Assembly: GCA_002269645.1 (NCBI GenBank)
Contig: NIVC01001848.1
Span: 166,442 to 230,441 of the forward strand
Source of the DNA: Macrostomum lignano
Taxonomy: Eukaryota
Reading direction: 5' to 3'
Length of the DNA: 64,000 nt
Shown here: piece by piece, positions 1 to 64,000 of the stretch
Numbering within the stretch: position 1 is the first letter of the stretch
How the letters are laid out: each line of letters opens with the position of its first letter
Made by a program: the position numbers and the translations under genes
Notes under the pieces: model-generated
Database searches by the model: none
Seen by the model: the letters and a program-made list of their open reading frames with translations, nothing else
What the model was told of the DNA's origin: nothing

Positions 1-654
1 TACGCACAGAATGGCAGAGGCAAGGAGAGCAGCGGAAGCGCTACCACTGAATGCAGAGAAGGACCCGAAAGCTCTGTGCATGGCTAAATGACTGGGTTCG
101 AAAATCTCCACAGAGAAGAGAGGAAAAAGGGATGAAGAGAGAGAGAGAGGGACAGAATGCCATTCATCAAAGCTTAATGGTGTCTAAAAGTTCAACTACC
201 ACTGAAAACGTGAGCCAATTTGGAGCCGAAGCGGATGAAGGGAAGGGGCAGCTGAGGGCGGGAGAGAGGAATGGCTGGCAGGGCCATTGTGCGCGCAGCA
301 ATGCAATCGATCACGGAGGGGAGTCCCCAGCCAGCCTGCCTGTGCAGATTGGGGAAGGCGAATACGAGCTACTCGCTTCCCGTGGAAAATTATTCGATCA
401 TAAGCCCGGTGCTGCCCAGGCCTCGGAGCACACGCAGTGCTCATTGGGAGCTGGGAGCTTCTGAGTGACTGCCTGCCTGTCTGTCAACCGTTTTCATCTG
501 CCTTCGGCCCAATCAGTCACGTTTCATTCTGCTTGGGGCAGCGCTGTGCTCGAGGTCCGGCTCGTTCTCCCCTCATTTTGCTCTTTTCCCAGCTCGTTGT
601 CCCGTTTTCTTTTTCTCATTTCCGCGTCCTGAGCGGTCATTCTCCTCTATATGA

Positions 655-1610
655 ACTCTCTAGTCTGTCTGTTCTGTCTCGCTGTGATGTATCTGTGTCT
701 GTTCTGTCTCACTGTGATGTATCTGTGTCTGTTCTGTCTCGCTGTGATGTACCTGTATCTGTTCTGTCTCACTGTGATGTATCTGTGTCTGTTCTGTCTC
801 GCTGTGATGTACCTGTGTCTGTTCTGTCTCGCTGTGATGTACCTGTGTCTGTTCTGTCTCGCTGTGATGTACGTGTGTCTGTTCTGTCTCGCTGTAATGT
901 ACGTGTGTCTGTTCTGTCTCGCTGTGATGTACATGTGTCTGTTCTGTCTTGCTGTGATGTATGTGTGTCTGTTCTGTCTCACTGTGATGTACGTGTGTCT
1001 GTTCTGTCTCGCTGTGATGTATCTGTGTCTGTTCTGTCTCGCTGTGATGTACGTGTGTCTGTTCTGTCTCGCTGTGATGTACGTGTGTCTGTTCTGTCTC
1101 GCTGTGATGTATGTGTGTCTGTTCTGTCTCGCTGTGATGTATGTGTGTCTGTTCTGTCTCGCTGTGATGTACCTGTGTCTGTTCTGTCTCGCTGTGATGT
1201 ATGTGTGTCTGTTCTGTCTCGCTGTGCTGTATCTGTGTCTGTTCTGTCTCGCTGTGATGTATCTGTGTCTGTTCTGTCTCGCTGTGCTGTATCTGTGTCT
1301 GTTCTGTCTCGCTGTGATGTACGTGTGTCTGTTCTGTCTCGCTGTGATGTATGTGTGTCTGTTCTGTCTCGCTGTGATGTACATGTGTCTGTTCTGTCTT
1401 GCTGTGATGTATGTGTGTCTGTTCTGTCTCACTGTGATGTATCTGTGTCTGTTCTGTCTCGCTGTGATGTACGTGTGTCTGTTCTGTCTCGCTGTGATGT
1501 ATCTGTGTCTGTTCTGTCTCGCTGTGCTGTATCTGTGTCTGTTCTGTCTTGCTGTGATGTACCTGTGTCTGTTCTGTCTCACTGTGATGTATCTGTGTCT
1601 GTTCTGTCTC
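655..1610. repeat. 30-bp minisatellite (GTCTGTTCTGTCTCGCTGTGATGTATCTGT), about 32 units
   Basis: Visible 30-bp period; explains the repetitive ORFs at 437-1735, 647-1633, 651-1658 and 660-1637. Confidence 0.97.
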
Positions 1611-2439
1611 TGTTCCATCATAATCAACCTCACTCACTATTCACAGAAAGTGCAGTAGTCAAGCAGCCTTTCACGGGACATCTCCCGTGTTGTTTATTAT
1701 CCAGCCCAGCCTCTCGAATGCAGTTCTGTCTTTAGCCAAGCTTCTTCAACTTTTCCTATCTCTCTCCAAATTCCTTCGCAGCCAGAAGCAGACAGAAGCG
1801 CATTGAGAGCAGAGAGAACATGCAGCTGGATGAATACCTGTACCTGCGCCCCCCCCTTCTCCTCCGCGTGGCAGCTGCTGCCTCGCGTGCTGCTTGGCAT
1901 TACAGCTGCTTTGCCTGCCTGCCAGCTTTGTGTCTTGCCGTCTTTTTTCCCAGCCCGGCGAGCAAGGGCGACACTTGTTGCTCTTCTTTATCCCCTGTGG
2001 CAGCCCACACGTTTCTTGGCGTTTTTTTCGCCTTTTTTCTGTCATAAAAATTCATATTTGGACTGAAATTCCCATTCAAATGATTCCCCAATGCACTCTT
2101 GCCGAGCGCAGTATGCTTTGCTTTGCCTTGTTCGACTCTCTTCCCAGCTGTTGCGTGGGCATTGCTAAATCCGACTCCTTGTTCTCTCTTTCTCTCCTGC
2201 CAGTTCTTCCCCTTTTATTTCTTACCCCAAGTCTCTGCTAGCGGATTCTTTAGCGAACGATAAGAAAGTTCTTAAGAATGGCAAAACTAGTCGATTCTTA
2301 TAAAGCACGTTTATATTTCTAGGAAACAATAGAAAAAACCTGTCAATTTTTTAGAAAAACCGACTAAAACCATGTCTGTTTTTTCGAAGCATGAGCAGAT
2401 CCGTGTGACTTTCAGAGCAACAGGCCTATTTTTGTGTTT

Positions 2440-3010
2440 GTTTGTTTCTTAGAAGCATGAGCAAAGTCACGTCGCTTTCTAAGAAAAACAGTTAGATTCA
2501 CGTCGCTTTCTTAGAAAACGGTTAGATTCACATCGCTTTCTTAGAAAACGGTTAGATTCACGTCGCTTTCTTAGAAAACGGCTACATTTATGTCGCTTTC
2601 TTAAAAACGGTTAGATTTATGTCGCTTTCTTAGAACAAACGGTTAGATTCACATCACTTTCTTAGAAAAACGGTTAAGATTCGCTTCGCTTTCTTAGAAA
2701 AACGGATAAATTCACGTCGCTTTCTTAAAAACGGTTAAATTTATGTCGCTTTCTTAGAACAAACGGTTAGATTCACATCGCTTTCTTAGAAAAACGGTTA
2801 AGATTCGCTTCGCTTTCTTAGAAAAACGGTTAGATTTATGTCGCTTTCTTAGAAAAACGGTTAGATTCGCGTCGCTTTCTTAGAAAAAAACGGTTAGATT
2901 CACATCGCTTTCTTAGAAAAACGGTTAGATTCACATCGCTTTCTTAGATAAACGGTTAGATTCGCTTCGCTTTCTTATAAAAACGGTCGTATTCACGTCG
3001 ATTTCTTAAA
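2440..3010. repeat. 30-32-bp minisatellite (TTAGATTCACGTCGCTTTCTTAGAAAACGG)
   Basis: Tandem units that differ mainly in A-run length. Confidence 0.93.
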
Positions 3011-3884
3011 AAAACTTTACATTTTCTTGAGAAACAGGCAAATTTCTTAAAGAATAAACCTGAAAAATACTTTCGTAGCAAGAATTCCGGAAAGTACACG
3101 GTTCATTGCTTGTTGTCGAATTTTTCCTGGTGTGTCTGTTTTGCTAAGCCTCTCTGACACTCACCTTTACTTGAGTCGTTGCTACCAGCATTGAAGTCAT
3201 GTGCCTACCGTGACAACAGGATTCAGAAAGCCTCACAAGCCAGCTCCTCCTCCTTGTATCGACCGCCACAGCTGCAGCTGCTATGAGCCAAGGACCCTCA
3301 TCTTAACTGACAGACTTGTTCTCCGTCACATCGACCTGCTGAGACGAAGAAGAATGAGGAAGGCTCTTAGCCCAGGTTGGGTTGCCAATTTTGGATCCCA
3401 ATTGTCAAGTGGCTCCTGGCACACCCCGCCTGTCTTCGTGACTGCAGCGTCTTGCGTTCTCATTTTTCAGCCTCATCGCGTCCGCAGGGAATCGTGTTTT
3501 TTGTCTCAGCTGGCCGGAACACAATTTATTCATTTTTCTTTTTTTATCCACTGTTCCCCTCGAAGGGGTGAGCCGATCAATCAGTCTAAAACAGGTTTTT
3601 GCGTGTTTATTATCAGATATAAAAGGTATATGGACGTCAGTATTTTTTTTTAAATTGAGAAGCTTAATTATTTTTAACAAATTCACGGCTGATAAAAGCC
3701 TGAAATGCTGATTGACGCGATATGACGAATCTGCAGCTAAACCCCGGAGACCATGCTGGTTGTGCGTTTGTCGCTTATGACTATCGTCTGTTTCTTTGAA
3801 AATCTTCTATTGCTGGGCGATAGGCCTCCCTCCCATGAGGTTTGTGAGATTCGTTTTTGATAGACAGAAAGGAGACTTTGTTAC

Positions 3885-5395
3885 TAGAGAGTTTAACTCA
3901 ATGATTAGATATCGGAGAGAATGACTCACTGATTAGATATCGGAGAGATTGACTCAATGGTTAGATATCGGAGAGAGTGACTCAAAGATATCGGAGAGAG
4001 TGACTCACTGATTAGATATCGGAGAGATTGACTCAATGGTTAGATATCGGAGAGATTGACTCAATGATTAGATATCGGACAGATTGACTCAATGATTAAA
4101 TATCGGAGAGAGAGACTCAATGATTAGATATCGGAGAGAGAGACTCAATGATTAGATATCGGAGAGAGTGACTCAATGATTAGATATCGGAGAGAATGAC
4201 TCAATGATTAGATATCGGAGAGATTGACTCAATGATTAGGTATCGGAGAGAGTGACTCAATGATTAGGTATCGGAGAGAGTGACTCAATGATTAGATATC
4301 GGAGAGAGAGACTCAATGATTAGATATAGGAGAGATTGACTCAATGATTAGATATCGGAGAGAGAGACTCAATGATTAGATATCGGAGAGAGTGACTCAA
4401 TGATTAGATATCGGAGAGAGTGACTCAATGATTAGATATCGGAGAGATTGACTCAATGATTAGGTATCGGAGAGAGAGACTCAATGATTAGATATCGGAG
4501 AGAGTGACTCAATGATTAGATATCGGAGAGAGTGACTCAATGATTAAATATCGGAGAGATTGACTCAATGATTAGATATCGGAGAGAGTGACTCAATGAT
4601 TAGATATCGGAGAGAGTGACTCAATGATTAGATATCGGAGAGAGAGACTCAATGATTAGATATCGGAGAGAGACTCAATGATTAGATATCGGAGAGATTG
4701 ACTCAATGATTAGATAATGGAGAGAGGGACTCAATGATTAGATATCGGAGAGAGACTCAATGATTAGATATCGGAGAGAGTGACTCAATGATTAGATATC
4801 GGAAACAGTGACTCAATGATTAGATATCGGAGAGAGAGACTCAATGATTAGATATCGGAGAGAGTGACTCAATGATTAGATATCGGAGAGAGTGACTCAA
4901 TGATTAGATATCGGAGAGAGACTCAATGATTAGATATCGGAGAGAGTGACTCAATGATTAGATATCGGAGACAGTGACTCAATGATTAGATATCGGAGAG
5001 AGAGACTCAATGATTAGATATCGGAGAGAGTGACTCAATGATTAGATATCGGAAACAGTGACTCAATGATTAGATATCGGAGAGAGAGACTCAATGATTA
5101 GATATCGGAGAGAGTGACTCAATGATTAGATATCGGAGAGAGTGACTCAATGATTAGATATCGGAGAGAGACTCAATGATTAGATATCGGAGAGAGTGAC
5201 TCAATGATTAGATATCGGAGACAGTGACTCAATGATTAGATATCGGAGAGAGAGACTCAATGATTAGATATCGGAGAGAGAGACTCAATGATTAGATATC
5301 GGAGAGAGTGACTCAATGATTAGATATCGGAGAGAGTGATTCAATGATTAGATATCGGAGAGCGTGACTCAATGATTAGATATCGGAGAGAGAGA
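3885..5395. repeat. 28-bp minisatellite (TCAATGATTAGATATCGGAGAGAGTGAC); many units contain TGACTCA
   Basis: Visible 28-bp period; 250-bp higher-order duplication (block at 4801 recurs at 5051). Confidence 0.97.
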
Positions 5396-6430
5396 CAAAG
5401 GCTACACCGATAGGAGAGAGTGGGGTTAAGCCAGAGACACCGATTCACTCAAGTGAGCCTAGCTAAAGCTGATGACAGTATATTCTGCGTCCTTTGTCTT
5501 TCCCAGTCTAATGAGGAGCTAGTCGTGCCCATGTACTTCTATCACAAAAGCTCCACAACACGCCTGTTGCTGGCTTATCCAGCTTTGCACTTTTGGCACG
5601 AAAAGTCCTCACCCTCAATTATCTGGAGAGAAGCACCTGCCCTGTAGCAGCTCTGTCAGTTTTGAGCATCAGCTGAAGCATCTGGACTAATTAACCAACC
5701 TGGTCTTTTGTCCCTCTCTGCCTCGAGTCACGAAGTGCTTCACGTTCGTTGAGTCAATCTCTTGCTCTCCTCCAACCCCTCTAGAAGTCGGTCTTCCCCA
5801 CTCAAAATTTTGTCCGTGGGTGGACAACTTTATACAAATCAATAATACAATAATATATTTGCGAGATTCACCAGATACTGTACGCAGGCCGGCACTCACA
5901 CACACACTCACACAGGGTGTATAGGGCCCGTTGTTGACTTTCTATAAATAGTCAGATATGTCACACTTTCTGTGCCTTAGGGGTTGGTGTAAATCGCTTG
6001 ACAACCTTATTTCTGTGCACAAGTCTGATTTTTTTAGTCAGACGCGTTCTACTGCTGAGCTTCGTGGTGGAGAACCCAGCCAGCAACCCGAAAATGGAAA
6101 GCTGATCCTTGGGAAGCCAGAGTTGAAGCAAACTTGATTTCAAACATCTGCCTAAAAAGTTGCCCTATGCGAGAAATTTGACACCCGCACCTCATCGCGG
6201 CCAGCCTCACCCAATCTTTTTCTGTTTCATTTTTCGCCTTTGCTTATCGCTTCCTCGTACAATGCTCGTACTTTTTCATGCTTTTACTTGTGCAAAGGTA
6301 AAGAGGAGCTTACTAGGGGGACACCGGGAGGGGAGAGCTTGGCAACAAAAAGATGAGCTGAAGGGAGATTCAAAAAGTAAAAAATTGTCATTGAATTCCA
6401 GATACTGAATTTTAAAGCAGTGTCTTGGGA

Positions 6431-6864
6431 AGTTCCGGTGTGAGATTCAATGCAGTTCCGGTGTGAGATTCAATGCAGTTCCGGTGTGAGATTCAGTGCA
6501 GTTCCGGTGTGAGATTCAGTGCAGTTCCGGTGTGAGATTCAATGCAGTTCCGGTGTGAGATTCAATGCAGTTCCGGTGTGAGATTCAATGCAGTTCCGGT
6601 GTGATATTCAATGCAGTTCCGGTGTGAGATTCAATGCAGTTCCGGTGTGAGATTCAATGCAGTTCCGGTGTGAGATTCAGTGCAGTTCCGGTGTGAGATT
6701 CAGTGCAGTTCCGGTGTGAGATTCAATGCAGTTCCGGTGTGAGATTCAATGCAGTTCCGGTGTGAGATTCAATGCAGTTCCGGTGTGAGATTCAGTGCAG
6801 TTCCGGTGTGAGATTCAGTGCAGTTCCGGTGTGAGATTCAGTGCAGTTCCGGTGTGAGATTCAA
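6431..6864. repeat. 23-bp minisatellite (GTTCCGGTGTGAGATTCAATGCA)
   Basis: Near-perfect tandem units. Confidence 0.97.
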
Positions 6865-7479
6865 GGTTCTCCATGGCTCAATGTTTTCGAGACTTAAAGA
6901 AAGATAATCGCAACAGTGACTATTCGCAGGCAATTAGCAAGCCCTAATCATGCGTTGGTCCTAATTAGGCATCAGCGCAGCGTGTCGTGAATCCTGACTC
7001 GCAAAATTGTCGAGTCGCATGCAGACTAATCCGGACAGGCCATGGCTGATCCAGAAGTGAGAAGTCCAGAAGTGAGACGGGAAAACAGGAGAGAAAGGAG
7101 ACAGATAATAAGGGTGACTGATGCCTCGCATTAGCCCCTCAGCTGCTCCAGCCTGTGGCCCAAATATCCGACTTACCGTCAGGCCGAGTTGCCTTCTTTT
7201 AAAAAATCCTCTACCATCCCGTAGGTCTGAGCACAGATTAAAAGTACAGACTAGAGCTATAATCCCGTATTAGCCAAACACACGGGTGCAGTGATATTTG
7301 ACCGGAACTTAATGCGCTGTCATTCTATCTGAATAACAGATGGATATTGTGACACTGGGATGTGTTGACCCCTGCAGTCTCCATTATTCTAAGAGATACT
7401 GGCCTCTACTCTTTTCCCTCCTCTTCATCATGCCCTGCTTCCCTTTTCTCATTGCCATTCCATGAGGTACCTTTCTCAC

Positions 7480-8025
7480 CAATCTCTCTTCTCTTCCCGG
7501 ATCTCTCTTCTCTCCCCTCTGATCCCGGATCTCCCTTCTCTCCCATCTGATCCCGGATCTCTCTTCTCTCCCATCTGATCCCGGATCTCCCTTCCCTCCC
7601 ATCTGATCCCGGATTTCCCATCTGATCCCGGATCTCCCATCTGATCCCGGATCTCCTATCTGATCACGGATCTCCCATCCGATCACGGATCTTCCATCTG
7701 ATCACAGATCTCCCATCTGATCCCGGATCTTCCATCCGATCCCGGATCTCTCTTCTCTCCCCTCTGATCCCGGATCTCCCTTCTCTCTCATCTGATCCCG
7801 GATCTCACATCTGATCCCGGATCTCTCTTCTCTCCCATCTGATCCCGGATCTCCCTTCCCTCCCATCTGATCCCGGATCTCTCTTCTCTCCCATCTGATC
7901 CCGGATCTCCCTTCCCTCCTATCTGATCCCAGATCTCTCATCTGATCCCTGATCTCCTATCTGATCACAGATCTCCCATCTGATCCCGGATCTTCCATCC
8001 GATCCCGGATCTCTCTTCTCTCCTG
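7480..8025. repeat. Pyrimidine-rich minisatellite, core CCATCTGATCCCGGATCT with variable CT spacers
   Basis: Repeated core is visible; the ORFs here are repeat translations. Confidence 0.9.
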
Positions 8026-8802
8026 TCTCTTCCGATCGAACAGAACTTTTTTACCTGTGCCTTCAGTTGATGCTGAACAAGAAAGCACTGCGGCAAAGAC
8101 GCGGGCAGAGTCGCAAGCCCGATTCCCCGTGTGCATTCCCCATTCCAATTAATTTGTGCACACTGGTTGTCTAAGGCATAAAAAGGGATTGAATCCAATC
8201 TAATTAATTCAGCTGGGGACCCATCTTGAATCAGGCTCCCACCTGCATCTGATTCTGTGACACTTCACGCTAGCAATGTTGTTTTTTGGAAGCAGAGCTG
8301 ATCCGAAATTGCGTTGCTAACGAAATATTTGCCGATCAACTGAGCGCTACCGTTCTATTATTCAAAATATCTAAATATACAGTAATATTATACTACTAGA
8401 TAGTGTAGGTGCAGTAGTAGAAAAGCGTACGTGCATACGATCGTAATTTATTAAGTTATGCTCGATAGGGATATAGAAGGGGATGTGAACTTAAGGCTCC
8501 AGAGGTCGGGTTAACCTCCGCTTCGTCGAGGTCGAAATCGTCTGCCTAAAATTCGTGATACGAACCCCCTTCTTGACGCTAGTTATGTCCCCATCAAGGC
8601 GGGGAAACACAATGAGAGCTGGGGTGGGGGATAGCATAAACATTTTGAGCATTTGAAGCTCCAAATCAGCCGTGGAGAAATCGGGACCCCATGATTCAGG
8701 CTCCATTCTGCAGTCTTAAGTTCACATCCTCTTTTAAAAAGCCTCTATAAAACTCAAATCGAAGACTTCTCTGTATTTTTCCTGCAACACTTCAGCCAGG
8801 CC

Positions 8803-11800
8803 ATGGCCTCCGCAGTCTTCGGCGAGCAAGTGGACAGTCGCCGCCGGCTCCCGGTGCGGCCGATCCTCATCAGCGCTCCCTCTCAGCCAGCCGAAGGCGA
8901 GGAGCCGTCGCAGCCACCGCAGCCGTCGCAGCTGCTGCAGCGTCAGCACCGCCAGTCGATGTCCCAGGAGGCGCTGAAAATGGACGACTTCGACCTCTAC
9001 TGCCGCATCGCCAACAGCCCGGCCAGCATGGGCAACAGCAGCCCGCTGCACAGCCCGGCTGGCTCGGCCATTGCCAAGGTGGACGAGTGGATTCGCAGCC
9101 TGGCCGGCCACGAGCTGGAGGCGCCTGACTTGTCCGGCCCCGGCCAGCAGCAGCCGCAGCAGCAGGGGGGCTTCCTGCGCGTGGAGCAGCCCGGCGGTTG
9201 CCGCATCAACAGGTACCGGTCCAAGTCGCACCGGCTGCGCCGGGAGCGCCACACGATGCTGCCAGCCTCGTCTGCAGCTGCCGCAGTTGCCCCGGCGGCC
9301 AGCCTAGGCGACAGCCTTCGCCGGCCGCGGCTGGGCAGCGCGGGGGGCGCAGAGGCCGCAGCAGCGGGCGCAGCAGCGACGGCGCCTGAGCCTCCGACGG
9401 AGACCCTGGTCCGGGTGCGCAGCTTCAGGCGGACCAAGCGCGGCCTGGTGAACCAAGGTGAGAAAGTGAAATGAATGTGACAGGGATATGATGGGGATAT
9501 GACAGGGATATGATAGGGATATGATAGGGATATGATAGGGAGATGATAGGGATATGATAGGGATATGATAGGGATATGATAGGGAGATGATAGGGATATG
9601 ATAGGGATATGATAGGGATATGATAGGGATATGATGGGGATATGACAGGGATATGATAGGGATATGATAGGGATATGATAGGGATATGATAGGATATGAT
9701 GGGGATGTGATGGGATATGATAGGGATATGATAGGGATATGATAGGGATATGATGGGATATGATAGGGATATGATAGGGATGTGATGGGATATGATAGGG
9801 ATAGGATGGGATATGATAGGGATATGATAGGGATATGATAGGGATATGATGGGATGTGATGGGATATGATAGGGATATGATGGGATATGATGGGGATAGA
9901 ATGGGATATGATAGGGATAGGATGGGATATGATAGGGATATGATGGGATATGATAGGGATATGATGGGATATGATAGGGATATGATGGGATATGATAGGG
10001 ATATGATGGGATATGATAGGGATATGATGGGATATGATAGGGATATGATGGGATATGATGGGGATAGAATGGGATATGATAGGGATAGGATGGGATATGA
10101 TAGGGATATGATGGGATATGATAGGGATATGCGGGCACGGGTTGTCCGCACTGGCTTACGTGTGGAGTGGAAAAAAGACTTACCATTAAAAGTGCACATG
10201 AACTCCTGTCAATCCGAAGGCGACGCCACGGCCGTCGTCAAGGGCGCCCGCAGCAGCTGCAGCCTGCACAGTTCGGCTGCCAGCAGCGACCCGGAGCTCC
10301 GGCTGCATCAGCAGCAGCAGCAGCAGCAGCAGCAGCAATTTCTGCAACCAATCGATCCTCGTTTTATCGGACGGCGGCCCAGCTCAGCTGACCGAGATCA
10401 CCGGTCCGCCTCGCCGCTGCCGCCACTGCCGCCCACCGGCCCGTCGCCTTCGCACGGGCCCGGCGGCTGCACGCGGCTCTGCCGGCGCTCCTGCCGGGTG
10501 CAGGTGGTCGGCGCGCCGCGCGTCGGCAAAACGTCGCTGTGCGCGCAGTTTCTGTCATCTGAGAGTCACGCGCTGAATGCGGCGGGTGAGCTGGCGGGTG
10601 GGGGGATCTGAAGGCCTCCTTCGCAACCTGGTCAGAAACAAAAACTTCATAACCCGAAACCTAATATGAACCCGAAACCTAATATGAACCCGAAACCTAA
10701 TATGAACCCGAAGCCTAATATGAACCCTAAACCGAACAAAAACCCGAAACCGAAAAAAAACCCGAAACCTAATTTGAACCCGAAACCTAATATGAAGCCA
10801 AAACCTGATGTGAACCCGAAACCTAATAATAACCCGAAACCTAATAAGAACCCGAAACCTAACATGAACCCGAAACCTAATAATAACCCGAAACCTAATA
10901 TGAACCCGAAACCTAATAAGAACCCGAAACATCGATATAGGGATAAACATCGTTACTAAACCAAGTAAAAACTTAAAGTATAGCTTTAGAGCTTCAAAGC
11001 TACAGCTTCAAAGAAAAATGTTTTATAGAAACATTTATAAAATCATTGAAAGCATTCTCATTGGCTACTAACAGTAGAATTGTGAGTTTTTGCTTTCGCC
11101 TCTTTTCGCAGCCGATATGCATTAATTTTTCTAATAAACCCACAGAAGATGAGCACGCTGACGTTACGGACGGCGAATCCAAAGAGCGCTACGTTACGGT
11201 GCTGCTGGACGGCGACGAGTATCACGTGACTTTCCTGGACACCGAGGGCCCAGAACTGGTAATGTACATTCCAGTACTAGTGACTTAGAGTTAAAGTACT
11301 TTACAATACCGATGCACTATGGCCTACCATGATTTTGTAGGGCGTGTACATCCTGGACGTTGACGCGTACATGGTAGTCTTTGCCATAGACAATAGACGC
11401 TCCTTCAACGCGGCCAAGCAAGTGCTGAACGAGCTGGTCAGCGAGGCTCGCAAAGCCTCCGCTCTGATTCTGGTGGCTAATAAAGCCGACCTGGTCAGGA
11501 ACAAAGAGGTCACGCACGAAGGTGAGTGGTAGAGCTTGTTGATTCAGAAATAATCTTATATTCTTTACAAACACTCAAGACTAGTCTCTAAACTGACTCA
11601 GGACACCCACCTCACTCCAGACGCCCACCTCACTCCAGACACCCACCTCACTCCAGACACCCACCTCACTCCAGACACCCACCTCACTCCAGACACCCAC
11701 CTCACTCCAGACACCCACCTCACTCCAGACACCCACCTCACTCCAGACACCCACCTCACTCCAGACACCCACCTCACTCTATACAACCACCTCACTCCAG

Positions 11801-12136
11801 ACGCCCACCTCAAAATCAAAGATAAAACTCACCCACTATTTGCATCCAACAGAGGCCAAGAACTTGGCCGCAGTTTACGGCGCAATGTTCATGGAGGTGT
11901 CAACGGCGCTGCACCACCAGGTGGACGAGCTGTTGGTCGGCACGCTGAGCCAGGTTCAAGCCCGGCAGCGCCGTATGCAGAAGGAGAAAGAGAAGCTGCT
12001 CTGCTTGGAGCGGGATGGCGGCCGGGGACTGCGGGCCTCCCTAAGGCTGCGCTCGCCAAGGCGCATGGTTGGCGCCTTCATCAAGAAGCACTTCTCATCT
12101 AGGTCGTGCGAGAACCTCGACAAGGAGACCGCTTAA
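8803..12136 (+). CDS. RGK-family (Rad/Gem/Rem-like) Ras-related GTPase, 5 exons, about 532 aa
   Basis: Exons 8803-9457, 10220-10585, 11146-11258, 11341-11521, 11853-12136; all GT..AG and phase-compatible, total 1599 nt. G1 GAPRVGKTS, atypical G3 DTEG, G4 NKAD, G5 EVSTA, N-terminal RVRSFRRTKRGLVNQGD motif, basic tail ending SRSCENL (cf. RGK KSKSCHDL). Confidence 0.88.
9480..10130. repeat. GGGATATGATA-type 10-11-bp minisatellite in RGK intron 1
   Basis: Tandem units lying between donor 9458 and acceptor 10219. Confidence 0.95.
10648..10930. repeat. 18-bp telomere-like minisatellite (AACCCGAAACCTAATATG) in RGK intron 2
   Basis: Visible tandem units; degenerate AACCCT-like core. Confidence 0.93.
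11600..11810. repeat. 18-bp minisatellite (ACACCCACCTCACTCCAG) in RGK intron 4
   Basis: Near-perfect tandem units. Confidence 0.96.
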
Positions 12137-12344
12137 ATTAATTGGCAATTTTTCTAATTCAAAGCTTGTCGCTAAATAGACTTGATCATTGAATTAATAT
12201 AATTAAAGTGCTTAACACGCTGATTTTACTGTACAAAAATGTATGACTGTGTGACTCACAGTGACTGTAGATACTAAGAAACTTGTGCAAGGCAAGCAAC
12301 CTAATACATTTTATCGATTTAAACTTGCCATGCCATCCATTTCT

Positions 12345-12772
12345 AGCCCAAACCAAAACGGGAAACAGTGTACATTTCCAGCCCAAACCGAGACAAGAAA
12401 CAGTGTACATTTCTAGCCCAAACCGAGACGGGAAACAGTGTACATTTCTAGCCCAAACCGAGACAAGAAACAGTGTACATTTCTAGCCCAAACCGAGACG
12501 GGAAACAGTGTACATTTCTAGCCCAAACCGAGACAAGAAACAGTGTACATTTCTAGCCCAAACCGAGACGGGAAACAGTGTACATTTCTAGCCCAAACCG
12601 AGACGAGAAACAGTGTACATTTCTAGCCCAAACCGAGACGGGAAACAGTGTACATTTCTAGCCCAAACAGAGACGGGAAACAGTGTACATTTCTTAGCCC
12701 AAACAGAGACGGGAAACAGTGTACATTTCTAGCCCAAACAGAGACGGGAAACAGTGTAGATTTCTAGCCCAT
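12345..12772. repeat. 35-bp minisatellite (TTCTAGCCCAAACCGAGACGGGAAACAGTGTACAT)
   Basis: About 12 tandem units downstream of the RGK stop codon. Confidence 0.96.
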
Positions 12773-13070
12773 ATTTCCATATTTAGTTCGTGCACATTTC
12801 AATCGCATTCAATTTTTTCAAAAGATCTTTAACCTAAAAATTATTCCTTAATAATAATGATAACGGTTAGTAACCTTCTCTAACAAAATATTCTGTATTT
12901 GCTGATCTCACTAAACGGATGAACTGCAGAAATTTGCTTTACAACTTTGGCTGTTTTTAATAATATTCCATAGTTCGATAACAATATGATACTGATTGCA
13001 CCAGAGGCTACCTTTTCTAATGATGCGATTATTTGTGCTTGACAAAATGTTTTAGTTTACGTATTAAATA

Positions 13071-13109
13071 CAAGGACTTCTAGACTAACTTCTAGTCTAG
13101 AAGTCCTTG
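13071..13109. mobile_element. 39-bp hairpin element (16-bp TIRs CAAGGACTTCTAGACT, 8-bp TSD ATTAAATA), hAT-like minimal MITE
   Basis: Perfect 16-bp inverted arms with a 7-bp spacer; ATTAAATA at 13063-13070 and 13110-13117; second copy with the same TIRs at 40457-40518. Confidence 0.72.
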
Positions 13110-14056
13110 ATTAAATATTAAGTAAAGAAGTAAAGCTATTGTGAAAATTCTACCGTTCGTATTATATTGCGCACTGTAAATATTCAATTTTGTTGTGTTT
13201 CTATTGTCCTTGTTTATTCAGAAAAGCAAGACAGTTTTTTGCAAAAATAAAAACCCGGAACATTTTTAACTATTTGCATTGTCTGCTGATTTTTCGAAAT
13301 TAAAAGCTTCTTCAAATGCCTTTAAACTGCCCCAAATTGCTCCAAATTATATTAGCGCAGGGCAGTCGGGCCGCACATCTCTTCCTCCAAATTGCAATTT
13401 CATCGACCTTGCTCTCGTGAGCCATCTTTTTTTGGCAATCACTTTTTAATCCACTTTCTGTTCTCAGGGCTTTGTCTTCCGGCTTTGTTTCCCCGAGAAT
13501 CACGAGCCCTCCGCGAACAATAGATCCGTGGGTGGGGGTTGCCGAGCCAACTGGTATCCAAACCTTTCATTTGATGCTTTTTGTAGCCTAGTCGCTGTTT
13601 TGCCTTGGCGTCTTGGTGACCGTTTCGTCTGCAGCCTCTCCCAGCCAGCCTAGGCCGGATCGGGTTGGTGTAAGAGATTTTTGTGGAGTCGAAAGTGCCT
13701 TATTGTAGCTCTGGAATGGTTCGATTGAATCTGTTTGCTAAGGCTGGGGCCACAGGCAGATGCTAATCTCCTGCTTCTCAGTGTCCCCGCTGCTGTGGAG
13801 GAGGAAAGCGAAAAATCCCGTCCGGAAATATCCCATCTCTCACAGTCGGGAGCTCAATGCAGATATTGCAATCCGCTCCCACTGGCTGACTATCCCTGTG
13901 TCAGGGACATTTTCAGCTGTCCGTGACATTTTCATTCGGATTCCGCTGCCGCTGATCTGGGAACTGGATATAGATCAGGGCTGAGTGTTTGCCGAACAAA
14001 TTACATGCTGTGCTCAATGTATGCTGCTGAGTCTGCAATATGAATGCGGAATTTGC

Positions 14057-14960
14057 CAGTCAGTCAGTCAGTCAGTCAGTCAGTCAGTCAGTCAGTCAGT
14101 CAGTCAGTCAGTCAGTCAGTCAGTCAGTCAGTCAGTCAGTCAGTCAGTCAGTCAGTCAGTCAGTCAGTCAGTCAGTCAGTCAGTCAGTCAGTCAGTCAGT
14201 CAGTCAGTCAGTCAGTCAGTCAGTCAGTCAGTCAGTCAGTCAGTCAGTCAGTCAGTCAGTCAGTCAGTCAGTCAGTCAGTCAGTCAGTCAGTCAGTCAGT
14301 CAGTCAGTCAGTCAGTCAGTCAGTCAGTCAGTCAGTCAGTCAGTCAGTCAGTCAGTCAGTCAGTCAGTCAGTCAGTCAGTCAGTCAGTCAGTCAGTCAGT
14401 CAGTCAGTCAGTCAGTCAGTCAGTCAGTCAGTCAGTCAGTCAGTCAGTCAGTCAGTCAGTCAGTCAGTCAGTCAGTCAGTCAGTCAGTCAGTCAGTCAGT
14501 CAGTCAGTCAGTCAGTCAGTCAGTCAGTCAGTCAGTCAGTCAGTCAGTCAGTCAGTCAGTCAGTCAGTCAGTCAGTCAGTCAGTCAGTCAGTCAGTCAGT
14601 CAGTCAGTCAGTCAGTCAGTCAGTCAGTCAGTCAGTCAGTCAGTCAGTCAGTCAGTCAGTCAGTCAGTCAGTCAGTCAGTCAGTCAGTCAGTCAGTCAGT
14701 CAGTCAGTCAGTCAGTCAGTCAGTCAGTCAGTCAGTCAGTCAGTCAGTCAGTCAGTCAGTCAGTCAGTCAGTCAGTCAGTCAGTCAGTCAGTCAGTCAGT
14801 CAGTCAGTCAGTCAGTCAGTCAGTCAGTCAGTCAGTCAGTCAGTCAGTCAGTCAGTCAGTCAGTCAGTCAGTCAGTCAGTCAGTCAGTCAGTCAGTCAGT
14901 CAGTCAGTCAGTCAGTCAGTCAGTCAGTCAGTCAGTCAGTCAGTCAGTCAGTCAGTCAGT
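14057..14960. repeat. (CAGT)n microsatellite, 904 bp
   Basis: No interruption seen by eye; source of the SQSV ORFs. Confidence 0.99.
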
Positions 14961-16121
14961 TTGAGTATTTAAGCAGTATTTGCTTACAGTAAATTTAACT
15001 ACCATCTGCGCACCCAAAGTTTGCCCACAATTCATTAGTTGTACTTATTTAGCTGGGCTCAATCTGTTTATTTCTGTCCTCTGGGTTTAGTCCCGCTCTC
15101 TCAGTGTCTCTGCCTCAAATCAATACAGTCCCGTGGCAAGCAAGCGCGGAGCTGACAAGCTGAGCACAGCTGAGCTGAGGTCTCGCCAACTCGCCTAAAG
15201 CAGCTGAGTCGTGATTAGGTAGTGCGAGGCGCGCACATTACAGAAAGGGCCATTAGCGGTCTCGGGTTTCCTTGCGGCTGATGGGATTGGGATTTTAACA
15301 GCTCCAAAAGCAGCAACAATCAACCATTTTCCAGACTCAGAGCCGGCCTGCTAGCTCTCTGGAAACAAGAAGCTATTTTCTCTCCTGCATTCTTTCTTTT
15401 AAAGACAACGCCAGGAAACTGCTGCAGCAGCAGCAGTAGCAATAGAAGCAGCAGTGCGAAAGGTTTCCAGCCAGAAGCAGAGAGTCAGGCAAGCGGAGAG
15501 CAGTTGGATACAGAATTTAGCCAGCTTCCTGACTGCATGTTTCAGTCTGTATAGTGAAACTGCCGGCTTGAGTGGTCATGCATGACACTGGGATGAGGAC
15601 TCGACCCCCTGTAGAACTACTTTATCCTCAGTCGGCACGTGTAACGAGCTCTGTCGTCGGGAAGAGTTCCTCAAAAACTGGTCTTACTATCACTCCCCGC
15701 TTCCCGGCTACCCTGCATCGACTATGCAGGTCCAACCTTCCTTCTCTCTTTCTCCTCTTTCAATAGCTCCTCACCCTTCCGTCCGTCTTCTGCTGTGCGC
15801 CCAGTCCCTTCCAAACTGCCGCACGCTCTTCATCGGGAAAATTCTATTTTTCACCGCGTTTCCCGAACGGCGTCTGGTTTGCCTGGCTGGGAGGGGGGCG
15901 GCGGTGGGGAGAGGACTGCCGGGGCAAGGTACTTGCAAAAGGCCGAGGTCCGGATCGCGTATTTTGAGCAAGGCGGTCTAGCGACAAATACCAGAAACTT
16001 TTCTGTCTGAGCAGAGGAAATTGGAAAGCAATCAGCGCTACTGAGCACCTTTGAAATTCAGCAGTGGGAGCAGAAGCAGCAGCAGTAGAAGCAGAAGAAG
16101 AAGCAGGAGCAGAAGACCCAA

Positions 16122-17372
16122 ATGCTTCGAATACCCCGGATAAACCGAGTGGTGCCGCGGCCGGTTGTCCGCTTCGTCTGCCTGCTGGCCGCCGCCGCCG
16201 CCGTCCGCCTGCTGCTGGTCGATCGGCTGCCCTGGGCGAAGCTGTTGCCACTGCCGCCAGAGTCGGGCCAAACGCAGCAGCAGCTGTTGAATCTGTCGAC
16301 GAAGTCATCCCTGCCGCAGTCAACGCAGCAGCGTCAGCAGCTTGAGCCGCTGCCCCGCCTGATCCACGTGACGGCGCACAACGAGATGCTCCGCGTCGAG
16401 TACCGGCCGGTGCTGCGCCAGTGGATGCTCGCCCAGCCCGAGCTGCAGCTCCGGCTCTGGCGCGACGTCGACGCTGACTGCCTCCTTCGGCTGAGCTACC
16501 CGGATCTGCTCAGCGGCTACCGGACCAGCCTGCAGACTCCGCTGGAGCGCTCCGACCTGATTCGCATCTTGGCCCTGCACAGCATGGGCGGCATGTACCT
16601 GGACCTGGACACCGAGCCAGTGAGGAACATCAGCCACCTGTTCAGCAGCCCGCTGGCCGGCGCCATGATCGCCCTGGAGCCCGAGGAGCACGCCGTGCTG
16701 CTGTACAACCGGCCCAGCCTGCTGTCAAACGCGGTGATGCTGTCAGCGCCGAGGCATCCGTTTTATCTGTTCTACGCGGGACACATATTTGACAATTTGA
16801 GCAAGCAGCAGCAGCTGCAGCAGGGGCGGCGGCGGCTGGTGAGGCGTCTCAGGCGGAGGAACAATTACGCGGCGCCGCAGATCACTGGCCCGCTGGTGCT
16901 GCAGTCTGCCTACGAGGCCTACGCGGCCAGGGAGCACTGCAAGGCCGACGAGGATCCGCAGCGCTGCCAGGTGTACCTGTTCGAGCCGGAGGTGTTCAGC
17001 CCGCGCTTCGACCTCAGCCAGCGGTCCAACTTCCGGAAGACCTGTATGCGCTGGCGTCGGCGCCTTCAACAGCAGCGGCGACGGCGCCAGCAGGTGACCA
17101 GCAGCGCCATGGACGAGCGCAAAACCGCCGTGTGCAAACGGCTGGCCGCTCGCGGCTTCACAGTCGGCTCCAACTCGAATGCCACTCTGGCTGTGCACCT
17201 GTTCCGCCACCTGACAACCTCAGGCGGTGGTGGCAAGCAGTCTCGGGGTCGGCTGAAGAAGCCGAAGCCGCCGGCTCGCCAGCAGGAGACGGTGTTCAAC
17301 GCCACCGTCGAGTTTCCCCGGATGCTGATGCTCGCCCGCGAGCTGGGGTCCAAGTGCCGCGGGCCGGCGTAG
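16122..17372 (+). CDS. Intronless GT32 (DxD sugar-binding; OCH1/SUR1-like) glycosyltransferase, 416 aa, type II membrane topology
   Basis: N-terminal signal anchor (FVCLLAAAAAVRLLLV), LPRLIHVT, LRLWRD, ERSDLIRILALHSMGGMYLDLD (DxD) and LSNAVMLSAPRHPF match the GT32 pattern; coding-like codon usage. Confidence 0.88.
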   Translation: MLRIPRINRVVPRPVVRFVCLLAAAAAVRLLLVDRLPWAKLLPLPPESGQTQQQLLNLSTKSSLPQSTQQRQQLEPLPRLIHVTAHNEMLRVEYRPVLRQWMLAQPELQLRLWRDVDADCLLRLSYPDLLSGYRTSLQTPLERSDLIRILALHSMGGMYLDLDTEPVRNISHLFSSPLAGAMIALEPEEHAVLLYNRPSLLSNAVMLSAPRHPFYLFYAGHIFDNLSKQQQLQQGRRRLVRRLRRRNNYAAPQITGPLVLQSAYEAYAAREHCKADEDPQRCQVYLFEPEVFSPRFDLSQRSNFRKTCMRWRRRLQQQRRRRQQVTSSAMDERKTAVCKRLAARGFTVGSNSNATLAVHLFRHLTTSGGGGKQSRGRLKKPKPPARQQETVFNATVEFPRMLMLARELGSKCRGPA

Positions 17373-17519
17373 CGGTGACTGGAAAGGATTTTCGAATCCC
17401 CTCGGGCCAGTGTGGCCCGGTTCGTATTGTAAGCGGCCGCAACACGCGACAGTCCCTGCGATTAAATCTAGATAGAAACTCCTCACAGATAATCTGCATA
17501 TGCTTTCCATCCCTACCTC

Positions 17520-17990
17520 TTTCTAGCTCTAATCTATCTCTAATCTATCTCTTATCTATCTCTAATCTATCTCTAATCTATCTCTAATCTATCTCTTATC
17601 TATCTCTTATCTATCTCTCATCTATCTCTCATCTATCTCTCATTCATCTCTCATCTATCTCTCATTCATCTCTCATCTATCTCTCATTCATCTCTTATCT
17701 ATCTCTTATTAATCTCTCATCTGTCTCATCCATTTCTAATTTATCTCTAATCTATGTTTTCTATCCCTGTCTTTTTTCTAGCTCTCATCCTCATCTTTTA
17801 TCTCATCTCTTATCACCATCATCCATCTCTCTATCTATCTCTCATCTATCTCTGATCCATCTCTGTCACCTGTCTCTCATCTATCTCTCATCTATCTCTC
17901 ATTCATCTCTCATCTATCTCTAACCTATCTCTAATATCTCTCTTTTCTATCTCTCCTCTATCTCAGTTACCTTATCCATCTCTTATCTAC
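17520..17990. repeat. Degenerate ATCT/TCTCATCTA low-complexity repeat
   Basis: Visible by eye. Confidence 0.85.
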
Positions 17991-18784
17991 AGTGTATCTC
18001 TCATCCATCTTTCCTCCATCTCGCCAATGCAGTCGAATTGTTGCACCTTGGCATTATCAAGTCTCGCAAATAAATAATTCTGCCCCAGACACCCGGAGTC
18101 TCAAAGTTTCCACTCTAACCTGCTTGCCAATGTCTCAGCCTGATCAATACCGTCCACTTCGTAATCTACAAATCTGAACTTCGGTTTCTGTTTGCTGCTC
18201 TTTTGGCAGTATTTAATTGTGATGACCTCGGCATACAGTAGTACGCTCGTAATAAGCAGGACAACTGCGCTGTGCATTCAAATCAAATACAATGTGTGCT
18301 GATAGACTGTATTTCACTTTTATCGTCATCGTCTTTATTCGGCATTCCAAATTTGGAAGGTGATCTAAGCCTGCCTGTATAGATAATGACGGGCTGATGG
18401 CAAGGTTATATATAGCATGCTTCAGTGGGCTTGGCCCGGGAAACTTCAGGGCATGTATAAGGGATCAAATAATTAATGGGGCTGCAGCAGTCCCGCCTTC
18501 CTGCTGCTCGCATGCGAAGCCGCCCATGGAAAAGAAATTGCCTAGAAAGACTTGTGATTTACTGACTCTGTGCTCTGCTGCTGATCTGCGATGGCTGTGT
18601 CTCAGCTTAGCGATTCGAGCAGTTTCTGAGTATGAGAAGATTCATTTAATACCTGACACACTTGCTGCATCTTTAACTTTTCTGCACCAGTTTTTTAGGA
18701 ATTTGAAACCTTTTTCAGAATTTACAAGTTCAGAAAATACAAATACTAGCTTGTAATAATAGCATGCTTCAGAACAGACTTTAG

Positions 18785-19921
<1,137 letters not shown>

Positions 19922-20714
19922 GTCTTGGTGTTGTTTAATTTTTGAAAAACACTTTGTAGGCTAACAAACTCGTAAATTAACGTAAATATACCCTACGTAA
20001 AGTAAAGTAACGTTAAGTAACGTTTATTTACCTAAAATCACGTTAATCAACCTTCAGGCTATTAGTTAATTAACCGCCCCAATACTAACCCTTGTTTTCA
20101 ACGGGTTAAAATTAGTCACCAGCTGCTACTCATAGAATGGAGAAGTCAGGTTTCTATTTCTCCGCATGATAGACTTAACAAATTAAGGAAATTGGGAAAA
20201 TTAGGAAATTTAGGTGAGTCTATATGCACAGTCAATACTCGGATACGCCATAGCCACTCATGACTATTCATTAGAAGAAATGGAGTTTGCTCTGCTCCGA
20301 GCGGTGTGAAGCTCCAGTTTCTAATATGATTTTAATGAATAGCTGATAGAGTAAACAGATCGTAACTGCGTGAGGTGGCTTTCATTCCCAGCAATAATTG
20401 TACCACCTGATTGTACTCCCTTTATTCTTAGTTCGGCTACTTACAGTAGACGGCAATGCTTCTGACGTGTTTATTTAATTTCCCCCCTTTTATTCGAGCA
20501 GTTTCTTTCGTTAAAAAAATTAACGCCACTATAAGTGGGTTGTGGAGCATTTTGAATGATAATCAGTTGACTGCAGACTGTAGAATTTGTTTTACTGGAA
20601 AAATACAGACAGCAGGAGCTCATTGTCAACATGCGGAGCTGACTCTTCACTTCTCGCAAATCTATTTCGCGGAATTTAGGAAATTTAAAACAGTGAAATT
20701 AGCATCAGAAAGTT

Positions 20715-21380
20715 TAAAGACTACTCAAGTAGAAGGGCGGGGAACTATACGTTGAAGATAGGAAGTTTTCATGTTTTCAGCACAAAAATTGTTATTGCTT
20801 TCGATAGGAGGCAGACCCAATGTTCATATTTTGATATGCTGTGTCTGTCTTATAGCTTTATTGATATTCATAAAGCTGTTGCTTCAGAAAATTAGGACTC
20901 TGTGTTGATTTTCGATTCTACGCACATTGTCTGTACCTAAAAATCATTAAAATGCATGGCACAGCTCCAATCTTTGGTGTTATGAATCTATTTTATCATC
21001 TCTGTTACACATATTGGTGCACAATCAGCTGAGAATGACAAAATAGATTCTTAAAACCAAGGAGCCGAGCCGTGCCATTTTAATTAAGGGCTTTTAGGCA
21101 CATGACATGTTTAATTGTACATGCATGTAGAAATAGGATAAAAAATTAACATAAAATCCCAATTTTCCAAACAAAAAGCTCGATGAATATCGAGCTATAA
21201 GAAAGGCACAGCATATCAAAAGATGAACAATGGGTCTGCCTCCCATCGAAAGAAATAACATTTGGGCTGAAAAAATGAAAACTTCTTATCTCCGCAGTTC
21301 CGGTAAAACCTGCCTTCTAAAATTTTCCTAGAAACGTTGGTTTCCCGTTCTTCCACTTGAGTAGTTCTTGAGTAGTCACA
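20715..21380. mobile_element. Two inverted copies of a 250-300 bp interspersed repeat (foldback-like); third copy at about 57135-57450
   Basis: TGTTATTGCTTTCGATAGGAGGCAGACCCAATGTTCAT at 20790 is mirrored at about 21220-21260; similarity extends outwards (GACTACTCAAGTAGAAG at both ends). Confidence 0.75.
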
Positions 21381-21797
21381 TGAGAAAGTTATGCGACAAA
21401 ATTGTAAAGTAACGTTGCTGGTTGGAAAGCTGAAAGTTCTACTGTAAATTCTACATTGAATTACAAAAAAGTTGAGACAAATAAAAATCAGTTCGTTTTT
21501 TTGTAAGTAGTGCGAGACGACAGTGGAAAAAGAGGTTTTAAGATTTAAAAAATCACACTCCTAACTAACTTTGTAGTTTTAACTTGGCCAATTATATTTA
21601 CCTAACCCCAGATAGCTTAATCTATGTACTTTTATATTACAATGTAAAAGGGCAGCCGAATGTTAATACGAAAATCCCCGTTTATATTAGTGTTAATAAT
21701 GTAGTTTTAATTATTAACATTGAATTAAATTATTTTGTCAGTCGGAATCGATCGCTTAACCTCTCTGCTCAGTCGAGTCCTGCTTGACGACAAACTC

Positions 21798-24425
21798 TCA
21801 ATCGCAAGGGCAGGTTTTGGCCTCCTCAGCTGCTGGGGCAGCAGCGGAATCTTCAGCAGGCTGCTGGCACCAGCCGCCAGACTTCTGACTGCCACCGGAC
21901 TGGCAGGCCTGCGGGGGGGGAAGATTGTGTAAATGCTGTGAAATTTTTGACGAAACTCTCATAAAACTCTGATTCTGTACTCTGATAACAGCTTTAATAT
22001 GTAACCCCTCAGCTACTGAGCCAACCCCCTCAGCTACTGAGCCAACCCCCTCAGCTACTGAGCCAACTCCCTCAACTACTGAGCAACTCCCTCAACTACT
22101 GGGCCAATCCCCTCAGCTACTGAGCCAATCCCCTCAACTACTGAGCCAACCCCCTCAGCTACTGAGCCAACCCCCTCAGCTATTGAGCCAACTCCCTCAA
22201 CTACTGGGCCAATCCCTCAGCTACTGAGCCAATCCCCTCAACTACTGAGCCAACCCCCTCAGCTACTGAGCCAACCCCCTCAGCTATTGAGCCAGCCCCC
22301 TCAGACACTGAGCCAACTCCCTCAACTACTGAGCCAACTCCCTCAACTACTGGGCCAATCCCCTCAGCTACTGAGCCAATCCCCTCAACTACTGAGCCAA
22401 CCCCTCAGCTACTGAGCCAACCCCCTCAGCTACTGAGCCACTCCCTCAGCTATTGAGCCAGCCCCCTCAGCTACTGAGCCAACTCCCTCAACTACTGGGC
22501 CAACTCCCTCAACTACTGGGCCAACTCCCTCAACTACTGAGCCAACTCCCTCAACTACTGGCCAATCCCCTCAGCTACTGAGCCAATCCCCTCAACTACT
22601 GAGCCAACCCCTCAGCTACTGAGCCAAACCCCCTCAGCTACTGAGCCAGCCCCCTCAGACACTGAGCCAACTCCCTCAACTACTGAGCCAGCCCCCTCAA
22701 CTACTGAGCCAACTCCCTCAGACACTGAGCCAACTCCCTCAACTACTGAGCCAACTCCCTCAGCTACTGGGCCAACTCCCTCAGCTACTGAGCCAACTCC
22801 CTCAGCTACTGAGGCCAACCCCCTCAGCTACTGAGCCAGCCCCTCAACTACTGAGGCCAACCCCCCTCAGCTACTGAGCCAACCCCCTCAGCTATTGAGC
22901 CAGCCCCCTCAGCTATTGAGCCAGCCCCCTCAGCTATTGAGCCAGCCCCCTCAGCTATTGAGCCAGCCCCCTCAGTCATTCAGCCCAAGTGGAGAATCCG
23001 ATTCCAACCAACCCTGCGCTGGCTCGCGGAGTCGCGCCGGTCGCAGTCGGACTTCTTTGCGTTGGTCGGAGAGCAGGGGGCGGCCTGCTCGGAGGCCTTC
23101 TGGTCGGCGTTGGACTGGCAGTTTGCTGGGGCGGTGGCGGCGCACGGCGATTTGCGGCAGCTTTCAGCCGCTCCGGGTGGCATCTCTGCCTCTGGCTGGG
23201 CACGTCGTGCGCACGTGTTGTTCAGGTGGTTGCCAGGCAGACGGTTCGGCAGTCCCAGGTGCCTTTAAAGTCGCCCCAGGGCGAGCCCTCCGAGCGTCCG
23301 ACGCCGGGCAGCAAGTGGCCGAGTTCGTTTGCGATGATCTTAGTGCTGCCGGCCCGGGTGGACGGGTACTGCAGCGGCGCGGAATTGGAAGAGCGTTGAA
23401 TTCTGCGATGCTATATTTTTGTCCAGGAGTTTCAAAAATGATTAACTTGACATTTGAAAAACTGTAAATCACTTTTTATCGTTATAGTTTATTTACTCGT
23501 GTTTATAGCCATATAAATAAAACATACAGTTGTAAACTATATCAGAAGCAAGATACATCGAAACTAAATTGAAACACAAAAGAAATAGGAAAAAGCAAGC
23601 TTAAAGACTTCTAAAATATGCATGCAAGGTACAATGTGAATGAATATTTTCCAAATATACAATATTTTTTAAATTCAAAATACTGCAGGCACCATCACCT
23701 CTTTCAGCTGCTTGGGCACAGTGTACTGTTGCAGCCGGCGAGCCCGGAATGCATCGTCGTACTGAAAGTAAAGACAAAAAAATTGAATTAAAACAAAGCA
23801 TTGCTGATTAATTCTTTGGCTAGACAACTTTGTAAGAACTGACTCAGAAAAATTCTTAAGTTCTTTTTTTATTTAATTTTTTTCACACTATAACCCAAAT
23901 CCACTCTTACTATATACAATTTCTTACCAAATCATAAATTATAAAAAAATATTAAATTGTATTAAAAATCTATAATTTAATTTCATCAATGTGGTCTTCT
24001 GATTTTATAAATATATCGAAGGTAGTATCCAAAGATGTTAAAAGATTTGGCAATGAGTATAATCCTACTAAAAATGGGATCGAAAAAGTTTCTGAATTCA
24101 ATTTGCAATCAGCAGATTCTTCCTTTGAGGGGACTCTGTCTTCTCTACTTCTTAATTTCTGAAAGTTGCTTATAAGTACGAATAAGCGATAAGTTTATAA
24201 AAATTCAGTACGTTCGTGCAATTGCAGTCTCCTCAGTTTTCATATTTCAGTTTTCCTAGTCTCTGTAGTTCAAAACATTATTTTCAAATATCTGAGAACT
24301 TTTTGTGGCTAGGGTAACCAAGTGATTTTGAATTAAAGATATTATATTTCTAAAAAGTACTGATGACGAAGGGCCTTTTAAGAAGCTAATTAACTTACTT
24401 GATTTACAGCAAATCCCGACGACAT
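21798..24425 (-). CDS. CFAP126: Flattop / cilia- and flagella-associated protein 126, 4 exons, about 185 aa, with an apparent 1-nt frameshift at about 23251
   Basis: Exons 24425-24399 (MSSGFAVNQ), 23761-23699 (YDDAFRARRLQQYTVPKQLKE), 23368-23013 (YPSTRAGSTKIIANELGHLLPGVGRSEGSPWGDFKGTWD then, after +1 nt, LPNRLPGN...), 21908-21798 (..EEAKTCPCD*). Matches recalled Flattop motifs SANQYEKAF and IIANDRGHLLP..SPWGSFMGTW. Exon 4 and the GTTGGT donor are less certain. Confidence 0.85.
22015..22975. repeat. 21-bp minisatellite (CCCTCAGCTACTGAGCCAACC) in predicted CFAP126 intron 3
   Basis: Visible tandem units. Confidence 0.96.
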
Positions 24426-24536
24426 TTTAAAAATATTGCTGAGACAGTTTTGGCTATAACTGAAAATATACGAGCAAGCAATTAGCGAGAGGTATTAAAA
24501 AGAGACTTACTTAAGCGTTTGAATTTCTTCACACGC

Positions 24537-24550
24537 ATTTCCATGACAAC
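24537..24550 (-). promoter_or_regulatory. Candidate RFX X-box (GTTGTCATGGAAAT) 112 bp upstream of the CFAP126 ATG, followed by several CCAAT/ATTGG boxes (24557-24635)
   Basis: Near-match to GTTGCCATGGAAAC at the typical distance upstream of a ciliary gene. Confidence 0.5.
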
Positions 24551-25483
24551 AGTAGCATTGGTCAGACCAATCTTAAGAAGCTGCAAGATTGGCTACAGCG
24601 ATATTTCAAAGAGCGCCTTTTTCAGCGTCCAATGGCAGAAAAGCGCACGTGCAAATTAAAACCGTTCTGCTTTTCTTCCAAGTTTAGCCAAGTTTGAGGC
24701 GCATTCATGCCCGACGATACCTGAATTTGATTTTGAAAGTTTTATATGTGGCATGACAAAAGTATACTTTCTTGTATTCATATTTATTTATAACTTTTTG
24801 CTTACTAATTGCTACATAAAAACCACCAAAACTCCGCCAACTCATGTGAGTTTACTATTGATTTCTGTATTCTGTATAGAATAGAATGTCTGTATTCTAT
24901 ATGATGTGTGCATTCCCTCTCTGTTTTAACAAAGGTACTAAATTCAAAACTTGAAAGCTTTAAAACTTTAAATTTAATGTTTATGTTTATAATTATAAAG
25001 TTATTGCATACGTACATGGACGCTTAGGGATTCGTGAAGTGAATAAATCGATTTTAATACTTAGCACTTTAAAGGAAAAAGTGCACACATGCAGTAATGC
25101 ATCAAGCACTTAAAGACGAGGATTTTGAAAAGTGAACCGAAGCACGTGCATATGCACACACAGTAGCGAGAAAAATTTTTCTAGTTCCTCTGGCCCTACA
25201 AAATAATCAAATTGCTTGGAAGCACACATGGATACCCAGCGCAGTTTAACAAAATTATAAACTTCACTCACAATTCTAGACCATTGCACATAAGTGTAAT
25301 TCAGGATCTCTAAAAACAAGTCCATGTCACATTTGATCGGGAATAAAACTTTACGACAAACATTTTATGGATTTGCTAACATGCTAATTGCAATCTACCA
25401 GAGTAGCTTTGCCCCCAAAACACCTCTATTTCAAGCACCACCCTCCTATACCCTTCCACAAAAGCCACAGCTCAGCGGTTCAG

Positions 25484-25683
25484 GCGCCGCAGGACCACCA
25501 GGCGACGATGAGGACGTTGGAAGCGGCAGCGGATCTGGTTTCCCTTCGGGTGGCCGCTTGTCCCCTACTACCACTTCTCCGCCACCTCTTCGTCAGCCAC
25601 TACCGTCATTCGCCTGCCTCTGTTCCCAAGTTCAGTGGTCCCAGTTTCAGTCAAGGCCGTCACCCAGGTGCCTCGCCTTGTCA
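25484..25683 (+). CDS. SDC: Syndecan GAG-attachment and mucin-like exon
   Basis: Acidic-flanked Ser-Gly repeats [12 protein letters not shown], then [14 protein letters not shown] in a shifted frame ending at a phase-1 GTAAGA donor. Confidence 0.65.
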
Positions 25684-28600
25684 GTAAGATCTGCATTTTC
25701 TTGCATTTTTTCTCTCTTTCGGCGTCCACATGTAGCAAAACGCGTCAAGGTTTCAATTAGAAAATTTAGAAATCGATTCATTGATAGCAGGACACAACCA
25801 ATCCTTTTGGGAAATCGTTTCCCGGTGGCATAGAGGCGCGCTTCAACTGGCGTCTACTCCCTAGTTGGACTTTTTCCCCAAAATATTTTCCTCTCTAGAA
25901 ATGCAATTTCAAGTCTGGGCAAGACCTTGTGGGACTGAGACTTCAAAACCGAGCAACCAGGAATTGCTGCGAGTCTAAGCGAGAAATAAGGAATCATTCT
26001 GAGTCACTAAAAATCTCAAAAGGCCGTGGGGAATCACTGAGTCTCGGAAAGCAGTGGGGTGTCACTGAGAGTCTCAAAAAGCTGTGGGGAGTCACTGAGA
26101 GTCTCAGAAAGCAGTGGGGAGTCACTGAGAGTCTCAGAAAGCAGTGGGGAGTCACTGAGAGTCTCAGAAAGCAGTGGGGTGTCACTGAGAGTCTCAGAAA
26201 GCAGTGGGGTGTCACTGAGAGTCTCAGAAAGCAGTGGGGAGTCACTGAGAGTCTCAAAAAGCAGTGGGGAGTCACTGAGAGTCTCAGAAAGCATTTGGAA
26301 TCACTGAGAGTCTCAAAAGGCACTTAAGAATCACTGAAAATCTCAGAAAGCAGTGGGGAGTCACTGAGAGTCTCAAAAAGCAGTGGGGAGTCACTGAGAG
26401 TCTCAGAAGGCAGTGGGGAGTCACTGAGAGTCTCAAAAAGCAGTGGGGAGTCACTGAGAGTCTCAAAAAGCAGTGGGGAGTCACTGAGAGTCTTAGAAGG
26501 CAGTGGGAGTCACTGAGAGTCCTGGAAAGCAGTGGAAAATGTTTAAAAGCCTCAGTGTACACAGGTGAATAATAGATTATCTAATACCCTTTAATTCCAG
26601 ACCCCAATGATCCTAGCCAGTCTCCCGGATGCTCGGAGTCCTGCGCTATGATGAGATTTGGCGTCAGTCTTGGATTCCAGGCCGTCTGGCGCCATGACCT
26701 GGCGCGCCCGCAGAGCGGCGCTTTTCGAAAAGCGGCCGCGCCGATAGAAACGGCTCTGGAGGCCGCCTTCAAGGCGTATCCGGGCGAGCAGACCGCTCGA
26801 GTTGTCAGCTTCAGGTTTGAGTCGGCCTCTTCATTGTGATCTGAGGGATGGGACTTGGATAGGCCTGCAGACAACGGAGTGACAGAGCTGAGACAGTGGA
26901 GTGACAGACAGGACAGTAGAAATTACAGGCCGGAAAAAAAAGTGAAATTCAAGACAGTGGAGTGAAATGCAATACATCAGAGTGAAATGCAAGACAGCGG
27001 AGTGAAATGCAAGACAGCGGAGTGAAATGCAAGACAGCGGAGTGAAATGCAAGACAGTGGGGTGAAATGCAAGACATCAGAGTGAAATAGAAGACATCGG
27101 AGTGAAATGGAAGACAGCGGAGTGAAATAGAAGACAGTGGAGTGAAATAGAAGACAGCGGAGTGAAATGCAAGACAGTGGAGTGAAATGCCCGACAGTGG
27201 AGTGAAATGCAAGACATCAGAGTGAAATGCCCGACAGTGGAGTGAAATGCAAGACATCAGAGTGAAATTTAAGACAGCAGAGTGAAATGCAAGACAGTGG
27301 AGTGAAATGCAAGACATCAGAGTGAAATGCAAGACATCAGAGTGAAATGCCCGACAGTGGAGTTAAATGCAAGACATTAGAGTGAAATGCAAGACATCAG
27401 AGTGAAATGCAAGACATCAGAGTGAAATTCAAGACAGTGGAGTAAAATGGAAGACATCGGAGTGAAATGGAAGACATCGGAGTGAAATAGAAGACATCGG
27501 AGTGAAATGGAAGACAGTGGAGTGAAATGGAAGACAGTGGAGTGAAATGGAAGACATCGGAGTGAAATGCCCGACAGTGGAGTTAAATGCAAGACATTAG
27601 AGTGAAATGCAAGACATCAGAGTGAAATGCAAGACATCAGAGTGAAATTCAAGACAGTGGAGTAAAATGGAAGACATCGGAGTGAAATGGAAGACATCGG
27701 AGTGAAATAGAAGACATCGGAGTGAAATGGAAGACAGTGGAGTGAAATGGAAGACAGTGGAGTGAAATGGAAGACATCGGAGTGAAATGCCCGACAGTGG
27801 AGTTAAATGCAAGACATCAGAGTGAAATGCAAGACATCAGAGTGAAATGGAAGACATCAGAGTGAAATGGAAGACATCAGAGTGAAATGGAAGACAGCGG
27901 AGTGAAATGCAAGACAGTGGAGTGAAATGGAAGACATCGGAGTGAAATGGAAGACATCGGAGTGAAATAGAAGACATCGGAGTGAAATGGAAGAGAGCGG
28001 AGTGAAATGGAAGACAGTGGAGTGAAATGGAAGACATCGGAGTGAAATGCCCGACAGTGGAGTTAAATGCAAGACATCAGAGTGAAATGCAAGACATCAG
28101 AGTGAAATGGAAGACATCAGAGTGAAATGGAAGACATCAGAGTGAAATGGAAGACAGCGGAGTGAAATGCAAGACATCAGAGTGAAATGGAAGACATCAG
28201 AGTGAAATGGAAGACATCAGAGTTAAATGCAAGACATCAGAGTGAAATGCAAGACATCAGAGTGAAATGGAAGACATCAGAGTGAAATGGAAGACATCAG
28301 AGTGAAATGCAAGACAGTGGAGTGAAATGGAAGACATCGGAGTGAAATGGAAGACATCGGAGTGAAATAGAAGACATCGGAGTGAAATGGAAGAGAGCGG
28401 AGTGAAATAGAAGACAGCGGAGTGAAATGGAAGACAGCGGAGTGAAATGGAAGACATCAGAGTGAAATGGAAGACATCGGAGTGAAATGGAAGACATCAG
28501 AGTGAAATGGAAGACATCGGAGTGAAATGGAAGACATCGGAGTGAAATGCAAGACAGCGGAGTGAAATGGAAGACAGCGGAGTGAAATGGAAGACATCAG

Positions 28601-30896
28601 AGTGAAATGGAAGACATCGGAGTGAAATGGAAGACATCGGAGTGAAATGCAAGACAGTGGAGTGAAATAGAAGACAGCGGAGTGAAAAAGAAGACAGCGG
28701 AGCGAAATAGAAGACATCGGAGTGAAATGCAAGACAGTGGAGTGAAATAGAAGACAGCGGAGTGAAATAGAAGACAGCGGAGCGAAATAGAAGACATCGG
28801 AGTGAAATGGAAGACAGCGGAGTGGAATGAAAGACAGTGGAGTGAAATGGAAGACATCGGAGTGAAATGGAAGACATCGGAGTGAAATGGAAGACAGCGG
28901 AGTGAAATAGAAGACATCGGAGTGAAATAGAAGACATCGGAGTGAAATAGAAGACATCAGAGTGAAATAGAAGACAGCGGAGTGAAATAGAAGACATCGG
29001 AGTGAAATAGAAGACATCGGAGTGAAATAGAAGACATCGGAGTGAAATAGAAGACAGTGGAGTGAAATGCAAGACATCAGAGTGAAATGCAATACAGCGG
29101 AGTGAAATGGAAGACATCGGAGTGAAATGGAAGACAGCGGAGTGAAATAGAAGACATCCGAGTGATATCACCGCTAGAGATTGAACTTGTGACCTTTGCC
29201 AAAATCAGAGGACAAATTGAAACCCATGAAGTGCTTATGGACTCAAAGCTACCTATACAAGAAATGCTCAGGCGTGCTTGAACTAGACAGAAATGTAAAA
29301 TAGCCATCACTTTTAGACTCCAAGCAAAAGAAGGAGATGGCTGGATATGAACTGGATATAATCTGGAAATAGCATGATAAAAGAGACTTATTTCGGCACC
29401 CCAGTGTCGGCTGTCGGCTGCACTTTGAAGTTTGAGTTTGAATATTTATTATCTCTATTTTACCTGCTCCAGCCTGTGAAAGTTTCAGTCTTTGTTCCTG
29501 TTTACTGCGGCCTGCAGCAGCAACTGACCGCTTCTTCTCCGCTTGAAGCAAATAAAAAACAGAAACTAGTTTGCAAAACCTTACTTTGAATGAAGAACAC
29601 GCATTGGAGTGCCCCGGAACTTCGAACACGGTTTTCTTACCATATTTTTCTGTTTCTGTGTGTCTCCTGTCACAGCTGGATGAGTTTAAAAAAGAGATTT
29701 TTTTCTCTGGCTCTGTCTGCCTTGCGGCCGAACTTGAAAGACTGCACAGTCTTCTATCGGTGAATGCAAGGTTTAAATTAGACATGATACATGTAGTAGC
29801 GTCCATTTTGTATCATTCAGTGTGCTATTTGATATCTTTGGGTGCCATTTTGAAGCATCAGATTTTTTGTCCCCATTCAGATGCCGGTTTGTAGTGTGGC
29901 TATATTTTCTATAGCATAAGGTGTCACTTTTTTGTTCGGTGCCATTTTGTACCAATTTGGTGCCATTTTGCCTAATTCAGGTGCCATTTTGTCTAATTCA
30001 GGTGCCATTTTGCCCAATTCAGGTGCCATTTTGCCTAATTCAGGTGCCATTTAGCCCAATTCAGGTGCCATTTAGCCCAATTCAGGTGCCATTTTGCCCA
30101 ATTCAGATGCCATTTTGCCCAATTCAGGTGCCATTTAGCCCAATTCAGGTGCCATTTAGCCCAATTCAGGTGCCATTTAGCCCAATTCAGGTGCCATTTT
30201 GCCCAATTCAGGTGCCATTTTGCCCAATTCAGGTGCCATTTTGCCCAATTCAGGTGCCATTTTGTTTAATTCAGGTGCCATTTTGCCCAATTCAGGTGCC
30301 ATTTTGCCCAATTCAGGTGCCATTTTGTCCAATTCAGGTGCCATTTTGCCCAATTCAGGTGCCATTTTGCCCAAGCTAGGCCCCAGCCTGTGCATAATTA
30401 AATTATTAACAAATCGGAGGAGTGAACTTTTTGGCTTACTAGTAAAAAACCGATTTAAGCATTACAATCCTCACCTATCATTTATTGCATACTTAATCAT
30501 TTTTTCGACCATTCATTCGCTGCACTCGATGAATTATGGGGGGGGGAGACATCAAAAGTCGATCGGCTAGCGCCAATTTAGCTTCAGCTGAGCAAGGCGG
30601 GGCCGGGGGCTGCGCAGGGAAGGTGCAGAAGAGAGTTTGACTTGCACAGCCAGGTTTCTGCTGTTTCAACTCTGCTGCGGTGGCTTGACTCTGGTTGCGC
30701 TTTCATTACTGGCTGGAAAATTGAATTGGAGACCCGCTCCGCTAGGCACTCATTTAGCCAGAGTGGCGACGGGGAGGCATTGGGAGAATTCTCCCCCCCC
30801 CCAGAACCATCAGAGCCTGTGAAAAGTTGCGCCTCCTCTTAGTAACATTACTTTTACAGTAGATAGCTAGATAAATAAATAAATAAATAAATAAAC

Positions 30897-30975
<79 letters not shown>

Positions 30976-31080
30976 CAGATAGACAGATAGATAGATAGAT
31001 AGATAGACAGATAGATAGATAGACAGATAGACAGATGGATAGATAGATAGATAGACAGATAGATAGATAGACAGATAGAC

Positions 31081-31123
<43 letters not shown>

Positions 31124-31124
31124 C

Positions 31125-31180
<56 letters not shown>

Positions 31181-34100
31181 GGATAGATAGATAGATAGAC
31201 AGATAGACAGATGGATAGATAGATAGATAGACAGATAGACAGATGGATAGATAGATAGATAGACAGATAGATAGATGGACAGATGAGTGACTTACTCATT
31301 ACTAGTTTTCTCACAGCCCAACTCCATCAGGTTGGCTGCCATCCTGACAGCTCCCCTTCTCTCTCATTGAGCCCGGCGTCCAGCGCTTTTCTAACTCAAG
31401 ATCCAGGAACTCAGCACCAACCTCTGACTTGACTTGAGTAGGCCCTGAGTAAGGGGGGAGGTGAGCACAGCGAGGAGAGCGGAGTGATGCGTGGCTGGCA
31501 GCCTGAGGAAAATGGTCTGAAGTGGCGGCAGACGCCGGCCCGCCATGCCTGCAGTCATTTCTAATTCGCTCGCTCTCCATCTCCTGCATTTCCCTTTCCT
31601 GCTCAGAGCCAGAGAGTGGAGCCTCATCTAGGCTCTCCCAGAATCTCTCGCTGAGACATCACGCCTCATTAGTGTTCGCTGAGCACTGCCCGCCTTCACT
31701 CCTTCTCCTCCTCTCTCGTCCACCTCTCTCAGTTTTCCATTTCCCCAACAAAAATATATATATTTGGCTGTGAGAGAGGTTGGGGCATCCGGCCTAGAGA
31801 GTAGGAATGATGACGCTTCGCAACGTAGCTGCTCAATGATGCTGGCTGCTGTTTGGTTGTTGGGTCATGATTGATATAATCCAGTGACTTTTATCAGCGT
31901 TGGTGAGACCCGGCATAACCATCTTGTTTTTTTGCTTTAATTAGCTGAAACCAGGTCTGGTAGCGATGGACTGAACTGAGGGTCTGGTAGCGATGGACTC
32001 AACTGAGGGTCTGGTAGCGATGGACTCAAATGAGGGTCTGGTAGCGATGGACTCAAATGAGGGTCTAGTGACGATGGACTCAACTGAGGATCTGGTAGAC
32101 ATGGACTCAACTGAGGATCTGGTAGCGATGGATTAAACTGAGGATCTGGTAGCGATGGACTAAGCTGAGGGTCTGGTAGCGATGGACTGAACTGAGGGTC
32201 TGGTAGCGATGGACTCAACTGAGGGTCTGGTAGCGATGGACTCAACTGAGGGTCTGGTAGCGATGGACTCAACTGAGGGTCTGGTAGCGATTGTCAAAGC
32301 TGAGGGTCTGGTAGCGATTGTCAAAGCTGAGGGTCTGGTAGCGATTGTCAAAGCTGAGGGTCTGGTAGCGATTGTCAAAGCTGAGGGTCTGGTAGCCGTC
32401 TAACGCTCAACTCCTAAATCAGAGGATTAACAAATGCTCAATTTACTGTTGCTCAGTCACTCAGTAGGCGCAGCAATTCCGCAATTTACAGGAAAGGCTC
32501 CATTGTTGCCGAGGCGTTGGTCATCTCGGTGGGCCATCCGAAGGAGCTGGCGACTGACTATCGGGGGCTGAAGCAGGCTCTGGATGCTCGTCTGCTGGGC
32601 GGCAGCTTTGCTGGCATGCGGCTGCTGCCGGCTCACTACAGATTCTGGCGGCTGGGTGAGCACTGCGGCTGGCATTCGTTGCGATGACAACTGGAGCCGT
32701 TATAATTTTCAATGGCATTCAGTAGTCTGACTTCATTTTACATCATTAATTCCCGACCTTTGCCTCCTTTTGCTCCTCACTCCAGTCGCTGAATTCTCCA
32801 CCCCGGTTTCTCAATTCCCCATCTCGGTTTCTGAATTCCCCATCTCGGTTTCTGAATTCCCCATCTTGGTTTCTCAATTTCTTACCTCGGTTTCTGAATT
32901 CCCCATTTTTGGTTTCTGAATTCCCAATTCGGTTTCTCGATTCCCCACCTCGGTTTATAAATTCCCCACCTCGGTTTCTGAATTCCCCATCTCGGTTTCT
33001 GAATTCCCACCTCGGTTTATAAATTCCTCATCTCGGTTTCTGAATTCCCCATCTTGGTTTCTGAATTTCCCATCTCGGTTTATAAATTTCCTATCTCGGT
33101 TTCTGAATTCCCCATCTCGGTTTATGAATTCCCCATATCGGTTTCTAAATTCCCCATCTCGGTTTCTCAATTCCCCATTTCGGTTTCTCAATTTCCCACC
33201 CCGGTTTCTCAACTCCCCACCCCAGTTACTCAATTCCCCATCTCGGTTACTCAATTCTCTGCAGAGTTGTTGTTTATTAAAGCATCACTCCAGCACTGCA
33301 ATTTTCCTGTTTCCTTTTCACAGAAACAACAGCTGAGGCGCCACCAGCTGCCAGTTCAGCAACGCCTCTACCGTCTGGGAATCGCATTTTTGTGAGTGAG
33401 AATATTCGAGAGAATGCCTAGCTTATTACTCTGAGTAGAGCGTTGTGTTGCAAATTTAAATTTCTAGTGAGAATTAAAAATCGAGAATAGTCTATCACTT
33501 TCCTAAGATTTCTGCTTTATCAAATTGCATCGTACGCTCTAGCAACTGTACTGTCTCCATAGCAACTGTGCCGTCCTCCCTAGCAACTGTACCCTCTCCA
33601 TAGGAACTGTACCGTCCTCCCTAGCAACTGTACCGTCTCCATAGAAACTGTGCCGTCCTCCCTAGCAACTGTACCCTCTCCATAGAAACTGTGCCGTCCT
33701 CCCTAGCAACTGTACCGTCTCCATAGCAACTGTACCGTCTCCATAGAAATTGTGCCGTCCTCCCTAGCAACTGTACCCTCTCCATAGAAACTGTGCCGTC
33801 CTCCCTAGCAACTGTACCCTCTCCATAGAAACTGTGCCGTCCTCCCTAGCAACTGTACCCTCTCCATAGAAACTGTGCCGTCCTCCCTAGCAACTGTACC
33901 GTCTCCATAGCAACTGTACTGTCTCCATAGCAACTGTACCGTCTCCATAGCAACTGTGCCGTCCTCCCTAGCAACTGTACGGTTTCCATAGAAACTGTAT
34001 CGTCCTCCATAGCATCTGTACCCCTCTCTGCAAATTTATTGTTTGCCCTAGCAACTGTACCGTCTTTCTTAGAAACTGTACCTCCAACCTTAGTAACTGT

Positions 34101-35311
34101 ACTCTCTTTGCACGCCACATGTAGACCCTAGCAACACAGAATCAATTTCTGAAAAATATAGTGCATTGAGGCTGAGGAGCAAATTGCACATCCGGTGAGT
34201 AGTGCAAGACAGACAGCTGATGATGATGAGGAAGGGTCGCGGACTCTGGGGAATGCGAGAGCCGGCCGGCGGATGGCGAGTGGCAGCTGGTGACGGCCCT
34301 GCGGCAACAGTGACAGATCAATAACCCGATCTCTCTCGGTCTCTCGGACGGGATAGACGCGATCGAGAAGAGCGAGAGGAGAGTGAGGGAGAGAAGAGAG
34401 AGCTAGGGTGCGGATAGATAAGCTATAGGGACAAAAATACGCGACGCGGCCAGGTCCCGTGGGCGGCTAGCAGCTGATTTTGCCAATCAATTTGCCAAAT
34501 TGCCATTCCGCTCAGATCTCTGATCTCTCTGTGCCTGCCTCTCCCCCTCTCTCTCGCTTCCTTTTTTGAGACGCGGGATCCCCAGGGGATTCTCTCTCAC
34601 GACCCGGGTCTCCAGAGGAGGTGTGGAAAAGACGGTTATTACTGTTGACGCCAGGAATTATTTGTCATGAATATTGTTCAAAACTGTATAGATTAGCTGA
34701 TGGGTTACAAATTTATCAACTGGAGCTGTCGTCACTCCTCATATGGGGAATGGGGGGGGGGTTTTAGTGCCGAAAATCTGACTTACATGTAATTTGGCAT
34801 CCTGGCATATCGTTTTGGTGCCACTGAACCCAACGTTGTACGAGTATAAAGTAACAGCTTAGCACAGATTTGGCATCTCTTAGACCTTAGCTATACCAAT
34901 TTTGCGTCCCTAGCAACCGTCTTGGCGCCTCTAGGAAAATATTTGGCAAACCTTGGCAACCGATTTTGTGACCCTAGAAACCGATTTGGTGGCCCTAGCA
35001 ACCGATTTTGTGGCCCTAGCAACCGATTTGGTGGCCCTACCAACGGATTTAGTGGACCTAGCAACCGCGGTTTGGAGTCCCTAACCAAAGAATTAGGCAA
35101 CCTTAGCAACCAATTTTGTGACCCTAAGCAACCGATTTAGGTGCCCCTAGCAACCGATATGGGAACCTTTTAATTGTTTGCTTAGAGACGCCTTTTTTGG
35201 CTGGAACAAAAGGACTGTATAGTACGCAATAAAAATCCCTTGCATTCTGAGAGACCGAATGAGTCAACGTCCGGAACAGGATGACTCCAGCCCAAATTGC
35301 TTTTGCATCTT

Positions 35312-35394
<83 letters not shown>

Positions 35395-38300
35395 CATCGC
35401 TGGTTGCTCAAGTTGGTCGACTAAAGAAAAACTTACACTTCAAGTAATTTCCCTGCAGAGTGAGGCCTGGCTGAATGAGTCACTGGGCTGCTCAAAATGG
35501 GAATGGGAACTCACAGAAGACGTGGGAGGATTGGGATATTGGCAATTGGGAAACAGAAGAGGATTGGGAGAATGGCAATTAGGGAACAGAAGAGGATTGG
35601 GAGAATGGCAATTAGGGAACAGAAGAGGATTGGGAGAATGGGAATTCGGGAACAGAAGAGGATTGGGAGAATGGGAAATGAGGAACTGGCAGAAAGGAAT
35701 CGGGAGAATGGGAATTGGGGAACTGGCAGAAGAGGATCGGGAGAATGGGAAATGAGGAACTGGCAGAAGAGGATCGGGAGAACGGGAATTGGGGAACTGG
35801 AAGAAGAGAATCGGGAAAATTGGAATTGGGGATCTGGAAGAAGACACGGGAAGATCAAGAGAACCAGAAATGGGAAGGAGAAGGATAGGATTGGTATTAA
35901 ACAAGGGGAAAGCAATTGAGAAAGAAAACAGCGGAGACCAGGTAGATGAAGGTTGGGTTTAGCGAAAGCTTATAAGAAGATATTTTTCAAAGAACTGAAA
36001 GAGAAAGAGAAGAGAAATTGCTTCTAGGGGCAGAGTATCGCAAATCTGAGAGCTCTGGCGCTCATGTCCCGCAGCAGTGCCTTTATCGCTGTGCCTGTCA
36101 GACTGGCTTTAGATGCAGAATTTGGCCCAGCTTCCCGCCGCATCAGCTTATTGCATAATCTTACAGCTGTAGCGGAGCCCGAGTAAGGCCGGGCAAATCT
36201 GATTACAGTGAAGAATCCTGCAGCTAAAGCTTTGAGGATAAAGAGGAGAATTTCTGAATTAGCAATCATGCTTTTATTTCGATAATCCCCTATAGAGCTA
36301 CATGCTAAACCGATCTGAGCTGGGAGGGGGGGGGTTACTTGGCAGATGGGCTTTCAGAGCATGCAGCGCATTTCTCATCTAAATCGACGCCATCGACACC
36401 CAAAATCGACGCCACTGACACCCAAAATCGACGCCACTGACACCCAAAATCGACGCCACTGACACCCAAAATCGACGCCACCGACACCCAAAATCGATGC
36501 CACCGACACCCAAAATCGACGCCACCGACACCCAAAATCGATGCCACCGAAATTCAAAATCGACGCAACCGACACCCAAAATCGACGCCACTGACATCCA
36601 AAATCGATGCCACCGACACCCAATATCGACGCCACTGACACCCAAAATCGACGCCACTGACACCCAAAATCGACGCCACTGACATCCAAAATCGACGCCA
36701 CTGACACCCAAAATCGACGCCACCGACACCCAAAATCGACGTCACCGAAATTCAAAACCGACGCAACCGACACCCAATATCGACGCCACTGACACCCAAA
36801 ATCGACGCCACTGACACCCAAAATCGACGCCACCGACACCCAAAATCGACGCCACCGACACCCAAAATCGATGCCACCGAAATTCAAAATCGACGCAACC
36901 GACACCCAAAATCGACGCCACTGACATCCAAAATCGACGCCACCGACACCCAAAATCGATGCCACCGAAATTCAAAATCGACGCAACCGACACCCAAAAT
37001 CGACGCCACTGACATCCAAAATCGATGCCACCGACACCCAATATCGACGCCACTGACACCCAAAATCGATGCCACTGACACCCAAAATCGACGCCACCGA
37101 CACCCAAAATCGACACGCCACTGACATAAAAAACCGACGCCACGTACACCCAGAATCGACGCCACCGACAACCAATATCGACGCCACCGAGCTCCCATAA
37201 TCGGCGAGACTGACACCTCGAGGGTGGAGGCACTTCAAGGAAGCCTTCAAAAGATTTGCTACAAGCAAGAGGAGTTTTTGTACAGGGATTTTACTGCAGT
37301 AAACAGCCCACAATTCGTGTTGGGGCCGCCAAGCATTGAATTTATCAATTATTACCAGAGCCTGATGGCCTCATTGAGAAGTCACACAGCTCTCAAAATG
37401 CGATTTGACAGCTGGCATTTAGAGCTGAGGGTTCTCACGCATGGTATTAATACCTCTTCTGCTTAAACGGTGTACTCTTACTGTGAGCTAAATAGGACAG
37501 CCGAGAGCTGCGATCGTGTTTGGGTCAATCTATAAATTACTCTCGTCTTTACTAGACTTTTTAAAAACCACTTCCTGCTTTCTATAGTTTGAGCATTTAA
37601 ACTCGACGAGGGCTGCTTCTTCTGGTGTGGGGTGGGGATTACACAAGGCCTCACAGTATTGGCTGATGGAGCCTTTAGATCGATTGCAGTGAGTGAGTAT
37701 ATAATAGCACCCCCTGCACGTCTATCATAAAAGGCATATTTTTCTCCAGTTCTCAACAAGGTACTCAAACTTGGCACGGAACAATTTTCAACTTCGCAAA
37801 CTTCTGACTCTGTTTTTAGACCGAAAATTCTGCAAGGCTGGTCGGTACGAGACGAGAGGGTGAGAGAAATTTATAAAAATGTCTGCATGTCTTTCAAACT
37901 ACGCGCTGTGAAATTCAGTAGAATTGAGTTCCAATCTTACATGTACTGCGAAGTAGATCGAGTCCATCATCCCAAATCCAGTCCCATCATCTCAAATCGA
38001 GTCCCATCATCTCAAATCGAGTCCCATCATCTCAAATCGAGTCCATCATCTCAAATCGAGTCCCATCATCCCAAATCCAGTCCCATCATCTCAAATCGAG
38101 TCCCATCATCCCAAATCCAGTCCCATCATCCCAAATCGAGTCCCATCATCCCAAATCCAGTCCCATCATCCCAAATCGAGTCCCATCATCTCAAATCGAG
38201 TCCCATCATCCCAAATCGAGTCCCATCATCCCAAATCAAGTCACATCATCCAAAATCCAGTCCCATCATCCCAAATCGAGTCCCATCATCCCAAATCGAG

Positions 38301-39645
38301 TCCCATCATCACAAATCGAGTCCCATCATCTCAAATCGAGTCCCATCATCCCAAATCGAGTCCCATCATCCCAAATCAAGTCACATCATCCAAAATCGAG
38401 TCACATCATCCCAAATCGAGTCACATCATCCCAAATCAAGTCACATCATCCCAAATCAAGTCACATCATCCCAAATCAAGTCACATCATCCAAAATCGAG
38501 TCACATCATCCCAAATCGAGTCACATCATCCCAAATCAAGTCACATCATCCCAAATCAAGTCACATCATCCCAAATCGAATCCCATCATCCCAAATCGAG
38601 TCCCATCATCCCAAATCGAGTCCCATCATCTCAAATCGAGTCCCATCATCCCAAATCGAGTCACATCATCTCAAATCGAGTCCCATCATCCCAAATCGAG
38701 TCACATCATCCCAAATCGAGTCCCATCATCCCAAATCGAGTCACATCATCCCAAATCAAGTCACATCATCCCAAATCAAGTCACATCATCCAAAATCGAG
38801 TCACATCATCCCAAATCGAGTCACATCATCCCAAATCAAGTCACATCATCCCAAATCAAGTCACATCATCCCAAATCGAATCCCATCATCCCAAATCGAG
38901 TCCCATCATCCCAAATCGAGTCCCATCATCTCAAATCGAGTCCCATCATCCCAAATCAAGTCACATCATCTCAAATCGAGTCCCATCATCCAAAATCAAG
39001 TCACATCATCCCAAATCAAGTTACATAATCCCAAATCGAGTCCCATCATCCCAAATCGAGTCCCATCATCTCAAATCGAGTCCGGCCATCATCCAGAATC
39101 AAGTCACATCATCCCAAATCAAGTCACATCATCCCAAATCAAGTCACATCATCCCAAATCAAGTCACATCATCTTAAAAGCGAGTCCTATCATCCAAAAT
39201 CAAGTCACATCATCTCAAATGTTTTTGTCAAGGCATCCCAAATAAACTCCGATATAATCCCAAATCCCCTGGCTCCGCAGGCATGACCTTATCTGACCCC
39301 GCCGCCGCCGTGGCCGTCGCTGGCACCGCGGCTCCGGCATTCGCGGCCACCTACTCGTCAGCGGAAACAGTCAGCAGCGGCTTGCCGCTGAACTCCAACA
39401 GCAGCGGGCAGCTGCTGGCCTCACCAGGCCTCCTGGCAGCCGCGGTAGCCGGAGTTGCCGGGGCCGCCGTGCTGCTGCTGATCCTGGCGCTGTTCTGCGT
39501 CCACCGGATTCGCAAAGCCGACGAGGGCTCCTACGCGCTGGGACCGGCGGCTTCGGCCGGCAAAAGCTGGGGCGGAGGCGCCGCCTCTGCCGCCGTGCTG
39601 CACAACGGGTACAGGCGAGCCCCGACCAGGGAATACTACGCGTAG
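25484..39645 (+). CDS. SDC: Syndecan-family heparan sulfate proteoglycan with a SEA domain (signal-peptide exon not located)
   Basis: Predicted exons 25484-25683 ([15 protein letters not shown] sites and S/T-rich; needs +1 nt at about 25577), 26601-26814, 32492-32655, 33324-33391, 36028-36182, 37286-37443, 39281-39645; all GT..AG with matching phases 1,2,1,0,2,1. Last exon has the TM, C1 [12 protein letters not shown] and C2 EYYA*. Confidence 0.72.
25995..26530. repeat. 30-bp minisatellite (GTCACTGAGAGTCTCAGAAAGCAGTGGGGA) in a syndecan intron
   Basis: Visible tandem units, each with the palindrome CTGAGA-G-TCTCAG. Confidence 0.96.
26601..26814 (+). CDS. SDC: SEA domain, first half (perlecan-like)
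   Basis: [53 protein letters not shown] resembles recalled perlecan YFRALVNF..QLEDAGSREF..LESEYLKIPGDQVVSVVF; TTCCAG acceptor and phase-2 donor. Confidence 0.78.
26935..29160. repeat. 20-bp satellite (AGTGAAATGGAAGACATCGG), about 110 units, with a 220-bp higher-order duplication
   Basis: 20-bp period; block 27361-27580 recurs at 27581-27800. Confidence 0.98.
29940..30375. repeat. 21-bp minisatellite (CCATTTTGCCCAATTCAGGTG)
   Basis: Visible tandem units. Confidence 0.96.
30862..31285. repeat. (TAAA)n then (GATA/GACA)n microsatellite
   Basis: Visible by eye. Confidence 0.97.
31960..32397. repeat. 27-bp minisatellite (GAGGGTCTGGTAGCGATGGACTCAACT)
   Basis: Visible tandem units, with two sub-variants. 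Confidence 0.95.
32492..32655 (+). CDS. SDC: SEA domain, second half, with GSIVA motif
   Basis: Phase-2 TTTACAG acceptor gives [15 protein letters not shown]...[21 protein letters not shown], then a GTGAGC donor; absent from the ORF track because it is a spliced fragment. Confidence 0.78.
32785..33255. repeat. 21-bp minisatellite (CCCCATCTCGGTTTCTGAATT)
   Basis: Visible tandem units. Confidence 0.93.
33540..34100. repeat. 20/21-bp minisatellite whose units contain RFX X-box motifs (GTCTCCATAGCAAC)
   Basis: Units TAGCAACTGTACCGTCTCCA and TAGCAACTGTGCCGTCCTCCC. Confidence 0.95.
34905..35160. repeat. Degenerate 21-bp repeat (CCCTAGCAACCGATTTTGTGG)
   Basis: Visible; shares the CCTAGCAAC core with the 33.5-kb array. 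Confidence 0.85.
35310..35392. repeat. (CT)n microsatellite
   Basis: Visible by eye. Confidence 0.98.
35500..35900. repeat. Purine-rich degenerate repeat (GGGAGAATGGGAATT..GGAACAGAAGAGGATT)
   Basis: Visible by eye. Confidence 0.85.
36380..37190. repeat. 22-bp minisatellite (AAAATCGACGCCACCGACACCC)
   Basis: Visible tandem units between predicted exons 36028-36182 and 37286-37443. Confidence 0.96.
37955..39235. repeat. 20-bp minisatellite (TCCCATCATCCCAAATCGAG) with a 300-bp higher-order duplication
   Basis: 38461-38640 is identical to 38761-38940; explains the 461-aa ORF at 37860-39245. Confidence 0.97.
39281..39645 (+). CDS. SDC: Syndecan terminal exon: juxtamembrane region, TM and cytoplasmic C1-V-C2
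   Basis: [37 protein letters not shown]...[11 protein letters not shown]: diagnostic syndecan tail with a PDZ-binding end. Confidence 0.93.
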
Positions 39646-40456
39646 CTCTTGATCGGCCGCCACCTTGGCTATACTGTATAACCATCCGGCATTCAGTTTT
39701 TATCGGGCTTTATCCACAACTGTAGACAAGGCGTACGGCCCTCTTCATTTCAGACTGCTACATGTATAAGCAGGCATTTTAATTAATGGCATATATTGAC
39801 GTTTTATTTAAATAATCTGTCTGTTTTCCTTCACAATTGTCATATCATGGCCATTATTAATAAGCCGTATAAAGTTTTGCCATCACTTGGAATAAATATT
39901 AATTTATTATTTCATGATATGTCTGAAATCGCCGAAATTGTCGGATTTATTTCTCGCTGAACAAATACTGAAATTATACTCTGTAAATGTTCACTATACT
40001 CATATGAGTAGTTTGGAGCCACAGTGAAAGTTTTTTTATTGCAATTCTGAACAACGCAAATCAAAATATTTCTTAAATCGAGATTTAATCCGTAATGTTA
40101 GAAGCGTTGTACAAGACTCAAAAGATTCGTGAACACAGAAGATTGATCATGATGTAGCTATACAGTGTATATTATATACGTTATGTGTACTCGTATATCG
40201 GCATATCGCTCACAGAGCCGAATAAACATACGAGCGCGTAGATGTATGCAGATACATGTATCTAACCTTGTCACTGAGCCTATAGATATATCTCCGTGCG
40301 GTGCTTCATAATCGGTAAGATGTATGCATGTACATTATATGTACATAAGTACATTTTAGGGACCACACGCGACGTATAATTCACTTTACTGTACACTATG
40401 AGAATAGTACAACAGTGATCTTTGGTATATAAATAATGGGTCCTAGGAAGCTAAAA

Positions 40457-40518
40457 CAAGGACTTCTAGACTAGAAGTTAATCTAGAGTTAGAACTAGAG
40501 TTAGTCTAGAAGTCCTTG
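40457..40518. mobile_element. Second copy (62 bp) of the CAAGGACTTCTAGACT hairpin element, abutting an interspersed repeat also present at about 63140-63290
   Basis: Same TIRs, longer spacer, no clean TSD; flank CTTCTAAACTTATCAAAG...GAACTGAA..AGAAAGCTGTTTT is shared with 63143 onward. Confidence 0.65.
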
Positions 40519-40904
40519 CTTCTAAACTTATCAAAGTCGTTTCAGCTGGCTTTATTTTTATAAAATAACTTTTATATTCTTCCTTTCTGCTGAACTGAAG
40601 GTAGAAAGCTGTTTTGCTAAGTATATATGCCTGAGTGGCACATCTAGTTATTTTAGTATCTGTGCATTATCGTCACAAAACATTTCTCTCTAAATGTTTT
40701 TGTAACGCTTTTGTAACGACACGAGCAGTTGGATTTGTGCACACTTTTAAAACGGAATTCGTCAGCTAAATTTTACACGCAGTCCGGATCCAAATTTTAA
40801 AAAGCTTAGTTTCTAATATACTTTTCTCGTCCGTTTGCACAGAAGAGACCTACGGGTTTTGCTTTTATTACCAATTTTATATTAAATTTGATCGCTAAGC
40901 TAAA

Positions 40905-43900
40905 ATGACCATCAACGATCCTTTGTACACACCGTTCTTTGGTGTTATGGGTGCTTCGGCTGCTATGGTTTTCTGTGGTAAGCCACAATCTTTAATTGTT
41001 AGACATGATAATTTGATCATTAGGTAATTTTTACACTTAACCTTGTAAACTTAATAATCATTTTATAAATTACTTTACAAATAAATAACGAGTTTTTATG
41101 TTTCTATTTATAGATATATTTTAGACTTGCATACCATACATTGATTAGGCTATCCTACCTAGGCCTAGTTTGTTGTTTTCAAACATACAACTTGTAATCT
41201 AAATTGTAAGTATTATAAGTTTCATGAAAACTTTAAGTTGTAGAAACACTTAAAATTGGTGAAAATTTTGACTCTAGTTGTTAGGCCTAAAAGCCATAGG
41301 CCCTAGTCAGGATCATGGTATGCCTATGCTGAAATGAATCCTAGGCCTATCAAAAGGTAGCATGACTACTTCTCTATCTACTTCTATTCTATATTGGTAG
41401 CATCTGTACATGTACTGTTATCTTTGGCCTGAGTGGTCTAATGGCACTGTTTACTCTATTTATTCCTATAAGTTTTCTCTTAGTCCTGGGTGTTCCCTTG
41501 ATCCCATAGCTAGGAAAATGGCAGTTTTTGGTGAATTTTCCCGTGCAAATTGGCCCTTTTTTGGCACACACGGCGTACACGGCGTACAAGGAAAAATTGG
41601 AAATGCTCTGGTGGCGCACATGGAGTGTGGCCCTGAAAAAATATATAGTTACACTTTGTTATACTTTGCAAAATATATTGTGTCAGGCCTAATTCCATAA
41701 TTCCTAAAATAAAATTACGTAAATCACAATATAAAATATGTAAATGAAATTCAAATTTGTCTACTGTAAATTTCTTACGGTAGAATAAATACCTTACCTT
41801 ACCTTACCTTACCTTAGACTTACCTTATCATGGCGCACAAAATCTTTTCTTCATGGCGCACGGCGCACAGTGCTCAAAAGCCATCAAAATAGTTCCGGCG
41901 CACACTGTGCCACCTTCCCGACTATGGCCTTGATCAGAGGGTCATAGCCTTATGCATTTTTCCTGCCCTGAGGCAATTCTCACTTTTAGTGGTTTCTGAT
42001 ACTCCTAATGAGGGGCTTAATACTCTAGAAAATGAGTAAGGCCTTTGAATACTGCAATATGATTTAATATAGGAACAAATATATTCAGAGAAAGTTATTT
42101 AGCTTGCAGAACTGTAACACAAAGGAAACAAGTTATCACAATTTATTTTTATTGGCCTCTTCTAGGCTCCTATTTATAATAAGATTTCTTATCGTTTCAA
42201 ATAAAAAAAAAATTTATAACTCACAACATACATGCATAACTGCTGGCCGACCTGGCCAATCTGGCCACTATAAATTGTGGTGGACCAGGGGTAAATCGCA
42301 AAAATGCCTAGCCTAAAGAATACAGATGTTTTACTAATTAGATGACGAGGCATTTAGCCCTTATAAGACAGTCAAAGTTACTCCTGCCATTTACTTTCTT
42401 TTCTTTCACAGGTAAGTCGCATTTTTGGTCAAAAAGTAAGTTGCATGGCCAGTGTAAATCAGGGGGTTGCGCATGTATAACTCACAACATTTAAACAAAG
42501 GATAAAATATTGTTTTTTAATGCAGATTTTAAATAGAGTTTTCTAAGAAACATAAAAACAAGTAAACTATTAGAACTATTATACAGTATTATACTATATA
42601 AAAATTTATACTTTATCAGTACTTTATACTTTTATTAGTATTATACTGATAAAAAAGAAAATAGAGTTGTCTATCATTCTGTGTGGCACCTATGCCAATA
42701 AGATCAATGCTTGCCTTAAGACAAATACAAATTTATTCAAGATAAAAAGCAAATATAAACTAGAAAAGAAAAAATACTTTGTCAAAAAACTTTTAAAATA
42801 TTTATTTGGTTTTCATTGAGATAATAATAAACTATAACATTTTTATATTAATGGCTTTTTTTGAAAAAAAAACTGACACTTGCAAAAAATAGTAAGTTTC
42901 TACATAATAAGTCATAGAATGCAAAGCCAGTATAATAAGATTTTTTAATTCTTAACCAATATTTTTATTAATTCATAAAATATACCTAAAATGTTAACAA
43001 ATTATCACTGTATTTACTTTGCTCAATGCATTCACTTTGTTGTGCTTAGTTTAAAACATGCTTGGGTACAATCTAGGGATTCAACCAGCCATTTCTATTG
43101 GCAACACACATACATGTAAGTTGCTATTGGACAGAATAGTAGTCACATGATTGCTCTCAGCCAATAGCGACTTAAATGTGTGTGTTGCCAATAGAAATGG
43201 CCAGGTGATTCCCAAGGTTGTGCATGTATGGTTTAAAAACAACTTTTAATTTGCTACATAATGTTTTAGGCATTGTTACAAATATACATCACACAACCCT
43301 CTTGATTTACTCTAGCAAACAAATTTAACTTACCTATTAAAGAAACCTGAGCAAAATTAACATGATTTTTGGAAAATAGCAGGAGTAACTATATTGTTAT
43401 ATGTTGTTAAGTGAGGTGGGTCGTCTAGGGGACTATATTATTAAGGCTAAATGTTTTGTTATCTAATTAGTTTTATATCTATTTTTAGGTGGGCATTTTT
43501 GTGACTTACTGGTACATTGGCTGGGCCCCTTGCCAGTTACATTGTTTTGTCTTTAGTTTTATTTACTAGCAATCAGCGCCCCCCGTTGGGGAGCCAAAAA
43601 AATGCAGTACAAGTTTTTTTAATAAACTACATGTAAGCGTCTCTTTGCATTATACCTTGTAAGCCTTGACATGTCAGAAAATCCCCCCACAAGCCTTAGC
43701 ATATCAACCCCCTTGACATCTTAGCAATGCCCCATAAGCCTTGCAATCTTAAAAAAATTTGTCAACCTTCTAACCCTAACCCTAGCCTAACCCTAAGCAT
43801 TGACATTTCAGTAATTCTCTCCAACAGTCATTATAGCACTACAGCATTATAGCGATTCCCTGCAAGCCTCGACATTGTAGGGATTCCCAAATGAATCTCT

Positions 43901-46900
43901 TAACTTCGACATGAAGCTTCTTTTATTTTTTACATTACGCTTTTTCTATCAGCGATCCCTCCCGTGAGGAGCCAACAAATAATGAAAAAAAGTTTTCAAT
44001 AGAATACATGTAGCTTCTGACTTTAGCCTTGACATCTCATTTATTCCCCCATGAGCCTTGACATCTCAGCTATTCCCCTGTGAGCCTTGACATGTCAGCA
44101 TTCAGCAATGCCCCCCATAAACCTTGATATCTGAAAAATCCCCTGTTAACCTTAAAACCCGCTAAAATCTAACCCTCAACCCAAACCTGACCTAAACCTA
44201 ACTTTAACCCAACCTATAAAAGCCTTGAAATCTCAGCAATTCTTCTCCCCTAAGCCTTGACAATTTAGTGATTCTTTCTTCAAGAATGACAGCACTATAG
44301 CAATTCCCTCCAAGCCTTGAAATGAATCTTTTAACTTCGACATGACTCTTCTTTTATGTATACATAGTGCTTCTTTTCTTTTTTACATGACTCTTCTTCT
44401 ATCAGCGCCCCCCGTGGCGAGCCAACAAAGAATGTAATAAAAAAATGAGTAAAGTACATGTACTTTGAAGTAGCTTCTGACTTTTGCTTTGACATCTCAG
44501 AAACCCCCCCCCCGTAATCTCAGTTATTCTCCGTGAGCCTTGACATCTCAGTAAGTCTCCCCAGCACAGCACAAAAGCCTCATTTAATTTTTACAAGACA
44601 CTTCTTTCATGTCTGACATTTTTTATTGTCACTTGATTTTTTATGTCAATATGATTTTTTTACATGACGCTTCTATGACTTTTTTATGGCGCTTCTATGA
44701 TTTTTTACATGGCGCTTCTATGATTTTTTACATGACGCTTTCATGATTGTTTACATTACGCTTCTATGATTTTTTACATGACGCTTCTATGATTGTTTAC
44801 ATGACGCTTCTATGATTTTTTACATGACGCTTCTATGATTTTTTACATGACGCTTCTATGACTTTTTACATGACGCTTCTATGATTTTTTACATGGCGCT
44901 TCTATGATTTTTTACATGACGCTTCTATGATTTTTTACATGACGCTTTCATGATTGTTTACATGACGCTTCTATGATTTTTTACATGACGCTTCTATGAT
45001 TGTTTACATGACGCTTTTATGATTGTTTACATGACGCTTCTATGATTTTTTACATGACGCTTCTATGATTGTTTACATGACGCTTTTATGATTGTTTACA
45101 TGACGCTTCTATGACTTTTTACATGACGCTTCTATGATTTTTTACATGACGCTTCTATGATTTTTACATGGCGCTTCTATGATTTTTTACATGACGCTTC
45201 TATGATTTTTTACATGACGCTTTCATGATTGTTTACATGACGCTTCTATGATTTTTTACATGACGCTTCTATGATTGTTTACATGACGCTTTCATGATTG
45301 TTTACATGACGCTTCTTTGATTTTTTACATGACGCTTCTATGATTTTTTACATGACGCTTCTATGATTTTTTACATGACGCTTCTATGACTTTTTACATG
45401 ACGCTTCTATGATTTTTTACATGACGCTTCTATGACTTTTTACATGACGCTTCTATGATTTTTTACATGACGCTTCTATGATTTTTTACATGGCGCTTCT
45501 ATGATTTTTTACATGACGCTTCTATGATTTTTTACATGACGCTTTCATGATTGTTTACATGACGCTTCTATGATTTTTTACATGACGCTTCTATGATTGT
45601 TTACATGACGCTTTTATGATTGTTTACATGACGCTTCTATGATTTTTTACATGACGCTTCTATGATTGTTTACATGACGCTTCTATGATTTTTTACATGA
45701 CGCTTCTATGATTTTTTACATGACGCTTCTATGATTTTTTACATGACGCTTCTATGATTTTTTACATGACGCCTTTTGTCCTTTATTTGTCCGTTAATAA
45801 AAGCTTTTAATAAAAAACTTTTCACTACTAAGATTCGAACCCAGGTCGCTGCATTTGCAGTCCAGTCTGTTCACATCTAGTCTAGCTCTTATCGTATTTA
45901 TAAATGAAATTGTAGCGCTTATATAATTCAACACTCACTCACGAAGCAGTTATGACATAATCAATTTCCCAGGCAAGTCAGTATCAGTCTCAATTAAAGT
46001 TGACAATACGGTTACGCAATCTAAATCACGTCTGGTGCTACGCTTCCACACTGCATTTTCAATACTGTGACGCAATTCAAGTCGGAGTTACAATTCAGTT
46101 ATGATGCAATCTATTTCAGAATCAGAATTCAACCAGTCAGTTTTTTCTCTAGCATTATTACAATGCATTTCAAGTCGAAAAGTTTGCTTGACCTTTGCAA
46201 AAAAAGCATGTTTTTCGAATATTTAATGCCTTTAGCATCGATCAATTTCTTAGCCACGATGCATGTACAGTCACGGGAAAATTTCTGATCGAACAGTGCA
46301 AGTTCGAACAAAATCGGTCCAGCCATTTTTTCTCTAATCGATCACATAGATAGATAGATAGATAGATAGATAGACACAGACAGACCATTTTTAGTATATT
46401 GGATTATTTCTGTGGTTGAATAGATAATTATTTCTTATAATTAGATACCCTAATAGGTTCTTAAGTTGCTCACTTCAGATAGTTCTTTTAGTTGATCATT
46501 TCTATATGATTAGTTGATTCCTAAATGCTACATGTATATGTCATGCCTTAGTGCTTATCAATATTACCAGACTATCAAAACATACCATTGACCACTGATG
46601 TAAAAAGTTACAAAAATACATACAAGCCACATTATTTAAGCTGCAGAATCACAGTGCCTGAGTAGGATGCCAAATTGAGAGCTTGAATACTAGCTTTCAT
46701 CAGTCAAAAATATCAAAATCAAATGGAATAACAAAATCTTTGCCCTACCTTTTATATTGCTAGGCATAGAAGTTTTGAAAACTCAAGAATTCCAATAAAT
46801 CTGAAATGATTGATGCTTATTATCAAATATAAATTGCAAAAAATATTTCTAGCTAATCCAATTAGGTTACAGTAAAATTTCACATTTTAAGCCAACTCAG

Positions 46901-47347
46901 GTATGCGTTTCTAACTGACTTGCATTGCTCACTCAATCCCCCACACTCGCACGTTGTGCAGCTCTGGGCGCCGCCTATGGCACAGCCAAGTCTGGCACTG
47001 GCATCGCTAACATGGCGGTGCTGCGACCCGAGCTCATCATGAAGTCCGTGGTGCCAGTTGTCATGGCCGGTATCATCGCCATCTATGGCTTAGTAGTTGC
47101 TGTGCTCATCTCACAGAACATGACGCCTGATTACACCGTTGAGAAGTCGCTCCGTCACCTCGGCGCCGGCCTGGCCGTCGGCCTCAGTGGTTTGGCCTCC
47201 GGCTACGCCATCGGCATTGTTGGCGATGCCGGGGTTCGCGGCACCGCCCAGCAGCCGCGCCTGTTCGTCGGCATGATCCTCATCCTGATCTTTGCCGAGG
47301 TGCTGGGCCTGTACGGCTTCATTGTGGCTCTCATTCTGTCCGTTTAA
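40905..47347 (+). CDS. ATP6V0C: V-type proton ATPase 16-kDa proteolipid (c) subunit, 2 exons, 152 aa
   Basis: Exon 1 40905-40977 ([30 protein letters not shown] donor) and exon 2 46962-47347 ([15 protein letters not shown]...[15 protein letters not shown]); essential TM4 Glu present; 6-kb phase-1 intron. Confidence 0.96.
43050..43240. repeat. About 190-bp imperfect palindrome (MITE/foldback-like)
   Basis: GCCATTTCTATTGGCAACACACA at about 43088 mirrored by TGTGTGTTGCCAATAGAAATGGC at about 43180; similarity extends outwards. Confidence 0.8.
43570..44560. repeat. Degenerate roughly 400-bp direct repeats with internal AGCCTTGACATCTCAG and CTAACCC motifs
   Basis: ATCAGCG.CCCCCGT.G.GAGCCAA starts at about 43572, 43948 and 44401. 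Confidence 0.7.
44660..45772. repeat. 23-bp minisatellite (TATGATTTTTTACATGACGCTTC)
   Basis: Visible tandem units inside the ATP6V0C intron. Confidence 0.97.
45825..45890 (-). pseudogene. tRNA-Cys(GCA)-like remnant or tRNA-derived SINE head
   Basis: Minus strand: A-box-like TAGACTAGATGTG, anticodon arm CTGGA-CTGCAAA-TGCAG, T-arm CTGGG-TTCGAAT-CTTAG; no acceptor-stem pairing. Confidence 0.5.
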
Positions 47348-47569
47348 ACATTCTATCCTGAGTTTGATTGAGTAGAACGGATAAGAGAGAGTCGACGAAA
47401 GAGAGAATGAGCACATTTAAATTGGCTTTTTGAGTTTTTGTTGGTGGGCTTTTAGTTTCAGCTTGATGAAGTGTTTTAATTACTGCTCGGAAATTTTGCT
47501 TGCAATATGCACGTAGTCTACTTAGTCTATTTTTGGGTATACAAGTGCGCATGGAGTTGGAAATCAGCT

Positions 47570-47860
47570 AGATGTACATTGGCTAGCGCCGCTAGGAATG
47601 TACATGGCTGAGGAAGGCAATAAAACGAGGTAGAGGGCGGGGTGGTGTTTAGATAGCGATCGATAAATGAGCCAATTAGAATTCTAGCCATGGGAAAGAG
47701 AAGATCCAGTATTGCACACAGCCTAAGCTTAGGGCTGAGGAAGGCAATAAAATGGGGTAGAGGGGCGGGGGTAATGTTTAGATAGCGATCGATAAATGAG
47801 CCAATTAGAATTCTAGCCATGGGAAAGAGAAGATAGCATTGCACACAGCCTAAGCTTAAA
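47570..47860. repeat. Interspersed repeat with an internal roughly 130-bp direct duplication; inverted relative at about 62935-63110
   Basis: GGCTGAGGAAGGCAATAAAA...GATAGCGATCGATAAATGAGCCAATTAGAATTCTAGCCATGG occurs twice. Confidence 0.75.
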
Positions 47861-48904
47861 CTTATCATCATCTAGTTACTGTGCGCAAGAGGGTGAATCG
47901 GTCTCGCGTTTTGTGTCAGTTTTTGCTTTGTGTTTCGTCTCCGTAATCGCATAATGCGCCCGCTGGCGCCCCCACAATTCATATATTTTATTATATTATT
48001 TATCATTACACTGTGTTGTCCGAGTAATATAATTTTATAATTAAAATACCCATTACTATCCGATTCTATAATGTTATCCTGATTATTTATTTATTTCATG
48101 GCTTGATCTAATTTTTTGTTTGTAGTTCGCAGTGTCGCGCATTATAACAAAATATAATTATCATTTATTATTGTTGTTTATTAAAACATGCAATTCTTAT
48201 TCTGAGCTAATAGCGTCAATATGCCCTATTGATGTTTTATGTTATGTTGTCATTTTTCCTGGAATCCTATTATCGAGGTGACAAAGTTTGTTCCTATTAA
48301 AATAATGCATAGCTAGTTTATCATTATCAATCAATCTACCATTCTCTATCTAAGAATTTACTGAAATTGTTTTGGATTTCTTAAAAAATGCCTATTATTG
48401 ATTTTATTATTGATAAAGAAGTCCAACTAATGAACTAGAAAATAAAAGTACAGAGCATAAAGATATGATGTAGCTTCATAATTGTAATTTTACTACCTTA
48501 ATCGTTGTACTGTGGCTAACAATTATATATTAGTACTGTGCATTAATCAGTAGCCGTTTTCCTTGTGTTCAATTTAACTGGTAGCTACGCGCTGAACACA
48601 CATTCTCTATCTGCTGTCCCGGGTTGCCTAGGTTAGTGCTATCTATCTATTTAGCAGCAAGCAGTTCACTGAATTCACTGCTTCATAGTAATCAAAATTA
48701 GCGCGTTTAAACTAATTTTTGTTTATTCTAAACCCAAGACAAAAATAAACGCGGATTCAAACTCTCATGATAACAAAATTATTAACAATTCCTTGCACAA
48801 TTTCGTTCGTCCCAACCGTACATATTTAATTGTGTGTTATTTTGTTAATTTCATTTAGAAATATTCTGCACGGATGCTTTTTTTCTGGATTTTATTGGCT
48901 TTCA

Positions 48905-49250
48905 TTGGCTCAAGAGTTTGTGCGCCAGTGCCTATGCTGCATGCCGCTGGCAGCTGGAGGATGAAAAATGAAGAGAGCGTAAGAGGGAGAAGCTGGAGAA
49001 GAGTCACATCAGATCTCCATAATGAAAATAGAGTCAGCAAGAAATGCACCGACTTGGAGAAGTCAGTTCAGTGGACACCTGAGCAGATAAGGGAGAAGCT
49101 GAAGCAGAGCAACTGTTTTGTGGAGACGCCAAAGCCAAGGAGGCTAGAGATCGCGAGCTAGAAAAGTTGAGACAACACCAGGAGAATCTGAAGAAGACCC
49201 AGTTGGAAGCCAAGAAAGTCGCGATAACCGTGCTCTATACAGTAATCGCA
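48905..49250 (+). pseudogene. Decayed coiled-coil-rich coding remnant (possible transposon-protein fossil)
   Basis: Fragments in different frames separated by stops (RWQLEDEK*RERKREKLEK; AKEARDRELEKLRQHQENLKK); no splice chain found. Confidence 0.3.
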
Positions 49251-49947
49251 CGCTAGCACACTGTCAGCGCCATTGACTGCAAGCGTTTAAGACTCAAATA
49301 TTGTTTAGTTTTGAGCCGGCAAAAAACTTTCCCATACAATTACTCAATTTTCAAAACCTTTGAAAATTAAAGAATTTGCATCGATAATTACAAGTCTTTT
49401 TTAAAATAAGTGCGGCCCGAAAAAAACGGCTACTCCTCGCTCACACCACTGGTCTTAATTGTCCTTTTCGGCATTAGAAATTGCACAAAATCGGTGGCGT
49501 AAGCTGCCTGTACAGTTCTTAAAGCATATACATTAGTACTGTATTGATCTCAAATCGTCAATCAATAGTATCAGTGCGTTAATATTTCATTCCCGAAAGT
49601 GGAAGCGTCTATAAGCCTATGGGGTATTATAGGGGGCCGCGACCATCTGTTGGCTAGGGAATTAAAGTAAGTTGCTCTAACAACTGCTGCCTGAACGTAA
49701 GCTTCAACCTGAAGTCGCGATTGCTTGCCCCGGCGCACAAGATCCGGGACAGCTGCGTACAGGCAGACTACGCTCGTTCGTTTGACACCAAATACATGTA
49801 GATAATAATATCGGCTTCAATTACACTGTAATAGGCTTACTTTGCAAATCTCCTCTGCCATCGACTGTCTATTCTCATCACTTCAAATTGAAACACTTGA
49901 ATTGCCAAGCTGGATTGGAACACTAGAGCTTTCAGTTTAGCGAAGTT

Positions 49948-50535
49948 GTCATTGTGTAACACCGGTTCATTACTGAGCTGTCATTGTGTAACACCGGTTC
50001 ATTACTGAGCTGTCATTGTGTAACACCGGTTCATTACTGAGCTGTCATTGTGTAACACCGGTTCATTACTGAGCTGTCATTGTGTAACACGTCATTACTG
50101 AGCTGTCATTGTGTAACACCGGTTCATTACTGAGCTGTCAGTGTGTAACACCGGTTCATTACTGAGCTGTCATTGTGTAACACGTCATTACTGAGCTGTC
50201 ATTGTGTAACACCGGTTCATTACTGAGCTGTCAGTGTGTAACACCGGTTCATTACTGAGCTGTCATTGTGTAACACGTCATTACTGAGCTGTCATTGTGT
50301 AACACCGGTTCATTACTGAGCTGTCAGTGTGTAACACCGGTTCATTACTGAGCTGTCAGTGTGTAACACCGGTTTACTACTGAGCAGTCAGTGTATAACA
50401 CCGGTTCATTACTGAGCTGTCAGTGTATAACACCGGTTTACTACTGAGCAGTCAGTGTATAACACCGGTTCATTACTGAGCTGTCAGTGTATAACACCGG
50501 TTCATGACTGAGCTGTCAGTGTGTAACACCGGTTC
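49948..50535. repeat. 32-bp minisatellite (GTCATTGTGTAACACCGGTTCATTACTGAGCT)
   Basis: Visible tandem units; some carry a short deletion. Confidence 0.96.
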
Positions 50536-51154
50536 AATAATTTTTCACTGGACGATCATTTTGTCTCAATCTCATCCTTCTCCTTATAGTGAAAAATCAC
50601 GAGTAAAAGAAACTTTCTGAGAGAGACGAACATTTGACACTCTTCCCGAAAACTGTGAACCAGAAGTAACAGCTATTGTTTGCTATCCAGAAGTCCTAAA
50701 AACGGTCATATAAGATTTTATAATGTAATATAGACTCTAATGACAAAGCAAACAAGATATACATAGCTATCTACAGCAATTGTCTGATGGATAAAGCAAA
50801 GGCCGTTCGTATAGAGTAGGCAATACATAACAGGCAGACAACCTACTCTAGTTTCTTGATGCACCGCACAACTAATTAACTACACTGCACAGTTCACATA
50901 TCCAAATTTCCGATATTTTATATACGCTACTGACAGTAGAGCAGTTTGCATGTGGCGATGCAGAGAGAAAAATTGTGGAACATGAAAACTGAGAGAATCG
51001 GTGCAAACGATAAATGAAACTTATTGGATATTAAAAGACACAGACGGAGATACAATGCAATTTCAATCCCAAGCTTAAAAACCAACTATTATCCGTAAAA
51101 ATAAGAGAAAAATAACACAATCACAAGATCAGGCGACACGTGTTAAACCAGCAG

Positions 51155-56516
<5,362 letters not shown>

Positions 56517-57134
56517 TGTGTATTTATTATTTATTAGATACAAAGTATGGTTATAATAAAACTATGTGTTAGCTAGCAGCTACACACAGCTGTCCTGTCT
56601 TGCTTCTGTGAGTCCTGCACGTAAATATATAAATAAATGCAAACTCTTTGCAATTATGAGCATAAGCAATATATTGAATAAGCTGTTTGATATAAAATAC
56701 ACATTATCTTTTTTGCCCCGTAAAGAGTAATTAGCTGTATTTGTTAAGTCTGGTCAAAAGATTTGAACCAACAAAAAATGCCATGCAACTAAAAAAGAAT
56801 ACAACCTTCTTTGTTAAAAATATAAGAGTGAACACCGTCACAGGACTTCGTTGTTTAACATTATTGTTTCAAGGGGCCTTTACAAATTGCTTGTTAGCTG
56901 GTTCTAGAACCAGATCCAATTTTATAAATTATAACTTTTTGTCTCCTAAACTATAGAGGGATATACGTGCTATAAAGTTGTAACTATTCAGAATGGGTAT
57001 AGCTAAGAAGAAAATGAAAAAAAATTGCAAAAGTGAGGCTGTTAAGGCATTCAAACATTTAACGAAGTTAAATAGTAATACTGCTTTTTTTCTAGGAAGA
57101 TCCGAACTGGTTCTGGAATTGGTAATGTGAAAAG

Positions 57135-57450
57135 CCTGAAGGACTACTTAACTAGAAGGACGGGAAACTACGTATCTTACAAAATGTTAAGGAGGCAGGG
57201 TTTTCGCCGAAAAAATACACTATGGCAGATATTACGTTTTTTATATTTTTCAGAACAAAAAGTGTTATTGCTTTCGATAAGAGGCAGACCCAACGTTCAT
57301 CTTTTGATATGTTGTGCCTTTCTTATAATTCTATTGATATTCATAAAAGCCTTTCGTTCAGAAAATTAGGACTGCATATTAATTTTTATTCTAGCTACGT
57401 ACAATTGTACATGTCCCGTGCCTAAAAACCATTAAAATGCACGGCACGGA
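57135..57450. mobile_element. Third copy of the interspersed repeat found at 20715-21380
   Basis: TGTTATTGCTTTCGATAAGAGGCAGACCCAACGTTCATCTTTTGATATG... is shared. Confidence 0.7.
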
Positions 57451-58604
57451 AAGATTTAAGTTTGTACTGTAGAATTGCATGCTAAAGAAATAAAAATACA
57501 AAAGTGCTTCTTTTCATCAGTTTGCCATGTGATAGCGTGCAGCATGAAAAGAAAAGCTCACTATTATTGTTTATATCTGCCAGCACGAATTTGTGGTGAC
57601 AAAATTTGATTGCAGTAAAATAATATATGCAAAAGCATAATTGCGGGGAAATTGTGCAAAAATTATGGAAATCAATTACTATACAATACAACTTTTTGTG
57701 CACCAATAAAAATAGTTAAATAGGTAGAGAAATGTATAAAATTGGACTATACAATATGGCGAAATGTGTGCAGTAATTCATTACGGTAGTATATAAATAA
57801 TTCCCTGCTCTCGCAATCAAGAAGCGAGCAAGTACTATTGGTCACTCAAGTTTTGACCACATTTAAAGAACAACTTTTGAATCAATGAGTCCGGAATCTT
57901 GTAGGCATTTGTCCCTAATCAAGGCGTCTTGACCAGTTAAAAAAATTGGACAAGACAAAACAGTTAAACTGCACAGAAGCTCAATGTAAAAATAAGAATA
58001 ATTCTGATGATAAAAATTGCATTTTTGGAGTGTGTTGTAACCCATAGTTATAAAAATGGCTTTGTTAACAAAGTTTTAACATTGCGCTAAGCGCTCTATT
58101 TAAGATAATAAAGTATTATCTGCATCAAAGGAAATATGCACATCCATATAACATATTGAATATCCATACATAACCTAGATAAAGTCACTCACATTATCAT
58201 CACATAGAGGCTACTGGCTAATATTTATAGCAATTCAACAAAATAAAGAATTAATATATTTGGCCGAAAGCGAGTTTCATACTACGAGCGTAGTTGTAGT
58301 AGTGTATAACGAACACCGAGATAGAAAGCTTTTATGACGCAATTCAGGCCATAGACAATTGGTGAATTACGCCATAGCTTACGTATGTGCGCTACGTACT
58401 ACTAACTTGAAAGTGGCGCAGTAGACATGGCGCTTATTACAATAAGATCAAATTAAATACTGCTTGTTCCAGTGGATTAAGAATCAAGTTTAAACCAAAT
58501 ACAACTGGTATAGTAAATAAGACATTTAAAATGATACACATGCTTTTACGAGCCACGTATACCAAGAAAAGAATCCAACATCAAAGCAGGTGCTTGTATC
58601 GCAG

Positions 58605-61600
58605 CTATACACAGGAATGCTGTAAATTCTCGTGTGATGCTGTAGGTGACTGCAGCGGCGTTCTCGGCCTGTAGCTTTGGTCTCCATAGCCGCTGTTGTG
58701 ACCGTGCGACGGCTGGGTGTAGCCGGCCGTGTAGATCGGCGAGCAGTGATCAACTGAATTGTTTTTTTTGAATTGCGATTAAAAATTTTACAATAAGAAA
58801 GTCTAACAGTTTAGCTCTCACTAATAAAAGTTGTACACTTTACTAAATGTATGACCATCTTACTATAAGTAGTGCAGGCTACAATAAGTAACGCACCTTA
58901 CTATGATTAAAAACATGCTACTATAAGTAGTAGCATATATACTATACATAGTATATATACATATACTACATATACATATACTACATATACTACATATACT
59001 ATACATAGAAACACCCCACCAATAAGTAGTGCACCCTACTATAAGCAGCAACAGCCTGGAACGTAAAGTAGTAACACCATAGCCGCTGTTATTAGCAGCA
59101 CCCTACTATAAGTAGCAAGTTCACTAACCGTGGCCGTTTTGTGTGGCCGAATCCGCACTGGGCGTGAGCCGAGTATCGTCAGTGACCGGATTGCTAGAGG
59201 CGGCCTGTCGCTGCGAGTTTTTGAGTAGTGGCATCTGGATAAGAAAATTGAAAAATACTCCTTATATACTACTTCTAACACGTTACTATAAGTAATAAAC
59301 AGCCTCAAATATAAGTGTGATATTCCCTGTCTTGATATTTGTTCACTGTTTATTGTTGCCATAAGCATAAAGCAACAGGTAAAAAAAGATAAAAAACACA
59401 ATGCCCACCTCTGGGAGGGGATATTTCTCATCCAAGGCTGGCGGAATTGGAGCGCGGTTACGACAGCATAGATAGCAACCGAAAGAGAGACTAGCAATCA
59501 GGACAACAGCCAGACCGATGCAAATGAGCCAAATTGTCATCGACCAATCCATTGAACTGTTTGATCGCCATCTCTTCAGCGAACGAAAAATCAAATGCCG
59601 CCCAGACCGAGCCTCGACAATGCCAGCGCGGCCGGAAGTTCCATAATTGAAACTGTCAGACAACGGCGGCAGGCGGCAGTGAATTCGTCTGGGCAAGGCG
59701 CGGTCTCTGCTGCACCGGATGCTGGAGTTGGAGCCACCACCCACCGGCCGAATCCAATAGGACTCAATATGCAAGTGACCGCGGCAGCTGGTCTCCGCCA
59801 GTGTCAACAGCGAATTCTTCTCTTCAATAACGGAAATTTCCGGCTGCATAGTGGAGCCGCCGTCCACCAGGTGGCACAGGCAAGCGGGCCGGCCGGCCCC
59901 GTAGCGAGCCAACCGGACAGTCAGATTGGTCCCAACAGTGTCCACTGGCAGCCCGTCCGAGCTCGCTAACAATGTCCCATTCAGCAGCCAGACTCGCTGG
60001 CACTCTGCCAGACTGTCGCCGGACAATGCCGACTTCTCGCAGGCGACGATCTCGGGCCGGTCGGCGCTGCTGCCAGACCAGACGAAGACTCGCCGACTGC
60101 CAAGGCGATCCGTGATGTCCAGCAGTTCGTCAGCTGGCGCAGGCGAACTGCTTGACTGCGGTTGCAGAGCGCAGTCCTGCAGCCAGGCGATTTCAACGGC
60201 GCCAACGGCTGGCGGCCCAACACCGACGCTGGTGGCCGCGGCGACTCGCAGCTTCTCAAAACCAGCAACCAGCTGATGCCGCTCCGGTTGCCAGGCAACA
60301 AACTCAACCTGCTTGCCGACAGTAACGCTGCTGTTTCTCCCCCAGCCGGTGTCGCTAACCACAAACTGGCGAATGCGACCGTTGCGACAATGCAACGGTG
60401 GCAAAGCGGCGCCGATAGAATTCTCGCTTGGCGCCGTCAGCACCAGAGCCGGAGGCGCGCACGGCGCCGATTCGGGAGACACGAATGATTCCACAATGGG
60501 ATCGGAGTCGTAGCCTGCATAGTAGCGAGGCTGGCAAACTGCTCGAATATTGAACTGCTCACCGTGGCGCAGCAAGCTGTAGGTGTTGTTGAATGCCAAG
60601 CTGGTATGGTTGCTAATCTGGGTGGCAACGAGTTGCTGGGCGGATGTCAAAATATCCACCCTGTAGGTGTAGTTCTGATCCGATGTTGTAACGGTCGGAC
60701 TCTCCCAGCTCACCACAAGGCGGCTGTTGGACTGAAAGTTGGCGCGAAGGCCGCCAACTGGTAGCGGCTTCTCTGCGCGTGGGGAATTACAGGATTAGGG
60801 AAGTTGAAAACAACTCAGTATGTGTGGATGGGACTTCTAACAATATCCCAAAATAACTATGGGATCGGATCTCTAACAATATCCCAAAACTACAATGGAT
60901 ATGGAATTTCTCCTAAAATATCCCAAAACTACAATGGAGATGGGACTTCTCCTAAAATATCCCAAAGCTACAGTGCAACGGGATTTCTCCTAAAATATCC
61001 CAAAGCTACAATGCAACGGGATTTCTCCTAAAATATCCCAAAGCTACAATGGAACGGGATTTCTCCTAAAATATCCCAAAGCTACAATGGAACGGGATTT
61101 CTCCTAAAATATCCCAAAGCTACAATGGAACGGGATTTCTCCTAAAATATCCCAAAGCTACAATGCAACGGGATTTCTCCTAAAATATCCCAAAGCTACA
61201 ATGGAACGGGATTTCTCCTAAAATATCCCAAAGCTACAATGCAACGGGATTTCACCTAAAATATCCCAAAGCTACAATGCAACGGGATTTCTCCTAAAAT
61301 ATCCCAAAACTACAATGGATATGGAATTTCTCCTAAAATATCCCAAAACTACAATGCAACGGGATTTCTCCTAAAATATCCCAAAGCTACAATGGAACGG
61401 GATTTCTCCTAAAATATCCCAAAGCTACAATGGAACGGGATTTCTCCTAAAATATCCCAAAGCTACAATGCAACGGGATTTCACCTAAAATATCCCAAAG
61501 CTACAATGCAACGGGATTTCTCCTAAAATATCCCAAAGCTACAATGGAACGGGATTTCTCCTAAAATATCCCAAAGCTACAATGGAACGGGATTTCTCCT

Positions 61601-62422
61601 AAAATATCCCAAAGCTACAATGCAACGGGATTTCACCTAAAATATCCCAAAGCTACAATGGAACGGGATTTCTCCTAAAATATCCCAAAGCTACAATGGA
61701 ACGGGATTTCTCCTAAAATATCCCAAAGCTACAATGGAACGGGATTTCACCTAAAATATCCCAAAACTACAATGGAACGGGATTTCTCCTAAAATATCCC
61801 AAAACTACAATGCAACGGGATTTCACCTAAAATATCCCAAAACTACAATGCAACGGGATTTCACCTAAAATATCCCAAAACTACAATGGAACGGGATTTC
61901 ACCTAAAATATCCCAAAGCTACAATGGAACGGGATTTCTCCTAAAATATCCCAAAGCTACAATGGAACGGGATTTCACCTAAAATATCCCAAAGCTACAA
62001 TTAAGTCAGTGGCTTTATTTCAATAATAATCCCATAACTACTCTACAAAGAGGTGTGATTTTTAGAAAGTGTCTATTGGCATAAATTAAAAAGATATGCT
62101 TCAAAATAGCTATGAGCGCTATTTCACATATTAATTTACAGAAAACGATAATAAAATAAGTTTTTCCAGCAAAAAACCAACCTTTATCCCGCCGATCAAA
62201 TTTCCAAGTGGCGTTGGTGCACCAGCCAATATTGTTGCACAGCTCAGCAAAAACTTCCATATCGTCCTCAAGACCCGTCTGGCACTTATTCCCCAGTCGC
62301 AGTTGCCCAAGCTGTTGCAAGCGCAGCTGTCGTTACAGACTGGAGTAGAACTTTTATGGCCACTAATATCAATAGTGGCGGTTGTTGTTTTTGTACAATT
62401 CCGACCCTCGGGACCCGTGAAC
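58605..62422 (-). CDS. Type I membrane protein: Cys-rich/EGF-like segment, FN3 repeats, TM and non-catalytic tail ending in a PDZ motif (5' exons unresolved; 1-nt frameshift at about 62292)
   Basis: Exons 62422-62182, 60772-59409, 59234-59129, 58753-58605, phase-compatible after +1 G in a G-run. FN3 hallmarks PLPVGGL..LVVSWESP and PPLHCRNGRIRQFVV..LRVAAATSVGVGP; TM TIWLICIGLAVVLIASLSFGCYLCC; ends HSCV*. Confidence 0.75.
60860..62000. repeat. 38-bp minisatellite (CCTAAAATATCCCAAAGCTACAATGGAACGGGATTTCT) in an intron of the FN3 gene
   Basis: About 29 visible units. Confidence 0.97.
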
Positions 62423-63884
62423 CTGCGGATAATGAGCATTAGCAGTGAAAAGAAATAGTTCAAAAGTTGAACTTTTTCATTTAAATTTTCGCTGCTTAAA
62501 AAGGTTTTTTGTCTACGTTAGTATTTTTTATGACAGACATTACTGCTCATTCCCCCCCCCGACTCCCCTGAGCAGGCGCGCGGATACGACCCTGACTTTA
62601 TTTATCGCTAGGCATGTACACTTCACCGTGCCTTGGGGGTTGGCCCTCAAGGCCGTTAATTTCACAAGCAGAGCCAAGCCGATATTTCAATATAGCTCCA
62701 AATTAATGTGACTGACTGCACTTGGAATCGAGCCTGGGCCGCTGGCGCATCAGAGCGCCGCGCTGGAGCCCTGGGCTACGGCCCACCCATCTAAGGTAGT
62801 AAAACAAAGCCTGAGTTTTTATTGGCTTCTGCCAACCACAAATACTAGAACAACTAGATGGGCCACTCAGCACATTTGCGTGTATGCTACTTTCAGTTCA
62901 GTAGTAAGTTAAATGGAAGCATTTAATATATTCATAAAGCCATGGCTCATTTATTAGCTCTTAGTCTTACCCCCAGCTTAAACACTCCAACCGCGCCCGT
63001 CCACATTACCCCCCGCCCCGCCCCAATTTTTATTGCCTTTCTTGGAATTCCAGCCTAAAGCTGCCATGTACATTTCAGTGGACTGGCTAATGTACATTAT
63101 TGCTGAACCAATTAGCAAGTTGTTTACGTCTGCAAGCTTTGGCTTCTAAACTTATCAAAGTTATTTCAGCTGCCTTTTTTTTATAAAATAGCTTATGTAT
63201 TCTTCTTTGCTACTGAACTGAAAGCAGAAAGCTGTTTTATTAACTATATAAGCCTGAGTGGCGTCGCCCATCTAGTTTTTTAGCATCTGTGCTCAAAACT
63301 GAAAAATAAGCCACAAATTGTCACTCAAAAATGGGCTCTTACTTTAAAATTGTGTAAAAATCTGTGTCTATGTCACAAACATACAGAAAAACTTAAGTAA
63401 AATGCATTCAGCATGTGGATCAAGTAATTATAGCGTCTATTCGTATTTGCTTATAGCAGAATCACGCGGTCAAAAACTACTGCTTAATGATACGCGATAT
63501 ATACTACTGCTTTTTGTCAGCAAAGTGGCGGATCAAGTGGAGCAGCAGCCACTGCCACAGAACTGCACTCGGCACCATAGACAATCAAGTGAATCAGTTC
63601 TGCGGTCAGAATACTTGCTATGGAATTGCCAGCTGTCCGCTTGACTGGCTTCATCGTCTATGGCCGAGTGCAGATCTTAATTATAAATTTATTAATTTGG
63701 TAATAAAATTCAAAAGTGCATCAATGTACTTTTGACACCCGGAATCGCAGGATATTTTATGGCTTGCACTGAAACAAGAAGACATTGTGCACTTAGTATT
63801 TGAGCAAGAATAAATAAATAATAACTCTAAATACAATATATACGAGCAAAAGGTGTGAGATCTCTGACACTATCTCTCTAACAT

Positions 63885-64000
63885 TTCATATCCCCGACAC
63901 TTCATATCTCCGACAGTTCATATCTCCGACAGTTCATTTCTCCGACAGTTCATATCAATCTCGACACAATATCTCGACAGTTCATATCTCCGACACTTCA
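63885..64000. repeat. 16-bp repeat (TTCATATCTCCGACAG) running off the window end
   Basis: Visible by eye. Confidence 0.85.

Follow-up and report, generated by a model that had tools for sequence, protein, structure and literature searches.

The question raised by this locus of the flatworm Macrostomum lignano (a window of 64,000 nucleotides of contig NIVC01001848.1) is whether one gene combines glycosaminoglycan (GAG) attachment sites and a SEA domain with a syndecan tail, and whether the resulting receptor would cleave itself. The explanation preferred here is a single gene of five coding exons for a type I membrane proteoglycan of ~351 aa belonging to the syndecan family; with the proposed self-cleavage included, this explanation is considered fairly probable as a whole.

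Gene model and syndecan tail

The features of the locus are listed below; a slash marks a splice border or a scissile bond.

24753-24845, + strand: coding exon 1, with start codon and hydrophobic N-terminus MTKVYFLVFIFIYNFLLTNCYIKTTKTPPTH (putative signal peptide); donor CAT/GTGAGT
25465-25683, + strand: coding exon 2, GAG-attachment exon and Ser/Thr/Pro-rich linker; alternative acceptor 25471; donor A/GTAAGA at 25683
25562-25565, + strand: C-run CCCC in exon 2, lacking one base by comparison with three public proteins of the gene family, so that, as given, exon 2 and the SEA exon are not in one frame
26601-26814, + strand: coding exon 3, N-terminal half of SEA (beta1, alpha1, beta2), ending in ...ARVVSF plus AG of a split Arg codon
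26815-32491, + strand: intron of 5.7 kb splitting the SEA domain, with minisatellite arrays (20-nt unit x111 at 26941-29165; 21-nt; TAGA x106; 27-nt)
32492-32655, + strand: coding exon 4, C-terminal half of SEA (beta3, alpha2, beta4), ending in ...HYRFWRL plus G, phase 1; 100% identical to public model P0048
32496-32498 / 32499-32501, + strand: Gly and Ser of the predicted scissile bond in FRKG/SIVAEALV, exon 4
32656-39280, + strand: intron of 6.6 kb with six or more minisatellite arrays, holding the unsupported extra exons discussed below
39281-39645, + strand: coding exon 5, preceded by AG; stalk of about 50 aa with NSNSSGQ (39391-39411), transmembrane segment (39430-39501), C1 (39502-39534), variable region, C2 with EYYA (39631-39642), stop TAG (39643-39645)

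Read from the sequence, the predicted protein shows, from N- to C-terminus, a putative signal peptide, an acidic Ser-Gly cluster predicted to attach GAG chains, a Ser/Thr/Pro-rich linker, the SEA domain, a stalk of ~50 aa, a transmembrane helix and a C1-V-C2 tail. Exon 1 lies outside the range of the initial annotation, which had used 25484; the public models use acceptors 25465 or 25471 and add the signal-peptide exon 24753-24845. This exon agrees with the N-terminal ends of three public M. lignano models (P0002, P0049 and P0050), and a similar N-terminus (MVVFYKFAIVFLAVF...) is contiguous with its own SEA domain in transcript L002 from a related sample. Ser-Gly sites with an acidic flank are located at 25504-25542 of exon 2, for which the paralog P0003 has an alignable Ser-Gly exon.

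Exons 3 and 4 have AG/GT borders and are joined via the split codon AG/G (Arg) to give ...VVSFRKG/SIVAEALV..., in agreement with the earlier proposal that together they form a SEA-like domain and create FRKG/SIVA at their junction. The following join, from 32655 to 39281, is made in phase (G/GC, Gly) by P0001 and P0048, the two public C-terminal models, of which P0048 is 100% identical to the window.

The tail, which ends in EYYA (a predicted PDZ-binding end), had been read as diagnostic of syndecans. The HMMER search proposed at that stage confirmed this reading, with Pfam Syndecan (PF01034) scores of 39.9 bits (exon 39281-39645) and 36.8 bits, both above the cut-off of 25.2. The Syndecan domain was present in all 33 tail-matching sequences; among ten tail matches whose source names were looked up, six were named as syndecan and four were unnamed or otherwise named.

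Continuity of the gene

Every public model breaks at the 26815-32491 intron. UniProt entries A0A1I8FYC1, J4U4 and IPU8, named 'SEA domain-containing', read through the 26814 donor, while A0A1I8FZ97 and J4U8, named 'Syndecan domain-containing', start at the 32492 exon. No protein spanning SFRKGSIVA was found in a collection of 5.8 billion clusters, nor any transcript or protein spanning the 26814/32492 junction of exactly this gene in the collections searched, and the junction therefore rests on homology and intron conservation. The paralog P0003 (PAA65095.1, 445 aa) matches query residues 13-247 as a single stretch (E 5.5e-33). In the paralog gene the SEA-splitting intron interrupts the same Arg codon in the same phase, and the last exon begins at the same place and phase (G/GC ATG). 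SEA, membrane segment and tail also lie within one ORF in the transcript contigs L001 and L002. On these sequence comparisons it holds that the SEA exons and the syndecan exon belong to one gene. The initial annotation was thus right in combining Ser-Gly sites, SEA domain and syndecan tail. It had noted that the ORF track gives only fragments; the public models split the gene.

Two separate genes, one for a secreted protein with half a SEA domain and one for a syndecan lacking its N-terminus, would correspond to the way in which the five UniProt models are divided, but this reading is hardly credible and already contradicted. Half a SEA domain cannot fold alone, the N-terminal models terminate by reading past the 26814 donor into the intron (..FRFESASSL*), and the C-terminal models begin exactly at the acceptor, without Met or signal peptide, while no break occurs in the paralog or the related transcript. 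It is also very improbable that the additional exons placed earlier between 32655 and 39281 are genuine. Of the chain of seven exons originally assembled, the three middle ones (33324-33391, one with its end at 37443 and one not named) were not retained; since P0048 and P0001 splice 32655 directly to 39281, neither the exon at 33324 nor the one with its end at 37443 has support. In favour of them, the acceptor tract of 33324-33391 is good and its donor reads GTGAGT, and in the paralog a microexon of 28 nt separates the SEA exon from the last exon. Against this, no sequence matching the middle exons was found in relatives, GC3 of 33324-33391 is 0.32 versus 0.55-0.81 in the supported exons, and the peptide of the putative exon ending at 37443 is unlike any syndecan stalk. 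The missing middle exon could equally well be any of 123 open AG...GT segments in the correct phase at 33.4-37.35 kb, so that an in-phase chain is no better than chance. The intronic ORFs of 32656-39280 on both strands gave no Pfam match.

The one-base problem in exon 2 raises the further possibility that the window copy is defective. The matching phases claimed earlier from the GAG sites to SEA could not be reproduced in the window as given, where use of the strong donor 25683 leads to stop codons in exon 3. In tblastn the public proteins switch frame at 25562-25565; all three public N-terminal models require one extra base in the C-run, and addition of this base reproduced P0049 exactly and opened a 351-aa protein. 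If the deletion is real, the copy would be a defective homeolog or allele in which the GAG sites are disconnected from SEA and the syndecan tail, and the function would fall to intact copies at other places in the duplicated genome. The stop codons, the extra base in three public proteins from other copies or assemblies, and the several near-identical M. lignano copies (two C-terminal and three N-terminal models) are consistent with this. However, the difference lies in a homopolymer, the commonest type of assembly error, P0048 and P0049 are otherwise 100% identical to the window translation, exons 3-5 are intact with high GC3, and one weak donor at 25537 (CTG/GTTTCC), alone in this, preserves the frame as given. 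A defective copy is regarded as rather unlikely.

SEA fold and proposed self-cleavage

For the product of the joined exons 3 and 4, Pfam SEA was the sole match (E 8e-5); its score of 23.1 bits is just below the cut-off of 26.4. Pfam SEA was equally the sole match for the ectodomains of the whole window protein (E 8e-5) and of P0003 (4e-5), and the sole ectodomain match under E 0.01 for P0006 (E 1e-3). A family profile matched the solved SEA structures of ADGRF1 (6e-13), TMPRSS11D (1e-6), MUC16 (2e-4) and MUC1 (3e-3). An initial single-sequence structure model was poor (46). The AlphaFold2 model based on a 12-sequence alignment is of medium confidence (core pLDDT 77-89, mean pLDDT 68, pTM 0.62) and has the topology beta-alpha-beta-beta-alpha-beta, with K73-G74-S75 at the beta2-beta3 turn. 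Foldseek ranks 1-6 against the PDB were all SEA domains, MUC16 SEA5 with a target TM-score of 0.71. The structure prediction suggested at the outset thus agrees with solved SEA domains; in this model a SEA fold is shown in the ectodomain, and F-R-K-G/S-I-V-A is placed at its beta2-beta3 hairpin.

F, G and S of the motif are invariant in the 12-sequence alignment, and the hairpin length equals that of self-cleaving SEA domains. FRKG/SIVAEALV aligns gap-free to FRNG/SIVAGYEV of ADGRF1/GPR110, whose 'GSIVA' SEA is cleaved in cells (PMC2830182), so the motif had been correctly assigned to the self-cleaving type. PDB chains ending at Gly include 8hc0_B of ADGRF1/GPR110, at ...FRNG, and 2acm_A of MUC1. 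Self-cleavage is plausible; the motif predicts it and is not a proof of it. By analogy with these proteins, cleavage at Gly/Ser, after which the GAG-bearing N-terminal part would be held non-covalently, is slightly favoured. During folding in the ER, strain in the hairpin would drive an N-to-O acyl shift at Ser, as in the strain mechanism described for SEA domains (PMC10556640), and hydrolysis would then cut the chain between Gly and Ser. The N-terminal, GAG-bearing part would be held to the membrane-bound part only via the beta-sheet that both parts share, as in MUC1, matriptase and GPR110, and a pull on the GAG chains could separate the halves and free the ectodomain without a protease. This last step, protease-free release by force, is judged unlikely; mechanical shedding without a sheddase, as initially advanced, exceeds the evidence, given that the self-cleaved SEA halves of matriptase remain tightly bound and that shedding requires a second, enzymatic cut (PMC5567652).

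A somewhat doubtful alternative is that the SEA domain folds and stays uncleaved, serving as a rigid membrane-adjacent spacer or as a module that favours the priming of nearby Ser-Gly sites for heparan sulfate, a role proposed for perlecan domain I, whose SEA is uncleaved. Cleavage is absent from many SEA domains, and the best fold matches here are the SEA domains of MUC16 and TMPRSS6. The acidic Ser-Gly cluster just N-terminal of SEA reproduces the layout of perlecan domain I, and pairwise similarity to a provisional perlecan sequence extends through the C-terminal half (YRFWRLG versus FQFRRLG). Moreover, the hairpin motif is lost in a possible SEA-derived module of parasitic-flatworm syndecans, which suggests that cleavage is unnecessary for syndecan function in flatworms. 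On the other hand, the perlecan hairpin is two residues longer and has no G-S, the identical pentapeptide GSIVA is cleaved in GPR110, and the G-S pair and hairpin length are kept in all three macrostomid sequences and in echinoderm SEA-syndecans.

Relation to other SEA proteins and syndecans

The description of the SEA domain as 'perlecan-type' is weakly supported by sequence. Pairwise BLASTP against a provisional sequence of human perlecan domain I gave an identity of 27% over 91 aa, in which the C-terminal FxFxRLG takes part, but perlecan was absent from the 38 matches of an exhaustive HMMER search, in which no perlecan reached E 1e-3 and the nearest non-syndecan SEA domains were mucin-like repeats. 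In perlecan (HSPG2) domain I, too, an acidic stretch and Ser-Gly GAG sites immediately precede SEA; perlecan itself is secreted, very large and multi-domain, and its SEA is not known to be cleaved. The transmembrane mucins (MUC1, MUC3/12/13/17) and matriptase share a heavily glycosylated N-terminal part, a membrane-adjacent SEA and a G/S[VI][VI] hairpin, with a non-covalent two-chain protein as the expected product. Their cargo is mucin repeats or a protease, whereas the window protein has predicted GAG-attachment sites and a syndecan tail. The SEA of ADGRF1/GPR110 is the best sequence match among solved structures, with GSIVA and its FR-x-G context identical and no gap in the hairpin, but its overall identity is low, the match spans only the N-terminal two thirds of SEA, and the protein, an adhesion GPCR, also carries a distinct GAIN/GPS site.

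Vertebrate, nematode and insect syndecans (SDC1-4, SDN-1, Sdc) have the membrane segment, the C1-V-C2 tail (PF01034) and Ser-Gly sites with acidic neighbours in common with the window protein. Their ectodomains are released by sheddases and are not known to contain a recognised folded domain. Many spiralian syndecans (Lineus, Dimorphilus, oyster, flukes, tapeworms) have thyroglobulin type-1 domains instead. The initial annotation had contrasted the SEA-syndecan chimera with such unstructured ectodomains; the architecture is, however, not new, since echinoderm SEA-syndecans have already been described. The brittle star Ophiocoma (Ophiomastix) wendtii has a 'syndecan and SEA domain protein' (GenBank AJT58577.1, our P0029) with FRHG/SIIT (PMC4336488), and SEA was reported in syndecans of holothurians, sea stars and a crinoid, including Eupentacta fraudatrix, Apostichopus japonicus, Patiria miniata and Anneissia japonica (PMC10381214, a 2023 review). 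In these proteins signal peptide, acidic Ser-Gly sites, SEA with G/S hairpin, stalk, membrane segment and tail follow in the same order. The hairpins read FRHG/SIIT, FSPG/SVKV, FYEG/SIIA and ITSG/SLVV. E. fraudatrix syndecan scored 51.9 bits for Pfam SEA and 63.6 bits for Syndecan, and BLASTP of the window protein against an echinoderm SEA-syndecan gave a single collinear alignment from SEA to C1 (E 1e-7). Echinoderms are deuterostomes, unlike the spiralian flatworm phylum, their stalks are longer, and their tail reads KKDEGSY...FYA as against RKADEGSY and the EYYA end in the window. SEA identity to echinoderms, ~25%, does not exceed that to unrelated SEA domains, so the sequences do not demonstrate a shared origin of the SEA insertion.

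M. lignano has at least two diverged SEA-syndecan paralogs, the window gene among them. The other paralog (PAA65095.1 / PAA80286.1, BOX15_Mlig001759g1/g2) is named 'Thyroglobulin type-1 domain-containing protein' in UniProt. It shows 40% identity over SEA, stalk, membrane segment and tail, two shared intron positions and phases, one identical 10-residue peptide, and FRRG/SILAELLVTSVGHPKQL where the window has FRKG. It differs in an extra thyroglobulin type-1-like Cys-rich module, absent from the window gene, in the exon of the SEA N-terminal half, and in its 28-nt microexon, 89-kb gene span and EFYA end. The ectodomain of a relative from SRR26183990 contains no Ser-Gly dipeptide, so that GAG carriage is not constant in the SEA-syndecan subfamily.

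Syndecan tail and exon structure

Comparison with the Pfam Syndecan family, which covers the membrane segment and cytoplasmic tail, gave 39.9 bits for the last exon alone and 36.8 bits for the full gene model, both above the gathering score of 25.2 bits. The coding exons of the predicted gene are as follows.

24753-24845, forward strand: putative signal-peptide exon added by the public models, donor CAT|GTGAGT
25465-25683, forward strand: second coding exon
26601-26814 and 32492-32655, forward strand: SEA exons with canonical borders, joined via a split Arg codon (AG|G)
39281-39645, forward strand: last coding exon, preceded by AG and ended by TAG, with stalk, membrane segment, C1, variable stretch and EYYA

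The juxtamembrane C1 motif (39502-39534) matches R(M/I/L)(K/R)KKDEGSY apart from one K-to-A change, which is common to the window gene, its paralog and the third macrostomid SEA-syndecan (P0006), and DEGSY is invariant in an alignment of 33 sequences. The C2 end reads EYYA against the PDZ-binding consensus EFYA, a conservative F-to-Y change that was accepted as a C2 end. The syndecan of Ciona also terminates in EYYA (alignment in PMC10381214), and the tails of the paralog and P0006 end in EFYA and EFFA, respectively. The membrane segment carries G-x-x-G as well as small-xxx-small patterns (A-x-x-x-G, G-x-x-x-A), while a strict GxxxG is absent. The putative signal-peptide exon, taken from the public models, encodes the hydrophobic N-terminus MTKVYFLVFIFIYNFLL and is unusually AT-rich (GC 0.28). 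Ser-Gly dipeptides with acidic neighbours, including LSGSG, are present as a cluster at 25504-25542, as the initial annotation had reported, and are candidate GAG-attachment sites judging by sequence. Close database matches of the predicted protein are M. lignano proteins alone, with 98-100% identity.

The in-frame status of these Ser-Gly sites with the rest of the protein hinges on a single base. The seamless frame that had been described from the GAG sites to the SEA domain overlooked the C-run at 25562-25565, which has one base fewer in the window than all three public N-terminal proteins imply. Read as given and spliced at the strong donor 25683, the window runs into stop codons in the SEA exon; with one base added to the C-run, the exact sequence of the N-terminal model P0049 and an open protein of 351 aa are obtained. 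Downstream of the run, the frame of the public proteins also aligns to the paralog segment VTRIALPTLPTDLV. Since the site is a homopolymer and the rest of the sequence is identical, a true frameshift seems less likely than a mistake in the assembly, whose one-base problem the analysis flags. The matching phases noted earlier are probably explained by a weak in-frame donor at 25537.

The initial annotation had correctly recognised a real syndecan and SEA feature in outline, but three of its seven exons were wrong. For exon 2, the public models use an acceptor at 25465 or 25471 and not 25484. The C-terminal models P0048, identical to the window (100%), and P0001 both splice 32655 straight to 39281 in phase (...FWRL-G-MTLSD...). 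The exon proposed at 33324-33391 has a GC3 of 0.32 compared with 0.55-0.81 in supported exons, and no match to its product was found in relatives. Within the 4 kb from 33.4 to 37.35 kb, 123 open AG...GT segments have the phase required for the missing middle exon, so that an exon chain there is expected by chance. The exons placed between 32655 and 39281 were rejected as unsupported.

A search with the SEA region free of low complexity found no public protein of the window gene that spans the SEA junction, and exact contig look-ups for P0001 and the N-terminal model P0002 returned nothing, so that these searches gave no direct transcript support for the gene itself. In UniProt it is divided between three N-terminal models, entered as "SEA domain-containing protein", which run past the 26814 donor and terminate with FRFESASSL and a stop, and two C-terminal ones, entered as "Syndecan domain-containing protein", whose first residue lies at the 32492 acceptor. 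This break falls at a 5.7-kb intron consisting mostly of tandem repeats.

That the SEA and syndecan halves belong to a single gene is nonetheless very probable on comparative grounds, because in the paralog they form one chain, in related contigs they lie in one ORF, and the intron position and phase are kept in the paralog. In an exhaustive HMMER search, the paralog PAA65095.1 (445 aa) matched query residues 13-247 in a single stretch (E 5.5e-33), and its one chain comprises signal peptide, Ser-Gly sites, SEA (FRRG|SILAELLVTSVGHPKQL), membrane segment and a tail ending EFYA. Two 1.4-kb contigs of a related sample (SRR26183990, SRR26183987) carry a single ORF with hydrophobic N-terminus, SEA (FRRG|SVVAD), ...HYRF..., stalk, membrane segment and tail. 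At the paralog locus, the SEA-splitting intron interrupts the identical Arg codon in the same phase (CG|A versus AG|G in the window), and the last exon has the same start position and phase as in the window gene (G|GC ATG). The exhaustive search recovered the brittle-star protein and the related transcript as well as the paralog; word-indexed protein searches with the spliced protein or a three-sequence alignment were swamped by Ala/Gly-rich words and gave P0001, P0002 and P0006 only. Five split public gene models are thereby merged into one corrected gene.

Predicted SEA fold and possible self-cleavage

The joined SEA exons matched Pfam SEA (PF01390) with 23.1 bits (E 8e-5) and no other family, and a second score for the gene was 21.1 bits (E 4e-4), the sole family match in the ectodomain. 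Of the HMMER checks proposed initially, Syndecan thus passes its gathering score (39.9 against 25.2 bits), but SEA remains narrowly below the 26.4 bits set for that family. For the paralog the score was 24.1 bits, covering positions 11-103 of the 106-position profile, and all three macrostomid sequences match Pfam SEA. The profile of alignment A5, which takes in mucin-type SEA repeats alongside the macrostomid sequences, recovered the solved SEA domains of ADGRF1 (6e-13), TMPRSS11D (1e-6), HAT-like 2e7v (2e-6), MUC16 (2e-4) and MUC1 (3e-3); the window sequence alone reached E 0.029 against ADGRF1.

Structure prediction agreed with the earlier assignment. The AlphaFold2 model from a 12-sequence alignment (core pLDDT 77-89, pTM 0.62) has the order beta1, alpha1, beta2, turn, beta3, alpha2, beta4, with K73-G74-S75 forming the turn; a single-sequence model (pLDDT 46) was too poor for use. 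Foldseek against the PDB placed SEA domains at all of ranks 1-6 (9nrc, 6e-6; 7sa9, target TM-score 0.71-0.72; also 8gkl, 8vm1 and 1ivz), and the next ranks went to unrelated ferredoxin-like folds, whose TM-scores were far lower. The window protein is accordingly modelled with the beta-alpha-beta-beta-alpha-beta SEA fold. The assignment of exons 26601-26814 and 32492-32655 and of the syndecan tail has thus held, with canonical borders, the split Arg codon and matches to both Pfam families.

F, G and S of the F-x-x-G-S motif are invariant in the 12-sequence alignment, the hairpin has the length of that in cleaving SEA domains, and FRKG|SIVA, which fits the G|S[VI][VI]x pattern of self-cleaving SEA domains at the beta2-beta3 hairpin, aligns without gaps to VTQFRNG|SIVAGYEV of ADGRF1. 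GPR110/ADGRF1, which contains exactly GSIVA, is cut inside its SEA domain in cells (PMC2830182), and the PDB chains 8hc0_B (ADGRF1) and 2acm_A (MUC1) terminate at the cleavage-site Gly. Self-cleavage of SEA domains is driven mainly by strain in the short hairpin and by the Ser hydroxyl, and is abolished by glycine insertion (PMC10556640; PMC5567652). Going by motif and fold, the balance tips slightly towards a SEA domain that would cut itself. The further proposal, release of the ectodomain without a sheddase, is weaker, because the cleaved SEA halves of matriptase stay tightly bound and shedding requires another enzymatic cut (PMC5567652). A literature search found no account of self-cleavage of any syndecan SEA, nor of a syndecan of M. 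lignano.

Relation to perlecan and to other syndecans

The SEA domain had been described as perlecan-type. Pairwise alignment with human perlecan domain I gave 27% identity over 91 aa, reaching FQFRRLG/YRFWRLG, which is a lead only. Perlecan domain I also has the same layout as the window protein, with an acidic Ser-Gly cluster ahead of SEA, but its hairpin in this alignment is two residues longer and G-S is absent. In an exhaustive search of 1.84 billion representatives, perlecan was not among the 38 matches at E<=1e-3, where the nearest non-syndecan matches were mucin-like SEA repeats (oyster, salmon, metagenome), and LDLa, Ig and laminin modules were not found in the window gene. The perlecan label is therefore not retained, and we would call the protein a syndecan with a mucin/GPR110-like, putatively cleavable SEA rather than a perlecan-syndecan chimera.

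The SEA and syndecan architecture is already known from echinoderms and is no new protein class, since it is explicitly named in GenBank and covered by a 2023 review. Proteomics in 2015 identified, in the brittle-star skeleton, an abundant protein in which a syndecan and a SEA domain are combined, which was then termed novel (PMC4336488). This protein is GenBank AJT58577.1, "syndecan and SEA domain protein" (P0029; FRHG|SIIT), and its BLASTP alignment to the window protein is collinear, extending from SEA as far as C1 (E 1e-7). According to the review, SEA is present in syndecans of holothurians, sea stars and a crinoid (PMC10381214), and the hairpins in its supplementary alignment read FSPG|SVKV, ITSG|SLVV and FYEG|SIIA. 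The Eupentacta syndecan scored 51.9 bits for Pfam SEA and 63.6 bits for Syndecan. Like the window gene, echinoderm SEA-syndecans have an intact G|S hairpin, though the phyla are distant. Comparisons of the flatworm with the echinoderm syndecan SEAs scored 11.6 and 34.9 bits in tiny databases, not above the scores to mucin SEA repeats, and orthology of these domains is therefore not claimed.

Folded modules are not rare in invertebrate syndecan ectodomains: among the 33 proteins with the most similar tails, three contain SEA and eight thyroglobulin type-1 domains. A thyroglobulin type-1 exon was sought in the window gene and none was found. Most of the fluke and tapeworm syndecans (P0007, P0009-P0012, P0014, P0016, P0018) share a thyroglobulin type-1-like module, with a Pfam match in four of the seven scanned singly, and behind it a conserved region some 130 aa long. 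Alignment of this region to the macrostomid SEA centres on helix alpha1 and ...S(V/T)GH..., and an insertion of 12-31 residues occupies the expected position of the G|S hairpin. The region has no Pfam SEA match, and hhalign gave a weak profile-profile match to SEA (just 24 aligned columns, probability 29%); it may represent a degenerate, non-cleaving SEA. The related transcript (contigs L001/L002, from SRR26183990 and SRR26183987) has a complete ORF, MVVFYKFAIVFLAVF...REFFA, whose ectodomain contains no Ser-Gly dipeptide, so that its product would be a syndecan-tailed SEA protein lacking GAG chains.

Textbook syndecans have unstructured ectodomains that are released by proteases. With the window gene, a second animal group, distant from echinoderms, is found to have a folded SEA domain between GAG sites and membrane whose hairpin looks competent for cleavage, which suggests that the echinoderm cases are not an oddity. 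The main remaining interest lies in the possible self-cleavage and in the same build, with intact hairpin, in two distant phyla. M. lignano is a flatworm with RNAi and transgenesis, and it is made testable there whether some syndecans mature into pre-cut, two-chain proteins and how this affects release of the heparan-sulfate part. An ancestral reading would hold jointly that the last common bilaterian ancestor had a SEA-syndecan whose G|S hairpin was intact, a form since kept in macrostomids and echinoderms; that the ectodomain was originally released via a pre-cut, force-sensitive SEA joint; that vertebrates, insects and nematodes lost SEA and sheddase sites took over; and that parasitic flatworms disabled the hairpin by insertion. 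Taken as a whole this is improbable; if true, the first syndecans would have been two-chain receptors sensitive to force, comparable to MUC1 and Notch-type proteins.

Introns, neighbouring genes and the paralog locus

The window is eukaryotic in character: its exons are short and GC-rich, and the introns between them are full of minisatellites. In the four introns downstream of coding exon 2 (26001-39220) there are a dozen different minisatellite arrays, their units 20-41 nt long, and the highest copy number is 111 (26941-29165). TAGA repeats (30860-31284) and, near 35320, a (CT)n run are also present. Together these repeats account for much of the intron sequence, and they are the probable reason for the breaks in earlier assemblies and gene models. 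Nine ORFs inside the introns, on either strand, had no Pfam match, and Rfam gave no match anywhere in the window.

Some 7 kb beyond the 3' end of the syndecan gene lies an exon of V-ATPase proteolipid subunit c (46919-47351, forward strand; Pfam ATP-synt_C, 119 bits). A copy 87% identical to it is located at 2-389 of the paralog locus L003 (in contig NIVC01001685.1), 10 kb upstream of the syndecan paralog. Besides short dispersed-repeat matches, this exon alone is shared between the two loci, and it is therefore no more than a slight hint that a segment was duplicated long ago. The paralog gene (L003 10001-99198) spans 89 kb for its 445-aa protein. One of its introns measures about 72 kb, and immediately ahead of the last exon a 28-nt microexon (PSDAKNLKQ, near L003 98271-98298) takes the phase from 0 to 1.

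A long, open exon of a Yip1-domain protein (52302-52931, reverse strand; Pfam Yip1, 41.3 bits) belongs to a neighbouring gene on the opposite strand. Four GC-rich stretches (8695-9471, 16055-17522, 22835-23475 and 59042-60436) contain long overlapping open frames on both strands, have no Pfam match and are probably exons of further genes or compositional artefacts. Short repeats in the window (20766-20837, 20992-21058, 21213-21374 and 57236-57310) are 70-94% identical to L003 100394-100663 in the paralog contig and are probably part of a transposable element.
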